A stretch of DNA of 64,000 nucleotides from an uncultured Thermoanaerobaculia bacterium (lineage in GTDB: Bacteria > Acidobacteriota > Thermoanaerobaculia > Multivoradales > JAGPDF01), in the NCBI GenBank assembly GCA_964476605.1, contig CAYZBH010000006.1:5476-69475 (forward strand), read 5' to 3'. The position numbers were made by a program, and so were the translations under genes. A model generated the notes under the pieces. The model was not told the origin of the DNA and ran no database searches. It worked only from the letters and a program-made list of their open reading frames with translations. Shown here one piece after another: positions 1 through 64,000 of this stretch (position 1 is its first letter; the number at the start of each line of letters is the position of its first letter).

Positions 1-590
1 AGACGGTGGATCAGGTTGTCGAGCACGACGCGGAGCGACGAGTACCGCAGGTAGTCACGCCCGTCGTGCACCACCAGGAGTGGATACCGGCGGCTCCGCC
101 GGAAGCGCGCCGGCAGATAGATCGTCACCTCCTGTGCGCGGCCGAGCGAGGGGCTGTGAAGGGAGAAGCGCTCGAGCGCTCCCGGCCGCGCTTCCAGGTC
201 GGTCGAGGCCCACTCCGGGGTCCGGTACTCCGCACCCTGGCAGACCGAGTTGGCGCCGAAGGGATCGTGCGCGAGGTGGGGGTTGAGCGGGTCCCGGATG
301 AGCCGGCTCACCCCTTTCTGCTGCACCTCGAGCTTGTACTCGACGCGCGAGCGCACCGGGATCTCCTGGGTCAGGAACCAGAGATCGCTGCCGTCGACGC
401 GCTCGAAGGGCTGGGCCGACGGCAGGCCGAAGATCCAGTGCTGCAGGAAGACGGCATCCGCGGTCCCGCGATAGACGAAGGTCACCGTTCTTCCCTCGAC
501 GATCGGCACCGCATGCTCGGCGAGGAAGGCGTCGATGCGCTGCGGCGTCGGCGCCGGACCGGAGACCAGATCGCGGATCGCGAGCGTCAC
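1..590 (-). CDS. Putative esterase (enterochelin/siderophore-esterase-like alpha/beta hydrolase). Partial: the 3' end runs off the window.
   Basis: Hand translation of the minus strand from a GTG at ~588-590 gives VTLAIRDLVSGPAPTPQRIDAFLAEHAVPIVEGRTVTFVYRGTADAVFLQHW...LEVQQKG...EVTIYLPARFRRSRRYPLLVVHDGRDYL. The N-terminal beta-sandwich followed by the YLPxxY...PLLxxxDG motif is typical of putative-esterase (Fes/IroE-like) proteins. The track does not list it because no stop lies inside the window. Its GTG start overlaps the TGA stop of the upstream gene (GTGA). Confidence 0.55.
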   Translation of the reverse strand, partial: MTLAIRDLVSGPAPTPQRIDAFLAEHAVPIVEGRTVTFVYRGTADAVFLQHWIFGLPSAQPFERVDGSDLWFLTQEIPVRSRVEYKLEVQQKGVSRLIRDPLNPHLAHDPFGANSVCQGAEYRTPEWASTDLEARPGALERFSLHSPSLGRAQEVTIYLPARFRRSRRYPLLVVHDGRDYLRYSSLRVVLDNLIHR

Positions 591-1516
591 GCCGCCTCCA
601 GCGGCGCCACGACCCCCGCCGCGGTCAGCCGGCTCATCCCCGGACCCGGTTCCCAGCCCGCGCCCTCGTGGATCATCCAGCCGCCGTCCGCCATTGCGAC
701 GCAGACGGCCGGAGCGAAGCGGCGCGCGAGCAACGAGACGCGTCGCGCGTCGTCGAGCGCCAGCCGGCGATGGGCGTGCGGCAGCGGCACCACGCCGCGC
801 GCGAGCCCGAGCCCGTTCTCCAAGGCTTCGGTGTTGCCGTAGCCCTGCGCGGGAAAGTGGTGGAAGAGGACCACCCGCTCGGCGACCGCCATCGCTCCCG
901 CCGACCAGGCGAAGAGGGCTCGCTCCCCGAGCCGTTCGCCGATTCCGAAGAGGCGGAGCCGGTTGAGCAGGATCGCCACGTGCCCACCCGCGATCGCGAG
1001 CCCCTCGACCCCCTCGAGCGCACGCTCGATCTGGCGCTGGTGGCGTCGCAACACCGGCCGGCCGGCGGGCTTCACCCCCGCCTCGAAGGCGCGGTGCAGG
1101 TCCGCGACGCGCCGCAGGTGGTGGGCGTCGATCTCGCGGACGGCGGCGAGCGCCGCCTCCCGCTCGGGGCGCACGAGCTCGGGGTCTCCCGGCCGTCGCT
1201 CGAGCTCGCGCAGGGCCGTCTGCGCGTGGCCGAGCCGGACCCGGTAGAGCTCCTGCAGCTCGCGCAACGCCCCCTGGCGCTCCCGATAGGCCTCCGCGAG
1301 GTCGGGGTCCTTCTCGAAGAGATCCTCGCCGCGCGCGTAGAGCATCAGGTTCACGGTGCGGCCCCCGAGATGCTCGTGGAGCTCGAGATCCTCGGCCTCG
1401 CGCTCCTGCCAACCCGCGGTGACCGAGGCGAGTCGGCCGCGCACGCCGGCGCGCGCCACCGCCTGGCCGAGCGTCGGCGCGAAGCGCTGGGGACCGAGGA
1501 GGACGACGGTGGGCAT
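587..1516 (-). CDS. Peptidase S51 family protein (cyanophycinase / dipeptidase E-like, class I glutamine-amidotransferase fold).
   Basis: 309-aa ORF. Shows the S51 landmarks in the right order: N-terminal beta strand VVLLGP, a GG motif (LAIAGGHVAILL), a nucleophile-elbow FAWSAGAM resembling GTSAGA of cyanophycinase, and a downstream His (PLPHAHRRL). Assignment is from motif recall only. Confidence 0.5.
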   Translation of the reverse strand: MPTVVLLGPQRFAPTLGQAVARAGVRGRLASVTAGWQEREAEDLELHEHLGGRTVNLMLYARGEDLFEKDPDLAEAYRERQGALRELQELYRVRLGHAQTALRELERRPGDPELVRPEREAALAAVREIDAHHLRRVADLHRAFEAGVKPAGRPVLRRHQRQIERALEGVEGLAIAGGHVAILLNRLRLFGIGERLGERALFAWSAGAMAVAERVVLFHHFPAQGYGNTEALENGLGLARGVVPLPHAHRRLALDDARRVSLLARRFAPAVCVAMADGGWMIHEGAGWEPGPGMSRLTAAGVVAPLEAA

Positions 1517-1580
1517 GGGCTAGAATCCTACGGTTCGCGCGACCCGGATTCCAAGCGTTCGATCGCGAGGGAGAGACGCC

Positions 1581-2801
1581 ATGCACGTCATCTTCGTGGA
1601 GCCCAAATTTCCCTACAACCAGCGCCAGTTCGTGCGCGGGCTGGCGGCGATCGGCGCCCGCGTCACCGGCATCGGCGAAACCCCCTACCAGTATCTCGAC
1701 GACGAGCTGCGCGGCTGGATGGTGGGCTACGAGCAGGTGCCGTCGGTGGTCGACGAGGGCGCCCTGCTCCAGGCGGTGCGGAGCGTGCAGGCGCGCGAGT
1801 GGGTCGACCGGCTCGAAGCGACGATCGAGGCGCATATCCTGCCCGCCGCCAAAGTCCGCGCCGCGGCCGGCATTCCGGGCACGACGGTCGAGACCGCCTA
1901 CCTCTGTCGCGACAAGCCGGCCATGAAGGAAGTTCTCCGGCGGGCCAACGTCCCGTGCGCCCAGTCGGCCGGCGTGACCTCACCGGGCGAGCTGCGCGAC
2001 TTCGTGGCGCGCGTCGGCTATCCGATCATCCTCAAGCCCCGCAGCGCCGCTGGCGCTGCCGGCACGCGGCGGGTGGACAACGACCGGGAGCTCGAGAGCG
2101 CCATCATCGAGCAGGGGATCGATCGCGGCGCCGCGGTCGCGGCCGAGGAGTTCATCGAAGGGCACGAGGGGTTCTTCGACTCCATCGCGATCGGCGGCCG
2201 GGTGGCGCACTTCTTCATCTCGCACTACTACCCGGGGGTGCTCGAGGCGATGCGCACGCGCTGGATCTCCCCCCAGATCCTCACCACCAACCGGGTCGAC
2301 GCGCCCGGCTACTCCGAAGTGAAAGCGATGGGCCAGAAGGTGATCGGTGCGCTCGGCATCGGCACGTCACCGACCCACATGGAGTGGTTCTTCGGCCCCA
2401 AGGGGCTCAAGTTCTCGGAGATCGGCTGCCGGCCGCCCGGCGTCGGCGTCTGGGATCTCTATGCCGCCGCCAACGACTTCGACATCTACCGCGAATGGGC
2501 GATGGCGGTCTGCCACGCCCGTCCCGACCAGCAGCCCTCCCGCCGCTTCGCCGCCGGCATGATCGCGCTGCGTCCCAATCGGGACGGGCGCATCTCCGGG
2601 TACGAGGGGATCGATCAGATCTACCAGGCCTACGGCGAGTGGATCATCGACTCCCACCTGCCGCCCCCCGGCTCCCCTACCGGCTCGGTCGAGGGGGGCT
2701 ACATGGCGAACGCCTGGATCCGCATGAAGCACCCGGACTACGACCAGCTCCGCCGCATGCTCGACCTCGTCGGGCGCACCGTCAAGGTCTGGGCGCAGTA
2801 G
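1581..2801 (+). CDS. ATP-grasp domain ligase (carboxylate-amine ligase family, substrate unknown).
   Basis: 406-aa ORF with an ATP-grasp core: GYPIILKPRSAAGAAG (P-loop-like), EEFIEGHEGFFD, SEIGCRPPG. A clean start MHVIFVEPKF lies 65 nt from the divergent S51 peptidase gene. Confidence 0.8.
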   Translation: MHVIFVEPKFPYNQRQFVRGLAAIGARVTGIGETPYQYLDDELRGWMVGYEQVPSVVDEGALLQAVRSVQAREWVDRLEATIEAHILPAAKVRAAAGIPGTTVETAYLCRDKPAMKEVLRRANVPCAQSAGVTSPGELRDFVARVGYPIILKPRSAAGAAGTRRVDNDRELESAIIEQGIDRGAAVAAEEFIEGHEGFFDSIAIGGRVAHFFISHYYPGVLEAMRTRWISPQILTTNRVDAPGYSEVKAMGQKVIGALGIGTSPTHMEWFFGPKGLKFSEIGCRPPGVGVWDLYAAANDFDIYREWAMAVCHARPDQQPSRRFAAGMIALRPNRDGRISGYEGIDQIYQAYGEWIIDSHLPPPGSPTGSVEGGYMANAWIRMKHPDYDQLRRMLDLVGRTVKVWAQ

Positions 2802-4743
2802 CGCGGCGCCCTCGCGGCAGCGATCGCTCGACGGCGATCAGCGCGAGGGACCAGGGCTGGAGCCAGAAAAGCTCACCTAGGGGAGTGTCGGCTTCGGGAA
2901 CGTTGGCGGCGGAATCCAAGACGATTTGCCCCCGCTCCACTCCCAGCTCCTTGGGCGTGAATCCGACGCGGCGCTCCGAGGGATTCGACAGCAGGAGCGC
3001 GCTCACGCCTCCGCTGCCCGCTGGGAGCTCGAGCACCAGCGCGGGCTCGAGCGCCCGCTGCCCCCACCGACCCCGCGGCAGGGCGTGCAACGCCCGTCGT
3101 AGCTCCAGGAGTGCTCTCAGCTCCGCGCGCGCGTCGTCCTCGGATCCCTGCAGGCTCCAGTCGAGCCACGAGAGCTCCGTGTCCTGGCACCACGCGTTGT
3201 TGTTGCCGAGCTGCGTGCGGCCGAGCTCGTCGCCCGCGACCAGCATCGGCGTGCCGCGCGCGAGGAGGAGGAGCGCCAGGAAGTTGCGCCGCTGGCGCCG
3301 GCGCAGTGCGTTGACTTCGGGGTCGTCGCTCGGGCCTTCGACGCCGCAGTTCCAGCCGAGGTTCTCCGCCGTGCCGTCGCGGTTCTCCTCGCCGTTGGCG
3401 AGATTCCGCTTCGCCTCGTAGCTCACCAGGTCGGCGAGCGTGAAGCCGTCGTGCGCGGTGACCAGGTTGACGGCGGCCTCTCCGTCGCGCGGCAGGACGT
3501 CGGAGCTCCCCGCGAGGCGAAGGGCGAGTCGGGAGCGCGGCTCCGCGTCGCCCCGGACGACGCGCCGTACGTCGTCCCGGAAGTGCCCGTTCCAGACCCG
3601 CCACGGACGAGCCAGCAACCCTTCGACGGTCCTCCCGGTGGCGTCCCAGGGCTCGGCGATCAGCAGGCGCCCGGCGAGCACCGGATCGGCCGCGATCTCC
3701 TCGACCAGCTCCGAGCGTTCGAGCGGCTCACCCTGCCCACCGCGGAAGAACGCGCCCGCGAGATCGAAGCGGAAGCCGTCGACACCGATCTCCTCCGCCC
3801 AGTAGCGAAGGGCGTCGAGCACCAGCCGTCGCGCCGCCGGATGCTCGCTCCGGAGCGTGTTCCCGCACCCGGTGAGATCGAGCGGCTCGCCGGTCGCCGC
3901 GTCGGCGAGGAAGTAGGCCTTCCGGTCGAGACCGGCGAGCGAGACGACCCGCTCGCGCTCGGCGCGCGCGCCGAAGCTCTCTCCCGTGTGGTTGAAAACC
4001 ACGTCGAGCACGAGCTCGATCCCCGCGCGGTGGAGCTCGTCGACCAGGTGCCGCAGCTCCTGGATCTCGCGCCCGGCGCCCGGCTCCACGGCGTAAGCGG
4101 CCTTCGGGGCGAAGAAGGAGAGCGGCATGTAGCCCCAGGTGTTGAGCAGGCGCCTGCCGTCGGTCGGATCGATCCGCGGATTGTCGGTCTCGTCGAACTC
4201 GAAGATGGGCAGCAGCTCCACCGTCGTGACGCCGAGGTCGATCAGGTAGGGGATCTTCTCGGTCAGACCGAGGTACGTGCCGGGATGCGCGACGCGCGAG
4301 CTCGGATGGCGCGTGAAGCCGCGCAGGTGGGCTTCGTAAATCAGCCGCCGTTCGGCCTCGATGCGGGGACGCGGCGGACGATCCGAGGGCGGCGGCGGCT
4401 CGAGGTGGAGCGCGCGATAAGCGCGACAGCGCTCGCCCGCCGCTTCGAAGGAGCGGTCCCCCCAGCGCTCGCCCCCCGCCAGCGCGCGCGCGTAGGGGTC
4501 GATCAGGGGTGGACCGCCGTCGACGCGATAGACGTACTCGAAGCTCGCGGGAAGGCCCGGCAGCTCGAGCTGCCAGGTCGACGAGCCGTCGTCGCCCTCC
4601 CGAGCGAGCTCGCCGACCGCGCGAAGCGGCTCTTCCGCCGCCTCGCGGATCGAGAGCCCGATCGATCGCCTCGCCCGCGCCCGCAGGCGGAAGAGATGCC
4701 CGCGCGGCGAGCGCCGCACGCCCAGCGGGGACAAAGCGACCAC
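2782..4743 (-). CDS. glgX: Glycogen debranching enzyme GlgX (isoamylase, GH13 with N-terminal CBM48).
   Basis: ORF 2782..5004 carries GlgX hallmarks: PLGV...GHLFRLRA (a PLGAT..GVNFALFS-like N-terminus), VVFNHTGE, GFRFDLAGAF, LIAEPWD, NLVTAHDGFTLADLVSYEAKRNLANGEENRDG, RRRQRRNFLALLLLARGTPMLVAGDE. The first ~87 codons are Arg/Ser-rich and unlike GlgX; I place the start at a GTG at ~4743 just before the PLGV motif. Start uncertain. Confidence 0.85.
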   Translation of the reverse strand: MVALSPLGVRRSPRGHLFRLRARARRSIGLSIREAAEEPLRAVGELAREGDDGSSTWQLELPGLPASFEYVYRVDGGPPLIDPYARALAGGERWGDRSFEAAGERCRAYRALHLEPPPPSDRPPRPRIEAERRLIYEAHLRGFTRHPSSRVAHPGTYLGLTEKIPYLIDLGVTTVELLPIFEFDETDNPRIDPTDGRRLLNTWGYMPLSFFAPKAAYAVEPGAGREIQELRHLVDELHRAGIELVLDVVFNHTGESFGARAERERVVSLAGLDRKAYFLADAATGEPLDLTGCGNTLRSEHPAARRLVLDALRYWAEEIGVDGFRFDLAGAFFRGGQGEPLERSELVEEIAADPVLAGRLLIAEPWDATGRTVEGLLARPWRVWNGHFRDDVRRVVRGDAEPRSRLALRLAGSSDVLPRDGEAAVNLVTAHDGFTLADLVSYEAKRNLANGEENRDGTAENLGWNCGVEGPSDDPEVNALRRRQRRNFLALLLLARGTPMLVAGDELGRTQLGNNNAWCQDTELSWLDWSLQGSEDDARAELRALLELRRALHALPRGRWGQRALEPALVLELPAGSGGVSALLLSNPSERRVGFTPKELGVERGQIVLDSAANVPEADTPLGELFWLQPWSLALIAVERSLPRGRRATAPRP

Positions 4744-4759
4744 CCCTGGGCGATCCGGG

Positions 4760-5788
4760 CTAGGAGACGCTGCCGTCAGCGTGGACCGTCCAGACGTCGC
4801 CCGATCGCAGCAGCTTCTCGAGGTTGCCGGGGCCGCGCTTCTCGCGCTCGCGCTCGAGCTGCCCGACGACGCCGCTCTCGAAGGTCGGGATCTCCACCTT
4901 CCGCAGCACGCCGATCGGGGTCGGGAAGTGCGGCGGCCCCATCTGAGCGACCATGAAGGCGATCGCCGGGTTGGTCCTCCCCGCCTCCCAGACCAGGCAG
5001 TCACCCGGGCCGAAGCCGTCGGCGAAGCGCACCACCTCGAGCTCGGTGCCGTTCAGCCGGATTCCGAGCTCCTTCTGCTTGCCGAAGACGAGCGGCTCGC
5101 CCTCTTCCAGGTAGACCAGCGCCTGGTCGCGCACCTCCTTCTCCGTGAGGTGCGCGTAGGCGCGGTCGTTGAAGATGTTGCAGTTCTGGTAGATCTCGAC
5201 GAACGCCGTGCCGCGGTGCGCGGCCGCCACCTTGAGCGTCTCCTTGAGGTGACCCTGGAAGACGTCGATCGAGCGGGCGACGAAAGTGGCGCCGCTCCCG
5301 ATCGCCACCGCGAGCGCGTTGAACGGGTAGTCGATCGAGCCGTAGGGGCTGGACTTGGTCTTCTTCCCGACCTCGGAGGTCGGCGAGTACTGCCCCTTGG
5401 TGAGGCCGTAGATCCGGTTGTTGAACATCAGGATCTTGACCCCGACGTTGCGGCGCAGGGTGTGGATCAAGTGGTTGCCGCCGATCGAGAGCGCGTCGCC
5501 GTCCCCGGTCGCGATCCAGATCTCCAGATCGGGTCGGCTCATCTTGAGCCCGGTGGCGATCGCCGCCGCGCGCCCGTGGATGGTGTGAAAACCGAACGTG
5601 TTCATGTAATACGGAAAGCGACTCGAGCAGCCGATTCCCGAGATCACCACGAAGCGCTCGCGCGGGATGCCGAGCTCGGGGAAGACGCTCTGGACCGCGG
5701 AGAGGATCGCGTAGTCCCCGCAACCGGGGCACCAGCGAACGTCCTGATCGTTCTGGAAGTCCTTCTTCGTCAGCGTGGTCGTGCTCAT
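4760..5788 (-). CDS. korB: 2-oxoglutarate:ferredoxin oxidoreductase beta subunit (TPP-binding).
   Basis: The internal start MSTTTLTKKDFQNDQDVRWCPGCGDYAIL...GIGCSSRFPYY...IATGDGDALSIGGNHL is classic KorB. The upstream 319 codons of track ORF 4760..6745 are Arg/Gly/Pro garbage. The ATG overlaps the korA stop (ATGA). Confidence 0.9.
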   Translation of the reverse strand: MSTTTLTKKDFQNDQDVRWCPGCGDYAILSAVQSVFPELGIPRERFVVISGIGCSSRFPYYMNTFGFHTIHGRAAAIATGLKMSRPDLEIWIATGDGDALSIGGNHLIHTLRRNVGVKILMFNNRIYGLTKGQYSPTSEVGKKTKSSPYGSIDYPFNALAVAIGSGATFVARSIDVFQGHLKETLKVAAAHRGTAFVEIYQNCNIFNDRAYAHLTEKEVRDQALVYLEEGEPLVFGKQKELGIRLNGTELEVVRFADGFGPGDCLVWEAGRTNPAIAFMVAQMGPPHFPTPIGVLRKVEIPTFESGVVGQLEREREKRGPGNLEKLLRSGDVWTVHADGSVS

Positions 5789-7665
5789 CGGGCGTCGGCT
5801 CCCAGGATCTCGCGGATCTTCGCGACGATCTCGTGGCGGAAGAAGGGCTTGCCTTGGACCTTGGAGTAGGAGATCACGGGCTCGAGAAAGCGCCCCTGCA
5901 AGAGCAGCGCGAGCTGGCCCAGGTTCATTTCGGGCACCAGCACCCGCTCGAAGCGCGCCAGGACGTCTCCGAGGTTGCTCGGGAAGGGATTGAGGTATCG
6001 CAGATGCGCCCGGCTCACCCGGAGCCCGTCGCGCCGGGCCTGATTCACGGCGCCGGTGATCGCCCCCGCGGTCGAGCCCCAGCCGAGCACCAGGAGAGCG
6101 TCCCCGGGCGTACCGTCGACTTCGAGCGGCGGGATGTCGCGGGCGATCCGCTCCACCTTCTCGGCCCGCAAGTGGATCATCCGCTCGTGGTTCATCGGAT
6201 CGTAGGAGACGGCGCCGCTCCCGTCCTGCTTCTCGAGGCCGCCGATCCGATGCTCCAGACCGGGCGTGCCCGGGATCGCCCAGGGACGCGCGAGCGTCTC
6301 CGGATCGCGCCGGTAGGGCTGGAAGCCCTCGACCTGGGCGTGGAATTCCACCGGGAACTCGGGGAGCGTGGCGACGTCCGGGAGGCGCCACGGCTCCGAA
6401 CCGTTCGCCAGGTAGCCGTCGGAGAGCAGCACCACCGGCGTCATGTAGCGCACCGCGAGGCGCGAAGCCTCGAGCGCCATCGCGAAGCAATCGGCCGGAG
6501 AAGAGGCGGCGAGCACCGGCATCGGCGACTCGTTGTTGCGCCCGAAGAGCGCCTGCAGCAGGTCGGCCTGCTCCGTCTTGGTGGGAAGTCCCGTCGAGGG
6601 TCCGCCCCGCTGCACGTCGACCACGACCATCGGCAGCTCGACCATCACCGCCAGGTTCATCGCCTCGCTCTTGAGCGCCAGGCCCGGCCCCGAGGTCGAG
6701 GTCATCGCCAGGGCGCCCCCGAACGCGGCGCCGATCGCCGCGCAAACCGCCGCGATCTCGTCCTCGGCCTGAAAGGTCGTGACCCCGAAGTGCTTGAACT
6801 GCGCGAGGTCGTGCAGGAGGTCCGAGGCGGGCGTGATCGGATAGGCCCCTTGAAAGAGCGGTAGGCCGCAGCGGCGGCTGGCGGCCACGAATCCGAGCGC
6901 CATCGCGGTGTTGCCGGTGATGTTGCGATAGACCCCCGGCTCGAGCTTCGCCGGCACGACCTCGTAGCGCGTCTGAAAGGCCTCGGTGATGTCGCAGAAG
7001 TTCCAGCCCGCCTTGAGCACCTTGACGTTGGCCTCGGCGAGGTCGGGCTTGGCCGCGAACTTCGCGTGGATCCAGCGCTCGGTGGCCTCCAGCGGGCGCG
7101 AGAAGAGCCAGTAGGCCATGCCGAGCGCGAAGAAGTTCTTGCAGCGCTCCTGGCTCTTCGCGTCGAGCTTGCTCCCCTCGAGGGCGCGGCGCGTCAGCGT
7201 CGCGAGCGGGGCCGGGAAGAGCTGGTAGCGCGCCAGCGAGTCGTCCTCGAGCGGATTCGCCTCGTAACCCGCCTTCTTGAGATTGCGCTCCTCGAACTCG
7301 TCGGTGTTGACGATCAGGATGCCGTTGGACTTGAGGTCGGGGAGATTGACCTTCAGCGCCGCGGGATTCATGGCCACCAACACGTCCGGCGCGTCGCCCG
7401 GCGTGTGGATGTCGTAGTCGGCGATGCGCACCTGGAAGGCGGAGACGCCGGGCAGCGTGCCGGCGGGCGCGCGGATCTCGGCCGGAAAGTCCGGAAAGGT
7501 CGCGAGGTCGTTGCCGAGCAGCGCCGAGGTGGAGGTGAATTGCGTGCCCGTGAGCTGCATGCCGTCGCCCGAGTCGCCGGCGAAGCGGATGACCACGTCG
7601 TCGCGCCGTTCTGCACCGGCCGGCCGCGAGCGCTTCGAAGGCTTGTCGAGGGTGTCGAGACTCAT
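5785..7665 (-). CDS. korA: 2-oxoglutarate:ferredoxin oxidoreductase alpha subunit.
   Basis: 626 aa with MSLDT...VVIRFAGDSGDGMQLTGTQFT...AYPITPASDLLH...GGPSTGLPTKTEQADL. KorA-type fused pyruvate-flavodoxin-oxidoreductase domains III/I. Confidence 0.9.
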   Translation of the reverse strand: MSLDTLDKPSKRSRPAGAERRDDVVIRFAGDSGDGMQLTGTQFTSTSALLGNDLATFPDFPAEIRAPAGTLPGVSAFQVRIADYDIHTPGDAPDVLVAMNPAALKVNLPDLKSNGILIVNTDEFEERNLKKAGYEANPLEDDSLARYQLFPAPLATLTRRALEGSKLDAKSQERCKNFFALGMAYWLFSRPLEATERWIHAKFAAKPDLAEANVKVLKAGWNFCDITEAFQTRYEVVPAKLEPGVYRNITGNTAMALGFVAASRRCGLPLFQGAYPITPASDLLHDLAQFKHFGVTTFQAEDEIAAVCAAIGAAFGGALAMTSTSGPGLALKSEAMNLAVMVELPMVVVDVQRGGPSTGLPTKTEQADLLQALFGRNNESPMPVLAASSPADCFAMALEASRLAVRYMTPVVLLSDGYLANGSEPWRLPDVATLPEFPVEFHAQVEGFQPYRRDPETLARPWAIPGTPGLEHRIGGLEKQDGSGAVSYDPMNHERMIHLRAEKVERIARDIPPLEVDGTPGDALLVLGWGSTAGAITGAVNQARRDGLRVSRAHLRYLNPFPSNLGDVLARFERVLVPEMNLGQLALLLQGRFLEPVISYSKVQGKPFFRHEIVAKIREILGADAR

Positions 7666-7749
7666 GCTCTCCTTCTTCTCGGAGGGTGTCCGAGGTGCCC
7701 GCGGTCCGGGTGTGGGGCGCCGGCGCGGGGGCGGAATGTTACCACCCCC

Positions 7750-8640
7750 TCAGCCGCCGACGACCTCGCCGCGCCCCCCTCGCAGCAGCTCGAGGAGGGG
7801 TGCCGTCACCGTCTCCGGGTGCTCCCAGAGAATGAAGTGCCCCGCCCCGGGATAGCGGTGGACGACCAGGTTGGCCGCCGGCAGGACGCCTTCGACGAAG
7901 TCGGCGTTGGCGGGCGGAACCAGCCGATCGGCCGTCCCCTGCACCAGACGCACCGGGCAGCGGATCTCCGGCCAGCGCGGCGCCATCCTCTCGAGCTCGC
8001 CGCGGAGCGGCCAGAGCTCCCGGTTCGAGACCACCCAGTCGATGGGCAGCAGGAGCTGGATCAGCCGCCAGGAGCCCGCGACGTTGAACCAGCGGCGCCG
8101 CTCGAGGACCGGGTCGACCGACGGCGCGACCAGCAGCAGACCCGCCACGAGGTCGGGTCGGTCCATCGCCAGGCGCGCGGCGATCGGCCCGCCCAGACTG
8201 TGCCCCACCACCACCGCGGGCGGCCCGGCCTCGCTTTCGAGCACCGCCGCGAGCGCCTCCGCCTGACGCGCCAGCGATGGCTCCGCGTGGCCACGCCCCG
8301 AGCCGCCGTAGCCCGGCCGGTCGGGCGCCAGCAAACGCGCTGCCCCGGTGAGCCCGGGCTCGGTCAGGAAGATCCGCCAGGCCTCCCAGGTCCCCGGCGA
8401 TCCGTGCACGAAGAGAACGCGGGGCGCTCCCGGCTCGGCGCGTCCGGCGGTCACCACGTGGACCGGTCCGTCCGGGCCGGCGACGAAGCGGCTCACGAGA
8501 GCGGCGGCGCGCATCGCCGGCGTATCCACCGCGGGGGCGAACGAGGGGCCGAAAATCGCGCAACCCGCCGCCAACGCCAGGATGCCGGCGAGCGCGGCTG
8601 CGGCGATCCATCCCCACCGACGGCTGATCCCGGTTCGCAT
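7750..8640 (-). CDS. Alpha/beta-hydrolase fold lipoprotein (lipase/esterase or epoxide-hydrolase-like).
   Basis: 296 aa. Signal peptide with lipobox LAAGC, then VLFVHGSPGTWEAW, nucleophile elbow GHSLGG, C-terminal HFILWEHPE (catalytic His). Last gene of the 7750-15970 operon. Confidence 0.75.
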   Translation of the reverse strand: MRTGISRRWGWIAAAALAGILALAAGCAIFGPSFAPAVDTPAMRAAALVSRFVAGPDGPVHVVTAGRAEPGAPRVLFVHGSPGTWEAWRIFLTEPGLTGAARLLAPDRPGYGGSGRGHAEPSLARQAEALAAVLESEAGPPAVVVGHSLGGPIAARLAMDRPDLVAGLLLVAPSVDPVLERRRWFNVAGSWRLIQLLLPIDWVVSNRELWPLRGELERMAPRWPEIRCPVRLVQGTADRLVPPANADFVEGVLPAANLVVHRYPGAGHFILWEHPETVTAPLLELLRGGRGEVVGG

Positions 8641-8664
8641 CGGCTGGCCCCCCCCTCGCCGAGC

Positions 8665-10737
8665 CTACCTCGCGAGCTCTCGACCTCCGAGCCAGCTGAG
8701 GAGCAGCGGCAGGGCGAAGACCGAGAGCAGCATCGACCAGACCACGCCGAGCGAGAGCACGCCCGCGAACGAGGCCAGCCCGCGATGCGCGGTGAAGGCG
8801 AGCGGACCGAAACCCGCGAGCGTATTGAGCGCATTGATGAGCAGCGTTCGTCCGGTGCCCGAGAGCGTGCGCCCGAGGTCCCCCGCCTCGGAGCGGAAGC
8901 GGTGGGTGAGATGCACGCCGTTGTCCACCGAAACGCCGACGACGATCGGCAGCGCGAGGATGTTGAGCGGGTTGAGATCCAGGCCCAGGAGCCGCATGCC
9001 GCCAAGGAGACCGGTCATCGTGAGGGCGGTCGGGGCGAGCGCGAGCAACGTCCAACGGACGCTGCGAAAGTCGGCTGCGGCCATCGCCAACGCGAGCAAC
9101 GCCGCGAGCACGCCCGTGATGGCGAGGGCGCGCTGCGAGCGCCCGATCATGAACTCGCCGAGCACCGGCATGCCGGTGACCCCGGGATCGAGCCGGCGCA
9201 TCTCGGCGAGGAAAGCGTCGCGGAACTCGGGCTCCCAGATGTCCCCTGCCGGATAGGCGTAGACGGCGAAGCGCCCCGCGGAGTCCACGAAGCTCTTCTC
9301 GAGATCTCGCAGCTCCGCGCTCTCGGAGCCGCCCGCGAGCGCCTGGAGGCGCTCGAGGTCGAGCTCCGAGCGCACCTGCCCGACGAGCGGCGAGGCTCTG
9401 AGCTCGTTCACGAGCGCTCGCGCGGCGTTCCGGTCGGCCGCCACGAAGGCGGCGAATTGCGGCGACAGCGCCGACCGCTTCACCATCTCACGCTCCAACC
9501 GCACCGCCTCCGACCCCACCGGTTGGAGGTCGAGGTAGTCGCCGTCGAAGCGGGGCCAGGGCAGAACGATGCCGACGAGCGCCGCGCCGAGCAGGAGCAG
9601 AGTGCCGCCCGGGCGCTGGCATCGCACCAGCACGGCGCCGAAGAGGCGTTCGCGCGCTCCGCGATCGCCGGACGTCCGGCGCGGCAGCAGCGCGAGGAGC
9701 GCCGGCAGCAGGGTCACCGCCGCAACCAGTGACAGGAGGATGCCGAGCCCCGCCATCCAACCGAGCTCCGCGAAGCCCCGAAAGCCGGAGACGGTGAGCG
9801 TGAAGAGGGCGAGAGCGGTGGTGAGCGCGCCGGTCGCGAGCCCGCGCCCCAACCGGCGCACCCCTTCCGCCACCGCGCCCGGGAGCTGCCAGCCCAGCAG
9901 CTGCAGCTCCTCCGTACGATCGACGACGTGGATCCCGTAGTCGATCCCTTGGCCGAACAGGGTCGAGAAGAAGAACGCCGAGACGAGCGTCAGATGTCCG
10001 GGGACGAAGGCCGCGACGCCGAGGGTCGCCGCCATCGCGGCGAGCAACGCTCCGGTCGCCGCGAGCGGCCAGAGCCATTCGTGGAACCCCGCCACGAACA
10101 GCGCCACGACCAGCACCAGCGAGAGCAGCGAGAGGCGCGAGAGGTCGCGCTGGATGATGTCGCGATCGTCGAGCGCGTACTGCGGCAGGCCGGTGAAACC
10201 GGCGTGGATCCCCGCCGCGTCGAGAGCCTCCGCCGCGATCTCGGCCCGCACGCCGGCCACGAAGGGGGCGATCTTCTCGGCGCGGGACTCGGCGTCGGCG
10301 GGCTGCACGAAGACGAAGGCCATCCCCCGGTCGTCGGTCATCAGGTGGGGCTCGAGGCCCAGGGCCTCGAGCGTCGCATCCGGGAACGGGAGGCGGGAGA
10401 GCGCGGCGCGGACGTCGTCGCGCCGTCGCACCGCGGCCGCGATCCGGTCCGCGGCTTCGCCCAGCACCTCGGGATCTCCCCCTTCGAGCGCCACCACCAG
10501 CATGTTGGGCGTTCCGAAGCGGGCCGCGAAGTCGCGGAAAGCGGCGACCGGCGGGAGCCTCGGATCGATCAGGTCGAGATTCGACGTCTTGAGCCCGAGC
10601 CGCGTCACCGTGAGGGCGAGCGCGACCGCCACGATCGCGAGGGCGAGGACGAGCGTGACGACGGGGCGCGCCGCCGACCGCGCCGCCAGGGCGCCGAGGA
10701 GCTCCCCCCAGCGATCCCGCTCGCCCGAGCCGCTCAC
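8665..10737 (-). CDS. MMPL/RND-superfamily exporter (HpnN-like, sterol-sensing-domain type).
   Basis: 690 aa with two repeats of TM1, a large periplasmic loop and a 5-TM bundle. The MMPL-like segments GIDYGIHVVDR and VSVDNGVHLTHRF lie in the two halves. The ATG overlaps the stop of the upstream cytochrome fusion gene (ATGA at 10734-10737). Confidence 0.8.
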   Translation of the reverse strand: MSGSGERDRWGELLGALAARSAARPVVTLVLALAIVAVALALTVTRLGLKTSNLDLIDPRLPPVAAFRDFAARFGTPNMLVVALEGGDPEVLGEAADRIAAAVRRRDDVRAALSRLPFPDATLEALGLEPHLMTDDRGMAFVFVQPADAESRAEKIAPFVAGVRAEIAAEALDAAGIHAGFTGLPQYALDDRDIIQRDLSRLSLLSLVLVVALFVAGFHEWLWPLAATGALLAAMAATLGVAAFVPGHLTLVSAFFFSTLFGQGIDYGIHVVDRTEELQLLGWQLPGAVAEGVRRLGRGLATGALTTALALFTLTVSGFRGFAELGWMAGLGILLSLVAAVTLLPALLALLPRRTSGDRGARERLFGAVLVRCQRPGGTLLLLGAALVGIVLPWPRFDGDYLDLQPVGSEAVRLEREMVKRSALSPQFAAFVAADRNAARALVNELRASPLVGQVRSELDLERLQALAGGSESAELRDLEKSFVDSAGRFAVYAYPAGDIWEPEFRDAFLAEMRRLDPGVTGMPVLGEFMIGRSQRALAITGVLAALLALAMAAADFRSVRWTLLALAPTALTMTGLLGGMRLLGLDLNPLNILALPIVVGVSVDNGVHLTHRFRSEAGDLGRTLSGTGRTLLINALNTLAGFGPLAFTAHRGLASFAGVLSLGVVWSMLLSVFALPLLLSWLGGRELAR

Positions 10738-12668
10738 GAGCCCCGCTCCGCTCCCGGCGGGCGGCGGGGACCCGCGAGGCGCAGCACGAACTCCACCAGG
10801 TCGGCGACCTCTCCCGGGCGGAGCGTCTCGTGCCCCGGCATCGAGGTCGGCGGCGCCCCGAAGCGCACCAGGCGCTCGAGCTCGCGCCGCTCACCCGCCG
10901 CGTCGAGACCCGGCGGCAGGTGGATGAAGAAGCCCTTGGCGAGGTCCATGGCCGGGCGCGCGATCGACGCCGCGAGCGCTCCGTCGCCGCGCCCGGACGC
11001 GCCGTGACAAGGGGCGCAGAGCGCCGCGAAGAGGCGCGCTCCGCGCGCCGCCGAGGGGGCTCCCGTCGCGGTCTCCGGCGGGAGCGCCGCCACCTGCCGC
11101 GCGCGCTCGTCGGCGTGCCCCGCGCCCAGGCTGCCGAGATAGGCGACCAGATCGCTCCCCCGCCGCCCGTCGCCCGCGAAGAGGTCGGCATAGGAGGGCA
11201 TCCGCGAGCCGGGGATCAGAGCGCGGGGATTCGCCAGGTGGACGCGCTGCCAGAAGTCGCTCCGTCGCAGGCCGACGTTCGCGAGATCCGGGCCTTGGCG
11301 CCGCATGCCGACGAGCGGCGGCTGCTCGGCGCGATCGAGCGCGCGCGCGGGCCCCCAGAGCGCCTCGTCGCGAGTCCCGGGGCGGACGAATTGCGAGTGG
11401 CAGTGGATGCACCCCTCGGCGACGTAGACGGCGCGCCCGCGAGCGACGGCGGAGCGATCGTCGAGCGGGGACCTTCCGGCGCAGCCGGTCGCCCCGAGGC
11501 CGAGAGCGCCGACGAGCGCCGGGACCACGGCCGCTGCGAGCCACGATCCCTGGCTCTGCCGGCCTCGGACGAGCGCGAAGGTCCCGACGAGCAGCGCCCC
11601 GGCGCCGAGGACCGCCGTCGTCGGCACGCGCCCGAGATCCTGCGCCATGCCGACGCCGAGCGCCGAGCCCACCCATCCGGAGATCCCGTAGAGCACTCCC
11701 GCGCGCCACCCCGGGCGCCCTGCCGCGGGTTCCGCGAGCGCCGGAAAGGCGACGAGCGCGGTCGAGTAGATGGCAATCCCGATCGCGTAGAGCCAGGCGC
11801 CGGCGCGCGCCGAGGGACCGCCTGCCGCGAGGATCGGGAAGGCGAGCGCGAAGAGCCCCCAGGTGGCGAGGAGCGCGACCTTCCAGCGCCCGCGCTCCAG
11901 CCAGAGTCCCGCGGCGAACGCGGCGGCGAAGTGCACGATCCCTTGCACGAGGGTCCAGGCGCCACCATCCCAGGAGACCGCGGCGAGCGCGGGGGCCCCA
12001 TGGAGGACGGCGAACGCCGCCGCATCGAGCCCGACCAGCAACAGGAAGGCAATCGCCGCGGCCGCCAGCGGAAGGGTCTCGCGATTCGCGAGCGGTGGGC
12101 TCGGCTCGCCCGCCCCGCGCGGCGGCAGGAAAGCGGCCACCGCGGCGAGCAGGGCGGGCTCCCACGCCCGGAGCTCGATCGAGCCCGCGAAGAGCGGCGG
12201 CAGATTGGAGAGGAGATAGGCGAGACCGGTGCCGGCGCCCACGACGAGCGCCGGCCGACCGCTCCTCGAGAGTCGAGCCAGGTTTCCCGCGAGAGCGACG
12301 GTGAGGATCCCCACCGAGAGACCGATCGCCGCGGCCGTCGCCGCCAGGGCGAAGGGAGCGCGCGCGAAGGGCGATGCCGCGGCGACGACGGCCGCCAGCG
12401 CGAGGCCGAAGGAGACGGCGCGGGTCGCCTCGAAACGCTCGAGCCGGCGCCCCATCCCCAAGCTCGCCAGAAGCCCCGCGATCCCCATGGCGGCCATCGC
12501 CGCGCGAACTCCGTCTCCGTCGAGCGACCGCTGGAGCTGCTCGAGGAAGCCGAACTGCGCGAACAGGAGGAAGAGGTGATAGGTCGCCGCGATCGCCAGG
12601 AGCAGGCGACGATCCGCGACCAGAGCCCGCCCGATCGCAGCGAGCGCACCCCGCGCTCCGGCGCTCAC
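10734..12668 (-). CDS. Three-part fusion: MFS-like transporter domain, then a CcoO/FixO-type monoheme cytochrome c, then a second class-I c-type cytochrome domain.
   Basis: In-frame translation from a GTG at ~12668, which overlaps the stop of the small upstream gene as GTGA. It gives ~390 aa of MFS-like membrane domain (GIAGLLASLGMGRRLERF = MFS motif A-like, many TM helices). Then a TM anchor plus GRAVYVAEGCIHCHSQFVRP...QGPDLANVGLRRSDFWQRVHLANPRALIPGSRMPSY, which matches the FixO/CcoO signature EGCxxCHSQ...GPDLxxVGxxxxxxWxxxHLxNPRxxxPxSxMPxY. Then a second heme site LFAALCAPCHGASGRGDG...TSMP. The first ~154 codons of track ORF 10734..13130 are Arg-rich and overlap a better ORF in another frame, so I exclude them. 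Confidence 0.7.
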   Translation of the reverse strand: MSAGARGALAAIGRALVADRRLLLAIAATYHLFLLFAQFGFLEQLQRSLDGDGVRAAMAAMGIAGLLASLGMGRRLERFEATRAVSFGLALAAVVAAASPFARAPFALAATAAAIGLSVGILTVALAGNLARLSRSGRPALVVGAGTGLAYLLSNLPPLFAGSIELRAWEPALLAAVAAFLPPRGAGEPSPPLANRETLPLAAAAIAFLLLVGLDAAAFAVLHGAPALAAVSWDGGAWTLVQGIVHFAAAFAAGLWLERGRWKVALLATWGLFALAFPILAAGGPSARAGAWLYAIGIAIYSTALVAFPALAEPAAGRPGWRAGVLYGISGWVGSALGVGMAQDLGRVPTTAVLGAGALLVGTFALVRGRQSQGSWLAAAVVPALVGALGLGATGCAGRSPLDDRSAVARGRAVYVAEGCIHCHSQFVRPGTRDEALWGPARALDRAEQPPLVGMRRQGPDLANVGLRRSDFWQRVHLANPRALIPGSRMPSYADLFAGDGRRGSDLVAYLGSLGAGHADERARQVAALPPETATGAPSAARGARLFAALCAPCHGASGRGDGALAASIARPAMDLAKGFFIHLPPGLDAAGERRELERLVRFGAPPTSMPGHETLRPGEVADLVEFVLRLAGPRRPPGAERGS

Positions 12669-13072
12669 CGCGCCACGATCCTCCGCGCGGCGGGACGCAA
12701 GGCGAGTTGGAGAGCGGCGACGAGCGCGTCGTAGCCACCCACCCAGAGCCAAGGCGCCCCCAGCGCTCCGCTCGCCACCGAGACCGCGAGAAAGCCAGCA
12801 ACCGCGAAGCGCGGCAGAGCGGTCAGCGCGAAGGCCGCCCGCAAGCGGTCGCCCCGTTCCGAGGCGGGCGCTGCGAACGGCCAGAAGTAGGCGGCGCCGA
12901 CGCTCGCGACGAAGGTGCCGACGAACCGCAGCAGCACCGGCTCCGCGACCGCGGGGAGCGCCAGCAACCGCAGCACCAACTCCGGCGCCGCGAGCAGGGC
13001 GAGACCCGTTCCGAGGTCCCCCGCCCCCGCGGCGATGGCGAAGAGCGGCGCGCTGCGTGCGCGATCGATCAC
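12665..13072 (-). CDS. Small hydrophobic membrane protein (~135 aa, about 4 TM), unknown function.
   Basis: The C-terminal 135 codons of track ORF 12665..14173 are protein-like and hydrophobic (PLFAIAAGAGDLGTGLALLAAPELVLRLLALPAV...GALGAPWLWVGGYDALVAALQLAL), while the upstream part of that ORF is Arg-rich noise. A GTG at ~13072 overlaps the stop of the upstream gene (GTGA), and its own stop overlaps the GTG of the downstream cytochrome fusion. No homology assignable. Confidence 0.45.
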   Translation of the reverse strand: MIDRARSAPLFAIAAGAGDLGTGLALLAAPELVLRLLALPAVAEPVLLRFVGTFVASVGAAYFWPFAAPASERGDRLRAAFALTALPRFAVAGFLAVSVASGALGAPWLWVGGYDALVAALQLALRPAARRIVAR

Positions 13073-14409
13073 CGGGACACCCGGCGCGCGGCACGCCACC
13101 AGAGGAGCGAAGCGATGAGCATCGAGGCACCCCCTAGCCAGCGGAGCGAGTAGAGCACGGAGATCGGCGTCAGCTCGCCGGGAAGGGCGCTCCAACCCGC
13201 GCCCGGATCGCCCCCCTCGACCCACCCGGCCGCGGCCAGGACGAGGATCTGGAGCAAGCATCCCGCCTGCCAGAGCAGAAAAGGGCGCCCCGCCGTCAGC
13301 CCTGCGGCCACGCCGTCGGGAGCCGAGGCGACGAGTAGCAGCATGCCGAAGGCGCTCATCATGCCCGCCATCGCGAGGTGCGCGTGCGCGACGAGGCCGT
13401 CGGTGAACTTCAGACGATCGAGCACGCCGGGCTGGAAGGTCGCGAGCGCGCTCGCGAGCAAGAGCCCTCCCCACGCGAGAAAGGCGATCCGCCAGCGTCG
13501 CGTCGGCTGGGGCCAGTGGTGGGCGGCGTAGAGGCGCGGCAGGAAGACGGCCCAGACGAGCAGCGAGGCGAGCGCGAGCTGCTCGAGGGTGTCGCGGTGC
13601 GTCCGCTCGCCATGGTCGAGCCCGAGGAAGACCATCGTGTGCAGCGCCAGGAGGGCGACGATCCAGGCGCTCCGCGGCGACGAGCGGCGACGCTCGAGAC
13701 CCAGGAAGGCCGGCGCGGCGACGAAGATCCAGATCACTCCGAGCGTCGAGCCGAGCAGGCTGACGCCCGTCGGCCCTCCGCTCGCGGGGTTGACCGGCGG
13801 ATAGGTCGCGTCGCTCTCGCCCAGAGCGAGCCACGCGGGAACGCTGAGCAGCACGAGCCAGAGCGCCGCTCTGGCGAACCACGGCCGCGAGCCACCGCTT
13901 CCGGGCCCGCCATCCCGCGTCCTTCCCGGACGGGTGCGCCAGAGTCCGACGCCGAGCACGGCCGCGAGTGACAGCTGCGCGGCGACGAACGCGAGGTTCG
14001 CGGGACCTCTCCAGTCGAGGAACGGCTTGCCCCCGCTCCCACCCAGGAGCCAGCTCGCGGTTCCGGCGACGAGAGCGAGCGACCAGAGCCCGAGGGCGAG
14101 ACGCCCCAGCCCGCACTCGCGCGGACCCAGGAAGAGACGGAAGAGGAGCCCAACGAGCGGTAGCGCCCCCCAACCGTAGAGCTCGAGATCGAGGTGGACG
14201 GTCGCCCAGCGCCCGTAGCTCAAGGGCGCGAGAACGTCACCCAGCCGGGGCGCGAGCAGCAGGGTGGCGAGCAGCAGTCCCACCCCGTTCGCCCCGACGA
14301 GCCACCCGAGGGCATGACGCGCGACCAGGCGGCCGAGCTCCCCTTCCCACGCGACGACGATCTCCGCCCGCGGCAGCGCGTGATCCTCGCCGTGCGTCGC
14401 TCGGGTCAC
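13069..14409 (-). CDS. His-rich polytopic membrane protein (446 aa, ~10-12 TM). Possible heme/copper-binding redox subunit. Not a canonical CcoN.
   Basis: Hydrophobic throughout. Conserved-looking His sites lie at TM boundaries: H32, H72 (RWATVHLDLELYGW), H257/H266/H271, an HH pair (LYAAHHWPQ) and an HxH (LVAHAHLAMAGMM). The ATG at 14409 overlaps the polyprenyl synthase stop (ATGA) and its stop overlaps the next gene. Confidence 0.6.
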   Translation of the reverse strand: MTRATHGEDHALPRAEIVVAWEGELGRLVARHALGWLVGANGVGLLLATLLLAPRLGDVLAPLSYGRWATVHLDLELYGWGALPLVGLLFRLFLGPRECGLGRLALGLWSLALVAGTASWLLGGSGGKPFLDWRGPANLAFVAAQLSLAAVLGVGLWRTRPGRTRDGGPGSGGSRPWFARAALWLVLLSVPAWLALGESDATYPPVNPASGGPTGVSLLGSTLGVIWIFVAAPAFLGLERRRSSPRSAWIVALLALHTMVFLGLDHGERTHRDTLEQLALASLLVWAVFLPRLYAAHHWPQPTRRWRIAFLAWGGLLLASALATFQPGVLDRLKFTDGLVAHAHLAMAGMMSAFGMLLLVASAPDGVAAGLTAGRPFLLWQAGCLLQILVLAAAGWVEGGDPGAGWSALPGELTPISVLYSLRWLGGASMLIASLLWWRAARRVSR

Positions 14410-15353
14410 GCGCAGCGGCGGCTCGTCGCGCGCAACCCGAGCTCCGCCGCTTCGGCTTCGAAATGGCGCTGGAGCCTCGAGAGCGGCCGGCGCATCGTCT
14501 CTCCGAGCTCTGGCGCCGCCAAGGTACGGGCCGCCCTGGCGAGAAGATGGGCGAGCCTTCGACGGGCCCGCCCCTCCCCGGCGAGTCTCGGGAGACTGGG
14601 ACGTCCCAGGGTCCGGTCCCGCGCCCCGGTCTTACCGCTCTCCGCGACGGAAAAATGCTCGTCCTTGAGGTCGTCGAGCCCCTGATACGCGAGACCCCAG
14701 CTCTCGGAGAGGCGCTCGAGCCGGCCGAGCACCTGGTCGCTCGCTCCGGCCACCAACGCCGGCAGCACGATCGCGAGCCGGATCAGCGGCACCGTCTTGC
14801 CCCGCGCCACCCGGAAGGCCGCTTCCGCTCCTCGCGCCGACGCCTCCGCCTCCGAGCCGAAGTGCAGATCGCGCGACTGGCCGTCGAGCAGCCCGGCCAC
14901 CCCGAGCGAGCGCTCGACCAGATCCGCCGCCGCTTGGCGGCGCACCGCCGGGAGAGTGGCGAGCACCTGCCAGAGGAGCGCGTAGCCACGGGTGATCAGC
15001 GCGAGAGCTCCGAGGATCGCCGCCCCTTCGCCGAAGGCTCGGTGCGGACAGGGCCGCCCGCGGCGCTCCGCGGCGTCGTCCATCGACGGGAGATCGTCGA
15101 AGACGAGAGAGGCGCTGTGAAAGTACTCGACCGCGATCGCGAGCCGGCGCGAAGCTGTGGCGTCGAGCCCCTGCGCGGTCGCGATGCCGAACGCGAGTTG
15201 CGCCCGGCCGAGGCTACCGGGGTGGCGAAGCAGGTCCGCGAGCACCGCCCGCAGCCGAGGCTCGACCGCCGCGGACACCGACAGCGAGCCGGAGAAGGCC
15301 TGCCGGAGCCGGGCCAGCTCGACCGGCGAAACCAGGCGAGGCGCGTCGCTCAA
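14406..15353 (-). CDS. Polyprenyl diphosphate synthase (trans-isoprenyl diphosphate synthase family, IspB/GGPPS-like).
   Basis: First aspartate-rich motif LVFDDLPSMDDAAERRGRP (FARM, DDxxD) and second motif GLAYQGLDDLKD (SARM). The first ~38 codons of track ORF 14406..15467 are Arg-rich and overlap the YceI gene. A TTG at ~15353 overlapping the YceI stop (TTGA) is proposed as the start. Start uncertain. Confidence 0.8.
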   Translation of the reverse strand: MSDAPRLVSPVELARLRQAFSGSLSVSAAVEPRLRAVLADLLRHPGSLGRAQLAFGIATAQGLDATASRRLAIAVEYFHSASLVFDDLPSMDDAAERRGRPCPHRAFGEGAAILGALALITRGYALLWQVLATLPAVRRQAAADLVERSLGVAGLLDGQSRDLHFGSEAEASARGAEAAFRVARGKTVPLIRLAIVLPALVAGASDQVLGRLERLSESWGLAYQGLDDLKDEHFSVAESGKTGARDRTLGRPSLPRLAGEGRARRRLAHLLARAARTLAAPELGETMRRPLSRLQRHFEAEAAELGLRATSRRCA

Positions 15354-15970
15354 CGGCCACCGCCCGCCGATCCGCTCGCGTCGCTCAAATTCCCTTCCGC
15401 GTGCACGCTCACGGTGACCACGGGGTCGACGCGCAGGAAGAAGATGCTCGGATCGTGCAGGCCCCACTCCACGAAGGGGACGGCGAAAGAGGTCTCCGCG
15501 ACCGCCCGGGTTCCCTGAATCTCCGCCTTGACGGGCAAGGCCAGCGGATGCGCGACGCCGTGCAGCTGAAACGTCCCGTGCAGGGTGAACTCCCCCTTGC
15601 CGCTCTCGGGGACTGTTCCTTCGACGCGATCGATCGCGAGCACGATCTCCGGGAACTTCACGATCTCGAGCACGTCCTGCCGCATCGTCTTGTCCCGGCT
15701 CTTGTTGCCAGTCTCGCCGCCCGTGGCGTCGACCACGATCTCGCCGGAGGCCGCGCCGCTCGCCGAATCGAAACGGAGCGAGCCCCGCGTGAGGTGAAAC
15801 GATCCTTCGACGTCGTGTCCGGTCGCGGGAAGGGCGATCGTGACGCGCGTCGCTTCCGCGGCGAGATCGAGCTGGCGCTCGCTCGCCCGGGCGGCCCCGG
15901 GCGCGAGCGCCGTCAGGGCCATGAGGACGATCCCGAATCCCTGCTGCTTCGACTGTGCTCTCGCGCTCAA
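15350..15970 (-). CDS. YceI-like periplasmic polyisoprenoid-binding protein.
   Basis: 206 aa with signal peptide MSARAQSKQQGFGIVLMALTALAPGAARA, then a YceI-like 8-stranded barrel sequence including FTLHGTFQLHGVAHPLALPVKAEI (cf. YceI LTLHGVTKPV). Start codon appears to be TTG. Confidence 0.8.
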   Translation of the reverse strand: MSARAQSKQQGFGIVLMALTALAPGAARASERQLDLAAEATRVTIALPATGHDVEGSFHLTRGSLRFDSASGAASGEIVVDATGGETGNKSRDKTMRQDVLEIVKFPEIVLAIDRVEGTVPESGKGEFTLHGTFQLHGVAHPLALPVKAEIQGTRAVAETSFAVPFVEWGLHDPSIFFLRVDPVVTVSVHAEGNLSDASGSAGGGR

Positions 15971-16109
15971 CGGTCCTCCGAGTTCTTTCCCCCCAGCTCC
16001 GCCGCTTCGTTGCGGCCGACCCGGCTCACGCCGAGGAGCGCATCCTGGAGACTCCGAATGAACGCTCCGTGAACGGCCATGAGGCGCGCGGTTCCGCTAT
16101 ATTGATGCC

Positions 16110-16796
16110 GTGCGTCTCCTGATCGTGGAGGACGAACGGCCGCTGGCGCTCCACCTCGCGAAGGGACTCCGCGAGGAGGGGTTCGCCGTCGACGTCGCGG
16201 CCACCATCGAGCAGGCCAGCGAGCTCACCGTCGAGACCTCCTACGACCTCGTGCTGCTCGACCGCGGCCTCCCCGACGGGGACGGGGTCCGGCTCCTCCA
16301 CGCGCTGCGGGAGCAGGGGTGGACGGCGCCGGTCCTCGTGCTGACGGCCCGCGATCTCACCTCGGACAAGGTCGAAGGCCTGGACTCCGGCGCCGACGAC
16401 TACCTGACGAAGCCCTTCGCCTTCGCGGAGCTGCTGGCGCGGGTGCGGGCCCTCCTCCGGCGCCGGGGCCTCGAGCCGGCGATGGTCCTGACGGTGGACG
16501 ATCTGCGCCTCGACCGGACCGCGCGCTTGGCCGAGCGCGCCGGAGCCCCGCTCGAGCTCACGCCGAAGGAGTACGCGCTGCTCGAGTACCTGATGCTGCA
16601 CGCCGGCGCCGCGAAGTCACGCGCCGAGATCGCCGAGCACGTCTGGGACCTCTCGTACGAAGCGCGCAGCAACGTCATCGACGTCATCGTCGCCCGCCTC
16701 CGGCGCAAGCTCGAGGCGGGTGGCCGGCCTCGCCTGCTGCAGTCGGTGACCGGGCTCGGCTACGCGCTCCGTCGCCTCGAGGAGGAGCCGACCTGA
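16110..16796 (+). CDS. OmpR-family response regulator (receiver plus winged-helix DNA-binding).
   Basis: VRLLIVEDERPLALHLAKGL...LLDRGLPDGDG...DDYLTKPFAFAELLARV...LTPKEYALLEYLM...VIDVIVARLRRKLE. GTG start at 16110. Confidence 0.9.
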   Translation: MRLLIVEDERPLALHLAKGLREEGFAVDVAATIEQASELTVETSYDLVLLDRGLPDGDGVRLLHALREQGWTAPVLVLTARDLTSDKVEGLDSGADDYLTKPFAFAELLARVRALLRRRGLEPAMVLTVDDLRLDRTARLAERAGAPLELTPKEYALLEYLMLHAGAAKSRAEIAEHVWDLSYEARSNVIDVIVARLRRKLEAGGRPRLLQSVTGLGYALRRLEEEPT

Positions 16797-18160
16797 TTCG
16801 CGCCCGTTCTCTCCGACGCGCCTTCGCCTGGTGGTTCGGGACGACGATGGTCGCCCTCTACGGCTTGACCTCGACCGCGATCTGGTATCAGAGCCGGTCC
16901 ACCTCGCGCAGCTTCGCGGTCCTCTCGCTGAAGACGGAGGCGGAGGCGATCGCGAGCTACCTCGCTTCGAGCCGACGGATCGACCCGCCGGAGCTCGCCG
17001 AGCCCGAGCATTCGGCGCTGCCCCTCTGGATCCGCATCCTCGAGGAGGGTCAGGTCGTCGGCGCGACGCCCGGCATTCCCGACCTGCCGGTCGCGGCCGG
17101 GCTGCCGGACCTCCGGAGCACGGACCAGGTGCGCTATCTCGAGTCTCCCATGCCGCTCGCGGTCGTGCAGCACGAGGTCGGCGGCCGCCGCCCCGGCATG
17201 ATCGTCGAAGCGGTGGGCTCGCTCGTCGATCTCCGCCGCCGCGAGCGCAAGCTCGGGCTCGGGCTCCTCCTGGGCGGTCTCGCGGTGCTCCCTTTGGCGG
17301 GTCTCGGCGGTCGCTGGCTCGCCGGACGTACCCTGCGCTCGCTCGATTCCCTCGTGGGTTCCATCCGCCGCATCGAGTCCGGTTCGCCGGGCTCGCGGCT
17401 CACCCTCCCCCCGAGCTCGTTCGAAGAGGTCGCGATCGTCGCCAACGCCTTCAACGACCTGCTGGAGCGTCTGCAGGCGACGCTCGAGGGGATGCGACGC
17501 TTCACGGCCGACGCCTCGCACGAGATCCGCAATCCGCTTTCGGTGCTCCGGACCGGCCTCGAGGTGGCGCTGCGGCGCCCCCGCGCTCCGGAGGAGTACC
17601 AACTGCTCCTCCGCCAGAACCTGCGCGAGATCGAACGTCTGGATGCGGTGGTGGAGGGTCTCCTCGCGCTCGCCCGCCAGGAACCGGGGAGCGGCGTCGC
17701 GCTCGCGCGCGCCCCTCTCGACTTCTCCGGGCTCCTGACGCAGACCCTGGAGAGCTTCGCGGTGGTGGCGGCGGAACGGGGCGTGACGCTCGACGGCGGC
17801 ATACCGCGCGGCCTGCGGGTGGAAGCGGACGAACGGCTGCTCCGGCTGGTGACGTTCAACCTGCTCGACAATGCCCTCAAGCACAGCCCCGAAGGGAGCA
17901 GCGTCCGGCTCCGCCTGACGTCCGTCGAGGGCCAGCTCGCCCTGCGGGTCAGCGATCAGGGCCCAGGCGTCCCCGAGGACGAACGTCCCCGCCTCTTCGA
18001 CCGCTACTTCCGCGGCCGCGACGCCTCGACCCGCGGCGGCACGGGCGGCCTCGGTCTCTCCGTCGTGCGCTGGGTCGTGGAGGCGCACGGTGGCACGGTG
18101 CGCCTCGTTCCCGATCCGCCCGGAACGACCTTCGAGGTCCTGCTCCCCGCCCTCGTCTAG
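16793..18160 (+). CDS. Sensor histidine kinase (2 TM periplasmic sensor, HisKA plus HATPase_c), partner of the OmpR regulator.
   Basis: H-box ADASHEIRNPLSVL, N-box FNLLDNALKHSPEG, G-boxes DQGPGVPEDE and GGTGGLGLSVV. The coding frame continues from the response-regulator stop (TGA 16794-16796). The exact start is unclear; a CTG at 16793 or a nearby non-ATG start is possible. Confidence 0.85.
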   Translation: MIRARSLRRAFAWWFGTTMVALYGLTSTAIWYQSRSTSRSFAVLSLKTEAEAIASYLASSRRIDPPELAEPEHSALPLWIRILEEGQVVGATPGIPDLPVAAGLPDLRSTDQVRYLESPMPLAVVQHEVGGRRPGMIVEAVGSLVDLRRRERKLGLGLLLGGLAVLPLAGLGGRWLAGRTLRSLDSLVGSIRRIESGSPGSRLTLPPSSFEEVAIVANAFNDLLERLQATLEGMRRFTADASHEIRNPLSVLRTGLEVALRRPRAPEEYQLLLRQNLREIERLDAVVEGLLALARQEPGSGVALARAPLDFSGLLTQTLESFAVVAAERGVTLDGGIPRGLRVEADERLLRLVTFNLLDNALKHSPEGSSVRLRLTSVEGQLALRVSDQGPGVPEDERPRLFDRYFRGRDASTRGGTGGLGLSVVRWVVEAHGGTVRLVPDPPGTTFEVLLPALV

Positions 18161-21100
18161 CTCCGCCGGTCCACCCGCGCGCGGCGCAGTCGGAGCGCCG
18201 CGAATCCGGCCAAGAGGAGGGCCAGCGCCGCGAGACCCGGCCCACCGAGAGTCGGGATCTCGAGCAACTCGCGGAAGATCTGGAAGACCGTCGGATCGGC
18301 GGCGTCCGGCGTCGCCGGATCGTCGCTCACCGCCGAGGACTCGTTCGACCCGTCGCCGTCCCCGTCGAAGTTGACCACCGCCTGGTTCGAGAAGGTCGCG
18401 CCGTGCTCGACGTCGTCGGGGATCCTCGCCTCGATGGTGATGGTCACGCTGCCACCGGCCGGGACCACGCCGTTCCAGGTCACGAGATTCGTCCCCGGAT
18501 CCGCCGCCGCGGTGCCGGAGGTCGCGGTCGCGCCAACGAGGATCAAACCCGTGGGAACGCTGTCGACCAGCTCGTCCCCGGCGTTGTCCGACTGATCCGC
18601 CGGCCCGGCGTTCGTGAGGACGAGGGTGTAGAAGATCGTTCCGCCCGGCGTCAAGTCCCCCGCGACGCTCTTCGTGGCGCTCAAAGCCGCCGGCGCGACG
18701 ACCGGCGTCACGACCGTCGCCGCGTTGTTGCCAGGTGCCGGGTCGCTCGTCGCCGCGCTGACGCTCGCCGTGTTGGTGAGCGTCGAGCCGGCCGTCACTC
18801 CCGCTCCCACGTGCACCGTGACCGAGAAGGCGGCCGGGCCGGAAACCAAGGTCGCCGTGGTGCAGGAGACGTTGCCGCCGCTCCCCACCGGCGGCGTCGT
18901 GCAGCTCCACCCCGCCGGAGCGGCCAGCGCCACGAAGGTGGTTCCGGCAGGCAGCGGATCGCCGACCGTGACACCCGCCGCCACGCTCGGGCCGGCGTTC
19001 GTCACGGTGAGCGTGTAGCCGAAGTCGAGCCCCGCGGTGGCCGTGCCGCCGCTCGCCGCCTTGGCTACGGCGAGGTCGGCGAGCGCGGTCACCGTCGTGG
19101 TCGCGGTGGCCGCATCGTTGGCCGCCGCCGGATCGCCGGTCGCGGCATCCACGGTCGCCGTGTTCGAGAGCACCAGACCGCTGGGGAGCGCGGCGTCGAC
19201 CGCCACGGTGAGGGTGAAGACGGCGCTGCCGACCGCGAAGAGTGGCGTCGCGCAGGAGACCGTGCCGGTCGACCCGACCGTCGGCGTCGTGCAGCTCCAA
19301 CCCCCCGCCCCGGCAAGTGAGACGAAGGTCGTGCCGGCTGGCAGGGTGTCGCTCCAGCTCGCCGCAGCGGCCGCGTTCGGTCCCGCGTTGGCGACCGTGA
19401 GCGTGTACGTGAGCGGGGTACCCGCGACGACCGGATCGGTGTCCTCGACCTTGGTGATCGACAGATCGGCGATCGGGAAGAGTCCCACCCGCACCGGGTC
19501 GTGGTCCGAGGCCCGGTAGGGCGACGCCGGCTGGAAGACGACCCGCGGTGGCACGAGGGCGGAGCCGTCGGGCTTTTCCTCGAACGCCGATTCGCCCACG
19601 TCCTTGACCTCGTCGTTGTAGTCGAAGAGGGGATTCTCGTCGGCGTTGATGTGCCACGGGGCGATCCCCGTGACCTCGGCGGCGAGGCCGGCGCTCGCGA
19701 GCGCATAGTCGAGGTGGCCGAGCTGGCCGTCGAAGAGGTAGGAGTAGCCGGCGGTCCCGAGGAGGCTGGTCAGCAGGTCGGTGAAGCCGCCGCCCGCCAG
19801 GGTCGCGATCGGATCTTCTTCGGAGTAGGAATTGAAATCGCCCAGGAGCAGGAGGTCCGGGTCGCCGGCCGCCGGCACCACGGTGCCCGCCAGCCAGGTG
19901 AGCAGGCGCGCGGCCTGCGCGGAGCGGCGGGCGTTGTAGCAGCCCTGGCCGTCGTTCTGATCGAGATCGGAGCCGGTCGCGTCGGCGCACCCCTTCGACT
20001 TGAAGTGGTTGGCGACCACGGTGAAGCGCTGCCCGAAGGCCGGGTTGGCCACGTCGACGACGTCGAACGTCTGAGCCGTCGGCGGCCGGTTGTGGATCGG
20101 ATCGAGGTCGACGAAGGGCGCCCCGACCGGCGAGAGCACTCCCGTGCGATAGATCAGGGCGACCCGGATCGCGTCGGTGCCGAGGGTGCCGCCGGTGGAG
20201 ACGAACGCGTAGGGATGGGCGCCTCCGCAGCGCGCGTTGACCGCGCCCAGCAGGTCGGTGATCGTGTCGGCGGGGGTGGTGTTCTCGAGCTCGACCAAAC
20301 CGGCGACGTCGACATCGAGACCGCAGAGCACGATCGAGGCCCGCTCGCGCTGGCGGTTGAGCTCGGCCACGCTGTCGGCGCCCCGGCAGTCCTGCAGCCC
20401 ATCGGGACCGCAAGGGCCGGAGGTGGAGCTCGCCGTGGTGTCGATGGTCGTGAAGTAGTTGAGCAGGTTGACGCTCGCCGCGCGGATCGAGCCTCCCACG
20501 GCCGGCGGTGCGGCCGGCCGCGGATTGGCGACCGTGAAGGCCGCAGGCGTCGCCGCCGTCGGACGGATCCGCCAGGCGTCGGTGCCCGAGAGTCCGGAGA
20601 AGGACCAGTGCAGCACTCCGGTGAGACCGGTGACCAGATCGCCGCCGCGGAAGAAGTCGACGCCCTGCGTACCCACCGAGAGGCCGCCGTTGGCCACCGG
20701 ATGGAAGACGAACTGGAAGCCGTCGGCGAGCGCCAGCGGCACGTTCTGGGCGTCGTCATCGTCGTCGAGGATCACCCGGCGCCGAGCCAGCGCGTCGAGG
20801 TGCGCGGCGTAGCCGGCGACGCTCGGCGCCGCGATCGAGGTGAACTGGCCCGGCCGTCCCCCCTCGAAGAGCTCGATCGTCCCGTAGCGCGCCTGCTCGA
20901 AGTACTCGGCGACGGTGAGCGCATCGACGAAAGTGACGCGCATCCCCTCGACCGGCTCGTAGGTGTCGTCGATCGATGGCGTCACCACCGGCAGATCGAT
21001 CGGCGCCGGCGTCGCTTCCGCCAAGTGGTTGCCCGCGTCCGTGACCAGGACCGAGCCCGCCGCCGTGGCACTGATCTCGGTCATGCCGAAGAACTCGCTG

Positions 21101-22446
21101 ACCGTACCGGTCGCCCGGACCCGCTGCCCCTCGGCGACCGGGGTCGCGCAGGCATTGCAGTAGACGAAGATCCCTTCCGAGGTCGCCGGGTCCGCATCCA
21201 CGTCGGTGTCTTCCTCCTGCAGGAAAAAGCCCCGCAGATCGCCCGTCCCGGTGGCCTGGAAGTCGCCGACCACGATGCCCTCGACCGTCACCGTGGAGCC
21301 GACGACAGGCGACGACGCGCCCGGACCCTGGACGTCGTGAATGAGGACGATCTGGAGGTCGTCGTTGGTGATCGTTCCCTGACCCTGCGAATCGGCGACG
21401 TTGGGCACCGCCGGGCCGGTCGCCGTGATGTTGGTGAGGTTGACGAAGAAGGTCTCGTTCGGCTCGAAGGCGGTGTCGCCGTTGACCGTGACGTCGAAGG
21501 TGTAGGAGGGCGAGTTCGCGGGAATCGTCTGACCGTTGAGTGAGTGTGCGACGTAGTCGTTGTTCGCGATCGTCGCCGTGCCGTCCGCGGTCCCGATGTC
21601 GAACGTGATGTCCCCGGTCGCGAGCGGAGGCGTCACGCTCACCGTGAAGGTGGCGGTGGTCGGCCCCGCGTTTCCCTCGGCGACCGTCACGTCGTCGATC
21701 GAGAGGGTCGGGATCGAGAGCGGCGATCCGGTGACCGAGATGTCGTCGATTCCCACCCACTCGTCGTTGCCCGGAGCATTGGTGGTCATCACGCGGACCT
21801 GGACGAGCGACTGATTGTCCGCGGCGGCCGGCAGCGTGACCGAGATCGGCGTGACCAGGGTGGCGGCGCTCGGCCCGGTGGTGGCGTCCGCCACGTAGCC
21901 GAGGGCGAGGTTGGTGAAGTTGCCCGAGCTCCCGACGCGGTACTGCAGCGCGACCTGCTGCGTAGAGTTGTCGGTCGATCCGTCGATGTCGCGCAGGTTG
22001 TAGGAGACGACGATCGTCTGCTGGCCGGTCGTGGCGAGATGGAGCAACAGGTAGGGAGCGTCGGCGGTGCCGCTTCCCTGCAGCGCCACGACCGGATCCG
22101 CGATCTGGAACTCCGCGACGCCACCCTGGGTGAGTGTGTTGGGATTGGTCTGGTTCGCGATGACGTCGAGATCGTTGGCGAGCGCGCTGACCCCGAGCAG
22201 CGTCTGCGGGTCGGTGCCGGTCGTCGTGGTGATGTCCTGGCCGAGGAAGCCTTCGATCCCCGGCACACCCGACCAGTTGTCGTTGGCGGTGATCAGCCCG
22301 GTGTTGCTCCAGTTCTGGCTGAAGGGGAGCGCCTGGGCGGTGTTGTCCGCGCAGGCAGGAGCGCCGAAGACCACGAGAGAGCCCGCCACGAGAAGGCGGG
22401 GCGCGAGCGCGAAGAGGAACTTGAGCGGGGCATGAGCGGGGGACAT
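18157..22446 (-). CDS. Secreted multi-domain extracellular nuclease (ExeM/NucH-like EEP domain, Calx-beta domain, DUF11 repeats) with an IPTL-CTERM-like sorting tail.
   Basis: 1429 aa. Signal peptide MSPAHAPLKFLFALAPRLLVAGSLVVFGAPACA. Calx-beta-like segment (ATFTVSVTPP...TFDVTVNGDTAFEPNETFFVNLTNI). Endonuclease/exonuclease/phosphatase region (LLLLGDFNSYSEEDPI, HFKSKGC). Three DUF11-type repeats (LTYTLTVANAGPN, FGYTLTVTNAGPS, IFYTLVLTNAGPADQ). C-terminus EIPTLGGPGLAALALLLAGFAALRLRRARVDRRS, i.e. an IPTL motif plus TM plus basic tail. Confidence 0.85.
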   Translation of the reverse strand: MSPAHAPLKFLFALAPRLLVAGSLVVFGAPACADNTAQALPFSQNWSNTGLITANDNWSGVPGIEGFLGQDITTTTGTDPQTLLGVSALANDLDVIANQTNPNTLTQGGVAEFQIADPVVALQGSGTADAPYLLLHLATTGQQTIVVSYNLRDIDGSTDNSTQQVALQYRVGSSGNFTNLALGYVADATTGPSAATLVTPISVTLPAAADNQSLVQVRVMTTNAPGNDEWVGIDDISVTGSPLSIPTLSIDDVTVAEGNAGPTTATFTVSVTPPLATGDITFDIGTADGTATIANNDYVAHSLNGQTIPANSPSYTFDVTVNGDTAFEPNETFFVNLTNITATGPAVPNVADSQGQGTITNDDLQIVLIHDVQGPGASSPVVGSTVTVEGIVVGDFQATGTGDLRGFFLQEEDTDVDADPATSEGIFVYCNACATPVAEGQRVRATGTVSEFFGMTEISATAAGSVLVTDAGNHLAEATPAPIDLPVVTPSIDDTYEPVEGMRVTFVDALTVAEYFEQARYGTIELFEGGRPGQFTSIAAPSVAGYAAHLDALARRRVILDDDDDAQNVPLALADGFQFVFHPVANGGLSVGTQGVDFFRGGDLVTGLTGVLHWSFSGLSGTDAWRIRPTAATPAAFTVANPRPAAPPAVGGSIRAASVNLLNYFTTIDTTASSTSGPCGPDGLQDCRGADSVAELNRQRERASIVLCGLDVDVAGLVELENTTPADTITDLLGAVNARCGGAHPYAFVSTGGTLGTDAIRVALIYRTGVLSPVGAPFVDLDPIHNRPPTAQTFDVVDVANPAFGQRFTVVANHFKSKGCADATGSDLDQNDGQGCYNARRSAQAARLLTWLAGTVVPAAGDPDLLLLGDFNSYSEEDPIATLAGGGFTDLLTSLLGTAGYSYLFDGQLGHLDYALASAGLAAEVTGIAPWHINADENPLFDYNDEVKDVGESAFEEKPDGSALVPPRVVFQPASPYRASDHDPVRVGLFPIADLSITKVEDTDPVVAGTPLTYTLTVANAGPNAAAAASWSDTLPAGTTFVSLAGAGGWSCTTPTVGSTGTVSCATPLFAVGSAVFTLTVAVDAALPSGLVLSNTATVDAATGDPAAANDAATATTTVTALADLAVAKAASGGTATAGLDFGYTLTVTNAGPSVAAGVTVGDPLPAGTTFVALAAPAGWSCTTPPVGSGGNVSCTTATLVSGPAAFSVTVHVGAGVTAGSTLTNTASVSAATSDPAPGNNAATVVTPVVAPAALSATKSVAGDLTPGGTIFYTLVLTNAGPADQSDNAGDELVDSVPTGLILVGATATSGTAAADPGTNLVTWNGVVPAGGSVTITIEARIPDDVEHGATFSNQAVVNFDGDGDGSNESSAVSDDPATPDAADPTVFQIFRELLEIPTLGGPGLAALALLLAGFAALRLRRARVDRRS

Positions 22447-22624
22447 CGAACACGACTCCTTCGAGGGCGAAGATCCGGGTGAGAAGGGCGAGCTTTCGTT
22501 GCTGCTCTTCGAAGCCTACCAGCCGCGCGGCTGCCTCTGGAACTCCTCTCCGGCGACGGGGGTGCGACGGCCCGGCGACGGAGATCGGTTAACCTCCTGA
22601 CGGCCGTTCCGTTCTAGCCGTGGA

Positions 22625-22652
22625 AGGGAGCCCGCACGGGTCCGGGCTCCCT
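22625..22652 (+). promoter_or_regulatory. Stable 9-bp-stem hairpin in the 5' leader, ~22 nt upstream of the ATG of the small-membrane-protein/ECF-sigma/anti-sigma operon. Possible regulatory RNA structure.
   Basis: agggagccc-gcacgggtcc-gggctccct is a perfect inverted repeat (stem ~22625-22633 / 22644-22652, 10-nt loop). It is followed by a GGAGG Shine-Dalgarno at ~22665 and the ATG at 22675. Confidence 0.3.
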
Positions 22653-22674
22653 CCCGAGCAGCCCGGAGGAAGCT

Positions 22675-23148
22675 ATGGAATGGATCGCCCCCATGGTCGT
22701 ACTGATCGTCACGATGTTCACGATCGGTGGCATCGCCCGCAACATCGTGGTCAACCGCCGGATGCGCGAGATCGCCCGCACGAACGCCGAGCTGCAGGGC
22801 AAGCTCCTCGACCGCCTTTCGAGCACCGCCGACCTGCAGGCCTACCTCGACAGCGACGCCGGCCACCGCTTCGTCGAGGCGGCGACGGTCGAGAAGTCGA
22901 ACCCCCATGGCCGTATCCTGGCCTCGATCCAGGCCGGCATCCTGCTCGTCCTCGGCGGCGCCGCGCTCTTCGTCTCGTCCGGCCAGCTCTCGAACGACGG
23001 CCCGCGCGTCTTCCAGGTCCTGGGAACGCTCGGGGTCTTCCTCGGGCTCGGATTCCTCGCCTCGGCCTACGTCGCGCATCGCCTCTCCCACCAGTGGGGA
23101 TTGCTGCCGACGCCGCGGACGTCGGGCCGGGAAGACGCCGCCGGATGA
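22675..23148 (+). CDS. Small membrane protein (157 aa, 3 TM). First gene of a three-gene operon with an ECF sigma factor and its anti-sigma factor.
   Basis: Non-Arg-biased composition (MEWIAPMVVLIVTMFTIGGIARNIVVNRRMREIARTNAELQGKLLDRL...), unlike the shadow ORFs. GGAGG Shine-Dalgarno precedes the ATG. Its stop overlaps the sigma factor ATG (ATGA at 23145-23148). Confidence 0.55.
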   Translation: MEWIAPMVVLIVTMFTIGGIARNIVVNRRMREIARTNAELQGKLLDRLSSTADLQAYLDSDAGHRFVEAATVEKSNPHGRILASIQAGILLVLGGAALFVSSGQLSNDGPRVFQVLGTLGVFLGLGFLASAYVAHRLSHQWGLLPTPRTSGREDAAG

Positions 23149-23708
23149 GTCCGGTGATCGGCGAAGGGCTCGCCGCGGAGCTTGCCGCAGGAGCCATGGA
23201 GGCTGCCGCCGAGGAGACTTGGCGGCGCTTCTACGAGGCGACGGCCCGGCCGCTCTGGGCCTTCCTCGCGGCGGCAACGCGCGACGGCGCCCTCGCCGAC
23301 GACCTGATGCAGGAGTCCTTCGTCCGTCTGCTCGCGGCCGACTTCCACGCCACGAGCGAGGAGCACCGGCGTCGCTATCTCTTCCGCATCGCCTGCAACC
23401 TCCTGCACGACCATCGACGCGCCGCGCGAAGGTTGGCCGTCCCGGTCGAGGATCTCGACCTCGTTTCGGGGGAACCCGACCCCGAACGGCTGGCGGCTCG
23501 TCGCGACCTCTGGCGCGCGCTCGACGCCCTCAAGCCGAGAGACCGGGCGCTCGTCTGGCTCGCCCATGTCGAAGCGTTGCCGCACGACGCCATCGGGGAG
23601 CTCCTGGGCCTCGGCCGCGCCAGCGTACGCGTGCAGCTCTTTCGCGCCCGCAAGCGCCTCGCCGCGCAACTGACCCGATCCCCTTCTCTTCCCGGAGAGT
23701 CGCGATGA
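23145..23708 (+). CDS. ECF (sigma-70 family group IV) RNA polymerase sigma factor.
   Basis: Sigma-2 region DDLMQESFVRLL...RRYLFRIACNLLHDHRR and sigma-4 region ALDALKPRDRALVWLAHVEALPHDAIGELLGLGRASVRVQLFRARKRL. It occupies the 3' part of track ORF 22620..23708. Confidence 0.85.
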   Translation: MSPVIGEGLAAELAAGAMEAAAEETWRRFYEATARPLWAFLAAATRDGALADDLMQESFVRLLAADFHATSEEHRRRYLFRIACNLLHDHRRAARRLAVPVEDLDLVSGEPDPERLAARRDLWRALDALKPRDRALVWLAHVEALPHDAIGELLGLGRASVRVQLFRARKRLAAQLTRSPSLPGESR

Positions 23709-24169
23709 GAGACAGCTCCTGCGTCACCACCGATCGACTGCTCGCCGCGGCCCGCCAGGGTCCCTTCGAGCCGGAGCTCGCCCGCCACGCGGCGGACTGC
23801 GGCGCCTGCGCCTCCGCGCTCGCGGTCGACGCGCCGCTCCGCGCGCTCGGCGCCGAGCTCGGCCACGGGCGCGGCCGGGCGAGCTTCGCGCGGCTGGAGC
23901 GCCGCGCGGAGCTCTTGCGCCGGGAGCGGGCGGCCCAGCGGGCCACCCGCTGGCTCGAGCGCTGGCGCCAGATCGGTCTCGCCGTCGCCGCCGCGGCCGT
24001 CACGCTGGCTCTCGCCGGCGCCGGCAGCGGCTGGCTGGATTGGCTCGTCGCTCCCCTCCTGAGGTTGCCGCAGCGGGCGCTCGGTTTCGAGGCGGCGAGC
24101 GTCGCCTTCGCGGTGCTCGGCGGCAGCGCCCTGGCGCTCTGGCTGCTGCAGGAGTGGGCCGAGGACTGA
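23705..24169 (+). CDS. Anti-sigma factor (zinc-finger, single TM).
   Basis: ATG overlaps the sigma factor stop (ATGA). N-terminal HAADCGACASAL (H-x3-C-x2-C zinc anti-sigma motif), then a TM helix IGLAVAAAAVTLALAGAG and a short periplasmic tail. Confidence 0.65.
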   Translation: MRDSSCVTTDRLLAAARQGPFEPELARHAADCGACASALAVDAPLRALGAELGHGRGRASFARLERRAELLRRERAAQRATRWLERWRQIGLAVAAAAVTLALAGAGSGWLDWLVAPLLRLPQRALGFEAASVAFAVLGGSALALWLLQEWAED

Positions 24170-24173
24170 CAAG

Positions 24174-24968
24174 ATGGGCGACATGCCGGACCTGTCGCCG
24201 ACCCGACCCGCGCAACGGCTCGACGCCGGATCGACCTCCGACGAGGTCCAGGTTTCCGTCGTGCGCGAAGCGCTGCTCGCGGTCCGCATCGTCGACGGCG
24301 GCGACTTCGCGCTCATGCGGACGCCCGGGGACGACCTCGCCCTGGCGCTCGGCTTCCTGCTCGCCGAGGGGTGGATCGAGCGGGCCTCGGACGTCGCCCG
24401 GCTCGAGCTCTGCGAAGGTGGAGACGGGGTGCGTGTCGAGCTCGCGCGCCCACCCGACCGCCCCGCGGCGAGCCGCAACCTTCCCCTCCTCTCCTCCTGC
24501 GGCCTCTGCGGCCGTGAGGACGCCCTGCCGTTCCTCGCCGGCCTCGCGCCGGTCCCGGCGGGCGAGGCCTTCGCCCGCGCGCCGCTCCTCGAGGTCTCCC
24601 GTCGCGTCCGCGACCGGCAGTCCCTCTTCGCCTCGACCGGCGGCAGTCACGCGGCGGCCCTCTTCGACCGCTCCGGGGCGCTGCTCGAGCTCGCCGAGGA
24701 CATCGGCCGGCACGCCGCCTTCGACAAGGCGGTCGGCCGGGCGCTCGCGGCGGGTCGCGAGCTCGGCGGGCTCGGCGGCTGGATCTCGGGGCGCGCCAGC
24801 CTCGAGATGGCCGCCAAGGCGGCGCGGGCCCGGCTCCCGCTCCTGCTCTCCGTGGGGGCCCCTTCCGATGCCGCGATCGATCTGGCGAATCGGCTCGGGA
24901 TGGCCCTCGGGGCCTTCGCGCGTGGCACCGACCTGACCCTGTTCGGAAACCGCCCTCGCGTGATCTAG
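24174..24968 (+). CDS. fdhD: FdhD-family sulfurtransferase (formate dehydrogenase accessory protein).
   Basis: 264 aa with the conserved SSCGLCG motif and an FdhD-like N-terminal domain (VREALLAVRIVDGG...MRTPGDDLALALGFLLAEG). Confidence 0.8.
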   Translation: MGDMPDLSPTRPAQRLDAGSTSDEVQVSVVREALLAVRIVDGGDFALMRTPGDDLALALGFLLAEGWIERASDVARLELCEGGDGVRVELARPPDRPAASRNLPLLSSCGLCGREDALPFLAGLAPVPAGEAFARAPLLEVSRRVRDRQSLFASTGGSHAAALFDRSGALLELAEDIGRHAAFDKAVGRALAAGRELGGLGGWISGRASLEMAAKAARARLPLLLSVGAPSDAAIDLANRLGMALGAFARGTDLTLFGNRPRVI

Positions 24969-25125
24969 GGGGAACGAGAAGCTTACCCTCCCGGGCGCCC
25001 CGCGACAAGCGCCGGAGGTGAGGGAGGGACCACCTGCGCGGGTGGCGCCGCAGCGCGGCATCGCCCCTACCATGGCTTCGGGCCGGTTCGCGAGTCCTCC
25101 GAACCGCGGCCTCCGAGGTCACCTC

Positions 25126-26958
25126 ATGGGCACCAGTTCCAGCAGCACCGTCAGCACGCTGTGCGAGGGGTTCGATCGCGACCAGACGCGCCTGCTCGAC
25201 ATCCTCCTCGCCGTCCAGAAGCTCGAAGGGCGCATCGACGACGCGGCGATCGACCTGGTCGCCGCCGAGCTCTCCCTGCCGCGAGTCGACGTCGCGGGCG
25301 TGGTCTCCTTCTACTCGTTCCTCTCCGCGGAGCGGAAGGGCCGGGTGGTCATCCGGCTCTGCGACGACGTCCCAGACTGGATGGCGGGCGCCGAGCGCGT
25401 CGCCGAGTCGCTCCGCGAGGAGCTCGGCATCGACTTCGGCGAGACGACCCCCGACGGGGAGTTCACGCTCGAGACCACCGCCTGCATCGGCATGTCCGAT
25501 CAGGCTCCGGCGGCGCTCTTCAACGACATCGTGGTCCCCAACCTGGGCCCCTGGACGGCGCGGCGCATCGTGCGCGAGATCCGCGAGCGTCCCCCCTCGG
25601 TGGCGCTCCGCAAGGTGGTCCTGCGGGAGTACGGAGACGGCGAGAATGCCCACGACCTGGTGCGTGCCGCGGTCAAGAACAACCTCCGGCGGCCGGGCGA
25701 GGTGATCTTCGCCCGCATGGAACCGGGCGCGGCGCTGCGCCGGGCGATCGCCATGAGCCCCGCCGAGGTGATCCGCGAGATCAAGATCGCGCGCCTCCGG
25801 GGGCGCGGCGGCGCCGGCTTCCCCACCGGCATGAAGTGGGAGTACACGCGCGCCGCGGGGGGCGGCGATCGCACCCTGATCTGCAACGCCGACGAAGGGG
25901 AGCCGGGGACCTTCAAGGACCGGGTGATCCTCACCGAGCGCCCCGACTTGCTCTTCGAGGGCATGACGGTCGGCGGCTACGCGATCGGCGCCCGGCGCGG
26001 CATCCTCTACCTGCGCGGCGAGTACGCCTATCTCCTGCGCTACCTCGAGCACGTCCTCGAGACGCGGCGCGCGCAGGGACTGCTCGGCCGCTCGGTCTCG
26101 GGCAGGAACGGTTTCGACTTCGACATCCGGATCCAGCTCGGCGCCGGCGCCTACGTCTGCGGCGAGGAGACGGCGCTCATCTCGTCTTGCGAAGGGTTGC
26201 GCGGCGATCCGAAGAACCGCCCCCCCTTTCCCGCCCAGCGCGGCTACCTCGGCACGCCGACCTCCGTCAACAACGTCGAGACGCTCTGCTGTGCCGCCCG
26301 AATCCTGGAGATGGGTCCGGGGTGGTTCGCCGCCATGGGATCGCGGCAGAGTCCCGGGACCAAGTTGCTCAGCATCTCCGGGGACTGCACCCGCCGCGGC
26401 GTCTACGAGGTCCCCACCGGGACGCGTCTCTCCGACCTCTTCGTGCAGTGCGGCGCCGAGGATCCGGCCGCGGTGCTGGTCGGGGGGCCGAGCGGCCAGA
26501 TCGTCGGTCCGGCCGACTTCGGGCGCACCGTCTGCTTCGACGACCTCTCCACCGGCGGCGCGCTGGTGATCTTCGGGGCCGATCGGGACCTGCTCGAGGT
26601 GGCGTCGCGCTACCTGAGCTTCTTCATTCACGAGAGCTGCGGTTTCTGCACCCCCTGCCGGGTCGGCAACGTCCTCCTGAAGGAGCGCCTCGATCGCCTT
26701 CGCGCGCGCCGTGGCGAGGCCGCCGACCTCGTCTACCTGCAGCAGCTCGGAGAGACGGTCCGCGCCGCGAGCCGCTGCGGCCTCGGGCAGACCTCGCCCA
26801 ACCCGGTGCTCTCCACGCTCAAGAATTTCCGGCCGCTCTACGAAGCCCTCCTCCGCGAGGGCGCGGCCGGCGTGCAACCGGGATTCGATCTGGAGCAGCG
26901 CCTCGCCGAGGCGGCGGCCCTCACCGGCCGCACCGTCGGCGCACCGGCGCACTCCTGA
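25126..26958 (+). CDS. hoxF: NAD(P)H-binding diaphorase subunit HoxF of the bidirectional [NiFe] hydrogenase, with an N-terminal fused NuoE/HoxE-like 2Fe-2S thioredoxin-like domain.
   Basis: GAGG Shine-Dalgarno and ATG at 25126. N-terminal NuoE-like segment (GRVVIRLCDDVPDWMAG...TACIGMSDQAP), then a NuoF core: GRGGAGFPTGMKWE (FMN/NADH), ESCGFCTPCRVG (4Fe-4S). Confidence 0.9.
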   Translation: MGTSSSSTVSTLCEGFDRDQTRLLDILLAVQKLEGRIDDAAIDLVAAELSLPRVDVAGVVSFYSFLSAERKGRVVIRLCDDVPDWMAGAERVAESLREELGIDFGETTPDGEFTLETTACIGMSDQAPAALFNDIVVPNLGPWTARRIVREIRERPPSVALRKVVLREYGDGENAHDLVRAAVKNNLRRPGEVIFARMEPGAALRRAIAMSPAEVIREIKIARLRGRGGAGFPTGMKWEYTRAAGGGDRTLICNADEGEPGTFKDRVILTERPDLLFEGMTVGGYAIGARRGILYLRGEYAYLLRYLEHVLETRRAQGLLGRSVSGRNGFDFDIRIQLGAGAYVCGEETALISSCEGLRGDPKNRPPFPAQRGYLGTPTSVNNVETLCCAARILEMGPGWFAAMGSRQSPGTKLLSISGDCTRRGVYEVPTGTRLSDLFVQCGAEDPAAVLVGGPSGQIVGPADFGRTVCFDDLSTGGALVIFGADRDLLEVASRYLSFFIHESCGFCTPCRVGNVLLKERLDRLRARRGEAADLVYLQQLGETVRAASRCGLGQTSPNPVLSTLKNFRPLYEALLREGAAGVQPGFDLEQRLAEAAALTGRTVGAPAHS

Positions 26959-26966
26959 GGAGCTCC

Positions 26967-27686
26967 ATGGACGACTCCACACCCATCACGCTGACCATCG
27001 ACCGGCAGAAGATCTCCGCCCTCCCCGGGCAGACCATCCTCGAGGCGGCCGAGTCGGCCGGAATCTACGTCCCACGTCTCTGCTTCATGAAGGGTCTCCT
27101 CCCCGCAGGAAGCTGCCGGGTCTGCACGGTGCGCGTCAACGGCCGCCCGCAGGCCGCCTGCACGCAGCCGGTGGCACCCGGCATGGTGGTCGAGAACGAC
27201 ACCGAGGAGCTCCGCGCGATGCGCCGCGATCTCGTCGACATGCTCTTCGTCGAGGGAAACCACTTCTGCATGTTCTGCGAGAAGAGCGGCGGCTGCGAGC
27301 TCCAGGCGCTCGCCTACCGCTTCGGCATCGCCGCGCCCAAGTACCCGTTCCTCTTCCCGGTGCGCGAGCTCGACGCGACGCATCCCGACCTCTTCCTCGA
27401 CCGCAATCGTTGCGTGGTCTGTGGACGGTGTGTTCGCGCCTCGCGAGAGCTCGACGGCAAGGCGGTGGTCGGCTTCGCGGGACGCGGACCGGCGAAGCAC
27501 ATCGCGGCGAACGCCGTCTCGGGTCTCGGCGGCACCGACGCCACCGCCTCGGACCGCGCCGCCACCGCCTGTCCGACCGGGGCGCTGCTGGTCAAGCGCG
27601 TCGGCTATCAGGTGCCGGTGGGCCACCGCCGCTACGACGCGGCACCGATCGGCTCGGACGTCGAGAGCCCACGACCGGAGCGTTGA
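26967..27686 (+). CDS. hoxU: HoxU diaphorase iron-sulfur subunit (NuoG N-terminal-like).
   Basis: MDDSTPITLTIDRQKISALPGQTILEAA...PRLCFMKGLLPAGSCRVCTV...GNHFCMFCEKSGGCELQ...RNRCVVCGRCVRASRE: a 2Fe-2S site plus 4Fe-4S motifs. Confidence 0.9.
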   Translation: MDDSTPITLTIDRQKISALPGQTILEAAESAGIYVPRLCFMKGLLPAGSCRVCTVRVNGRPQAACTQPVAPGMVVENDTEELRAMRRDLVDMLFVEGNHFCMFCEKSGGCELQALAYRFGIAAPKYPFLFPVRELDATHPDLFLDRNRCVVCGRCVRASRELDGKAVVGFAGRGPAKHIAANAVSGLGGTDATASDRAATACPTGALLVKRVGYQVPVGHRRYDAAPIGSDVESPRPER

Positions 27687-27696
27687 GGAGATCGCC

Positions 27697-28242
27697 ATGG
27701 TCAAGCCCAAGGTCGCCACCACCTCGCTCTGCGGCTGCTTCGGCTGCCACATGTCGCTGCTCGACATCGACGAGCGCATCCTGAAACTGGTCGAGCTCGT
27801 CGAGTTCGACCGTTCACCGATCGACGACATCAAGGAGATCACCGGCCCGGTGGACATCGGGCTCGTCGAAGGGGGCTGCTGCAACGCCGAGAACGTCGAG
27901 GTGCTGCGCAAGTTCCGGGCGCATTGCAAGACGCTGGTCTCGGTCGGCGACTGCGCGATCAACGGCGGGATCCCGGCGCTCCGCAACGGCATCCCGCTCG
28001 CCGAGTGCTATCGGGAGGCGTTCCTCGACGGCCCCACCGTGGTGAATCCCTCTGCGAGGATTCCCGACGATCCGGAGATCCCGCTTCTCCTCGACCGGGT
28101 CGTTCCCTGCCACGAGGCGGTCAAGATCGATCACCACCTGCCGGGCTGCCCACCCTCCGCGGACGCGATCTGGGCCGCGCTCGTGGCGCTGCTCGAAGGA
28201 CGCGCGCCCGAACTGCCCTACGCGCTCGTCAAGTACGACTGA
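27697..28242 (+). CDS. hoxY: [NiFe] hydrogenase small subunit HoxY (group 3d).
   Basis: MVKPKVATTSLCGCFGCHMSLLDIDE...VEGGCCNAENV...SVGDCAINGGIPAL. Proximal-cluster Cys ligands are present. GAGGAG Shine-Dalgarno upstream. Confidence 0.9.
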   Translation: MVKPKVATTSLCGCFGCHMSLLDIDERILKLVELVEFDRSPIDDIKEITGPVDIGLVEGGCCNAENVEVLRKFRAHCKTLVSVGDCAINGGIPALRNGIPLAECYREAFLDGPTVVNPSARIPDDPEIPLLLDRVVPCHEAVKIDHHLPGCPPSADAIWAALVALLEGRAPELPYALVKYD

Positions 28243-28259
28243 AGCGGGGAGAGACGAGC

Positions 28260-29705
28260 ATGGTCGACATCGGAAGCAAGCGCATCGTCATCGAGCCGGT
28301 CACTCGCGTGGAGGGGCACGGCAAGGTCACCATCCTGCTCGACGCGGACCGGAGGGTGCGCGAGGCGCGCCTTCACGTCGTCGAGTTCCGCGGCTTCGAG
28401 CGCTTCGTCCAGGGGCGCCCCTTCTGGGAGATGCCCGTCCTCGTGCAGCGCCTCTGCGGTATCTGTCCGGTGAGCCACCACCTCTGCGCCGCCAAGGCGG
28501 TCGACGGCATCGTCGGCGTGGACCGGCTGACCCCCACCGGCGAGAAGATGCGCCGACTCATGCACTACGGGCAGATGTTCCAGTCGCACGCTCTCCACTT
28601 CTTTCACCTCGCCTCTCCCGACCTGCTCTTCGGCTTCGACGCGCCGGTCGCCGAACGCAACGTGGTGGGCGTGATCTCGCGCCATCCAGACCTCGCGGTC
28701 CAGGGCGTCATGATGCGGAAGTTCGGACAGGAGATCGTCCGGGCGACGGCGGGCAAGAAGGTCCACGGCACGGGTGCCATCCCCGGCGGCATCAACAAGA
28801 GCCTCTCGATCGCCGAGCGCGACGCTTTGCTCGCCGAGATCGACCAGATGCTCGAGTGGAGCGCCAAGGCGGTGGCACTCGCCAGGGGCTACACGCTCGA
28901 GAACCTCGCGACCGTTCGCGAGTTCGGCTCCTTCTCCTCGAATCACCTCTCCATCGTGCGCGCCGACGGCGCCATGGATCTCTACGACGGGAAGCTCCGC
29001 GCGATCGATCCCGCGGGCGCGACGATCGTCGATCAGGTGTCCCCGCTCGACTACCTCGAGATCCTCGCGGAAGAGGTCAAGCCCTGGAGCTACATGAAGT
29101 TCCCGTTCCTCAAACGGCTCGGCAGCGCGACCGGTTGGTACCGCGTGGGGCCGCTCGCGCGTCTGAACACCTGCGACTTCATCGACACGCCCGCCGCCGA
29201 AGCGGCCCGGGTCGACTTCTTCTCGCATCTGGGACGTCCCTGTCACGACACGATGGCCTACCACTGGGCGCGCATGGTCGAGCTTCTCCATTCCGCGGAG
29301 GTGATCGCCCGGCTGCTGCGCGACCCCGACCTCCAGTCCGACGACCGGCTGGTGCCTCACGGGGAGCGACGGGAGGAGTTCGTCGCGATGCTCGAAGCGC
29401 CGCGCGGTACCCTCACCCACCACTACCGCGTCGACGCGCAGGACCAGGTGAGGATGGCGAATCTGATCGTCTCCACCACGTGCAACAACGAGGCGATGAA
29501 CCGGGCCGTGCGGAAGATCGCCGACGATCACCTCTCCGGAGTCCCCGAGATCACGCAGGGCCTGCTCAACCGGGTCGAGGTGGGGATCCGCGCCTACGAC
29601 CCCTGCCTCTCCTGCGCGACGCACGCGCTCGGTCAGATGCCGCTCGAGGTCACGCTGCTGGACGCGGAAGGCCGCGAGCTCGGCCGTCTCGCGAGGCCGT
29701 CGTGA
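28260..29705 (+). CDS. hoxH: [NiFe] hydrogenase large subunit HoxH (group 3d).
   Basis: N-terminal L1 motif RLCGICPVSHH and C-terminal L2 motif DPCLSCATHALG, which are the Ni-Fe ligands. 481 aa. Confidence 0.9.
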   Translation: MVDIGSKRIVIEPVTRVEGHGKVTILLDADRRVREARLHVVEFRGFERFVQGRPFWEMPVLVQRLCGICPVSHHLCAAKAVDGIVGVDRLTPTGEKMRRLMHYGQMFQSHALHFFHLASPDLLFGFDAPVAERNVVGVISRHPDLAVQGVMMRKFGQEIVRATAGKKVHGTGAIPGGINKSLSIAERDALLAEIDQMLEWSAKAVALARGYTLENLATVREFGSFSSNHLSIVRADGAMDLYDGKLRAIDPAGATIVDQVSPLDYLEILAEEVKPWSYMKFPFLKRLGSATGWYRVGPLARLNTCDFIDTPAAEAARVDFFSHLGRPCHDTMAYHWARMVELLHSAEVIARLLRDPDLQSDDRLVPHGERREEFVAMLEAPRGTLTHHYRVDAQDQVRMANLIVSTTCNNEAMNRAVRKIADDHLSGVPEITQGLLNRVEVGIRAYDPCLSCATHALGQMPLEVTLLDAEGRELGRLARPS

Positions 29706-30214
29706 GCGCCGAGCGCACGCTCGTCCTCGCCTGGGGCAACCCCGGACGGCGCGACGACGGCCTCGGCCCCGCGCTGGTCGCGGCGCTCGCCGAAGGCGTG
29801 CCGGCCGAAGTCACGCTCGCTACCGGCTACCAGCTGCAGGTCGAGGACGCCGCCGACGTCGCCGCGCACGGTCGCGTCTTCTTCGTCGACGCCGACCGCA
29901 GGCCGGGTGAGGAGCCCTTCCGGTTCGAACGCCTCCGGCCCGCCGCGGCGCCGCCGGCCTTCACCTCGCACAGCTTGGCTCCGGCCGAGCTCCTCGCCTG
30001 GAGTCACGACCTCTTCGGCCACGCGCCGGAGGCCTGGCTGCTGGGCATCCGCGGCGCCGAGTTCGACGCGTTCGGCGAGGGGCTCTCCGAGACCGCCACC
30101 GAGAATCTCGCTTGCGCGGTCGATTTCGTCCGCTCCATCTTCGAATCCGATGCCGCCGCGCGCGATAGCGCCGGCGAATTCACAGCAACGCTCTCCCCGC
30201 CCACGCGAGGATGA
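29702..30214 (+). CDS. hoxW: Hydrogenase maturation endopeptidase (HoxW/HycI family).
   Basis: GTG overlaps the hoxH stop (GTGA). N-terminus VSAERTLVLAWGNPGRRDDGLGPALV matches the LVLGxGNxxxxDDGxG signature of hydrogenase C-terminal processing proteases. Confidence 0.8.
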   Translation: MSAERTLVLAWGNPGRRDDGLGPALVAALAEGVPAEVTLATGYQLQVEDAADVAAHGRVFFVDADRRPGEEPFRFERLRPAAAPPAFTSHSLAPAELLAWSHDLFGHAPEAWLLGIRGAEFDAFGEGLSETATENLACAVDFVRSIFESDAAARDSAGEFTATLSPPTRG

Positions 30215-30606
30215 CCATGTCCGACAAGAAAGCACGCATTCTCTGCATCGACGACGACCCGGACGTGCTCGAGTTCCTGAAAATCGTCCTCGAAGGCGCG
30301 GGTTACGAGTTCGTGGGCGCCGCCGGCGCCGAAGAAGGGCTCGAGGCCTACCGGGCGCGACGCCCGGATCTCGTGATCGTCGACCTCATGATGGAGGAGG
30401 TCGACTCCGGCGCCGGTTTCGCGAAGGAGCTCCGGCTGCTCGGCAACCGCGCGCCGGTCTTCATGCTGAGCTCGGTCGGAGACAACCTCAATCTCGCGAC
30501 CGACACCGTGCCGCTCGGACTCACGGGCGTCTTCCAGAAGCCGCTCTCCGCGGACCACCTGCTCACCGTGCTCGAAGCGACTCTCGCCGAGGCGCCGCCG
30601 GCCTGA
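30211..30606 (+). CDS. Single-domain response regulator (CheY-like receiver) at the 3' end of the hox operon.
   Basis: ARILCIDDDPDVLEFL...LVIVDLMMEE...VFQKPLSADHLL. ATG overlaps the hoxW stop (ATGA). Confidence 0.8.
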   Translation: MTMSDKKARILCIDDDPDVLEFLKIVLEGAGYEFVGAAGAEEGLEAYRARRPDLVIVDLMMEEVDSGAGFAKELRLLGNRAPVFMLSSVGDNLNLATDTVPLGLTGVFQKPLSADHLLTVLEATLAEAPPA

Positions 30607-30612
30607 AGACGG

Positions 30613-32535
30613 TCACGCCACGCTGTCGTCGAGCGCGGCCTCGTCCGCGGGCTTGCCGACGCGGTGAATCGGGATCTCGATCGTCCACCGCGTGCCACGC
30701 CCCTCCGCGCTCTCGAGCTCGATCGAGCCATGGTGACGCTCGACCGTCTGCTTCACCAGCGTGAGCCCGAGGCCGGTCCCCGCCGCCGTGTGCTTCTTGG
30801 CGTTCGAGGCGCGGAAGAACTCGGAGAAGAGCTTCCCTTGCTCCTTCTCCGGGATACCGATCCCGGTGTCGCGGACCACGATGCGCACGCGCTCCGGTCC
30901 GCTCCGCTCGAACCGCACCTCGATCTCCCCACCTTCCGGGGTGTACTTGATGGCATTCGAGACCAGGTTCTCCATCAGCTCCTTGAGCAGGTCGACGCCG
31001 CTCTCCACCGCCGGCAGGCCCGGCTCGGCCGAGACCGCGAAGCGGAGCCGTTTCGCTTCCGCCTCCTCGCGAAACGTCCGCTGGGTCGTCCGCGCCAGCT
31101 CCTCCATGTCGACCACCACGTCGGGGATCTCGCGCGAGAAGTCGCGTGCCTTGGCGATCGTGAGGAGCTGCCCGATCGCGCGATCGAGCGCGCGCAGCCG
31201 CTGGTCCAGCCGCAGCAGCAGCGAGGATTGCTCAGCGGTCACCTGGCCGAGGCGCCCCAGGCGCATCAGCTCGAGCATCCCGAGCCCAGCCGCGAGGGGC
31301 GCCCGCAGGTTGTGGGCGACCTTGAGCATGAACTGCGTCCGGTCCCGCATCAGGGTCTCGATCGCCTCGTTGGCGCGCGCGTTCTCGATCGCGAGCGCCA
31401 CCAGCCGGGCCGCGAGTTTCAGGAACTCCGAATCCCTCTCCCCGAACCGCCCCGCCGACGGGGAGTAGGCGCCGAGGGTGCCGATCACGCGGTCTTCGAC
31501 CGCCAGCGGCGCGAACACGGCCGAGCGCAGACCGAGCGCCGCGAGCTCGTCGCCGAGCTGCAGCGCGTCGTCCCCGATCCTCCCCTGAACCAGAGTCTCG
31601 CCGTCGATGACCCGCCGGTTGAGGACGCTCCTCCCGAGGTCGATCACCGTCGTCTCCACGAGCTCGCGGGGCAATCCGTGCGCCGCCACGTAGCGGAGCG
31701 TCTCGCCGTCCTCCGAGAGGAGCTTGACCGCCACCGCCGGCACTTCGATGACGCCGGCGAGCTCGCGGGTCACGGTCTCGAGGATCGGGTCGAGGTGGCG
31801 CTCGCCGCCGATCGCGACCACCATCGCATAGAGGCCGCCCAGCTCGCGGTTGAGCTCCGAGAGCCGCTCCGTCGCGGCCGCGACCTCGTCGACGCCCCGC
31901 CGCAGTTGCCGCATGATGCGCGAGACCAGCATCGCGACCAGGAAGTAGGTGGCGGTGAGAGCGAGCAGCACGAAGGCCGAATGCGCCGGTCGGTCCGCGA
32001 GATGGATGGGCGCGCCGTGGAAGGTGACCGGATGCACCGCCAGGCGACCGGCACGTTCGTCGAGCAGCAGCCCCCAGAGACCGGTGCTGGCGAGCCCGGC
32101 CACGAGGTAGGCGGTCCTGGGGCTGAACTGGATCGCGCCGATGATGACGTGAAAGAGCAGGAAGAGCGCGAGCGGGCTCGCCGCCCCGCCGGTGAAGTGG
32201 ATGAGGAGAAGCATGGCCGTGTAGTCGGCCAGGATCTCCACGATGACCACCCCCCGCTCGAGATTCCGACCGCGCGCCAGACGCTCGGACCAGCGCGCGT
32301 AAACCCAGGCGAAGACCGCGTTGTAGACGAGGCTCGCGAGCGCGACGGCGAGGATCGGCTCGGCGTCGAACTCGAACCCGAGGGCGCGCGACACCGCGAC
32401 GAGCGCGAGCATGACCGGCGCCACTGCCCAGCGCAGCTTGATCTGCCAGAAACCGCTCTCTCCCCAGAGCTGCGGGAGACCCGGCGGAAGGTGGAGAGCG
32501 GCCCCGACGGACGGCTTGGGATGCGTCTCGGGCAT
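30613..32535 (-). CDS. Multi-TM GAF-domain sensor histidine kinase, convergent with the hox operon.
   Basis: Internal ATG at ~32535 (MPETHPKPSV...). The upstream 88 codons of track ORF 30613..32799 are Arg-rich. ~6-7 TM helices, a GAF region, HisKA (KVAHNLRAPLAAGLGMLELM) and HATPase_c (ENLVSNAIKYTPEGGEI...DTGIGIPEKEQGKLFSEF...GTGLGLTLV). Confidence 0.85.
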   Translation of the reverse strand: MPETHPKPSVGAALHLPPGLPQLWGESGFWQIKLRWAVAPVMLALVAVSRALGFEFDAEPILAVALASLVYNAVFAWVYARWSERLARGRNLERGVVIVEILADYTAMLLLIHFTGGAASPLALFLLFHVIIGAIQFSPRTAYLVAGLASTGLWGLLLDERAGRLAVHPVTFHGAPIHLADRPAHSAFVLLALTATYFLVAMLVSRIMRQLRRGVDEVAAATERLSELNRELGGLYAMVVAIGGERHLDPILETVTRELAGVIEVPAVAVKLLSEDGETLRYVAAHGLPRELVETTVIDLGRSVLNRRVIDGETLVQGRIGDDALQLGDELAALGLRSAVFAPLAVEDRVIGTLGAYSPSAGRFGERDSEFLKLAARLVALAIENARANEAIETLMRDRTQFMLKVAHNLRAPLAAGLGMLELMRLGRLGQVTAEQSSLLLRLDQRLRALDRAIGQLLTIAKARDFSREIPDVVVDMEELARTTQRTFREEAEAKRLRFAVSAEPGLPAVESGVDLLKELMENLVSNAIKYTPEGGEIEVRFERSGPERVRIVVRDTGIGIPEKEQGKLFSEFFRASNAKKHTAAGTGLGLTLVKQTVERHHGSIELESAEGRGTRWTIEIPIHRVGKPADEAALDDSVA

Positions 32536-32861
32536 GGCAGCCGGGCCCTCTCTCCACGAAATGCTAGCACGCGATCCGCGGCGGCTCACGGCCACGCGTC
32601 GGCCCACGATCCGGGTGATTCGCGCCGGCCGCGCCGTCGCCGCCTCGTTACTTGCCGCATTGCGGCCTCGCTTGCCGCAGCGCGGCGAAAAGTCGTAGAC
32701 TCGTCTCGACACCGCGGCCGGTGTCGTCGCCGCAGGGGTGCCCCTCTCCCCCCCGAGACACCCCGGTGCGAAGCGGCGACGGCGCCGGCCGCGCCTCATC
32801 CGGTCGCGCCGAATCGCTAGGATGGAGCCGGCCGATCCCTTCGACCGACTGGAGACCGCTG

Positions 32862-33221
32862 ATGGCGACCGCGCTCGATACCGTCCTCTTCATCTGCGAC
32901 CAGGCAGGCCTCGGCGCCCGCCTCACCTACCGCAAGATGTTCGGCGAGTACGCGCTCTTCCTCGACGGGACGGTGGTCGCTCTCGTCTGCGACGATCAGC
33001 TCTTCGTCAAGCCGACCGGGGCGGTGCGGGAGTTTCTCGGCGCGCCCGAGCTCGCTCCGCCCTATCCGGGAGCCAAGAACTACATCCTGATCCAGGACGA
33101 GCTCGAGGACCGGCCGCGCCTCCGCGAAGTACTCCTCCGCACCGCAGGGGCCCTGCCGAGACGGCCTCCCAAGCGGTCACCGCCGAGCAAGGCACCGAAG
33201 CGGAGAGCGCCGAAGCGCTAG
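32862..33221 (+). CDS. TfoX/Sxy N-terminal-domain protein (119 aa, lacks the TfoX C-terminal domain).
   Basis: Internal ATG at 32862 with a GGAG Shine-Dalgarno. MATALDTVLFICDQAGLGARLTYRKMFGEYALFLDGTVVALVCDDQLFVKPT resembles the TfoX_N fold signature (RKMFGxYxLY.dG..fa.i.dd.LylK). Lys/Arg-rich C-terminal tail. Confidence 0.6.
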   Translation: MATALDTVLFICDQAGLGARLTYRKMFGEYALFLDGTVVALVCDDQLFVKPTGAVREFLGAPELAPPYPGAKNYILIQDELEDRPRLREVLLRTAGALPRRPPKRSPPSKAPKRRAPKR

Positions 33222-34273
33222 AACTGGACCGGCGCCGGAAGCAGCAACAGCGCCGAGAGCGCGCCAACCAGGATCAGGTACTCGGCGAGGGCGCGCCGGT
33301 CGCTCGCCGGGGGTCGGTCACCGAAGAGCCGCGCCGCGGCCACGATCACGAGAATCAAGAGAAGCCCGTCCCGCGTCCACAGGTAGGCGCCGGCGAGAGC
33401 GAGCGTCACCAGGAAGCGTCCGCCACGGCCGAGCGCTCGAAACCCCCGACCCCCGTCGAGGGGACCGAGCGGTAGCAGGTTGAAGAGATTGATCCAGGCG
33501 CCGAGCCGACAGACGGCGAGCGCCAAGCCGGATCCCGAGAAGCCCCAGAGCGCCGCCGCCGCGAGCGCCGCGCCGAGGCCCCAGAGCGGACCCGCGAGCC
33601 CGATGCGGGCATCCTCGACGCCGTCGACCGGCCGCTGCCGCAGCCGCACGAAGGCGCCCACTCCCGGTACGAACATCGGTGCGTTCACCTTGAATCCGAG
33701 ACGCGCCAGCGCCGCGACATGCCCCATCTCGTGGAGGTAGATCGAGAGCAGGAGCCCCGCCGCGAGCGGCCAGCCCCAAGCGGCCCAGTAGACGCCGAAG
33801 GAGGCGAGCATCGAGGTCAGCGTGCCGAGCTTCGTGAGACCGAGCAGGACCAGCTTCGCCTTGCCGAGAACGAGAAAGAGGAGTGCCTTCCCCTTCCAGA
33901 GGAGCGCTCCGAAGACCCCCATCGACGCCAGCGCCTTCGGGATCTTCCCTCTCGCCGGCGCTTCGCCTACAAACGGTTCCGGATCGCCCCCTTCGCGCAC
34001 CGGCACTTGATCGCGCAAGGTCGCGACGCGCTCCGCGATCGCCCGGGCCTGAGACGCGTCGGCGGGCAGCAGCTCCAGCGCCTCGCGCCAAGCCGTCAAC
34101 GCGCTGACGGGATCCCCCTTCGCCTCCGCCTCGCGAGCCCGCGCGGCGAGGGCTTCGAGCCGTTCGCGGTGCACGAGACGATCGCAGGTCGGGCAAACGA
34201 GCAGGGACTCGGAGAGCTCGGTGCCGCACGCGCAGCGTTTCGGCGGCTCGATCGAGGAGATCTCGAGGCTCAC
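33218..34273 (-). CDS. Site-2 protease family (M50) intramembrane zinc metalloprotease with an N-terminal cytoplasmic zinc ribbon.
   Basis: GTG at ~34273 overlaps the stop of the upstream gene (GTGA). Zinc ribbon CACGTELSESLLVCPTCDRLV, HExxH (IYLHEMGHVAALA) and the second S2P motif NLLPLGPLDGGRG (LDG). About 6 TM. Confidence 0.8.
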   Translation of the reverse strand: MSLEISSIEPPKRCACGTELSESLLVCPTCDRLVHRERLEALAARAREAEAKGDPVSALTAWREALELLPADASQARAIAERVATLRDQVPVREGGDPEPFVGEAPARGKIPKALASMGVFGALLWKGKALLFLVLGKAKLVLLGLTKLGTLTSMLASFGVYWAAWGWPLAAGLLLSIYLHEMGHVAALARLGFKVNAPMFVPGVGAFVRLRQRPVDGVEDARIGLAGPLWGLGAALAAAALWGFSGSGLALAVCRLGAWINLFNLLPLGPLDGGRGFRALGRGGRFLVTLALAGAYLWTRDGLLLILVIVAAARLFGDRPPASDRRALAEYLILVGALSALLLLPAPVQF

Positions 34274-35103
34274 GGGGCGATCGGCGGCGGCGGCGTCTCG
34301 GGGACGTAGCTCGCGGGCGCTCCGCCGAGCCGGAAGGGCCCTTCGAACACGAGCTCCTCGCGGCGGTTGAGCTTCCATGCCTCGTAGAGCCCGATTGCGA
34401 TGAGGATCCACCCCATGAAGTTCTCGAAGCCGGCGAGGAATGGCGCTGCGAAGGCGATGGCGAACAGCAGCACGATGCCGATGAGCGCCGCCAAGAGCCC
34501 GGGCGCCGCGCGGCCCGTCACATCGTCACGCGTCGCCTCGCTCTCGTTGCTCGCATCGCGCGGGGACTCCGGGGGAACGGTCGCCTCCGCGCCTTCTCCT
34601 ATCTTCTCCAGGTCAGCGACTCCGGCCGCGGCGCTCCCTTCGATGCTGGTAGCGCCGTCCTGCTCCATGGCGGCCTCGACGATGTACGGCACGTAGGTGG
34701 AGACGATCGACGCGTAGGTGAGGAACATCGCGAGCGCCTGGTAGAGCCAACCGCCCCGCCGTCTCGAGCCGATGCGGACCGCTCCTCCCACTAGGAGCCC
34801 GATGACGATCGCGACCAGGCCGAACTCGTATCCGGTGACCTTGCTCACCCCGTACCAGATCCCGGCCCCGAGGGCCGCCGCGCCGACTCCGAAGAGCGTG
34901 GCCCGGAGGAACCGCCCCATCGGCGAGCCGGACACTTCGATCATCCGGCGCCGGCATCCGAGGCAGATCACCGCCCCCTTCAGTTGATAGTAGGCACCAC
35001 GCACTGGCTCGCCGCAGTTCGCGCAGGGTACGGGGCCTTCCTTCCTCGTCTCCCCTTCCCTCTCGACGCGTTCGAAGCTCAGTCCCGCCGTGGAATCCGT
35101 CAT
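34270..35103 (-). CDS. Zinc-ribbon membrane protein (277 aa), translationally coupled to the M50 protease.
   Basis: N-terminal CANCGEPVRGAYYQLKGAVICLGCRRRM (C-x2-C...C-x2-C), then ~4-5 TM helices and an acidic/Ser-rich loop. GGAGGAGGG Shine-Dalgarno precedes the ATG at 35103. Confidence 0.6.
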   Translation of the reverse strand: MTDSTAGLSFERVEREGETRKEGPVPCANCGEPVRGAYYQLKGAVICLGCRRRMIEVSGSPMGRFLRATLFGVGAAALGAGIWYGVSKVTGYEFGLVAIVIGLLVGGAVRIGSRRRGGWLYQALAMFLTYASIVSTYVPYIVEAAMEQDGATSIEGSAAAGVADLEKIGEGAEATVPPESPRDASNESEATRDDVTGRAAPGLLAALIGIVLLFAIAFAAPFLAGFENFMGWILIAIGLYEAWKLNRREELVFEGPFRLGGAPASYVPETPPPPIAP

Positions 35104-35194
35104 GGCTCCCTCCTCCTTCCCTGTCGCATGAACGGCGGCTCAGTGGCCGCACCCAAACCAACCTTCCAGCGCCTCCGTTTCGCCCGCGAAACTC

Positions 35195-35929
35195 TCACCT
35201 CTTGTCGAGCCGGCGGAGCCGCCAGCGCGCCCGCCAGACCCAGAGCCGCACCCGCCCGCGGACGTACTTCGGCGTGAAGACGAACTCGTCGACGATCCGC
35301 TGGTACGTCTTCTTCGCCGCCAATCCATCCCCCGAAAACTCCTGCACGGTGCCGAGCTCGAAGAGGAAGTCGGCACGGCTCGTCCGCTCGGCGAGCGCCT
35401 CGAGCTGCGCACGTGCGCCGACCAGGTCCCCGGCGCCACGAAGCGCCTTCGCCAGAGCGAAGAGCGCCTCCCCCGAGGCGTGGTCGGGCTTGCGGGCGAC
35501 GACTTTCTGCAGAGGCTCGCGCGCCTCGCCGGGCCGCTTCAGCGCGAGCAGCGCCCGGCCGAGATCGTAGAGGGCGTCGAAGTGCTCGGGGTCCTTGGCG
35601 AGCGCGTGCCGCGCCGCCTCTACTGCCGCTTCCCACCGCCCGCGATCGCCAAACACGGACGCGCACTCGGCCCAGGCCGCTGCAGTGTCGACCTGTTCGG
35701 CAGCCGCCCGCACCCGCCTGAGCTCCGCCGCGGAAGGGCGCGGGATCGCCGAGACGCGAGGCCGCACGATCGAGCCGAAGTGCGCCGCCAGATAGACGGT
35801 CGCCCCGATCGGCCCGAAGAGCAGCACGATCCAGAGCCACGCCCCGCTATCGCCTCGCCGCACGCAGAGCGCCGCCACCCCTACGGTATAGAGCGTGGCG
35901 ACGCCGTAGGCACCATAGAGACCGAACAT
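35195..35929 (-). CDS. TPR-repeat protein with an N-terminal TM anchor.
   Basis: The N-terminal hydrophobic helix pair is followed by TPR-like helices (AWAECASVFGDRGRWEAAVEAARHALAKDPEHFDALYDLGRALLALKRPGEAREPLQKVVARKPDHASGEALFALAKAL). Confidence 0.55.
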   Translation of the reverse strand: MFGLYGAYGVATLYTVGVAALCVRRGDSGAWLWIVLLFGPIGATVYLAAHFGSIVRPRVSAIPRPSAAELRRVRAAAEQVDTAAAWAECASVFGDRGRWEAAVEAARHALAKDPEHFDALYDLGRALLALKRPGEAREPLQKVVARKPDHASGEALFALAKALRGAGDLVGARAQLEALAERTSRADFLFELGTVQEFSGDGLAAKKTYQRIVDEFVFTPKYVRGRVRLWVWRARWRLRRLDKR

Positions 35930-36163
35930 CAGACGCGATCCTCGAAGACGGTGGCACCACGCTTCGGCATGATCGGACCTTCCCCTCCTTCGACAGTCTC
36001 GTGAGCCGGCGGTTCTCGGTCCCTTTGTTCCCGGCCGAGAAACCCACCGGATCCTCCCGCTCGCATCTCTGGATGGACGCCAGAGCCGGTTCGAAACTTA
36101 CGGATGAGATTACGTATCGTAGCGGACGCCGTCTGTCCCCGCCCGAACGGACGGCGCCGGGGC

Positions 36164-37669
36164 TCAAAAGGCTGGCTGGCCGCCTTCGACGATTCGGCCG
36201 TCGGGGTCGACGTGGCCCGGCAGGTCGAGGCCCGCCGCGAGCTCGGTGGCGGCGTCGAAGATGGAAGCGCGCTCGGCGAGCAGACGGGCGATCCTCGCCT
36301 TCAGGAACCGTCGCTTCGCGCGCACCAGGAGCGCCCGGCCCCAGCGGCGCGACAGGCGGCCGTAGGTGAGCACCAGGACACCCCCCGCGGCCGAGAGCAG
36401 GACCGCCAAGCCGCCCGTGATCCAGGGCAGGTCGGGGACCTGCGGGTAGACGCTGGCGAGCCAACCCTGACCCCAGGCCGCGAGAGCTCCGAGCCCTACC
36501 CAGGTGGCGGGAAAGAGCACCGCGCCGCCGAGCAGCTTGATCGTCGCCGCATCCTTCTTCCGCCGTGCCGCGGCGGCGACGAGCGCCCGCAGCAGCAGCG
36601 CCGTCGGCAGATTGGCGACCACTCCGATCAGCGCGAGTGGCGGGATGAGCGCATCGAGAACGAAGCGCTGCGCGGCGAGCGCCACCAGCAGCCTTCCGTG
36701 CGGCGCCGCCGGGTCGCGGTCGAGCTCGTGCTCCTCGAGTCCGAGACGACGGACGCTCCGGTCGTAGCGCTCGATGCGGCCACGCAGGGTCGCGACCGGG
36801 GCGGCGGTGGCGCCTCCTAGCGCCCGCTGCGCGGTCCAGACGCGCGCGAAAGCGAGCCGTCGCTCGCGCATGTCCGCCGGCCCGGGGGCGAGCCCCGAGC
36901 GCGCCGCCCGCTCGGCACGCATCAACCGCCGCAGGCGGTGCATGAGGTGGTGCTCGCTCCAGTCGTCGGTGGCGAGCGCCGTCGCGTCCAGCACCTCGGC
37001 GAATCGCGCCGTCAGGCCCTCGACCGCGGCGCGGCTCGCGGTCTCGTCGGTGAGCGCGCCCGCGAGCTCCGCGGCGAGCGCCAGCGGAGGGTGGTATTCG
37101 ACCAGGGCGCGAGAGTTGAAGAAACGCTTGTGGTCGTAGTGGAGTCCCACGGGCACGACGTGAGGCACGGAGCCGGTGCGCCGGAAGGCATCGAGCGCGA
37201 GCCGCGCGGCGCCGGTACGGAGCGCCAAGGGACGAGGCTCGTCGTGGCTATCCCCCTCCGGGAAGAGCACCGCGTAGTCCCCTTCGGCCACCGTCGCCGA
37301 GAGCGCCGCCAGGCTTGCTTCGTTCCCGCGCCGCGCGACGCCCTCGTCGCCTCCCGCCGGCAGGTCCTGGCGCCGGAAGATCGGGACGGCGACGCTCCGC
37401 ATCAGCCACCCCAGGAGTGGCCAGCGGAAGAGACCGTGGCGGGCGCCGAAGACCGCCCGACCCGGAAAGGTCGCGAGCAGGAGCGTCGGATCGATGAGCC
37501 CGTTGGGGTGCCACGCGAGCAGCAGACCTCCCCCCTCGGCGGGGAGGTTCTCGAGGCCCTGGACCTCGACGCGCCGGAAGAAGAGCACGAGCAGCGCCCG
37601 GGCCAGGGTTCGAACGCCGCGTGGGCCGCGGATTCCGCGCGCTGGAGGGCGCGCGCTCTCGACGGGCAT
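36164..37669 (-). CDS. Lysophospholipid/glycerol-3-phosphate acyltransferase family protein (PlsC-like) with a C-terminal membrane domain.
   Basis: Acyltransferase motif I LLLAWHPNGLIDP (HxxxxD) and motif III AVLFPEGDSH (FPEG). The C-terminal ~150 aa form TM helices. Confidence 0.8.
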   Translation of the reverse strand: MPVESARPPARGIRGPRGVRTLARALLVLFFRRVEVQGLENLPAEGGGLLLAWHPNGLIDPTLLLATFPGRAVFGARHGLFRWPLLGWLMRSVAVPIFRRQDLPAGGDEGVARRGNEASLAALSATVAEGDYAVLFPEGDSHDEPRPLALRTGAARLALDAFRRTGSVPHVVPVGLHYDHKRFFNSRALVEYHPPLALAAELAGALTDETASRAAVEGLTARFAEVLDATALATDDWSEHHLMHRLRRLMRAERAARSGLAPGPADMRERRLAFARVWTAQRALGGATAAPVATLRGRIERYDRSVRRLGLEEHELDRDPAAPHGRLLVALAAQRFVLDALIPPLALIGVVANLPTALLLRALVAAAARRKKDAATIKLLGGAVLFPATWVGLGALAAWGQGWLASVYPQVPDLPWITGGLAVLLSAAGGVLVLTYGRLSRRWGRALLVRAKRRFLKARIARLLAERASIFDAATELAAGLDLPGHVDPDGRIVEGGQPAF

Positions 37670-37682
37670 GAGTCTGCGCAGT

Positions 37683-38531
37683 CTAGCGCCGGCGGTCGGG
37701 GGCGCGCACTTCGGCGCGGCGGGCGATCAGCGCCCGGTCGGCGCGCGCGACCGTCCGCTCGAGGCTCTCCCCCGGGTCGCGCACGGCCCAACCGGTCGAG
37801 AGGCGGATCTCGAGCCCTTCGGCCGTCGCGATGCGCTCCGCCACCTCCTCGACGCCGCGCGCGTCGCGTCCCGTCAGCAGCACCAGGAATTCGTCCCCCC
37901 CGACGCGCACGACGTGATCCTCGCCGCGCACCTGCTTCTCGAGAAAGGCCGCGACCCGGCGCAGCACGTCGTCCCCGACCTCGTGACCGAAGCGGTCGTT
38001 GTAGGCCTTGAAGCCGTCGACGTCGACCACCACCGCGCCCCACGCGGTCGCACACCTTTCGTACCGCGTCGCGTACTCGTCGAGGAAGCGCCGGTTGAGG
38101 CAGCCGGTGAGCGCGTCCCGACGGCTCGACTCGAGGAGCTGGAGCTCGAGCCGCTTGCGCGGCGTGATGTCGACCAGGATGCCGTGGTAGAGGGTCTCGC
38201 CGCTCACCGGATCGGTCACCTGGTAGCAGGTGTCGAGCACGGTGCGGATCTCCCCGTCGGGCCGCCGGAGCTCGAGCTCGAACTCGCGGACCGACCCTCG
38301 AGCGGCGAGCAGACGCGTCTCGCGCAGCCGTTCCGCCGGATCGACCCAGAGCGATCCGACGTCGAGCAAGGCCACCTCGTCGAGGCTCGCGCACCCCAGG
38401 ATCCCGAGCAGCGCCTGGTTGGCGTCGACGATCCGCCCCTCCTCGTTGGTGATGTAGATCCCCTCGCTCAGCCGCCGCACGAACTCCCGCAGCGTGTCGC
38501 TGTCCTCCAGCCGCGATCGGAATTGGGCCAT
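37683..38531 (-). CDS. PAS-GGDEF diguanylate cyclase.
   Basis: Internal ATG at ~38531 (MAQFRSRLEDSDTLREF...). PAS-like segment (GIYITNEEGRIVDANQALLGILG), then GGDEF: DALTGCLNRRF...VVVDVDGFKAYNDRFGHEVGDDVL...RVGGDEFLVLL. The upstream 81 codons of the track ORF are Arg-rich noise. Confidence 0.85.
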   Translation of the reverse strand: MAQFRSRLEDSDTLREFVRRLSEGIYITNEEGRIVDANQALLGILGCASLDEVALLDVGSLWVDPAERLRETRLLAARGSVREFELELRRPDGEIRTVLDTCYQVTDPVSGETLYHGILVDITPRKRLELQLLESSRRDALTGCLNRRFLDEYATRYERCATAWGAVVVDVDGFKAYNDRFGHEVGDDVLRRVAAFLEKQVRGEDHVVRVGGDEFLVLLTGRDARGVEEVAERIATAEGLEIRLSTGWAVRDPGESLERTVARADRALIARRAEVRAPDRRR

Positions 38532-38674
38532 GCCAGCCCCCCGGAGCCGAGGGCTCCCGCGCCGGGGGCCCCCCGGCGCCTGGAGCCCCGATGCAAAGCA
38601 GTCCGCCAGATCTGCGGGAAGCTTAGCAAGAGCCGCGGTGCGGTAGCTTTCGGTCTCGCGCCCGGAGCCGACCC

Positions 38675-39136
38675 ATGACCGAACGGACCCTCGAACGCAG
38701 CACCTTGGTGCGACGCCCTCTGGCAGAGGTCTTCCCCTTCTTCGCCGACCCCGCGAACCTCGAGGCGTTGACACCGCCCTGGCTCAACTTCCGCATCCTC
38801 ACGCCGCTCCCCGTCGTCATGCGACCCGGAGTGCTCATCGACTATCGCATCTCGCTGCGCGGCCTGCCGCTCACCTGGCGGAGCGAGATCACCGCCTGGG
38901 AACCCCCCCATCGGTTCGTGGACGAGCAACGGCGAGGGCCCTACCGGCTCTGGGTCCACGAGCATCTCTTCCGGGAGCAGAGCGGCGGCACCGAGATCGT
39001 CGACCGCGTCCGCTACGCGATTCTCGGCGGCCGGCTGATCGGACGGCTCTTCGTCGACCGGGACCTGTCGCGCATCTTCGACCATCGCCAGCGGCGCATC
39101 GCCGAGCTGGTGGGCACTTCCACCGTCACGGAATAG
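38675..39136 (+). CDS. SRPBCC-superfamily protein (polyketide cyclase/dehydrase-like, Bet v1 fold).
   Basis: 153 aa (MTERTLERSTLVRRPLAEVFPFFADPANLEALTPPW...) with the typical cyclase/dehydrase N-terminal signature. Confidence 0.75.
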   Translation: MTERTLERSTLVRRPLAEVFPFFADPANLEALTPPWLNFRILTPLPVVMRPGVLIDYRISLRGLPLTWRSEITAWEPPHRFVDEQRRGPYRLWVHEHLFREQSGGTEIVDRVRYAILGGRLIGRLFVDRDLSRIFDHRQRRIAELVGTSTVTE

Positions 39137-39261
39137 CGGCGCGAGCCAGGGAGCCGCGTGCCATCTCGACCGCGCCGAGCCGGGGTCCGCGTCCCGGCGG
39201 CCGAAGGGATCGCATCCCGCGCGATAGACTGGCCGCGACTTCGACTCCAGTCCGGACCATC

Positions 39262-40824
39262 ATGCCCTTCGCGCTCCACGATCGACTGCGGGACTCGGAG
39301 CGCCACTGGATGGCGGCGCTCTTCCTCTCCTGTCTGCTCCTCGTCGTCTCCTGGGGACCGGGAACCAACCGCTGGATGGGGTACAGCCAGGAGGAGAACG
39401 ACGCGGCGACCGCGGTGATCGCGCACCTGGCGGGTGCCGAAGCGCCGGGACCGATCTTCAGCCGCCATGGCTTCGTGCCCACCCTGGCGAAGCTCCCCTA
39501 CGCGCTCGCCGCCTGGCCGTTTCGGCCGGCCCGGCCCGGTGAGCGCTCCGCGATCGCCGAGGCGCTCTTCTCGCTCGAGCCGCAAGTCGCCACCGCGATT
39601 CTGATCACTCTGCTCGCGCTCTGGGTCGCGCGCGCGACCGGTTCGCGGCGGGGCGCGCTCGCGGTGGCCTTCGCGGCGCTCTACGCGACGCCGCTCTGGC
39701 CCTACGCCTACCTCGGGCTCGAGACCACCCAGGCGCTCCTGCTCTTCGCGGCGGCCTTTCTCGCCATCGGCCCGGTCGAGCGACCGCGCGCGCTCCACAC
39801 CGTGCTCTTCGTCCTCCTGGTGGGGCTCGCGGGGAGCGCCAAGACCACCGGCATCTTCCTCTTCCCTCTTCTCGTCTGGCTCACGCTCCTCGCCGAGCGG
39901 CGACGCAAGCTGGCGCGCCCCGAGCTCGGACGCTCGCTCCTCCCCTGGGCCCTCGCGAGCCTCGTCGGGTTCCGTGCGCTCTCCTATGTCGCCGTCGCCA
40001 GCTATCGCCGTACCGCCGTGCTCTTCGGCGACCTCGGGCTCCTCGAGGCGTGGCGACGCGCCACCGTGGATTCCCCCATCGACCTGCTCGTCCACCTGCA
40101 CGGCTTCCTCTTCTCGCTCAACAAAGGGTGGCTCGTCTTCGCGCCGCTCGCCCTGGTCGGCATCGTCGCCGCCGCGCGCCGGGGTCCCGAGCAGGAGGCG
40201 CGCCGCTTCGCCCTCGGGACCTTTCTCTGTCTGCTCCTGCCGCACGCCGCGATGGTCTTCTGGGCGGAAGATACCTGGGGGCCGCGCTATCTCAACGGGG
40301 CGATCGCTCCGGCCCTGCTGGCGCTCGCCCTGGTGCGGGCCTCGAGCGCCCAGACGGCGCGCCGCCACCCGCGCTGGCTCCTCACCCTCGCGGCGAGTGG
40401 GCTCGCGATCAACCTGCTCGGCACCTCGGTCCACTACAGCGCGCTCTTCAAGGCCACGCTCGCGGCCCGCGAGGACACTCTCGAAGCCCTGCAGTTCGAC
40501 CCGCTCTGGAACCACCCGCGCTTCAACGCCTGGATTCTCGAAGAGTGGGCACGCGCCCCGCGCTCTCCGCGCGCCGAGCCACATCCCTACTCCCTCGATC
40601 GTCGTTGGTGGTGGACCGACGTCCCTGGCGTGCCACCTCCGTCGCGAAGCGTCGACCTCGCGACCCTCGTCCGCCCGCAGCCGCTCGTCCTCCGCGTGCT
40701 CGTGGGAAGGGAAGCGCCGCCGCTCCGGCCGATCGCCCTGCTCCTCCTCGTGCTCGGCGGACAGGGGCTCTACCTGCTCCACCGCCTGCGCGAAGCGGCG
40801 TTCGAAGAAGACCCGCCGCGCTGA
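39262..40824 (+). CDS. Polytopic membrane protein (520 aa), possibly a GT-C-type glycosyltransferase (ArnT/PMT-like).
   Basis: Many TM helices with loops. Composition is non-shadow-like. No firm family assignment is possible from sequence alone. Confidence 0.6.
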   Translation: MPFALHDRLRDSERHWMAALFLSCLLLVVSWGPGTNRWMGYSQEENDAATAVIAHLAGAEAPGPIFSRHGFVPTLAKLPYALAAWPFRPARPGERSAIAEALFSLEPQVATAILITLLALWVARATGSRRGALAVAFAALYATPLWPYAYLGLETTQALLLFAAAFLAIGPVERPRALHTVLFVLLVGLAGSAKTTGIFLFPLLVWLTLLAERRRKLARPELGRSLLPWALASLVGFRALSYVAVASYRRTAVLFGDLGLLEAWRRATVDSPIDLLVHLHGFLFSLNKGWLVFAPLALVGIVAAARRGPEQEARRFALGTFLCLLLPHAAMVFWAEDTWGPRYLNGAIAPALLALALVRASSAQTARRHPRWLLTLAASGLAINLLGTSVHYSALFKATLAAREDTLEALQFDPLWNHPRFNAWILEEWARAPRSPRAEPHPYSLDRRWWWTDVPGVPPPSRSVDLATLVRPQPLVLRVLVGREAPPLRPIALLLLVLGGQGLYLLHRLREAAFEEDPPR

Positions 40825-40868
40825 CGGCGACCGGAGCGGGAGGTCGCCCTCCGGTAGGATCCCGCTCC

Positions 40869-43028
40869 ATGAGCGCTCCGCGCGCCGCGGCCCATCGTCG
40901 CTTCCGGATCACCGGCATGGACTGCGCGGAGGAGATCGCGGCGCTCCGCCGCGAAGTCGGTCCGCTGGTCGGGGGCGAAGCGCGCCTCGGCTTCGATCTC
41001 CTCGCGGGAACGATGGTGGTGGCGCCGGAGGCCGCGGCGGCGAGCGACCGCGAGATCCTCGCCGCGGTGGCGAAGGCGGGGCTCACCGGGAGACTCTGGC
41101 GCGGCATCGAGAGCGCGCGCGGCGACGACGCGCGGCGCGGCCATCTCGTGGCGACGCTCGCGAGCGCGGCGGCTCTCGCCGCCGGTTTCCTCTGGCACGC
41201 CGGTCGCGCGGGGATCGCCGCGGCGCTCGGAGCCCACGGCACGGCGGCGCTCCCGCTCGGATCGCGCGCGGCCTACGGCGCCGCGGTCGTCGCGGGCTTC
41301 TTCCACGTCGTTCCCAAGGCTTGGCTCGCGCTGCGCAAGGGGCGTCCCGACATGCACCTCCTGATGACCCTCGCGGTGTCGGGGGCCCTGCTTCTCGGCG
41401 ACTGGCTGGAGGCCGCGACCGTGGCCTTCCTCTTCGCCCTCTCGCTCGCCCTCGAGGCCTGGAGCGTCGGGCGCGCCCGCCGCGCCATCGCCGCGCTGCT
41501 CGACCTCGTGCCGCCGAGCGCCCGGCTCCTCGCGTCCGGCGGGGAATCGCAGGTTCCCCCCGCCCAGGTGCCGGTCGGATCGCACGTCGCCGTGCTCCCC
41601 GGCGAGCGCATCCCCCTGGACGGCCGCATCCTCGACGGCACGACGACTCTCGACCTCTCGCCGATCACCGGCGAGAGCCGGCCCCTCGATCGGGGGCCCG
41701 GAGACGAGGTCTTCGCGGGAACGATCAACGGCACCGGTTCGCTCGTCGTCGAGACGACGCGCCCCGCGGAGCAGACGCTGGTCGCGAAGATCCTCCGCAT
41801 GGTCGAGGAAGCCCGCGCGCGCCGCTCCCCGATCGAGCGCTGGGTCGACCGGTTCGCCGCCGTCTACACCCCCGCCGTCCTCGCTCTCGCGGCGCTCGTG
41901 GCGCTCGTGCCACCCCTGTTGCTCGCCGCCCCCTGGAGCGCCTGGGCCTATCGCGCGCTCGTGCTGCTGGTGATCGGTTGCCCTTGCGCCCTCGTCGTGG
42001 CGACGCCGGTCGGGATGGTCGCGGGGCTCGCCGCCGCGGCGCGCCACGGGGTGCTGATCAAGGGGGGCCGCTACCTCGAGGCCGCGGGGACGCTCCGCGC
42101 CGTCGCCTTCGACAAGACGGGGACTCTCACCTCGGGACGTCCCCGCGTGCTCGAGGTCACGCCGCTCGCCGGCCACGACGAACGGGAGCTACTGGAGCGG
42201 CTCGCGGCGCTCGAGGCGCGGAGCGGCCATCCCCTGGCGCACGCCATTCTCGAGCACGCGGCGAAGCTCGGCATCGTCGCGGCGCCGGCCACCGAGCTCC
42301 GGCTCCTGCCGGGGCGTGGCGCGGCGGGGAGGTTCGGCGGCAAGGAATTCTGGGTGGGATCGCACCGCCTCCTCGCGGAGCGCGGACAGGAGACACCGGC
42401 GATTCGCGGGCGACTCGAGGCGATCGCCGCCGCCGGGCGGAGCGCCGTCGTGGTCGGCAACGACGACCATGTCTGCGGCCTCGTGGCGGTCGCGGACGGG
42501 GTGCGCGAGCGGGCGGGCGCGACGGTCGCCGCGTTGCGCGCGCTCGGCGTCGATCGGGTCGCCATGCTGACCGGCGACCATCGGGCGACCGCCGAAGCGA
42601 TCGCGCGCGAGCTCGGCATCGACGAAATCGCGGCCGAGCTCCTCCCGGACGAGAAGGTCGAGCGCGTGCGGGCGCTCGTCGCACGGCACCGGGCCGTGGC
42701 GATGGTCGGCGACGGGATCAACGACGCACCCGCGCTCGCCGAGGCGACGCTCGGCATCGCGATGGGGGGCGCCGGGACCGACGCCGCCCTCGAGACCGCG
42801 GACGTCGCGCTCCTCTCGGACGACCTGTCACGCATCCCCTGGCTGGTCGGATTCTCGCGGCGCGCGCGTGCCATCCTCCGCCAGAACATCACCTTCGCGC
42901 TGGCGGTGAAGGCGGCCTTCGCGCTCGCCACCGCGTTCGGCCTCGCGACCCTCTGGGGGGCGATCGCCGCCGACCTCGGAGCGACCCTCCTCGTGGTGGC
43001 GAACGCGCTCCGTTTGCTGCGCGGCTGA
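40869..43028 (+). CDS. P1B-type heavy-metal translocating ATPase (Zn/Cd/Co/Pb type, CPC motif).
   Basis: Internal ATG at 40869 (MSAPRAAAHRRFRITGMDCAEEIAAL: an HMA-like N-terminus with only one Cys). TM motif CPCALVVATP, phosphorylation site DKTGTLT, hinge GDGINDAPALA. The upstream part of track ORF 40050..43028 is Arg-rich. Confidence 0.9.
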   Translation: MSAPRAAAHRRFRITGMDCAEEIAALRREVGPLVGGEARLGFDLLAGTMVVAPEAAAASDREILAAVAKAGLTGRLWRGIESARGDDARRGHLVATLASAAALAAGFLWHAGRAGIAAALGAHGTAALPLGSRAAYGAAVVAGFFHVVPKAWLALRKGRPDMHLLMTLAVSGALLLGDWLEAATVAFLFALSLALEAWSVGRARRAIAALLDLVPPSARLLASGGESQVPPAQVPVGSHVAVLPGERIPLDGRILDGTTTLDLSPITGESRPLDRGPGDEVFAGTINGTGSLVVETTRPAEQTLVAKILRMVEEARARRSPIERWVDRFAAVYTPAVLALAALVALVPPLLLAAPWSAWAYRALVLLVIGCPCALVVATPVGMVAGLAAAARHGVLIKGGRYLEAAGTLRAVAFDKTGTLTSGRPRVLEVTPLAGHDERELLERLAALEARSGHPLAHAILEHAAKLGIVAAPATELRLLPGRGAAGRFGGKEFWVGSHRLLAERGQETPAIRGRLEAIAAAGRSAVVVGNDDHVCGLVAVADGVRERAGATVAALRALGVDRVAMLTGDHRATAEAIARELGIDEIAAELLPDEKVERVRALVARHRAVAMVGDGINDAPALAEATLGIAMGGAGTDAALETADVALLSDDLSRIPWLVGFSRRARAILRQNITFALAVKAAFALATAFGLATLWGAIAADLGATLLVVANALRLLRG

Positions 43029-43034
43029 CCCGGA

Positions 43035-43904
43035 CTAGGAGGAGCGGCGGCGCCCCGGGCGGCGCGATCGTCGCGGCAGGAGCGCCGAAAGGGCGAGGAG
43101 CGCGCCACCCACCAGCACGACGGTCGGTCCGGCCGGGCGACCGAGCTCCGCCGCGGCCCAGAGCCCCGAAATCGACATCAGGAGCCCGGTCGCGGTCGCG
43201 ACCAGCACCGCGGCGACCAGTCCTCGCGTCGCGCGCAGGCCGACGAGCGGCGGGATCGCGAGCAGCGCGATCGCGAGCACCACGCCGACCAGGGCGAGCA
43301 GCGCCACCACCGAGACCGCGACCAGGAGGAGGAGCAGGAAGTCGAGCGCGCCGACGCGGATTCCCTGGATCTGCGCGTGCTCGGGATCGAAGGCGACCGC
43401 CGTGAGCTCGCGGCCGAAGAGGGCGAAGACCAGCAGCACCGCGGCGTCGAGGGCGGCGAGCATCGCGAGGTCGGGTAGGTGGACGCGCGAGATGTCGCCG
43501 AAGAGGTACCCCTCGATGTCGACGTCGCTCGAGCGCGCGCCGGCGATGAGCCACATGCCCACCGCCATGCCGATCGCCCAGAGGACGCCGATCACCGCGT
43601 CCTGACGGTCGCTCCGCTCCCGGTCGAGACGCGAGAGGACTCCGGCCGAGACCGCCGCCACGGCGAAGGCGCCCCAGCGCGGATTGAATCCGGTGGCGAG
43701 CGCGAGGCCGATCCCGCCGAAGGCCGCGTGCGCCACGCCGCCGCCCAACGCCACCAGGCGCCGTAACACCACCAACGTACCGATCAGGCCGCAGAGCAGG
43801 CTGGCGAGGAGCGCCGCCGCGAGTCCGGCAGGCGCCACGCCGAGGCCGGAGGCGAGCTCGACCAACAGCGACGGGAGCGCGCCCTCAGCCATGCGTGTGG
43901 CCAC
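43035..43904 (-). CDS. Metal (Zn/Mn) ABC transporter permease (ZnuB/MntB family).
   Basis: 289 aa with 8-9 TM and a ZnuB-like sequence (GYLFGDISRV..., FLLLLLVAVSVVALLALVGVVL). Confidence 0.8.
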   Translation of the reverse strand: MATRMAEGALPSLLVELASGLGVAPAGLAAALLASLLCGLIGTLVVLRRLVALGGGVAHAAFGGIGLALATGFNPRWGAFAVAAVSAGVLSRLDRERSDRQDAVIGVLWAIGMAVGMWLIAGARSSDVDIEGYLFGDISRVHLPDLAMLAALDAAVLLVFALFGRELTAVAFDPEHAQIQGIRVGALDFLLLLLVAVSVVALLALVGVVLAIALLAIPPLVGLRATRGLVAAVLVATATGLLMSISGLWAAAELGRPAGPTVVLVGGALLALSALLPRRSRRPGRRRSS

Positions 43905-44604
43905 AGATCAGCGGATGCGCGTGCAGGCCGTCGAGCGGCAGCTCCTCGAGACGCCGATCGACGAGCAGGGCACGCGTCGGCGCGAAGACGCCGGGCGCCA
44001 GATCGTGCGTCGCGAGCACGATCGAGGTCGTCTCCGGAAGCTGCGCCACGAGCTCCCAGAGGGCACGCCGCGACGGCTCGTCGAGCGACGCCGTGGGCTC
44101 GTCGAGCACCAGGAGATCGGGGTGCGAGACCAGAGCGCGAGCCACCATCGCCCGCTTGAGCTCGCCCCCCGAGAGCTCGTCGAGGTAGGCGCCGGCGAGC
44201 TCGCCGAGGCCGAGCCGCTCGAGCATCGCGTGCATCGCGGCGCGCGCCTCGGCGTCCAAGCGACGGAGCGGCCGCCTGTCCGCCAGGCGGCCGTGCAGGA
44301 CCATCTCGGCGACGCGGATCGGAAAGTGACGGTCGAAGGCGGGGAACTGCGGGACGTACCCGAGCCGGATGCGCGCCCGCGGAATCTCCCAGCGGCTTCG
44401 CCCCGAAGTGGGCTCCCGCAGCCCGAGCAGCAGCTTGAGGAGAGTCGTCTTGCCGCCGCCGTTGGGACCCAGGAGCGCGAGCCGCTCGCCGCGCGCGAGC
44501 GTCAGCTCGAGCGGCTCGAGCGCGAGATCGGCGCCATAGCGGTAACCCGCGCGCTCCAGGCGAACGATCGGCTCCCCCGCTCTCCGCGTCCGCTCGCCGG
44601 TCAT
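43885..44604 (-). CDS. Metal ABC transporter ATP-binding protein (ZnuC-like).
   Basis: Walker A GPNGGGKTT, signature LSGGELKRAMVA, Walker B LLVLDEPTASLD, H-loop ATHD. Confidence 0.85.
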   Translation of the reverse strand: MTGERTRRAGEPIVRLERAGYRYGADLALEPLELTLARGERLALLGPNGGGKTTLLKLLLGLREPTSGRSRWEIPRARIRLGYVPQFPAFDRHFPIRVAEMVLHGRLADRRPLRRLDAEARAAMHAMLERLGLGELAGAYLDELSGGELKRAMVARALVSHPDLLVLDEPTASLDEPSRRALWELVAQLPETTSIVLATHDLAPGVFAPTRALLVDRRLEELPLDGLHAHPLICGHTHG

Positions 44605-44623
44605 CGGCGCGGATGATACGCGA

Positions 44624-46123
44624 TTATCCGAAGAGCCGAGGCGCCGCGCCGTGGCGCTCGAGGTATCGACGCAGGCGGAGCTTGCGGAGCGTGTTGGCCG
44701 AGCTCATGAAACGCACGGTTCCGAAGACCGGCCGCTCGGGACCCCACGGCCGGTCGAATCGCCCGAGGCACCAGAAGATGCCCGAGAGCGAGTTCGGATC
44801 GCGCCCGTCGAGCGCCCAGCGGTCGTTGAGCTCGAGCATGGTCTCGAGGGCGCTCTCGGGATCCCGGGACCACTCGAGGATCCGCTTTCCCCAGAGCATG
44901 CGCAGGTAGTTGTGGATGCGCCCCTCGAGCAGCAACTCCCGCTGCGCCGCGTTCCAGAGCGGGTCGGACGTCTCCGCGCGCTCGAGCCGGTCGAGCGGAT
45001 AGAGCGTCTCGCGCGGATCGCCCGCGTGCCGCGCCAGGGTCGCGAGCGCCCAGCTGGGGAGCGACGCGTAGCGATCGGCGTCGGGGCGATGGCGGAGGAA
45101 GTGGAATCCGAGCTCGCGCCAGGTGACCGCCTGGTCGAGGAAGGCCTCGGCTGACCGGGAGGTCCCCCACCACCCTTCGCGCGCACCGCTCGCAGACCGC
45201 GCGATGTCTTCCGGAGACCAGCGCTCGCGCTCGGCGAGCATCGCCAGAAGCTGATGACTGCCGAGATGCCCGAAGTGAAGGTAGGGCGAGAGGCCGCTCG
45301 TCGCCTCCTCGTCCGGATGGTTGCGCTGCTCGGCATAGCGCGCGAGCCGACGATCGAGGAACTCCTCCAACTTCCGTCCCGCCGCTCCGGCTCCGCCCGG
45401 CGTTCCGGGGACCGGCGGCACGCCATGGTCGATGGGCAGGCGAGCGAGGGCTTCGGCGCTGCCTCCGAGGAGCTCCTCGCCCGCTTCCGGCCAGCGGCGG
45501 AGGATCTCCTCGGGCAGCGTCGCGAGCCGGGGCAGCTCGAGCCGGGCCAAGGGCTCGGCGCACGGGAGGGCCCCCAGGTGCGCGGGCAGCTCCCGCTGCA
45601 GGATGCGCCGGAAAGCGTAGGCGGTCGCCGGCGCCGCGGAGGTCGCGAGGAGCGGCAGCAACCCGTTGCCGTCCACCGCTTCCAGACGGCAGGCCACCTG
45701 ACGCGCCGCGAGCGCGAGCTGGCGTGGCAGGTGATAGCTCGGTGTGTCGTCGGTGACGATCGCCGCGGCGTGGCGCGAGAGCTCCGCGAGCAGTCCCCTG
45801 CCGGCTCCCTTCTCCGGCTCGACGTAGGGATAGAAGAAGACAGGGCTTCGCGCGGCGCGCGCCCGGTTCTCCACCATCCCCTGGAGCACGAAGCGGTGCA
45901 GGCGGTCGCTCGCCCAGGGATAGTCGACCCGCAGCGCCTCGAGCACCAGGAGCGGGCGCGAGAGCTCGCGAGCGAGCTCGATCGCGCGGTCGAGCGCGAA
46001 GCTCCAGGCGAGACGCCTCGCGGCGGTCATCCAGTAGAGGACGTAGCGTCCGCCGGGTTCGACCGGTCGGTCGACCAGCGCACGGATCCGGCCCGGGGGG
46101 ACCTGCGGGACGCGAAAGCTCAA
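44624..46123 (-). CDS. phr: Deoxyribodipyrimidine photolyase (class II CPD photolyase-like).
   Basis: 499 aa. C-terminal FAD-binding region LNDRWALDGRDPNSLSGIFWCLGRFDRPWGPERPVFGTVRFMSSANTLRKL and N-terminal photolyase alpha/beta domain (YVLYWMTAARRLAWSFALDRAIE). Confidence 0.85.
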   Translation of the reverse strand: MSFRVPQVPPGRIRALVDRPVEPGGRYVLYWMTAARRLAWSFALDRAIELARELSRPLLVLEALRVDYPWASDRLHRFVLQGMVENRARAARSPVFFYPYVEPEKGAGRGLLAELSRHAAAIVTDDTPSYHLPRQLALAARQVACRLEAVDGNGLLPLLATSAAPATAYAFRRILQRELPAHLGALPCAEPLARLELPRLATLPEEILRRWPEAGEELLGGSAEALARLPIDHGVPPVPGTPGGAGAAGRKLEEFLDRRLARYAEQRNHPDEEATSGLSPYLHFGHLGSHQLLAMLAERERWSPEDIARSASGAREGWWGTSRSAEAFLDQAVTWRELGFHFLRHRPDADRYASLPSWALATLARHAGDPRETLYPLDRLERAETSDPLWNAAQRELLLEGRIHNYLRMLWGKRILEWSRDPESALETMLELNDRWALDGRDPNSLSGIFWCLGRFDRPWGPERPVFGTVRFMSSANTLRKLRLRRYLERHGAAPRLFG

Positions 46124-46189
46124 GGACGCACCGGACGCGATGTTACGTCGAGCGCACCCCGGCGGGCCGCCTCCCGTTTCGAGCGGGAC

Positions 46190-47179
46190 CTACCAGAACT
46201 CCAGCAGGTCCCCCCCTTCGAAAGCGGCCACGAGCAGGAGCTCCGGGGGCACGAACTGCACCGGGTCGCCGGCGACCTCGAGCGCGATCGGGTTGCCGTC
46301 CGGGTCGACGAGCGCGGTCGCGGGCCCCAGGCCGAGCGGCACCAGCGTTCCCACCGGCACGTCGGCGCGCGACGGGATGGCGACGCTCAGGAAGAGCCCG
46401 TGCAGGTCGGCGTTGAGATCCCCATCGGGCGACTCGAAGGTCACCAGGATCTGACCGGGCACCGGTTCGGAGAGGGCCGTGATCGACCCCGACCCGTAGC
46501 GCGGGTCGATCTTCACGACCGCCGGGCCATCGGCGAAGGAGGGATCGTAGAGGAGCTCGAGCGTGCCGCCGCCGATCGCGAGCGGATTGGGGGTCGCCGC
46601 CCCGAAGACCACGATCTCGCCGGGGAAGAAGTCGTCGCCGAGGGCCGCGAGACCGAGGCCCGGGTCGGGCGTCCGCAGTCGCAGGCGACCCTTCCCGGGG
46701 AGCGTCGGAACGGCGCTCGCGTCGGCCGCGACGACCGTGGTGTCTGGGTGGATCCGAATCTCGAAGCGCGTGTTCTCCGCGATTCCAAGACTCAACTGGA
46801 AGCGGAGCACGACGAGCGGGCCGTAGAGGTCGTTGAGCGTGGCGGTCGCCGAGGTGATGGTCACCTCGGTGCGCTGCGCGACGGGGTCGAGGGTCGCCGA
46901 GACGAGGGCATCGTCCGCCCCCGAGAAGGCGGTGGCCTGGATCAGCGAGGCGAAGGGGAGGATCGGCAGCCCGTTGCGCTCACGCGCCTCGAGCGCGAAG
47001 GCGACCGACGCGAGCGGTCGATCGGCGACCGTGCGCACGATGACGTTCACGGCGCTGTCCGGCGCCGCCTCGACGCTCTCCACGAGGAGCCCCAGCGGGA
47101 GGACCTGCGCCAGGGAGGCCCCGGCGCAGAGACACCCCACCAGGCAACCGACCACGACTCCGACAGTGCTCTTCCGCAT
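46190..47179 (-). CDS. Secreted hypothetical protein (329 aa, beta-rich).
   Basis: Signal peptide MRKSTVGVVVGCLVGCLCAGASLA. A GGAGGAGGATGAAGG-type Shine-Dalgarno lies upstream. Low Arg bias. No recognisable domain. Confidence 0.55.
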   Translation of the reverse strand: MRKSTVGVVVGCLVGCLCAGASLAQVLPLGLLVESVEAAPDSAVNVIVRTVADRPLASVAFALEARERNGLPILPFASLIQATAFSGADDALVSATLDPVAQRTEVTITSATATLNDLYGPLVVLRFQLSLGIAENTRFEIRIHPDTTVVAADASAVPTLPGKGRLRLRTPDPGLGLAALGDDFFPGEIVVFGAATPNPLAIGGGTLELLYDPSFADGPAVVKIDPRYGSGSITALSEPVPGQILVTFESPDGDLNADLHGLFLSVAIPSRADVPVGTLVPLGLGPATALVDPDGNPIALEVAGDPVQFVPPELLLVAAFEGGDLLEFW

Positions 47180-47382
47180 CCTTCATCCTCCTCCAGGCCT
47201 CCGGATCAAGTCCTTCCCCAGCCACTTCGACAGCCGAACCGGCGCTTCGGAACAGAGGCCAGGGGAGCCGAGACCCTAGCCGGCACCGCATGGCCTGACC
47301 AGAGGTCCAGGGGCAGGTCGAACGAACCCCTTTTGGGCGGGTGCGACCCCACCCCCGGCCGTTCGCCTCGTAGAATGGTGTC

Positions 47383-48747
47383 GTGGGCGATCCTCCGGCG
47401 CGGCGGCTCTCCGCCTTCTGGGACCTCCTCTGGGCGCTCGCCGCGGCATCCGCCGTGGCTCTTCTCGCGCGCGTCGGTGGGGCCAACGCCACGACCGCCG
47501 GGTTCCTCTTCCTGCTCGGCGTCCTCGGCGTCGCATCCCGCCGTGGGCTGGTTGCCGGGCTCTGTTCTTCCTTGCTCTCCGCCCTGGCCTACAACTTCTT
47601 CTTCTTCCCCCCCTACTACACGTTCACCATCGCCGAACCGGCGAACTGGGTCGCGCTCGTCGCCTTCGCCGGCGCCGCCGTCATCTCGGGCCGCCTGCTC
47701 GCAGCCGCGCGCCGCCGCGCCGAGGAGGCGGAGTCGCGCCGGCGTGAGACCCAGATCCTCTACGACCTCTGCTTCGGCCTCTTCGCGGCGACCAACCGGC
47801 CGGACGGGCTCGCCGCCGACCTGGGGCGCACCGTTGCTGCTCTCGGCGCGACCGGCGCCGAGCTCTCTCTCGAAGATGGAGTGGGCACGCGGCGGATTCG
47901 GATCGGCGAGGAGGCGGGCACCAGCCCCGCCATCCCGCTCGAGATCGGCGGCGACCGGATGGGTGAGCTCCGGCTCCGCGGCGCCGAGCTCCCGGAGCCC
48001 CTTCTCGCCTCCGCGGGTCGCCTCGTGGCGCTCGCGATCGAGCGCGAGCGGCTGATCGCGGAATCGGCGGCGGCCGAGGCCCTGGCGGCGAGCGATCGAT
48101 CCAAGACAGCCCTCCTGCGAGCGGTCTCGCACGACCTGCGGAGCCCCTTGACCGCCATGGCGCTCGATCTCGAAGGGGTCCTGCGCGGCCTCTCGACCGA
48201 CTCTCCCGCTCGGGAGCGGCTGCTCGCCGTCGAGCGCGAGCGCGAGCGGCTCGATCGCCGGGTGGGAAACCTCCTCGCCGCCGCACGCCTCGAGGCGGGG
48301 CTGCTCCACCCCGCGCGCGAGCCGACTCCTCCCGCCGAGCTGCTTCACCGGGCGACCGACCACCTCTCCCGTATCCTCGCCGGCCGCCTGGTCGCCTACC
48401 GGGTCGAGGTGGAAGTCCCCGACGTCCTGGTCGATCCTCCGCTGATCGACGAGGTGCTGGTCAACCTGATCGACAACGCCGCCCGCCTCTCGCCTCCCGA
48501 AACGCCGATCGAGCTCGCGGCGGCGGCGGAAGTGGGCGGCGCGAGCGTCGTCCTCGATGTGCTCGATCGGGGACCTGGGCCTCCCGAAGGGTGGCAGGAA
48601 GGGACGCGGGGAGGGCTCGGGCTCGCCATTGCCCGCCAGCTCGCGGCGGCTTGCGGCGGCGAGGTGGAGCTCCACGCCCGTGAGGGCGGAGGCACCCGGG
48701 CCCGGATTCGACTCCCTGCGGCGGCCGCGGCCACGGTGGAGACATGA
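47383..48747 (+). CDS. kdpD: KdpD-like histidine kinase core (DUF4118 TM module plus HisKA plus HATPase_c), lacking the N-terminal KdpD/Usp sensor domains.
   Basis: GTG start at 47383. DUF4118 signature LSALAYNFFFFPPYYTFTIAEPANW, H-box LRAVSHDLRSPLTAM, N/G boxes LVNLIDNAARLSPPE and DRGPGPPEG...GGLGLAIARQL. Confidence 0.85.
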   Translation: MGDPPARRLSAFWDLLWALAAASAVALLARVGGANATTAGFLFLLGVLGVASRRGLVAGLCSSLLSALAYNFFFFPPYYTFTIAEPANWVALVAFAGAAVISGRLLAAARRRAEEAESRRRETQILYDLCFGLFAATNRPDGLAADLGRTVAALGATGAELSLEDGVGTRRIRIGEEAGTSPAIPLEIGGDRMGELRLRGAELPEPLLASAGRLVALAIERERLIAESAAAEALAASDRSKTALLRAVSHDLRSPLTAMALDLEGVLRGLSTDSPARERLLAVERERERLDRRVGNLLAAARLEAGLLHPAREPTPPAELLHRATDHLSRILAGRLVAYRVEVEVPDVLVDPPLIDEVLVNLIDNAARLSPPETPIELAAAAEVGGASVVLDVLDRGPGPPEGWQEGTRGGLGLAIARQLAAACGGEVELHAREGGGTRARIRLPAAAAATVET

Positions 48748-49439
48748 CGCCGCGGATCCTCGTGCTCGTGGTCGACGACGACCCCGCGATCCGGCGCGCC
48801 CTCGCCACCGAGCTCGCCGAGTCCGGTTTCGTCGTTCTCACGGCGAACGACGGCGAGGAGGCGCTCGGCCGCTACCGCGAAGCCGCTCCCGATCTCGTCG
48901 TCACCGATCTCGCGATGCCGCGCCGGGACGGGCTTTCGCTGGTCCGCGAGCTGCGCAAGATGGGCGAAACGCCGATCCTCGTCCTCTCGGTGCGGGGGGA
49001 AGAGGAGGACAAGGTCCGCGCTCTCGACGCGGGCGCCGACGACTACCTCACGAAGCCGTTTTCGATGCGCGAGCTCGAGGCTCGCCTGCGGGCTCAGGCG
49101 CGGCGCGCCGGCGGCGGCGCCGGCGCGGTCCGTCGCTTCGCCGACCTGACGATCGATCTCGATCGGCGCCGGATCGTGCAGGGGGAACGCGACGTCCATC
49201 TCACTCCGACCGAGCTCGCCCTGCTCGACCTGCTCTCGGCCAACCCGGGCCGGCCGCTCACTTTCCGTCAGATCGTGGCGCGGGTCTGGCGCGGCGCGCC
49301 GGGAACCACGCACGACACGGTCCGGGTGCACGTCGGCTCGCTCCGCCGCAAGCTCGAGCCCGACCCCGGAAACCCGCGCTACGTCGGCACCGAGCCCTGG
49401 GTCGGCTATCGTTTTCTCGCCGAGCCGCTCGATCTTTAG
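48744..49439 (+). CDS. kdpE: KdpE response regulator (OmpR family).
   Basis: ATG overlaps the kinase stop (ATGA). MTPRILVLVVDDDPAIRRAL...DLAMPRRDG...DDYLTKPFSMRELEARL...LTPTELALLDLL...VRVHVGSLRRKLEPDP. Confidence 0.9.
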   Translation: MTPRILVLVVDDDPAIRRALATELAESGFVVLTANDGEEALGRYREAAPDLVVTDLAMPRRDGLSLVRELRKMGETPILVLSVRGEEEDKVRALDAGADDYLTKPFSMRELEARLRAQARRAGGGAGAVRRFADLTIDLDRRRIVQGERDVHLTPTELALLDLLSANPGRPLTFRQIVARVWRGAPGTTHDTVRVHVGSLRRKLEPDPGNPRYVGTEPWVGYRFLAEPLDL

Positions 49440-49529
49440 GGACTCTTTCGCCCCCCCTTCGCCCCTCTTTCGCCGCGCGGTAGCAGATTCCTCTCGACGC
49501 CGGACTTCCCCGGCGCCGGGAGGAATCGG
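49440..49529 (+). promoter_or_regulatory. Candidate kdpFABC promoter / KdpE operator region.
   Basis: A 90-nt intergenic region lies between kdpE and the first small ORF of the kdp structural operon, with a GGGAGG Shine-Dalgarno at its 3' end. By analogy with E. coli, KdpE binds immediately upstream of kdpF. No operator was identified by eye. Confidence 0.25.
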
Positions 49530-49628
49530 ATGCAAGATCTTCTCTACGTCGCCCTGACCGCCGCCTTCTTCGCGGCGGCCTGGGGCCTCACGCTCGCCTT
49601 CGAGCGTCTCGAGCGGAGGAAGCCGTGA
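49530..49628 (+). CDS. Small hydrophobic peptide (32 aa), possibly a second KdpF-like peptide or leader.
   Basis: ATG with a GGGAGG Shine-Dalgarno 6 nt upstream. [32 protein letters not shown] is a single TM helix. Its stop overlaps the GTG of the downstream KdpF-like ORF (GTGA). Confidence 0.3.
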
Positions 49629-49717
49629 GCGGCCTCTACGCGGTGGGCTTCGCGCTCGCGCTCGTGCTCGCGCTCTACCTCTTCGTCGCCCTCTTCGAGC
49701 CGGAGAGATTCGGATGA
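49625..49717 (+). CDS. kdpF: KdpF (K+-ATPase small subunit).
   Basis: [30 protein letters not shown] (30 aa) resembles KdpF (cf. the M. tuberculosis ...AFLFAALLFPEKF ending). Its stop overlaps the kdpA ATG (ATGA at 49714-49717). Confidence 0.55.
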
Positions 49718-51462
49718 GCGCCAACGGCTGGCTCCAGCTCGCCGTCTACATGGCGGCGCTCCTCCTGCTCGCCAAGCCGCTCGGCGAGTACATGGCGCGC
49801 GTCTTCGAGAACCGCCCGTGCGGCCTCGACCGCCTGCTCGGCCCGCTCGAGCGGCTGATCTACCGCGCGAGCGGCGTCCGCCCCGACGTCGAGATGACCT
49901 GGAAGAGCTACGCCGGCGCCATGCTGGCCTTCAACTTCCTCGGCCTGCTCGCGGTCTATCTCCTGCACCGCGTCCAGCACCTGCTGCCCTGGAACCCGGC
50001 CGGGCTCGGCCCGGTCGCGCCGCACAGCGCCTGGAACACGGCGGTGAGCTTCGCCTCCAACACCAACTGGCAGAACTACGGCGGCGAGACGACGCTCTCC
50101 TACCTCACCCAGATGCTCGGTCTGACGGTGCAGAACTTCGTCTCGGCCGCGACCGGGATCGCGGTGCTCTTGGCGCTCGTCCGCGGCATCGTGCGCTCCT
50201 CGACCGACAAGATCGGCAACTTCTGGTTCGATCTCGTCCGCTCGACTCTCTACATCCTGCTGCCGCTCTCGCTGCTGCTCGCGCTCATGCTGGTTTCGCA
50301 GGGGGTGGTGCAGACGCTCTCGCCGTACGCGCAGGCCCAGCTCGTCGAGCCCTTGGCCGGCGCCCACGGCGGCACCGTGGCGACGCAGACGCTGGCGCTC
50401 GGGCCAGCTGCGTCGCAGGTCGCCATCAAGCAGCTCGGCACGAACGGCGGCGGCTTCTTCAACATCAACTCCTCGCATCCCTTCGAGAACGCGACTCCGC
50501 TCGCGAACTGGCTCGAGCTGCTCGCCATCCTCCTCGTCTCGGCGGCGCTCTGCTTCGCCTTCGGACGGATGGTGCGCGAGCCGCGGCAGGGCATCGCCCT
50601 GCTCGCCGCCATGACGCTGATCTTCGTCCCGCTGCTCGGCCTCACAGCCTGGGCGGAGCAGCAGGGGACGCCCGTCCTCGCCGGCGCGGGGATCGACCTC
50701 GCGGCGAGCGACCTTCAGGCCGGTGGCAACATGGAAGGCAAGGAGGTCCGCTTCGGCATCGCGAACTCGGCGCTCTGGGCGACCGCCACCACCGCCGCCT
50801 CCAACGGCTCGGTCAACTCGATGCACGACTCCTTCACGCCGCTCGGTGGCCTCGTCCCGATGTGGCTGATGCAGCTCGGCGAGGTGATCTACGGCGGCGT
50901 CGGCTCCGGGCTCTACGGCCTGCTGATGTTCGCCATCGTCGCCGTCTTCGTCGCCGGGCTCATGGTCGGCCGGACGCCCGAGTACCTGGGCAAGAAGATC
51001 GAGGCGCACGAGATGAAGGCCGCGGCGCTCACCCTGTTGGTGCCGCCGATCGTGGTGCTGGTCGGCACCGCCGTCGCGGTGGTCTCCCCGAGCGGCCTCA
51101 CCGGTCTCGCCAACCCCGGGGCGCACGGCCTCTCGGAGATCCTCTACGCCTTCTCCTCGGCCGGCAACAACAACGGCAGTGCCTTCGCCGGCCTCTCGGT
51201 CAACACCCCCTTCTACAACTTGCTGCTCGGCTTCGCGATGCTCTTCGCCCGCTATTTCCTGGCAGTGCCGGTGCTCGCGATCGCCGGCTCGCTGGCGGCG
51301 AAGAAGCGCATCCCCGTAGGCCCGGGAACGCTGCCCACGCACAACGCGCTCTTCGTCGGCCTCCTGGTCGGCGTCGTGCTCATCGTCGGAGCGCTGACCT
51401 TCCTTCCCGCGCTCGCCTTGGGACCCATCGCCGAGCACTTGCAGATGATCGCGGCACGCTGA
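49714..51462 (+). CDS. kdpA: Potassium-transporting ATPase subunit A.
   Basis: 582 aa with [31 protein letters not shown]...[19 protein letters not shown]...GTNGGGFFN. Canonical KdpA. Confidence 0.95.
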
Positions 51463-51486
51463 CGCGCCGCGCCCCGGAGATCGAAC

Positions 51487-53553
51487 ATGTCCCGTCGCAA
51501 GACTCCTCTCTTCGACCCCGCGATCACCCGCCGCGCGGTGGTCGACTCGTTCAAGAAGCTCCACCCCAGAACACAGCTTCGTAACCCGGTGATGTTCGTG
51601 GTCTACGTCGGGAGCCTCCTGGTGACCGCTCTCTGGGTGAGCGCCCTGCTCGGTCACGGCGAGACCGCCGCCGGCTTCACTCTCGCGATCGCCCTCTGGC
51701 TCTGGTTCACGGTGCTCTTCGCCAACTTCGCGGAGGCGATGGCCGAAGGGCGCGGCAAGGCACAGGCCGACTCGCTCCGCCAGGCGCGGCGCGACGTCAT
51801 GGCCAAGGAGCTCGCCACGCCCGACCGTCTCGCGCCCTTCCACATCATCCCGGCCCATCAGCTCGAGAAAGGCGTCTACGTCCTGGTCGAGGCGGGGGAC
51901 ACGATCCCGGTCGACGGCGAGGTGGTCCAGGGGATCGCCTCGGTCAACGAGAGCGCGGTCACCGGCGAGAGCGCGCCGGTGATCCGCGAGAGCGGCGGCG
52001 ACCGCAGCGCGGTGACCGGTGGCACGGTGGTGCTCTCCGACTGGCTGGTGATCCGGGTCACGGCCGAGCCCGGACACTCCTTCCTCGACCGCATGATCTC
52101 CCTGATCGAGGGAGCGCGTCGCCAGAAGACGCCCAACGAGATCGCGCTCACCATCCTCCTCGCCGCCCTCACCCTGGTCTTCCTGCTCGCGGTCGCGACC
52201 CTGCTGCCGCTGTCGATCTACAGCGCCGGCGCCGCCGGCAAGGGGGCGCCGATCTCGGTGACGGTCCTGGTGGCGCTGCTGGTCTGCCTCATTCCCACCA
52301 CCATCGGCGGCCTCCTCTCGGCGATCGGTATCGCCGGCATGGACCGCATGATCCAGGCGAACGTCATCGCCACCTCCGGCAAGGCGGTCGAGGCGGCCGG
52401 GGACGTCGACGTGCTGATGCTCGACAAGACCGGCACCATCACCCTCGGCAATCGCCAGGCGACCCGCTTCCTCCCTGCGCCCGGCGTGAGCGAGAAGGAA
52501 CTGGCCGATGCCGCCCAGCTCGCGTCGCTCGCCGACGAGACGCCGGAGGGGCGGAGCATCGTCGTCCTCGCCAAGCAGAAGTTCAATCTGCGGGAGCGCA
52601 AGGTCGAGGAGCTCGGCGCGACGTTCGTTCCGTTCACCGCCCAGACCCGGATGAGCGGCGTCGATCTCGACGGGCGGCGAATCCGCAAGGGGGCCGACGA
52701 CGCGGTCACCGCGTTCGTCACCGAGCTCGGCGGCGCCGTCCCGGCGCAGATCCGTCAGGCGGTCGACGAAATCGCGACCTCGGGAGGAACCCCGCTCGTG
52801 GTTGCCGACGGGGCGAACACTCTCGGCGTCGTGCAGCTCAAGGACATCGTCAAGGGAGGGCTTCGCGAGCGATTCGGAGAGCTCCGGCGGATGGGCATCA
52901 AGACGGTGATGATCACCGGCGACAATCCGCTGACCGCCGCCGCGATCGCGGCCGAGGCGGGCGTCGACGACTTCCTAGCCCAGGCGACCCCGGAGGCCAA
53001 GCTCAAGCTGATCCGCCACTATCAGCAAGGGGGGCGCCTCGTCGCGATGACCGGTGACGGCACCAACGACGCGCCGGCGCTCGCCCAGGCCGACGTCGCG
53101 GTGGCGATGAACAGCGGCACCCAGGCCGCCAAGGAAGCCTCCAACATGGTCGATCTCGACTCGAATCCGACCAAGCTCCTCGAGACGGTGGAGATCGGCA
53201 AGCAGCTCCTCATGACCCGCGGCTCGCTCACGACCTTCTCGATCGCCAACGACGTCGCCAAGTACTTCGCCATCCTGCCGGCCGCCTTCGCGGCCACCTA
53301 CCCGGCGCTCGACGCGCTCGATTTGATGCGGCTCGCGAGTCCCTCGAGCGCCATCCTCTCGGCGGTGATCTTCAACGCGCTCGTCATCATCGCGCTGATC
53401 CCGCTGGCCCTCAGGGGCGTCCGCTACCGGCCGCTCGCGGCCGCGCAGCTGCTGCGCCGCAATCTCCTCGTCTTCGGGCTCGGCGGCCTCGTCGTCCCCT
53501 TCGTCGGCATCAAGCTCATCGATCTCGTGCTCTCCGCCTTGCGGCTCGTCTGA
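51487..53553 (+). CDS. kdpB: Potassium-transporting ATPase subunit B (P-type ATPase).
   Basis: 688 aa with [28 protein letters not shown] and the KdpB N-terminus [25 protein letters not shown]. Confidence 0.95.
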
Positions 53554-53566
53554 GGAGGTTCTCGCC

Positions 53567-54178
53567 ATGCTCGCCAGCATCGTTCCCGCGCTCCGGACCC
53601 TGCTCGTCCTCACGCTCCTCACCGGCCTCGCCTATCCCCTGACGGTGACCGGCCTCGCCAAGCTCGCCTTCGCCGACCAGGCTTCCGGCAGCCTCATCGA
53701 GCGCGACGGGCGGATCGTCGGCTCGCGCCTCATCGGCCAACCCTTCTCCGGCGAGCGCTACTTCTGGGGGCGCCCGTCGGCGACCGCGCCGACGCCCTAC
53801 AACGGCGGCGCCTCGAGCGGCGCCAACGCCGGCCCGACGAATCCGGCGCTCGCCGAACGTCTCGCGGCCGACGTCGCGCGCCTCCGCGCCGCTCATCCGA
53901 CCCGCAGCGGACCGGTGCCGGTCGACCTCGTCACCATGTCGGCGAGCGGGCTCGATCCGCACATCAGCCCCGCCGCCGCTCTCTACCAGGTCGATCGCGT
54001 CGCCGCCGCCCGCGGCCTGGCGCCGGCCGCGGTGCGCGCCCTGGTCGAGCGCCACGTCGAACCGCGCCAGCTCGGCTTCCTCGGAGAGCCGCGGGTGAAC
54101 GTGCTGGAGCTCAACCTCGCGCTCGACGACGCCTCCCCGGCGGCGCATGGAACCTCCCCGGCCCCGGGGGGAGAATAG
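53567..54178 (+). CDS. kdpC: Potassium-transporting ATPase subunit C.
   Basis: 203 aa with N-terminal TM, then [19 protein letters not shown]...[18 protein letters not shown] (KdpC signature). Confidence 0.9.
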
Positions 54179-54184
54179 ACGTCG

Positions 54185-56122
54185 ATGAGCGAGCCGCGTC
54201 GCCCCAGCCCCGAAGCGCTGCTCGCGCGGGTGCGCGCCGAGGAGGGGGACCGGAACCGGGGGCGCCTGAAGATCTTCTTCGGCGCCGTCGCCGGCGTGGG
54301 CAAGACCTACGCCATGCTCGAGGCGGCACACGAGCTCCTCGGACGCGGCGTCGACGTGCTGGTCGGCTGGGTCGAGACCCACGGCCGCAAGGAGACCGAG
54401 TCCCTGCTCGCGGGCCTCCCACGCCTCCCGCCACGCGCCTTCGCCTACCGCGACACGACGCTCGACGAGTTCGATCTCGACGCGGCGCTCTCGCGCGAGC
54501 CCGACGTGCTCCTGGTCGACGAGCTCGCCCACTCCAACGCTCCCGGCTCCCGGCACGCCAAGCGCTGGCAGGACGTCGAGGAGCTGCTCGAGCACGGGAT
54601 CGACGTCTACACCACCATGAACGTGCAGCACGTCGAGAGTCTCAACGACGTGGTGGCGCGGATCACCGGCGTCGCGGTGCGCGAGACGGTCCCCGACGCG
54701 ATCCTCGAGCGCGCCGAGGCGGTGGAGCTCGTCGACCTCCCCCCCGAGGAGCTGATCAAGCGCTTGCAGGAGGGGAAGGTCTACCTCGGCGAGCAAGCCG
54801 CGCGGGCGCTCGAACGCTTCTTCCGCGAGGGGAATCTGATCGCGCTGCGCGAGCTCGCCCTGCGCACCACGGCGGAACGGGTCGACGCGCAGATGCAGGC
54901 CTACCGCGAGCGCCACGAGATCGCCGAAACCTGGCCGGTCGCGGAGCGCCTCCTGGTCGGCGTCGGGCCCTCCCCCGCCTCGGCGCGGCTCGTGCGCGGC
55001 ACCAAGCAACTCGCGGATCGCCTGCACGCCCGCTGGATCGCGGCCTACGTCGAGCTCCCCGGCGATACCCGCCTGCCGCAGCGCGACCGCGACCGGATCT
55101 GGCGGACGCTCGCGCTCGCCGAGCAGCTGGGGGCCGAGGTCGTCCGCCTCGCCGGCAACGACGCCGCCGAGGAGCTCGTGGCCTATGCGCGCCAGCGCAA
55201 CGTCTCCAAGGTGGTGGTCGGAAAACCCAACCGGACGCAATGGCGCGAGACCCTGTTCGGATCGGTCCGCGAGCGGCTGCAGCGTCGCTCCGCTGGCATC
55301 GACATCTTCGTCCTCGGCGGCGAGAGCGCCGGCGACGAGCCGGTGACCAGGACCGCCCGGCCGCACAGCCAACTGCGCGGCTACCTCGTCGCCGCGACGG
55401 TCGTCGCGCTCACCACGGTGGCGTCGCATCTCGTCTTCCCGGCGCTCGAGCTGACCAACGTGGTGATGATCTATCTGCTCGCGGTGGTGGGCTGCGCGCT
55501 CCGCCTCGGCAGGGGACCATCGAGCCTCGCGAGCCTGCTCTCGGTGGCGGCATTCGATCTCTTCTTCGTACCGCCGCGGCACACCTTCGCGGTCGCCGAC
55601 ACCAAGTACGTCGTCACCTTCGCGGTGATGCTCGCCGTCGCGCTGCTGATCTCGAATTTGACCGTCCGGCTGCGCGAGCAGGCGGAGGCCTCGAGCCGCC
55701 GTGAGCGGCGTACCGCGGCGCTCTACGCGCTCGGCCGCGACCTCGCGCGGAGCGGCGACCGCGACGCCCTGCTCGGCGCCGCGACCGAGCACCTGCGCCA
55801 GGTCTTCGACGCCCAGGTGATCGTGCTACTGCCCGACTCCTCGGGCCGCCTCGTCGAGCGCGCGAGCGACGCCGTAACCTACCGCTACGACGACCGCGAG
55901 CGGGCGGTGGCGCAGTGGGTCTTCGAGCACGGGCGCATGGCGGGCGCCCACACCGCGACGCTCCCCGCGGCGAAGGGGCTCTACCTGCCGCTCCGTAGCG
56001 GCGCCGCGATGCTCGGCGTCATCGGCCTCCACCCCGCCTCCGGGGAGCGGGTCGTGGAGCCGGATCAGCTCCAGCTTCTCGAGTCATTCGCGAACCAGCT
56101 CGCGCTCGCGCTCGCGCGCTGA
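54185..56122 (+). CDS. kdpD: KdpD N-terminal sensor protein (KdpD domain plus Usp plus DUF4118 TM module plus GAF), with no kinase core.
   Basis: RLKIFFGAVAGVGKTYAML (KdpD P-loop-like domain), a Usp-like middle region, DUF4118 (SVAAFDLFFVPPRHTFAVADTKY) and a C-terminal GAF-like region. It ends without HisKA/HATPase_c. Confidence 0.85.
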   Translation: MSEPRRPSPEALLARVRAEEGDRNRGRLKIFFGAVAGVGKTYAMLEAAHELLGRGVDVLVGWVETHGRKETESLLAGLPRLPPRAFAYRDTTLDEFDLDAALSREPDVLLVDELAHSNAPGSRHAKRWQDVEELLEHGIDVYTTMNVQHVESLNDVVARITGVAVRETVPDAILERAEAVELVDLPPEELIKRLQEGKVYLGEQAARALERFFREGNLIALRELALRTTAERVDAQMQAYRERHEIAETWPVAERLLVGVGPSPASARLVRGTKQLADRLHARWIAAYVELPGDTRLPQRDRDRIWRTLALAEQLGAEVVRLAGNDAAEELVAYARQRNVSKVVVGKPNRTQWRETLFGSVRERLQRRSAGIDIFVLGGESAGDEPVTRTARPHSQLRGYLVAATVVALTTVASHLVFPALELTNVVMIYLLAVVGCALRLGRGPSSLASLLSVAAFDLFFVPPRHTFAVADTKYVVTFAVMLAVALLISNLTVRLREQAEASSRRERRTAALYALGRDLARSGDRDALLGAATEHLRQVFDAQVIVLLPDSSGRLVERASDAVTYRYDDRERAVAQWVFEHGRMAGAHTATLPAAKGLYLPLRSGAAMLGVIGLHPASGERVVEPDQLQLLESFANQLALALAR

Positions 56123-56131
56123 GCCCGCGGC

Positions 56132-58081
56132 TCAAATCTCGACCTGGGCGCCGAGCTCGATCACGCGGTTGGGCGGGATGCGGAAGAAGGCGTTGGCGGG
56201 GCGGGCGTTGCGCGCCAGGTAGACGAAGAGGCGCTTGCGCCAGCGCGCGAGGCCGCTCTTGCCGGTGGTGAGGATCGTCTCCCGGCCCAGGAAGTAGCTC
56301 ACCGACTCGGTGTCCACGGGGAGCCCCAGCTCGACCGCCCGCCGGAGGACTTGCGGCACGTTCGGCGTCTGCATGAACCCGTAGTGGGCGATGAGCTCCC
56401 AGAAGCCGTGCCCCAACTCGCGCAGCTGGACCCGGTCCCTCTTCCCCACCTCCGGGATCCCCTCCGTGACGATGGTGAGCAGCACCACTTTCTCGTGCAG
56501 GACCTTGTTGTGCTTGAAGTGGTGCAGCAGGATGGGCGACGTCAGTCCCATGGTGGAGGTCATGAAGACCGCCGTTCCCTGGACCCGATGCGGCGCGCTC
56601 GCCTCGAGACGGGAAAGGAAGAGGTCGAGCGGGAGGCTGGCCCCCTCGAGCTGGACGCGCAGCGCCGCCCGTCCTCGCTTCCAGGTCGTCAGCACGACGA
56701 AGATTCCGAGCGCCACCGCCAGGGGCACCCAGCCGCCGCTCCAGATCTTGGTCGCGTTCGCGGCCAGGAAGGGGACGTCGACCACCATGAACAGCGCCGC
56801 GAGCGCCAGGGCCTGCCATGTTCGCCACTTCCAGCGGCGCCGCGCCACCGAGTAGAGCAGCACGGTGGTGATCACCATCGTTCCCATCACGGCGATGCCG
56901 TAGGCGGCGGCGAGATTTCCGGACTTGCGGAAGGCGAGGGTCAGGGCGACGCAAGCCACCATCAGGATTCCGTTGACCTCGGGAACGTAGATCTGGCCGC
57001 TCGCCTCGCCCGAGGTGTGCACGATGGTCATGCGCGGCGAGTAGCCGAGCTGGATCGCCTGATGAGCCAGCGAGAAGGCGCCGGAGATGAGGGCTTGCGA
57101 GGCGATCACCGCCGCCGAAGTCGCGATCGCCACTAGCGGGAAGAGGAACCACTGGGGCGCCAGCGCGTAGAAGGGGTTCTCGATGGTGCGGTCACCCGCC
57201 GCGAGCAGCAGGGCGCCCTGCCCGAAGTAGTTGAGCAGGAGCGCCGGGAAGACCATGGTGAACCAGGCGAAGCGGATCGGCTTGCGCCCGAAGTGCCCCA
57301 TGTCGGCGTAGAGCGCCTCGCTGCCGGTGACGCAGAGCACCACCGAGCCGAGGATCAGGAAGCCGTGCAATCCGTTGCTGAGGAAGAAGCGGATGGCGTG
57401 GACCGGATTGAGGGCCGCGAGCACCGCCGGCTGCGCCACGATCGCGGGGGTGCCCAACGCCGCGATGGCGACGAACCAGACCAGCATCAGCGGACCGAAG
57501 ACCGCGCCGATGCCCGCCGTGCCCCGCCGCTGCACGGCGAAGAGGGAGATCAGCACCACCAGGGCGAGCGGCACCACCCAGGGGCGGAAGAGGGGCGTCG
57601 CCACGTCGAGCCCCTCCAGGGCGCCCAACACCGAGATGACCGGCGTGATCATGCCGTCGGCCCACAGGAGCGCGGCGCCGAACAGCGCCAGCGAGATGAC
57701 CGCCAGCCAGCGCTTGCGCCCGGTCTCCCCCTTCTTCGGATGGCTCCGTTGCTCGGTGACCAGGGAGAGCAGAGCGAGAATTCCGCCGTCTCCGTGGTTG
57801 TCGGCGCGCATCACGAAGCCGATGTACTTCACCACCACGATCAGGGTCAGGGACCAGAAGACGAGCGACAGGACGCCGAGCACGTTGCCGAGCGAAACCG
57901 CGACGCCGTGCGGGAGGGCGAAACACTCCTTGATGGCGTAGAGGGGCGAGGTGCCGATGTCGCCGTAGACCACGCCCAGGGCGCCCAGTCCGAGGCGGAG
58001 CAGATCGGAGGTCGATCGAACGACGGGAGCGTGGGAGGTCTGCGAGAGATCGACTCCCGTCGGGGATTCGCGCTGCGGCAT
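56132..58081 (-). CDS. kup: KUP/HAK/KT-family potassium uptake protein.
   Basis: Internal ATG at ~58081 (MPQRESPTGV...GALGVVYGDIGTSPLYAIKECF, the Kup signature). 12 TM plus a C-terminal cytoplasmic domain. The upstream 47 codons of the track ORF were rejected. Confidence 0.9.
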   Translation of the reverse strand: MPQRESPTGVDLSQTSHAPVVRSTSDLLRLGLGALGVVYGDIGTSPLYAIKECFALPHGVAVSLGNVLGVLSLVFWSLTLIVVVKYIGFVMRADNHGDGGILALLSLVTEQRSHPKKGETGRKRWLAVISLALFGAALLWADGMITPVISVLGALEGLDVATPLFRPWVVPLALVVLISLFAVQRRGTAGIGAVFGPLMLVWFVAIAALGTPAIVAQPAVLAALNPVHAIRFFLSNGLHGFLILGSVVLCVTGSEALYADMGHFGRKPIRFAWFTMVFPALLLNYFGQGALLLAAGDRTIENPFYALAPQWFLFPLVAIATSAAVIASQALISGAFSLAHQAIQLGYSPRMTIVHTSGEASGQIYVPEVNGILMVACVALTLAFRKSGNLAAAYGIAVMGTMVITTVLLYSVARRRWKWRTWQALALAALFMVVDVPFLAANATKIWSGGWVPLAVALGIFVVLTTWKRGRAALRVQLEGASLPLDLFLSRLEASAPHRVQGTAVFMTSTMGLTSPILLHHFKHNKVLHEKVVLLTIVTEGIPEVGKRDRVQLRELGHGFWELIAHYGFMQTPNVPQVLRRAVELGLPVDTESVSYFLGRETILTTGKSGLARWRKRLFVYLARNARPANAFFRIPPNRVIELGAQVEI

Positions 58082-58181
58082 GGCGGGGTCGAAGCCTAGC
58101 ACGGGAGATCCGGAGGGCCGTCCAGCGCCGCCCGGGAATCCGACCGCGCTTCGCGACCCGCCGGCCTGAGATGATCGCGGC

Positions 58182-59405
58182 ATGACCGGCTCCGTCCTGC
58201 CGCTCGCGCTCTTCGCGCTCACCTACCTCTTCCTGGCGCTCGGCAGGATCCCGGGGCTGGCGCTCGACCGTACCGGCTTCGCTCTCCTCGGCGCTCTCGC
58301 GTTCCTCGCGACCGGCGCCATCTCCCTCGAGGAGGCCAAGATCGCGATCGACGCGCCGACGCTGACCGTGCTCTTCAGCATGATGCTGCTCTCGGCGCAG
58401 TATCAGCTTTCCGGGCTCTACGCCGCGATCGGACGGCGCCTCACCCGGACGAGGTCACCGCGCCGCCTCCTCGCGGGCGTTCTCGTCGTTTCCGCCCTGC
58501 TCGCCGCGGTGCTGACCAACGACGTGGTCTGTTTCGCCTTGACGCCGCTCGTCGGCGCGGCGCTCCTCGAAACCGACCTCGATCCGGCGCCATTCCTCCT
58601 CGCGATCGCTTGCGGCACGAATCTCGGGAGCGCGCTCACGCCGATCGGCAATCCGCAGAACATCCTGATCACCCAACAGCTCCGTTTGGGATTCCTCCCG
58701 TTCGTCGCCACCTGCGCCCTGCCAGTCCTGATGTCCCTCGCCTTCGCCTACTGGATTCTCGGCCGCCACCTCGGTCGCCGTCCGGCGCTCCGCGCCGCGG
58801 CTCCAGCGCCTCCATCGGCCGACCTCCCGGTCGACCGCCGGGAGGCGGCCAAGGCGATCCTCCTCACCGCGGCGGCGATCCTCCTCTTCCTGACGCCGGT
58901 CCCCGCCTACCTCACCGCCTGCGCGCTCGCCGGCGTGGTGCTCACGAGCCGCAAGATGCACTCGCGCACGATGCTCGGGCTCGTGGACTGGCAGATGCTG
59001 GCGCTCTTCGTGGCGCTCTTCATCGTGACTCGCGGTCTCGCGCTCTCGGGGTGGACCGAGGCGGGCCAGCGCGCCCTCGCCGCCGTCGGAATTCCCCTCG
59101 AACGCACCGCGGTGCTGGTGCCGGCGGTGGCGTTGACGGGAACCCTGGTCGGGAACGTCCCGGCGGTGATGCTGTTGCTCGGCTTCGTGCCGCAGCTGCC
59201 GCGAGCCGGCTACGCGCTGGCGCTCGCCTCGACGTTCGCCGGCAACGCCGTGCTGGTGGGAAGCGTCGCCAATCTGATCGTGGTCGAGCAGGCCGACCGG
59301 CTCGGAATCCGCATCCGCTTCCGCGAGCATCTGCGCGTCGGCCTGCCCTTGACGCTGGTCTCGCTCGCGCTCGCGGCGCTCACGCTTCTCGCGCTCGCTC
59401 CCTAG
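58182..59405 (+). CDS. ArsB/NhaD-superfamily anion permease (citrate-transporter-like ion transporter family).
   Basis: 407 aa, ~10-12 TM, typical ArsB/NhaD features (GTNLGSALTPIGNPQNILI, FAGNAVLVGSVANLIVV). Confidence 0.8.
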   Translation: MTGSVLPLALFALTYLFLALGRIPGLALDRTGFALLGALAFLATGAISLEEAKIAIDAPTLTVLFSMMLLSAQYQLSGLYAAIGRRLTRTRSPRRLLAGVLVVSALLAAVLTNDVVCFALTPLVGAALLETDLDPAPFLLAIACGTNLGSALTPIGNPQNILITQQLRLGFLPFVATCALPVLMSLAFAYWILGRHLGRRPALRAAAPAPPSADLPVDRREAAKAILLTAAAILLFLTPVPAYLTACALAGVVLTSRKMHSRTMLGLVDWQMLALFVALFIVTRGLALSGWTEAGQRALAAVGIPLERTAVLVPAVALTGTLVGNVPAVMLLLGFVPQLPRAGYALALASTFAGNAVLVGSVANLIVVEQADRLGIRIRFREHLRVGLPLTLVSLALAALTLLALAP

Positions 59406-59431
59406 CCCTGGAAGTTCCCCGCAGGACGTCG

Positions 59432-60046
59432 CTAGACCGCGGGCTCGCTCTCGTAGAGGTTGTCGACGCCCAACCGCGAGAGGAGATTCTGGAGGATGCG
59501 CGCCGTCATCCCCCAGACCAGGAAGCGGCCGACGTGATACATGCGCAGGCGGCGCCGGTGGCCGTTGATCAGCACTTCCCGCTCCTCGATGAGGCGCGGG
59601 TTGGCGAGCTCGGCGAGCGGCGTGCCGAAGACCTCGTCGATCTCGCCCGGATTCGGGACGAGCTCGCACGGGAAGGGCATCGCGCCCACGCAGGGAACGA
59701 CGCGGAACCCGCTCGGCGTCGCGACCTCGTCGAGCTCGCCCAGGCGCACGACGCGGCGCCGGTCGATGCCGACCTCCTCCTCGGCCTCGCGCAGAGCGGC
59801 GCTCCAGAGATCCTCGCCGAGCTCGCGCCCGCCGCCGGGGAAGGCGATCTGCCCGCGATGGTGCGGCAGCTCCTCCGCGCGCTTCGTCAGCAGGGTCCAG
59901 AGCTGACCGCCATCGACGTAGAGCGGCACCAGCACCGCCGCTTGCCGCGCGTCGTCACGCCCCTTGAGCGGCAGGCGGGCCGGCGCCGGCGACGCCAGGC
60001 GAGCCCGTACCTGCGGGATCCAACTCTCGAAGACCGCCTCGCTCAA
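59432..60046 (-). CDS. NUDIX hydrolase (CoA pyrophosphatase NudL-like).
   Basis: Nudix box GQIAFPGGGRELGEDLWSAALREAEEEVGI and a NudL-like upstream motif (AAVLVPL). The proposed start is a TTG at ~60046 overlapping the upstream gene stop (TTGA). Start uncertain; the track gives 60172. Confidence 0.75.
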   Translation of the reverse strand: MSEAVFESWIPQVRARLASPAPARLPLKGRDDARQAAVLVPLYVDGGQLWTLLTKRAEELPHHRGQIAFPGGGRELGEDLWSAALREAEEEVGIDRRRVVRLGELDEVATPSGFRVVPCVGAMPFPCELVPNPGEIDEVFGTPLAELANPRLIEEREVLINGHRRRLRMYHVGRFLVWGMTARILQNLLSRLGVDNLYESEPAV

Positions 60047-61662
60047 GAGCCACCCTTCTGCCCCGTCGGCACCGCCGGCCGGGCGAGCTCGAGGTCGAAC
60101 GGGACCGGCGCGAGCGGTGCCTGCGGCAGGTCGAGCTTGAGGAAGTAGATCGCGACGGGGGCCTGGCTCCACCAGAGAGGATGGCGGCGCGCCGGTCTGC
60201 CGAGCGCGACGTCGAAGGCCACCTCGCCGCTCGGCCGGAACGTCGTGTTGCCGCTCTCGCCGCCGTCGATCCGGAGCGCGCTCGGGCCCTTCTCGCCGAA
60301 GGTCAGCCGCACCGAAGAGAGCGGCCGGTCGCTCTCGACCACCAGCTCACCGGCCCGGCTCCCCTGCCAGAGCAACCCACGCGCGCCCGGGAAGATGCTC
60401 CAGGTCGTGGAGCGCAGACGCACGCCGGAGCGATCGACCTCGAAGGTCCCTGGAATGGACCGCAGCGTCGTCTCGAAGGGGAGCGCCGATCGGACACGAT
60501 CCACGATCGGTCGAAGGGCCGCGGGCGTCGCGGTGCCGTCGCCCGACGGCTGGACCCACCGGGGCAGCAGCAGCGGCGCGGTCACGAGCAGAAGCGCGAC
60601 CGCCCAGAGCGGACGCTCGCTCCGCGCCGGCGCGAACCAGAGCGCGCCGTAGACCGGCAGGAACCAGGCGTTGCCGAGCGCCGGCATCGCGCCTCCCCAG
60701 TCGAACGGATAGAGCAGGAGCTGCAGGAGCAGCGCGGCTCCCGCCGCCGGCAGGATCCAGCGGCGCTCCAGCTCCGCCGGTGCGGCGAGGAAGAGCAGCA
60801 CCGGCAGGTAGCCCGTGACGATTCCGGCGCTACGGCCGACCAGCGCGTAGAAGAGATTCCAGCCGAAGAGCTGCGGCGTGAAGGAGCCCGAGGGCATGGG
60901 CCAGGGCGCGCCACTCGCCAGCACCGCAGCAACGAAGACGAAGGCCGCGCCCACCAGGAACGCGCTCCACCCCGTGCCGCGCTCGCCGCGAGGAACCGCG
61001 ATCAGGAGCGGCAGCGCGAGCGGCAGGTAAGCCGGTGAGACCAGGAGAGGCAGCGCGACGAGCGCGCCCGCGAGGAGCCACCGTCCGGCGACGGCGAAGC
61101 GCGACGGGTCCCCGCGATAGGTGTCGTCGCTCCGCTGGCGTCGCCCGCTCCCCCAGACCAGGAGCGAGGCCCCGAGCATTCCGTCGAGCGCCAGGAGCTC
61201 GGGCTGCAGTCGAAAGAGGAAGGTGAAGGCGACGCTGCCGAAGAGCAGGACGACGAGCCAGACCGGCGTCGCCGCCTGCCAGCGCGCGCGCACACCGAAC
61301 CATCCCAGCAGGGCGGCGAGCCAGAGGAGAGCGACGGAAAGCAGGCGCATCCCCTGCGGACCCCCGAGCCGCGCGGCCCAGCCCCAGGCGCGCGCCGCGA
61401 TCCAGGGCGCCGCCAGCTGGTCTCCTCGCGCGCGCTCGACCCCGCGCGGCTCGGCAGCGAATCGCGTGCGATAGCGCGCGAGATCTTCGTGCGTCAGGAG
61501 ATCGTCGCCGTCCTCCGCCCAGCTCGTGGCGGCGAGCCAGAGGGTCGTCTCGGCGCCCGGCGCCGGAGCCCGCTCGGGCGGCGCCGCGAGCGCGACGATC
61601 GAGAGCAGGAGCAGCACGAGCGCGGGCAAGGGCCGCAAGAGCTTCAGACCCATTGGTCCCAC
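60043..61662 (-). CDS. Polytopic membrane protein (539 aa) with a C-terminal periplasmic domain, possibly a GT-C-like glycosyltransferase.
   Basis: Signal/TM N-terminus, >10 hydrophobic helices, then a ~170-aa soluble C-terminal region. Family unassigned. Confidence 0.55.
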   Translation of the reverse strand: MGPMGLKLLRPLPALVLLLLSIVALAAPPERAPAPGAETTLWLAATSWAEDGDDLLTHEDLARYRTRFAAEPRGVERARGDQLAAPWIAARAWGWAARLGGPQGMRLLSVALLWLAALLGWFGVRARWQAATPVWLVVLLFGSVAFTFLFRLQPELLALDGMLGASLLVWGSGRRQRSDDTYRGDPSRFAVAGRWLLAGALVALPLLVSPAYLPLALPLLIAVPRGERGTGWSAFLVGAAFVFVAAVLASGAPWPMPSGSFTPQLFGWNLFYALVGRSAGIVTGYLPVLLFLAAPAELERRWILPAAGAALLLQLLLYPFDWGGAMPALGNAWFLPVYGALWFAPARSERPLWAVALLLVTAPLLLPRWVQPSGDGTATPAALRPIVDRVRSALPFETTLRSIPGTFEVDRSGVRLRSTTWSIFPGARGLLWQGSRAGELVVESDRPLSSVRLTFGEKGPSALRIDGGESGNTTFRPSGEVAFDVALGRPARRHPLWWSQAPVAIYFLKLDLPQAPLAPVPFDLELARPAVPTGQKGGS

Positions 61663-63221
61663 TCCCAGACGCCGAGCGGTCGATGCCCCTCGGCGAGCAA
61701 GATCATCGGCTTGATGAGGAGACGCGCCACCCCCTCGGGGCGGCGCAGCTCGAGCTCGAACGAGCGGCTCTCGCCGCCGTCGAGCGGATGCGGCAGCGTC
61801 AGCCAGCGCCGGCCGGCGTAGAGATCCCGGCCACCCGAAAGGAACTGCACTTCGAAGATGACGCCGCCCGGATTGGCCTGGCTCGGCAGCCAGCGTCGGC
61901 TCCCGGTGTTGGTCACTTGGACCGCCAGCCGGCGCCGCTCCCCCGCCGCCCAGTCGACCGCGCTCGCGACCTCGATACGCCCCGGCAGGCGGACGTGGAG
62001 CGCCGACGTCCCGGGGCCCGGCCGGGGCGGCTCGGGGGCGAGCGGTGAACGCTCCGCGAGCTCACCGGCCGCGGCGGCGAGACGCTCGGCGGCGAGCTCC
62101 GGAGCGTGGTGTTCCGCGACGAATCGGCGCGCCCTCTCGCCCATCGCCTCGAGCTCGCGCGGCGAGCCGAGTCGCCCCCGGAGCGCCTCCGCCAGCGCCG
62201 GCATCTCTCCCGGGCCGAGCGGCACGTGGAGGGCGATCTCCTCGGGGAGATCGCCGAAGTCGGCGTAGTCGGAGACCGCCACCGGACGGCCGACCGCCAG
62301 GATCCGGAGCAGCGAGGCCGAGGTCTCGCCCGCCGTCGGATACCGGAGGTTCAGGCAGAGGTCGGTCGCGGCGATCGCCGCCTCGAGACGCGCGAAGGGG
62401 AGGAATCCGGTGACGTGCACACGCGTTCCGACCCCGAGCTCGTCGGCGAGCTCACGGTAGTTCGAATAGGGGGAGAGCTCCCCCGCGATCAGGAGGTGGA
62501 CGCGCTCGAGCCCGGGCTCGCCGAGCGCCCGGATGGCGACGTCGGTCCGTTTGATCGGGGTCTGGAACCCGAACGAGCCGAGGAGCGGCGCGTCCTCCGG
62601 GATCCCCCACTCGGCGCGAAACTCGAACCCGTCCCGCCTTGTCGCGGCGGGGGGGAGAGGAATCCCCATCGGGATCACGCGCACGCAGAGCTCGGGATCC
62701 TCCTCGCGCAGCACCGCCGCGGCCCAATGGCCGTGGACCAGCACTCCGCGCTGGCGCCGCAACAGCGTCCGGTTCGCCGGCAGGAAGAACTGCGCCGCGC
62801 GCCCGAAAGCTCCCCAGCGCACCGGACGGGCCGCCGCGTCGCCGATCCAGCCATGGTCCGCGGCGAGCGCCTCACGGTAGGGCTCGAACTCCCCCTGGCC
62901 GACGGTCCGATCGAGAAGATAGTGGTGCAGCACGAGATCGTGGAGCACCAGCACGCCGGGTCGTTCCATGGCGAGGCGCCAGATTTCGGCGTGATAGCGG
63001 TTGTTGCCCATGTGGTAGAGCGGAATCCTGCCGCCCTCTCCCGCGCTCTCCGAGGGCTCCGGCCGGTAGCGCGCCTCGATCTCGGGATCGACCGGCTGGT
63101 CCGCGAGCCGCAGCACGCGCACGTCCGCCCGGACGCGGAGATGCGGGAGGAGATCGACGCTGTAGTCGGCGATCCCGGAGCGCACGGGCGGCAGGGGCGA
63201 GAGGTAGTCGAGGCGTAGCAC
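61644..63221 (-). CDS. Glycosyltransferase family 4 (GT-B, glycosyl transferases group 1), with a C-terminal extension.
   Basis: The GT4 C-terminal domain shows EGFGLPLLEAMA-like motifs, degenerate but recognisable (LLGSFGF...HLLIAGE...VHVTGFLPF...ETSASLLRILAVGRPVAVSD). Confidence 0.8.
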   Translation of the reverse strand: MLRLDYLSPLPPVRSGIADYSVDLLPHLRVRADVRVLRLADQPVDPEIEARYRPEPSESAGEGGRIPLYHMGNNRYHAEIWRLAMERPGVLVLHDLVLHHYLLDRTVGQGEFEPYREALAADHGWIGDAAARPVRWGAFGRAAQFFLPANRTLLRRQRGVLVHGHWAAAVLREEDPELCVRVIPMGIPLPPAATRRDGFEFRAEWGIPEDAPLLGSFGFQTPIKRTDVAIRALGEPGLERVHLLIAGELSPYSNYRELADELGVGTRVHVTGFLPFARLEAAIAATDLCLNLRYPTAGETSASLLRILAVGRPVAVSDYADFGDLPEEIALHVPLGPGEMPALAEALRGRLGSPRELEAMGERARRFVAEHHAPELAAERLAAAAGELAERSPLAPEPPRPGPGTSALHVRLPGRIEVASAVDWAAGERRRLAVQVTNTGSRRWLPSQANPGGVIFEVQFLSGGRDLYAGRRWLTLPHPLDGGESRSFELELRRPEGVARLLIKPMILLAEGHRPLGVWEWDQWV

Positions 63222-63270
63222 GGCGCGCCGATTCTACGTCGCGCCAGCGAGCGAATAGACTCGGCACCAC

Positions 63271-64000
63271 GTGACCGAGACGACGTCTCCCTCCGCGGCC
63301 GCCGGTCGCGACCTGCGGCTCGACCTGCTGCGCGGCCTCTGCGTGGCGCGCATGCTCCTCGTCCACCTCGGCTGGAGCTTCGGTTTCTTCCGCTGGCCGT
63401 TCGGGCTGGTGACCGCCGCCGAGGGGTTCTTCCTCCTGTCCGGGATCACCCTCGGACGGGTTGGCCGTCGCTACGCCGCCACCGGCCGCGCCACCGCGTT
63501 CGGCTGGCGGCTCCTGCGCCGCGCCGGCTGGCTCTGGTTCGCCAACACGCTGCTGGTCCTGGCGCTGCGCCAGCTCGAAGGGACCTGCGCCTGCCCGACC
63601 GGTCTCTTCGCGATGGTCTTCGGCGACCTCTCGCCGGTCCACCAGGTGCTCTCTTTCGATCAGCCCTCGGTGCTGCACGTCCTGCCGCGCTACGTCGTCT
63701 TCCTGGCGGTGACGCCGCTCGTGCTCGCGGCGATCCGGGCCGGCGCCGGAGTCTGGGTCGGCGCCCTGTCGGCGCTCCTCTGGATGCACACGCGTCTCCC
63801 CTACCATGCCTTCAAGCTCCCCTACTTCGAGACCGGCGATTCCAACTTTCCGGTCGCCGCCTGGCAGCTCCTCTTCGTGGGCGGCATCCTGATCGGGCAT
63901 CGCCGCTGGGGCGAGGACGACCGCGGCCGCGTCTCCGCGACCGCGGCGGCGGCGGGCGCCCTCCTCGCCCTCGGTTTCGCGCTCCTCGACCACTACGGGA
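63271..64000 (+). CDS. Acyltransferase-3/OpgC-like membrane protein. Partial: the 3' end runs off the window.
   Basis: Hand translation from a GTG at 63271 gives VTETTSPSAAAGRDLRLDLLRGLCVARMLLVHLGWSF...FFLLSGITLGRV..., an OpgC/acyltransferase_3-like N-terminus (DxLRGxxxxxMxxxH). Not in the track because there is no in-window stop. Confidence 0.45.
   Translation, partial: MTETTSPSAAAGRDLRLDLLRGLCVARMLLVHLGWSFGFFRWPFGLVTAAEGFFLLSGITLGRVGRRYAATGRATAFGWRLLRRAGWLWFANTLLVLALRQLEGTCACPTGLFAMVFGDLSPVHQVLSFDQPSVLHVLPRYVVFLAVTPLVLAAIRAGAGVWVGALSALLWMHTRLPYHAFKLPYFETGDSNFPVAAWQLLFVGGILIGHRRWGEDDRGRVSATAAAAGALLALGFALLDHYG

Follow-up and report, generated by a model that had tools for sequence, protein, structure and literature searches.

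The window, a 64,000-nucleotide stretch of DNA from an uncultured Thermoanaerobaculia bacterium, carries seven consecutive minus-strand genes between positions 7750 and 15970 (Table 1). They encode a YceI-family protein, a prenyl diphosphate synthase, a membrane protein related to subunit I of the haem-copper oxidases (HCOs), a small membrane protein (p135), a fusion of an MFS domain with two cytochrome c domains, an RND/MMPL exporter and a lipoprotein hydrolase. These genes, their order and their coordinates were initially proposed in a sequence-only reading of the window and proved real on an ORF check. All seven frames bear a coding signature, with GC3 of 0.86-0.91 against GC2 of 0.50-0.60. 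Start and stop codons overlap by 4 nt at five junctions (15350, 14406, 13069, 12665 and 10734), where the tetranucleotides are, in this order, TTGA, GTGA, GTGA, GTGA and GTGA, two of them previously misread as ATGA. The MMPL and hydrolase genes are separated by a 24-nt gap without overlap. The overlaps show operonic coupling but lend no support to the obligatory co-translation that had been deduced from them.

Table 1. Features of the operon and of the adjoining two-component system
Feature	Coordinates	Strand	Remarks
YceI-family lipocalin-like protein, 206 aa	15350..15970	-	first operon gene; PF04264
Short-chain trans-prenyl diphosphate synthase (predicted), 315 aa	14406..15353	-	TTG start overlaps YceI stop
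HCO-like subunit, 446 aa, 12 TM	13069..14409	-	haem-copper-oxidase subunit I fold
p135, 135 aa, ~4 TM	12665..13072	-	family unassigned; between 'N' and 'O' genes
MFS::CcoO::cytochrome c fusion protein, 644 aa	10734..12668	-	
MFS-fold 12-TM domain of the fusion (residues 1-370)	11559..12668	-	
Two periplasmic monohaem domains of the fusion, CcoO-like then cytochrome c	10734..11441	-	up to stop codon
RND/MMPL exporter, HAE3/HpnN-like, 690 aa	8665..10737	-	PF03176
Lipoprotein alpha/beta-hydrolase, 296 aa	7750..8640	-	co-directional; Abhydrolase_1/6
Divergent intergenic region, 139 bp, YceI gene to response-regulator gene	15971..16109	.	shared control region presumed
OmpR-family response regulator	16110..16796	+	divergent from operon; Response_reg, Trans_reg_C
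Sensor histidine kinase	16793..18160	+	partner of the regulator; TIGR01386 best NCBIfam match

Conservation across genomes

The cluster occurs in soil and freshwater Acidobacteriota and Verrucomicrobiota. Synteny was assessed in 80 loci fetched from Acidobacteriota, Verrucomicrobiota and Lentisphaeria, out of 379 genome matches in all. The same gene order recurs in the 80 loci, with overlaps of the same kind (L081), which bears out the description of the cluster as tightly coupled. Because this order is shared across three phyla, the locus is beyond chance and is a genuine conserved operon. The synthase and p135 genes are each syntenic in 75 loci, the MFS domain in 73 and the cytochrome c in 70. 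In 65 loci a YceI gene is found no more than 8 kb from the HCO-like gene; the other 15, some of them truncated, lack one. An RND/HpnN-like MMPL exporter is encoded in 26 loci and an FtsX/MacB-type ABC exporter in 50, never both together, and the four loci with neither are all on truncated contigs. Since these non-orthologous pumps replace each other, export appears to be integral to function.

The divergent OmpR-type two-component system pointed out by the sequence-only reading is also a recurrent neighbour, its response regulator being syntenic in 52 of the 80 loci and its kinase family kept in about 40. The conserved unit therefore consists of six genes plus the two-component system. The alpha/beta-hydrolase, formerly counted as a member of the operon, falls outside it, with a homologue in a single locus of the 80 and none in the closest relatives (L001 and L002). 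A metallo-beta-lactamase-fold hydrolase is encoded in 22 of the loci and an Idi gene in one. In Edaphobacter modestus (L050), a CopA-like multicopper oxidase gene, which is not among the conserved neighbours, lies just downstream.

Several gene families were absent from the conserved neighbourhoods of the 80 loci: ccoQ, ccoP and ccoGHIS; UbiA-type transferases, terpene synthases and cyclases; and denitrification and hopanoid genes. A canonical CcoN is likewise absent from the window. This agrees with the earlier statement that canonical CcoN, CcoQ and CcoGHIS are lacking, and with the view that the locus is not that of a cbb3 oxidase, a cNOR, a hopanoid (hpn) cluster or ubiquinone synthesis: it is one conserved cluster and not a canonical example of any of these.

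The HCO-like subunit and its lost canonical metal site

The 446-aa protein, previously an anonymous "His-rich membrane protein", has the 12-TM fold of HCO subunit I (AF2 pLDDT 86.9). Its family profile matches CcoN at E 2.5e-7, with recognisably homologous N-terminal helices, making it a distant CcoN/NorB homologue and a very divergent HCO subunit I; the CcoO domain encoded nearby hence sits with its usual kind of partner. No Pfam match was obtained for the window protein even at E <= 10, nor any NCBIfam match. A precomputed PF00115 match is carried by few homologues and not by most, and was found for 0 of 120 Acidobacteriaceae-type homologue matches.

As in cbb3 oxidases, counterparts of three CcoN histidines can be recognised: H72 aligns with His60, and H342 and H344 with His345 and His347. 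The window protein thereby has both low-spin haem ligands (H72 and H344) and the high-spin ligand (H342), and, judging from alignment and model, it would bind two b-type haems. Across 325 members of the HCO-like family, H72 and H342 are 100% conserved and H344 is conserved in 56%. In about 43% of members H344 is replaced by Leu or Phe, and those of them that were scored all come from ABC-type loci; family members thus differ at the low-spin haem site.

The canonical CuB/FeB site of three histidines, one in helix 6 and two at the end of helix 7, is absent, as is the FeB site of three His and one Glu found in cNOR. Residues 73-256 of the window protein contain no His, and every helix-6 column holds less than 4% His among the 325 members. 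The CcoN segment WWYGHNAV aligns to a gap, and the helix-6 region of the family reads NPxxGGPTGxSLLGSTLG, in which the invariant positions are N, T and S, neither His nor Glu. The cross-link Tyr is also missing: CcoN LYIWAGPHH aligns to FLGL--D-HGE in a pairwise alignment that is of low confidence at this point. H271 is 84% conserved and position 272 is His in 61% of members and Arg in the window protein; the two residues represent, at most, a shifted vestige of the helix-7 HH pair. Position 257 is His in 38% and Glu in 47% of the family, and His/Glu257, H271 and H272 could form a substitute non-haem metal site. Sequence and model together suggest that the subunit has no second metal.

The features lost here (helix-6 His, cross-link Tyr and strict helix-7 HH) are those that define O2- and NO-reducing HCOs. 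All known families of such enzymes retain the three metal histidines, with one Asp swap in gNOR, and cNOR and qNOR add a Glu for FeB (PMC11214002). The HCO-like protein resembles the NO-reductase families in the missing cross-link Tyr, and cNOR in having a membrane-anchored cytochrome c as partner. It differs from NORs, which keep three His (one exchanged for Asp in gNOR), in the outright deletion of the helix-6 ligand, and from B-family-derived NORs in the absence of their CuA-type subunits. According to the sequence-only reading, a bona fide CcoN at this position would have made the locus a known cbb3 variant; with no PF00115 match, no helix-6 ligand and no cross-link Tyr, the protein does not score as one.

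p135 and the MFS::CcoO::cytochrome c fusion

p135 gave no match in Pfam and NCBIfam searches, and its conserved residues are G16, D19, T22, G23, R88, W108, D114 and Q121. In five cluster representatives (P0383, P0403, P0414, P0468 and P0490), it is fused onto the C-terminus of the HCO-like protein, and a single 1130-aa protein elsewhere unites HCO, MFS, CcoO and cytochrome c. These gene fusions support a physical complex of HCO-like protein with p135, and of MFS with CcoO and cytochrome c; the earlier notion of one complex holds to this extent and no wider.

The fusion protein begins with a 12-TM MFS fold, followed by a 13th TM helix (residues 376-396), a CcoO-like domain (residues 410-498, C420xxCH, M490) and a second cytochrome c domain (residues 540-631, C551xxCH, M610). 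Both CxxCH motifs and both Met residues are invariant (alignment A2). The protein scores 78.8 bits for FixO, 52.3 bits for Cytochrom_C and 42.2 bits for Cytochrome_CBB3. The FixO score exceeds the PF02433 cut-off of 29.6 for a match that spans only profile positions 52-142 of 219, and the NCBIfam ccoO equivalog, at 76 bits, stays below its cut-off of 200.65.

The core, a membrane haem complex, comprises the HCO-like subunit, p135, and the MFS domain fused to the CcoO-like and second cytochrome c domains, and derives from the cbb3/NOR branch of the HCOs. In common with cbb3 oxidases (CcoN-CcoO-CcoQ-CcoP), it has a genuine FixO/CcoO domain with a second c-haem domain behind it, equivalent to CcoO plus CcoP. 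Unlike in cbb3, a 12-TM MFS domain precedes CcoO in the same polypeptide, 'N' and 'O' are separated by an additional 4-TM subunit, the HH pair is degenerate, and a prenyl synthase and a lipid exporter are constant companions of the core. The association of an MFS protein with a cbb3-type enzyme is reminiscent of CcoA/CalT, but in the present protein MFS domain and cytochrome subunit are joined covalently, and the copper-binding motifs MxxxM (TM7) and HxxxM (TM8) are missing from the conserved MFS helices, which read WLDSAAFA (helix 7) and QGxVHLxAAxGAG (helix 8).

The two-component system and an improbable role in metal homeostasis

The best NCBIfam matches of the two-component system are heavy-metal families, TIGR01387 for the response regulator (211.7 bits, cut-off 279.2) and TIGR01386 for the kinase (210.7 bits, cut-off 292.55), both below their cut-offs. 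By sequence, the pair resembles the Cu- and H2O2-responsive CusRS and HprRS. A sigma-70 consensus scan of the 139-bp intergenic region, uninformative in this phylum, returned no promoter-like site.

A role in copper or metal homeostasis, with the MFS domain as a CcoA-like copper transporter, the c-haems as redox partners of the metal and a regulator of the CopRS/CusRS kind, would account for these heavy-metal matches. Precedent for it exists in CcoA, an MFS protein reported to import copper for cbb3 oxidases (PMC4725013), and the multicopper oxidase of E. modestus would fit as well. This reading is nevertheless very improbable: both two-component matches lie under curated cut-offs, helices 7 and 8 carry LDSAAF and VHxxAA instead of MxxxM and HxxxM, the multicopper oxidase is not a conserved neighbour, and the prenyl synthase, YceI and lipid exporter are left without a role.

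Predicted isoprenoid synthesis, export and carriage

The YceI-family protein scores 70.8 bits against PF04264 (cut-off 23.7), and an N-terminal hydrophobic signal peptide read from its sequence predicts secretion. Among solved structures, E. coli YceI (1y0g) and T. thermophilus TT1927b (1wub) come closest to it. The synthase (PF00348, 105.7 bits, cut-off 27) has both Asp-rich motifs of its class, DDLPSMDD and DDLKD. Its best NCBIfam matches are FPP/GGPP synthases, every one below cut-off, and its nearest solved structures are GGPPS/FPPS (E 1.9e-28), with octaprenyl synthases far weaker. The Ala-Ser at -5/-4 before the first motif presumably recalls CrtE-type GGPP synthases. The enzyme is thus predicted to be of the short-chain FPP/GGPP kind (C15-C20 type), which weakens the quinone side of the isoprenoid/quinone pairing proposed earlier.

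The exporter belongs to the general MMPL family (PF03176, 84.9 bits). Its best NCBIfam match, TIGR03480 (HpnN), reaches 288 bits against a cut-off of 751.85, NF052374 gives 128 bits against 1100, and BstA gives 202 bits. An RND or LolCE/MacB-like ABC pump beside a soluble periplasmic lipid-binding protein is an arrangement shared with HpnN, BstA/BstB/BstC and LolCDE-LolA. Unlike HpnN and Bst, the exporter is far below the equivalog cut-offs and is accompanied by no squalene-hopene cyclase or sterol genes; unlike in Bst and Lol, YceI takes the place of BstB or LolA as carrier, and the pump has a haem complex coupled to it.

With synthase, sporadic Idi, hydrolase, exporter and lipid-binding carrier, the cluster has the components one would expect in a lipid pathway, and the RND-type pump has its closest matches in HpnN and BstA, which transport hopanoids and sterols. 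The locus might accordingly be read as a terpenoid biosynthesis and secretion cluster devoid of any stress role, in which the HCO-like protein would be a tailoring oxidase for a pigment, signal or outer-membrane lipid, the product then being exported and carried by YceI. We consider this improbable, as the cluster has no conserved terpene synthase, cyclase or prenyltransferase, and biosynthesis seldom involves a di-haem c-type connection to the respiratory chain. It also overlaps with the lipid-directed function proposed below, differing mainly in physiological purpose.

Acidobacterial "cbb3 oxidases"

Homologues of the core bear the JGI names 'cytochrome c oxidase cbb3-type subunit 1/2', and the N-x-O core has been annotated as a cbb3 operon in Acidobacteria, its peculiarities unremarked (PMC8407424, PMC5900883). 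The module is undescribed, as had been suggested, in the sense that no paper found describes this conserved cluster, but its N-x-O core is already in print as cbb3. The 'cbb3' genes of Terriglobus roseus and A. capsulatum share the N-unknown-O order (PMC8407424). In expression data that cover O2 limitation only, Terro_4248-4250 and ACP_0885-0888, probable members of the family, are scarcely expressed, with TPM values of about 0-23, and are down-regulated at low O2 (PMC8407424 supplement), and neither set is induced at nanomolar O2 (PMC8407424). In L057, the published T. roseus qPCR primers find sites in the HCO-like gene at exactly the published 283-bp spacing, with 1 and 4 mismatches. These primer matches and the gene order make it probable that the T. 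roseus "cbb3 oxidase" belongs to the HCO-like family.

There is only a very slight chance that the JGI names and the two Acidobacteria papers are right and that the core is an ordinary, if divergent, cbb3-type cytochrome c oxidase with unrelated neighbours. The few homologues that reach PF00115 and the CcoO domain above its Pfam threshold speak for such an enzyme. They are outweighed by the missing helix-6 CuB ligand and cross-link Tyr, by the lack of a PF00115 match in the window protein and most homologues, by the absence of ccoP/Q and ccoGHIS, and by the want of induction of the putative T. roseus and A. capsulatum members. Synteny also links the core across three phyla to YceI, the prenyl synthase (75/80) and one lipid-type exporter. 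The cluster core, labelled a high-affinity oxygen reductase by databases and papers, is probably not one.

Proposed function

We tentatively propose that the core is a cytochrome-c-linked, copper-less haem complex that acts on or with an isoprenoid lipid exported to YceI, in envelope protection or remodelling. The synthase would make the isoprenoid in the cytoplasm, where the metallo-beta-lactamase-fold hydrolase of some lineages may trim it. The MFS domain might bring this isoprenoid, or a compound derived from it, to the periplasmic leaflet, a flippase role that is speculative. The HCO-like subunit, whose copper-less pocket above the high-spin haem is enlarged, could there oxidise or reduce the lipid or lipid radicals, exchanging electrons by way of the two c-haems with the cytochrome c pool of the periplasm. 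Extraction of the lipid would then fall to the RND or ABC pump, which would pass it to YceI for the periplasm or the outer membrane. Against this scheme stands the fact that no conserved gene converts the prenyl diphosphate to a defined lipid.

It is rather unlikely that the complex is instead a cytochrome c-fed reductase of a small molecule (O2, NO, H2O2 or another oxidant), working with haem only or with a re-built metal site, to which the isoprenoid, exporter and YceI genes supply a needed lipid or cofactor or are joined as co-regulated stress functions. The copper-free cytochrome bd oxidases show that O2 can be reduced with haem only. The complex retains an intact CcoN/NorB fold that includes both positions for haem ligands, and its electron entry is of the CcoO type. 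His/Glu257, H271 and H272, all semi-conserved, are close to where CuB used to be, the two-component system resembles CusRS/HprRS, and the drop of A. capsulatum transcripts with O2 fits an oxidant-tied role. However, all known O2- and NO-reducing HCO families keep their metal histidines, the Asp of gNOR aside (PMC11214002), whereas here the helix-6 ligand is deleted, the others are clade-variable and the cross-link Tyr is missing. A reductase also leaves unexplained the prenyl synthase and the presence of exactly one lipid-type exporter per informative locus.

For the lipid-directed complex, the likeliest role is envelope protection or remodelling under oxidative or metal stress, the closest analogy being the envelope antioxidant system of YceI (BcnA) and cytochrome b561 (LcoA). 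It is possible, if doubtful, that an HCO scaffold has here been turned into a copper-less haem enzyme acting on an isoprenoid lipid, or lipid radical, that the operon itself supplies. With an MFS flippase domain, an RND or ABC extractor and a YceI carrier, it would then belong to an unrecognised, cytochrome-c-linked pathway for lipid redox chemistry and trafficking in the Gram-negative envelope. To our knowledge, this scaffold has so far been found only to reduce O2, NO and perhaps N2O. If true, the 'cbb3 oxidases' from which microaerobic respiration is predicted for many Acidobacteriota and Verrucomicrobiota of soils do not reduce oxygen.

The secreted YceI lipocalin BcnA and the membrane di-haem cytochrome b561 LcoA act together against lipid peroxidation, as a pair that detoxifies lipid peroxyl radicals (PMC9113575), and YceI relatives bind isoprenoid chains or ubiquinone-8 (PMC9113575, discussion). 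LcoA is a four-helix cytochrome b561, unlike the HCO fold with c-haem wiring found here, and no such protein adjoins YceI in this operon, so the analogy is functional only. The present operon also differs in having its own prenyl synthase, exporter, MFS domain and two-component system, and no aldehyde reductase PsrA. As in BcnA/LcoA and E. coli yceJ-yceI, a YceI lipocalin shares an operon with a membrane protein predicted to bear two b-type haems, and the type of regulator fits a connection with oxidative or envelope stress.

Operon layout and domain content

The operon comprises seven minus-strand ORFs, each with a clear coding signature (GC3 0.86-0.91 versus GC2 0.50-0.60), in the order that the sequence-only reading had listed. 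All five junctions from 15350 down to 10734 are 4-nt start/stop overlaps as had been proposed, although they read TTGA followed by four GTGA rather than TTGA, ATGA, GTGA, GTGA and ATGA; a 24-nt gap separates the terminal hydrolase gene from the preceding one. Searches of the seven products recovered YceI, prenyl synthase, FixO and cytochrome c, MMPL and hydrolase domains, whereas the HCO-like protein, the 135-aa p135 and residues 1-400 of the 644-aa fusion protein matched no Pfam or NCBIfam family, even at E <= 10.

Coordinates and family matches of the features discussed (window positions unless a homologous locus is named)
Feature	Position	Strand	Family match or content
Operon	7750-15970	-	seven ORFs
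YceI-like protein		-	PF04264, 70.8 bits
Prenyl synthase		-	PF00348, 105.7 bits
HCO-like protein, 446 aa	13069-14409	-	
p135, 135 aa	12665-13072	-	
MFS/CcoO-like/cytochrome c fusion, 644 aa	10734-12668	-	FixO (residues 410-498), 78.8 bits; Cytochrom_C (residues 540-631)
Exporter		-	MMPL, 84.9 bits; nearest NCBIfam HpnN, 288 bits, far under the 752 cut-off
Last operon gene		-	alpha/beta-hydrolase
AT-skewed segment	8001-14000		
2-oxoacid:ferredoxin oxidoreductase, two subunits	4760-7665	-	POR_N/POR/PFOR_II, then TPP_enzyme_C subunit
Secreted protein, 1429 aa	18157-22446	-	three DUF11 repeats, Calx-beta, endonuclease/exonuclease/phosphatase domain
Metallo-beta-lactamase-fold hydrolase, locus L012	8029-9009		PF12706
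Multicopper oxidase and 277-aa protein, locus L050	14326-16504		TIGR01480 (oxidase), E 1e-41, under cut-off; no family match (277-aa protein)

The HCO-like subunit

For neither the 446-aa nor the 135-aa protein did a single-sequence PDB search return anything useful. The former has many homologues, chiefly in Thermoanaerobaculia and other Acidobacteriota, which are named 'hypothetical' at NCBI and 'cytochrome c oxidase cbb3-type subunit 1' at JGI; PF00115 is found in only a handful. A profile built from 30 homologues hits three solved CcoN chains over their four N-terminal helices (E 2.5e-7 to 1e-5), aligning H72 with CcoN His60 and the helix-10 'AHAH' with His345/His347, and the AlphaFold model (pLDDT 86.9, pTM 0.89) has twelve long helices. 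Because of this profile match and the confident twelve-helix model, the protein, previously described only as a His-rich membrane protein, is placed, as a distant member, in the C/NOR branch of the HCO superfamily and is a relative of CcoN/NorB. Single-sequence searches do not reveal this relationship, which emerges only when a family profile or the predicted fold is used.

Active-site residues were counted in 325 family members. H72 and H342 are 100% conserved, H32 is kept in 90%, H271 in 84% (Asn in 14%), H272 in 61% (Arg in the window) and H344 in 56% (Leu in 38%, Phe in 5%), while position 257 is His in 38% and Glu in 47%. In the helix-6 region His is present at <=3% in every column of the same 325 members; the window's protein has no histidine between residues 73 and 256, and helix 6 carries the invariant small polar residues N207, T214, S217 and S221. 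The hhalign comparison of the family with one CcoN covers helices 1-4 only, and helices 6-7 were compared by MAFFT alignment and residue counts. Against P. aeruginosa CcoN, MAFFT places 'WWYGHNAV', with the helix-6 CuB ligand, opposite a gap, and 'LYIWAGPHH', with the cross-link Tyr and the HH pair, opposite 'FLGL--D-HGE'. The family lacks the metal ligand of helix 6 and appears to be without the catalytic tyrosine. We infer that the protein contains haem and no replacement metal; H/E257, H271 and H272 could, alternatively, form a displaced metal site. A small-molecule reductase might operate with haem only or with such a rebuilt site, a reading that is credible but on balance unlikely.

In all HCO families the active-site histidines are fully conserved, with the exception of one His-to-Asp exchange in gNOR (PMC11214002), and the present family, compared via published descriptions, fits none of those described. 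Assignment to gNOR, nNOR, eNOR or sNOR was rejected, these being B-family-derived with CuA-type subunits; all four and 'N2O red' were also rejected as being described with three histidines kept (one substitution in gNOR). A widespread family with one ligand deleted and others drifting would represent an HCO scaffold reused for something else.

Positions 257, 266, 272 and 344 co-vary by clade, being H257, H266, R272 and H344 in the window type and mostly E257, R266, H272 and L344 in the Acidobacteriaceae type. Among scored loci, loss of H344 is confined to those with an ABC (MacB-type) exporter (14 of 22), and the residue is kept in 20 of 20 loci with an RND (MMPL/HpnN-like) exporter, the type found in the window. 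This covariation, together with the way H344 loss tracks the exporter, suggests two family subtypes that may differ in haem or metal ligation.

Partner subunits and fusions

The model of the 644-aa protein (pLDDT 85.5) has a 13th helix, at residues 376-396, that leads to the CcoO-like domain. The haem-binding motifs of this domain (C420xxCH, M490) and of the second cytochrome c domain (C551xxCH, M610) are all invariant. CcoA-type copper-binding MxxxM/HxxxM motifs are absent from the MFS part, and identity with a CcoA-like copper importer was rejected for that reason. A search for contigs encoding the window's own fusion protein gave no match; in Verrucomicrobiae bacterium DG1235 the MFS and cytochrome parts are separate adjacent genes. 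p135 has about four TM helices and the conserved polar residues D19, R88, D114 and Q121.

An exhaustive search with the HCO-like family profile over 1.84 billion cluster representatives gave 216 family clusters at E <= 1e-30; relaxing the threshold to E <= 1e-3 raised the number to only 648. p135 is joined to the HCO-like C-terminus in five of those representatives, and one 1130-aa protein combines HCO-like, MFS, CcoO and cytochrome c parts. These fusions argue that the HCO-like, p135 and MFS-cytochrome c products would form one complex.

Conservation of the neighbourhood

Scanning a single genome for each GTDB species identified 379 loci, and the counts in this section refer to the best 80 of them, which were fetched. 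They derive from Thermoanaerobaculia, Holophagales, Acidobacteriaceae, Opitutales, Verrucomicrobiales and Lentisphaeria, and include the isolates Edaphobacter modestus DSM 18101 and Occallatibacter savannae (Acidobacteriota) and strain DG1235 (Verrucomicrobiota). One locus, JAYVZU010000489.1, is assigned to a Rhodanobacteraceae (Gammaproteobacteria) MAG, the only one outside Acidobacteriota, Verrucomicrobiota and Lentisphaeria, and could reflect a binning error or horizontal transfer.

The HCO-like gene is accompanied by the prenyl synthase and p135 in 75/80 loci each, the MFS domain in 73/80, cytochrome c domains in 70/80, YceI in 65/80, a response regulator in 52/80 and the MMPL pump in 26/80. 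In loci without MMPL, the synthase and HCO-like genes are separated by genes for a MacB_PCD/FtsX permease and an ABC ATPase. The two exporters are mutually exclusive (RND in 26, ABC in 50, both in none), and the four loci with neither are all on incomplete contigs. L081, an Acidobacteriaceae locus, again shows tight overlaps, of 4 and 14 nt, and IPP isomerase precedes the synthase in DG1235.

The alpha/beta-hydrolase, which the sequence-only reading had counted as part of the module, is near the HCO-like gene in 1/80 loci and was rejected on synteny. In 22/80 loci, L012 among them, the gene immediately after the cytochrome gene encodes a membrane-anchored metallo-beta-lactamase-fold hydrolase (PF12706). 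This hydrolase is joined to cytochrome domains in the 781-aa cluster representative P0514, which looks chimeric; it is absent from the window, where the unrelated alpha/beta-hydrolase ends the operon. In L081 another alpha/beta-hydrolase is convergent to YceI. Some hydrolase may be a recurrent but replaceable accessory of the operon.

Clustering of non-overlapping ORFs, with high-GC shadow ORFs removed, found no further conserved neighbour family in the 80 loci, and no UbiA-type transferase, terpene cyclase, denitrification gene or ccoGHIS. In E. modestus DSM 18101 (L050) a CopA/CueO-like multicopper oxidase and a 277-aa protein directly follow YceI; as a pair they do not belong to the conserved neighbours, but a similar 281-aa ORF family is present in six loci.

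Published 'cbb3' oxidases of Acidobacteria

The literature search found no paper describing this cluster, which agrees with its earlier designation as an undescribed module, but the core appears to have been reported already under a wrong name. Seven Acidobacteria have been listed with 'cbb3' and hence called microaerobes (PMC5900883). The 'cbb3' genes of T. roseus (Terro_4248-4250) and A. capsulatum (ACP_0885-0888) were expressed at TPM of about 0-23 and down-regulated at low O2, surprising the authors, who left the non-response to nanomolar O2 unexplained (PMC8407424). Their published N-unknown-O order is that of the window operon. Both T. roseus primers find sites in the HCO-like gene of an Acidobacteria MAG (L057), one with 1 mismatch and the other with 4, and the spacing of these sites is exactly the 283 bp that was published. 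For A. capsulatum, several loci contain a site that differs from the reverse primer at 2-3 positions; this primer encodes 'MAMAGF', corresponding to the family's helix-10 'LAMAG' and not to CcoN 'HAGALG'; the forward primer matched none of the fetched loci (best 80 of 379). On the basis of the primer matches and shared gene order, these 'cbb3 oxidases' very probably belong to the HCO-like family, and the apparent absence of the helix-6 ligand and catalytic tyrosine would explain their non-response to O2 in a simple way. An ordinary cbb3 oxidase, as database labels imply (subunits I and II at JGI; 'cbb3-type subunit II' for the fusion at NCBI), is hardly credible for a family with this predicted active site. 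With the labels reassigned, the metabolism predicted for abundant soil phyla would be different.

Proposed function

The analysis shows an HCO-derived complex with two predicted b-type haem sites and two putative c-haems, apparently lacking a canonical binuclear centre. Operon structure and evolution tie it to short-chain isoprenoid synthesis, one of two interchangeable lipid-type pumps and a periplasmic isoprenoid-binding lipocalin. This HCO-superfamily complex has lost the metal site that defines the group and has acquired a lipid context, and there is a real chance that its function is categorically new.

Both Asp-rich motifs are present in the synthase, whose best solved match is a GGPP synthase (E 1.9e-28), octaprenyl synthases scoring about 1e-11 to 1e-14. 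Since its nearest relatives are short-chain FPP/GGPP synthases, a long-chain 'quinone tail' role is unlikely and was rejected, and the suggested quinone link is correspondingly weak. YceI matches the solved E. coli YceI and T. thermophilus TT1927b. That the haem complex is obligatorily paired with a prenyl synthase, one of two interchangeable lipid pumps and YceI suggests a route for isoprenoid trafficking. A purely biosynthetic terpenoid cluster is improbable.

Lipid redox and trafficking in a stress-protective role is the reading tentatively preferred. An isoprenoid or derivative would reach the periplasmic leaflet, possibly via the MFS domain. Its oxidation or reduction would take place in an enlarged pocket above the high-spin haem and involve electron exchange with the cytochrome c pool; the pump would then extract it and hand it over to YceI. 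A weak point of this preferred scheme is that no conserved prenyl-diphosphate-converting enzyme occurs in the neighbourhood (best 80 of 379 loci). Its nearest functional precedent is the BcnA (YceI)/LcoA (cytochrome b561) pair, which limits membrane lipid peroxidation and in which the cytochrome is proposed to re-reduce a lipocalin-held quinone (PMC9113575). The operon may also provide YceI proteins, a family that is poorly understood, with a concrete redox partner.

The regulator and kinase score highest against heavy-metal (CusRS/CopRS) families, under cut-off, with PmrA and HprR close behind. This regulator type and the transcript fall at low O2 are in keeping with a role in oxidant or metal stress. 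Copper homeostasis, which the regulator families would favour and the missing copper motifs of the MFS part would not, is very improbable.

Flanking genes and composition

AT skew across the AT-skewed segment is strongly positive (0.23-0.38, versus about 0 +/- 0.1 in most of the window), probably reflecting the composition of minus-strand membrane-protein genes. The oxidoreductase genes lie on the same strand, 84 nt downstream of the alpha/beta-hydrolase. The gene for the 1429-aa protein is convergent with the histidine kinase gene, and the protein's C-terminus, '...LEIPTLGGPGLAALALLLAGFAALRLRRARV', looks like an IPTL/PEP-CTERM-type sorting signal.

Follow-up and report, generated by a model that had tools for sequence, protein, structure and literature searches.

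A CcoN-like membrane protein with an apparently lost canonical CuB site, encoded among isoprenoid and lipid-export genes in Acidobacteriota and Verrucomicrobiota

The window, which is the whole stretch of 64,000 nucleotides that was analysed, contains a gene cluster (Table 1) which includes a reading frame of 446 aa that begins with GTG and ends with TGA. The NCBI record (an 89.8-kb contig) carries an identical called product of 446 aa, and this is a real gene. Relatives of the protein were found in 413 species genomes, mainly from Acidobacteriota and Verrucomicrobiota, and we found no description of this CcoN-like family in the literature. Gene order is conserved over 83 loci, which represent at least three phyla and fall into two operon architectures. 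The operon of the family consists of genes for a GGPP-synthase-like enzyme, the CcoN-like protein, a 135-aa subunit, an MFS-CcoO-cytochrome c fusion, YceI, an RND or LolCDE-like exporter and a CopRS-like two-component system; in the operon type other than that of the window, a LolCDE/MacB-like ABC pair is found in place of the RND exporter.

Table 1 Genes and sequence features of the locus, with positions in the window
Feature	Positions	Strand	Basis or remark
Alpha/beta hydrolase, lipoprotein-like N-terminus, last gene of the cluster	7750..8640	-	Pfam
HpnN/MMPL-type (HAE3) RND lipid exporter	8665..10737	-	Family searches, comparison of loci
644-aa fusion: 12-TM MFS, TM anchor with CcoO-like heme c, CcoP-like heme c domain	10734..12668	-	
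135-aa membrane subunit, no known family	12665..13072	-	Found in 74/83 loci
CcoN-like HCO-superfamily subunit, 446 aa, 12 TM helices, apparently without canonical CuB site	13069..14409	-	Profile, AF2, Foldseek, conservation
H342-A-H344, helix X HxH	13378..13386	-	Conservation (201 homologues) and CcoN alignment
H297-H298 (“HH”)	13516..13521	-	Unconserved pair, loop after helix VIII
H266-G-E-R-T-H271-R272, loop after helix VII	13594..13614	-	Family form G-D-x-S-H-[H/R]
YPPVNPASGGPTGVSLLGS, family signature, periplasmic loop and start of helix VI	13747..13803	-	Conservation, CcoN alignment
H72, helix II	14194..14196	-	His in 201/201; aligns with the CcoN helix II (RPLH) His, a low-spin heme b ligand
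Polyprenyl diphosphate synthase, type II GGPP-synthase-like	14406..15353	-	Pfam 4e-30; in 77/83 loci
YceI-like periplasmic polyisoprenoid-binding protein	15350..15970	-	Pfam 2e-19; in ~59/83 loci
OmpR-family response regulator, divergent	16110..16796	+	Best subfamily CopR/CzcR/SilR, below curated cut-off
HAMP/HisKA sensor kinase	16793..18160	+	Best subfamily CopS/CzcS/SilS, below curated cut-off

Between the prenyl synthase gene and the RND gene there are four junctions, and at each of them start and stop codons overlap by four nucleotides (GTGA), including that between the CcoN-like stop and the start of the 135-aa subunit. The proposed start of the prenyl synthase, a probable TTG at 15353 in an ORF which reaches 15467, would overlap the YceI stop likewise. 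The CcoN-like gene is translationally coupled to the genes for the 135-aa subunit and the MFS-CcoO-CcoP-like protein. In 70 of 71 orthologues of the prenyl synthase the first Asp-rich motif, which bears on chain length, reads DDxxxxD and is preceded by Ala/Ser at -5/-4. A role for this enzyme in prenylation of the heme O/A type was considered and is not favoured, the core of the operon being without a heme O synthase; the UbiA gene of some loci is MqnP/UbiA-like, not CyoE-like. The YceI-like protein appears, in our reading, to have an N-terminal signal peptide. Homologues of the response regulator occupy the same position in ~50 loci, and the scores of the two-component system fall below the NCBIfam cut-offs for heavy-metal sensors. 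The alpha/beta hydrolase adjoins the module in only a few other loci and is loosely associated with it. No ccoQ, ccoP or ccoGHIS genes were seen beside the CcoN-like gene.

The 798-aa ORF at 10734-13130 was rejected as a single “MFS + FixO” gene after comparing homologous loci, and is made up of the genes for the 135-aa membrane protein and the 644-aa MFS-CcoO-cytochrome c fusion. The initial annotation had suggested that the 446-aa protein might be the partner of a CcoO-like cytochrome encoded three genes downstream. The two are indeed genomic partners, being co-encoded in 76 of the 83 loci, but the cytochrome gene is the second one downstream, since the 798-aa ORF is two genes. Natural fusions of the 135-aa subunit to the CcoN-like protein also occur (P0259, P0283, P0289, P0343 and P0364). 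The 644-aa fusion, to which P0121 is 100% identical, was matched by FixO (5e-22) and Cytochrom_C (1.5e-13) in Pfam and by CcoO (9e-31) and CcoP (1e-10) in the PDB, with NorC reaching only 2e-3. Its AF2 model had a pLDDT of 89 with an MFS fold by Foldseek, and both of its CxxCH motifs and their Met ligands are invariant among homologues. Given the CopRS-like system, we also considered the MFS domain as a possible CcoA-like copper importer; the Met/His motifs which we take to be those of CcoA were not evident in it, which has only a conserved D215 and H246.

Searches with the CcoN-like protein of the window as a single sequence gave nothing useful from Pfam, NCBIfam or the PDB, and profile searches were needed to detect its relatives. 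A profile of the family matched CcoN in the PDB with an E-value of 4.8e-8, and a global profile-profile alignment of the family to CcoN gave a probability of 99% and an E-value of 5e-17 over 405 columns. The CcoN side of this hhalign comparison was a 7-sequence alignment built from plasmid records, since against one CcoN sequence only helices I-IV were aligned. The AF2 model (pLDDT 88) has 12 TM helices, and its best Foldseek match was CcoN (3mk7_A, E-value 3e-8, TM 0.61-0.66), followed by cNOR NorB and then ba3 oxidase, with full-length alignments and TM of 0.55-0.66 across CcoN, NorB and ba3. CcoN was thus the best match in both the profile and the Foldseek comparisons with the heme-copper oxidase (HCO) superfamily which had been proposed in the initial annotation, and these comparisons put the protein into this superfamily, nearest to CcoN over all 12 helices.

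Conventional family models do not recognise the protein of the window, which had no Pfam match at E ≤ 1 and did not reach the gathering threshold of PF00115 (COX1); 8 of 51 relatives did match COX1, with a best E-value of 5.8e-12. The NCBIfam ccoN model likewise gave no match at E ≤ 1. We rejected NnrS, cytochrome b561 and bd identities, as there was no match at all: no Pfam or NCBIfam model of NnrS (PF05940), b561 or bd matched at E ≤ 1, and neither a b561 nor a bd fold was among the Foldseek matches listed. The earlier suggestion of a very divergent or miniaturised oxidase-like subunit is upheld in its first half by the match of the family profile to CcoN, but not in its second, as the 12 core helices are complete.

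We counted the conservation of residues over 201 homologues. H342 is a His in all of them, and its counterpart in the CcoN alignment is the high-spin heme's proximal His. H344, which is present in the clade of the window protein and is aligned to the His that serves as second axial ligand to the low-spin heme, is a His in 143 (71%) and F, L or I in the other 58. H32 is conserved in 94% of the homologues, and R67, R423, E398 and K334 are conserved in 99-100%. From homology, we infer that the protein binds heme. In the 29% of the family without H344, low-spin heme ligation is unaccounted for.

The motifs LYAAHHWP (H297/H298) and LVAHAHLAMAGMM (H342/H344), which had been read as CuB and heme ligand motifs, are both found in the protein, as are H32, H72, Y78 and H257. 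H342 and H344 do form the genuine helix X heme motif of heme-copper oxidases; the HH, however, is not a CuB pair. Rather than belonging to helix VII, it follows helix VIII in a loop which, judging from the topology of CcoN and the RRWR that comes after it, is presumably cytoplasmic. Column 297 is Phe in 172 of the 201 homologues (86%) and His in 7, and column 298 is variable, so that the proposed check of conservation went against the HH and in favour of the first His of the HxH. As ~0.27 HH pairs would be expected by chance at this His content, the pair is compatible with chance. The protein had been called His-rich, but it has only 11 His (2.5%), which is about average for proteins. The separation of 44 residues between H298 and H342 was correctly reported, with the single TM helix IX (residues 301-324 of the AF2 model) between them; the spacing seemed wrong because the wrong motif had been picked, and it is no sign of miniaturisation.

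The canonical CuB site, with its helix VI His, cross-linked Tyr and HH at the end of helix VII, appears to be missing. Where CcoN has the segment WWYGHNAVG bearing the CuB His, the family has YPPVNPASGGPTGVSLLGS, in which Y203, P204, N207, P208, G211, G212, T214, G215, S217 and S221 are at least 91% conserved. The CuB His itself aligns with V216, in a column where the family has A, G, V or T, with a His in no more than 5 of the 201 homologues; a verrucomicrobial subclade retains the His at this position. The cross-linked Tyr of CcoN helix VII aligns with a column of Leu or other aliphatic residues. Helix VII does not end in an HH; the loop which follows has only H271 (86%) and H272 (49%). Within this loop D268 is found in 148 of the 201 homologues, S270 in 156, H271 in 172 and H272 in 98, with Arg in place of H272 in 83 and in the window. 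The alignment of H266-R272 to the GPHH of CcoN is uncertain by 1-3 residues, and the G-D-x-S-H-[H/R] loop would be the sole possible remnant of the CuB HH pair. About half of the family has an HH at H271 and H272, and these residues could be what is left of that pair after displacement, or could belong to a non-canonical metal site. Position 257 in helix VII is His in 79% of the clade with H344, whereas 93% of the other clade has E257 and C261; the clades also differ at position 266 (H266 versus R266). That polar residues inside helix VII are conserved speaks for an active site under selection and against decay.

In common with CcoN (3mk7, 5djq, 8smr, 9g6b), the family has the 12-TM fold, the helix II His within a GR..H motif, the helix X HxH and a conserved Arg in helix XII, and like cbb3 oxidases it has CcoO-like and CcoP-like c-type cytochrome partners. 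It differs in being without the helix VI CuB His, the cross-linked Tyr of helix VII and the HH at the end of that helix, in having its partner cytochromes fused to an MFS domain, in its extra 135-aa subunit, and in an operon to which a prenyl synthase, YceI and a lipid exporter are added. The NorB subunit of cNOR (3o0r, 4xyd), the second-best structural match, is similarly a C-family-related HCO without a Tyr cofactor and without copper. However, cNOR retains three active-site His and a Glu for FeB (PMC11214002), and in our family this FeB His set is absent and the partner cytochrome is nearer to CcoO than to NorC. Murali et al. 2024 (PMC11214002) described the further HCO families eNOR, sNOR, gNOR, nNOR, NOD and a putative N2O reductase, which also have altered active sites without the active-site Tyr. 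Judged by these descriptions, the family, being without the helix VI His and the HH, would fall outside that set.

Members of the family have probably been published before under another name. Many are labelled as cbb3 oxidase subunit I or II by automatic pipelines (JGI and NCBI names), and Trojan et al. 2021 (PMC8407424) published ACP_0885/0887/0888 and Terro_4248-4250 as a conventional high-affinity cbb3-type oxidase. We found that the published qPCR primers for these genes map into genes of the family in our loci with the published spacing of 283 bp, and that one primer encodes the family motif MAMAGF. The Acidobacteriaceae “cbb3” locus and the family also share the order ccoN, gene of unknown function, ccoO. 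From the primers and this synteny, the “cbb3 oxidases” of Terriglobus roseus and Acidobacterium capsulatum are very probably members of the family. In these two species the genes were barely expressed, went down rather than up at nanomolar O2, and did not confer high-affinity respiration (PMC8407424).

We consider that the CcoN-like protein is probably subunit I of a membrane complex derived from a cbb3 oxidase, which would have lost the canonical CuB/Tyr site and kept the heme scaffold. Electrons would move, in one direction or the other, along a chain made up of a periplasmic cytochrome c, the c hemes, heme b and a five-coordinate heme. The distal pocket of this last heme would be rebuilt from residues specific to the family, namely YPPxNPxxGGPTGxS and the G-D-x-S-H loop together with H257 or, in the other clade, E257/C261, and with such a pocket and no canonical CuB site the complex would not reduce O2 by the heme-copper mechanism. 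The gene neighbourhood suggests a link to isoprenoid export. The complex may serve a conserved envelope module, controlled by the CopRS/HprRS-like two-component system, which would make a C20-type prenyl diphosphate and export from the inner membrane a lipophilic product of isoprenoid or quinone-like nature; this could be carried by the MFS domain, the RND or LolCDE-like extractor and YceI. We infer that the function is that of a cytochrome c-fed, heme-based, non-canonical redox module tied to an exported isoprenoid lipid. More tentatively, it is possible that the HCO scaffold has been re-purposed beyond O2/NO respiration. It would hold either hemes only or heme beside a non-canonical metal site, formed by H257, H266, H271 and D268 in one clade and by E257, C261 and H271/H272 in the other. 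Fed by the MFS-CcoO-cytochrome c fusion, it would either act on a lipid or quinone derived from GGPP or be gated by it, and this compound would then be extracted by the RND or LolCDE-like system and carried by YceI.

A terminal oxidase or NO reductase which still works, with Cu or Fe held beside the high-spin heme by relocated ligands (e.g. H257, H266, H271 and D/E268 in the clade of the window), seems unlikely to us. Such a site could draw on the G-D-x-S-H-[H/R] loop, which is conserved and lies towards the periplasm, and on H257, which is 79% conserved in this clade and sits about as deep as the Tyr of CcoN; the electron entry of CcoO/CcoP type is intact, a verrucomicrobial subclade has the helix VI His, and cNOR shows that an HCO scaffold can use three His and a Glu for FeB (PMC11214002). 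However, the three canonical ligand positions all lack conservation across the family, the candidate ligands vary between clades at positions 257, 261 and 266, and there is no Tyr cofactor. No denitrification genes (nor, nir) were seen in the neighbourhoods of the family, and the homologous genes were nearly silent in culture and supported no high-affinity O2 respiration (PMC8407424).

That low expression would suit a redox-dead pseudo-enzyme, in which the oxidase fold serves only as a membrane scaffold or as a lipid-handling subunit of the exporter, as would the loss of the CuB site, the loss of the second heme b ligand in 29% of members and the tight embedding of the gene among lipid-export genes. 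We regard this as improbable, since a redox-dead protein would not be expected to keep its cofactor ligands so well across phyla: H72 and H342 are invariant, as are the two c-heme motifs of the partner, and R67, R423, E398 and K334 are almost so. Scarcely credible is a miniaturised oxidase or NnrS-like heme-copper protein with a metal site formed by H297/H298 and H342/H344. Both motifs exist in the window, but the HH is unconserved and would lie across the membrane from the heme ligands, the full set of helices rules against miniaturisation, and NnrS, b561 and bd models did not match at E ≤ 1; conservation and topology already refute this reading.

In soil Acidobacteria and Verrucomicrobia, the presence of “cbb3” genes is widely taken to indicate respiration that is microaerobic and of high affinity. 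If the family is without the copper site, such inferences would be wrong for hundreds of species, and the loss of this site would, if true, explain the puzzling failure of the acidobacterial “cbb3” at nanomolar O2 (PMC8407424). The family would also be a natural experiment on an oxidase scaffold with hemes but without CuB and Tyr. That its genes are always found with those for a GGPP-type synthase, YceI and one or other of two lipid extractors suggests an envelope pathway which is still uncharacterised. If the re-purposing is true, no earlier relative of the oxidases would have been devoted to redox chemistry of envelope isoprenoids, here under a two-component system of the copper/oxidant type. 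Cultured carriers include Edaphobacter modestus, Occallatibacter savannae, Verrucomicrobiae DG1235 and, presumably, A. capsulatum and T. roseus.

The 446-aa protein, with its 12 predicted TM helices, belongs over its full length to the heme-copper oxidoreductase (HCO) superfamily and is closest to the C family, whose cbb3-type oxidases have CcoN as their catalytic subunit. As a single query, this CcoN-like protein matched no Pfam or NCBIfam model. The protein collection held 296 relatives, many of which carry the JGI name 'cbb3-type subunit 1' and a few PF00115. Searching the PDB with a 51-sequence family profile returned CcoN chains only (9g6b_A, 4.8e-8; 3mk7_A, 2e-6). With the AlphaFold2 model (pLDDT 88.3, pTM 0.90), Foldseek placed CcoN at the top (3mk7_A, E = 3.4e-8; TM up to 0.66, 8smr_E), followed by cNOR NorB and then by ba3 and other oxidases. 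We also aligned a CcoN reference profile (7 sequences from annotated plasmid records) globally against an alignment of 201 family sequences, and the two matched over the whole length (405 columns, probability 99.0%, E = 5.3e-17). The profile alignment and Foldseek thus bear out the initial annotation in proposing an oxidase-like subunit, and they give CcoN as the nearest relative; the annotation's alternative of a "miniaturised" protein does not fit a complete one.

The motifs quoted in that annotation all exist: LYAAHHWP (H297/H298), LVAHAHLAMAGMM (H342/H344), H32, H72, Y78 and H257. It should be noted that the protein is not His-rich, with 11 His in 446 residues (2.5%). At this content roughly 0.27 HH and 0.27 HxH pairs per protein are expected by chance (by simple arithmetic), so a meaningful motif can be identified by conservation alone. 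The HxH, which had been read as a heme motif, is genuine: H342 is invariant and aligns with the helix X HxH of CcoN. The HH, which had been read as a CuB pair, is noise: the H297 column is Phe in 86% of family sequences, column 298 is variable, and the pair lies after helix VIII (residues 284-295) and before an RRWR stretch, in a loop which by CcoN topology would be cytoplasmic, on the membrane side opposite the heme ligands. The "wrong spacing" formerly noted between the two motifs arose because the HH pair is not a CuB motif. The protein is a complete CcoN relative without the copper site.

Ligand positions of CcoN and their state in the 201-sequence family alignment
CcoN position	Family equivalent	State in family
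Helix II His (low-spin heme b)	H72	His in 201/201
Helix X HxH, first His (proximal ligand, high-spin heme)	H342	His in 201/201
Helix X HxH, second His (second axial ligand, heme b)	H344	His 143/201; F/L/I 58/201
Helix VI CuB His (WWYGHNAVG)	V216 within GGPTGxSLLGS	A/G/V/T; His in 5 verrucomicrobial sequences
Helix VII cross-linked Tyr	aliphatic column	not Tyr
HH pair, end of helix VII	none	

The verrucomicrobial sequences which keep the helix VI His (GGATGHSLL; loci L021, L028, L035 and L062, ~10001-11250, and database protein P0110) also have N271/H272, and this subclade may represent an intermediate step towards the copper-site-less state.

The partner subunits are encoded directly downstream. 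A 798-aa ORF (10734-13130, minus strand) was rejected as a single gene; homologous loci carry two genes there, and it is a high-GC artefact spanning two real genes in different frames. As this region holds two genes, the CcoO-like cytochrome is the second gene downstream of the CcoN-like gene and not the third, as had been stated. Its N-terminal part spans 12 TM helices and has the fold of MFS proteins (AF2 pLDDT 89; Foldseek matches to OxlT, NorA, MdfA and other MFS transporters). After it come a TM anchor with a heme c domain similar to CcoO (E = 9e-31 in the PDB) and a second heme c domain similar to CcoP (E = 1e-10); both CxxCH motifs and the Met ligands are invariant. Searches with the 135-aa protein gave no known relatives. 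In at least five database proteins of 554-608 aa (P0259, P0283, P0289, P0343 and P0364) the CcoN-like protein carries it as a C-terminal extension, and these natural fusions support a physical complex of the two. A further protein of 1130 aa, P0315, runs on from such a fusion into the MFS-CcoO-c part, possibly via a frameshift. Start and stop codons overlap by 4 nt (GTGA) at the four junctions between the prenyl synthase, CcoN-like, small-subunit, fusion and RND genes (8665-15970, minus strand). Overlaps of this kind are typical of translational coupling, with which the arrangement is consistent; the TTG codon at 15353, proposed as the prenyl synthase start, would likewise overlap the YceI stop.

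Features of the CcoN-like locus and its surroundings in the window
Feature	Position	Strand	Remarks
2-oxoacid:ferredoxin oxidoreductase subunits, two ORFs (POR_N/POR; TPP-binding domain)	4760-7665	-	directly downstream of cluster
MFS-CcoO-cytochrome c fusion, 644 aa	10734-12668	-	identical product in NCBI
Membrane protein (small subunit), 135 aa	12665-13072	-	identical product in NCBI
CcoN-like protein, 446 aa	13069-14409	-	GTG start, TGA stop; identical product in NCBI, on 89.8-kb contig
OmpR-type regulator and HAMP kinase	16110-18160	+	divergent from operon
ExeM/NucH-family extracellular endonuclease with DUF11 repeats, 1429 aa	18157-22446	-	

CcoN-like proteins form a widespread family, unannotated or mis-annotated, whose operon is strikingly conserved. 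When one genome per species was scanned, 413 genomes had relatives, including Acidobacteriota (Thermoanaerobaculia; Acidobacteriaceae such as Edaphobacter modestus DSM 18101, Occallatibacter savannae and Granulicella), Verrucomicrobiota (DG1235, Opitutales, Lacunisphaera), Lentisphaeria and a few others, and an exhaustive HMMER search gave 223 clusters (50% identity) at E ≤ 1e-30. The gene neighbourhood is fixed over 83 loci, in two architectures. Type 1, that of the window, consists of YceI, prenyl synthase, CcoN-like protein, small subunit, MFS-CcoO-c and RND, to which some loci add a UbiA/MqnP-like prenyltransferase and a MenG/UbiE-like methyltransferase. Type 2 consists of prenyl synthase, FtsX/LolC-like permease, LolD-like ATPase, CcoN-like protein, small subunit, MFS-CcoO-c and YceI; in 20 type 2 loci a Lactamase_B_2 metallo-beta-lactamase-fold hydrolase lies downstream of the module (e.g. 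L076, 13645-14661). The divergent regulator and kinase adjoin the operon in ~50 loci, with best matches to the CopRS/CzcRS/SilRS subfamilies at scores below curated cut-offs. The first aspartate-rich motif of the prenyl synthase is DDxxxxD with Ala/Ser at -5/-4 in 70 of 71 loci, which under published chain-length rules we take to mark a GGPP synthase of type II rather than an FPP or long-chain enzyme.

Homology, the ligand pattern, the partner proteins, conserved synteny and the fusions are established. In the electron path that we propose, electrons would pass from c heme to c heme to heme b to the high-spin heme, whose pocket lacks both CuB and Tyr; canonical four-electron O2 reduction by the complex is therefore unlikely. 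The loop after helix VII keeps the family motif G-D-x-S-H-[H/R] (D268 148/201, S270 156/201, H271 172/201; position 272 His 98/201 and Arg 83/201, Arg in the window protein), and at best one or two displaced His would be left of the three CuB ligands, the CcoN-family alignment being uncertain here by a few residues. That a non-heme metal site has been relocated and supports the reduction of O2 or NO is an outside possibility, at about one chance in five by our estimate.

A redox-dead scaffold is less probable still, and we consider it improbable. The active site of the family appears to have been rebuilt rather than to have decayed. Invariant or near-invariant features of the family's own are the segment YPPxNPxxGGPTGxS, where the chain enters helix VI, and K128, Q276, K334, E398 and R423; two clades of the family differ in conserved polar residues within helix VII. 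The clade which keeps H344, and includes the window protein, has H257 in 79% of sequences; the H344-less clade, mostly Acidobacteriaceae (e.g. L003, L029, L044, L046 and L056), has E257 (93%) and C261 (93%) and has gained H124, H332 and Y387. The state of H344 follows operon type, its loss going with H257 to E, F261 to C and the ABC-type operon. 

The gene content of the operon, which would make a C20-type prenyl diphosphate, may offer two interchangeable membrane-lipid extractors and a periplasmic YceI isoprenoid binder, and also carries the MFS domain and a putative metal/oxidant-type two-component system, suggests that an exported lipid of isoprenoid or quinone-like type is either acted on by the redox module or works alongside it.

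In its working the family would most resemble the cytochrome c-linked heme proteins of cbb3/cNOR type, but it lacks the active-site features which define either group. Literature searches found no description of this CcoN-like family. Among the HCO families without the Tyr that Murali et al. 2024 (PMC11214002) newly described, there is, judging by the descriptions, none in which the helix VI His and the HH pair are both missing. Trojan et al. (PMC8407424) reported 'cbb3 oxidase' genes in T. roseus KBS 63 (Terro_4248-4250) and A. capsulatum (ACP_0885/0887/0888) which were almost silent, were expressed less at low O2 and gave no nanomolar O2 respiration. In locus L063, the published T. roseus primers fit the CcoN-like gene, one with 1 mismatch and the other with 4, at exactly the published spacing of 283 bp; the A. 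capsulatum reverse primer encodes MAMAGF, the helix X motif of the family, and fits family genes with 2-3 mismatches. The gene order of the published loci is also that of the family. From primers and gene order we infer that these 'cbb3 oxidases' probably belong to the CuB-less family.

On a Ralstonia solanacearum megaplasmid (CP022773.1; locus L090, 3719-7353), a CcoN homologue annotated 'hypothetical protein', with 30% identity to the P. aeruginosa CcoN query and with CcoO-, CcoP- and SCO-like genes after it, is apparently a further C-family variant that has escaped annotation. In the window, the C-terminus of the 1429-aa endonuclease (EIPTLGG...LRLRR) resembles a sorting signal of the IPTL-CTERM type.
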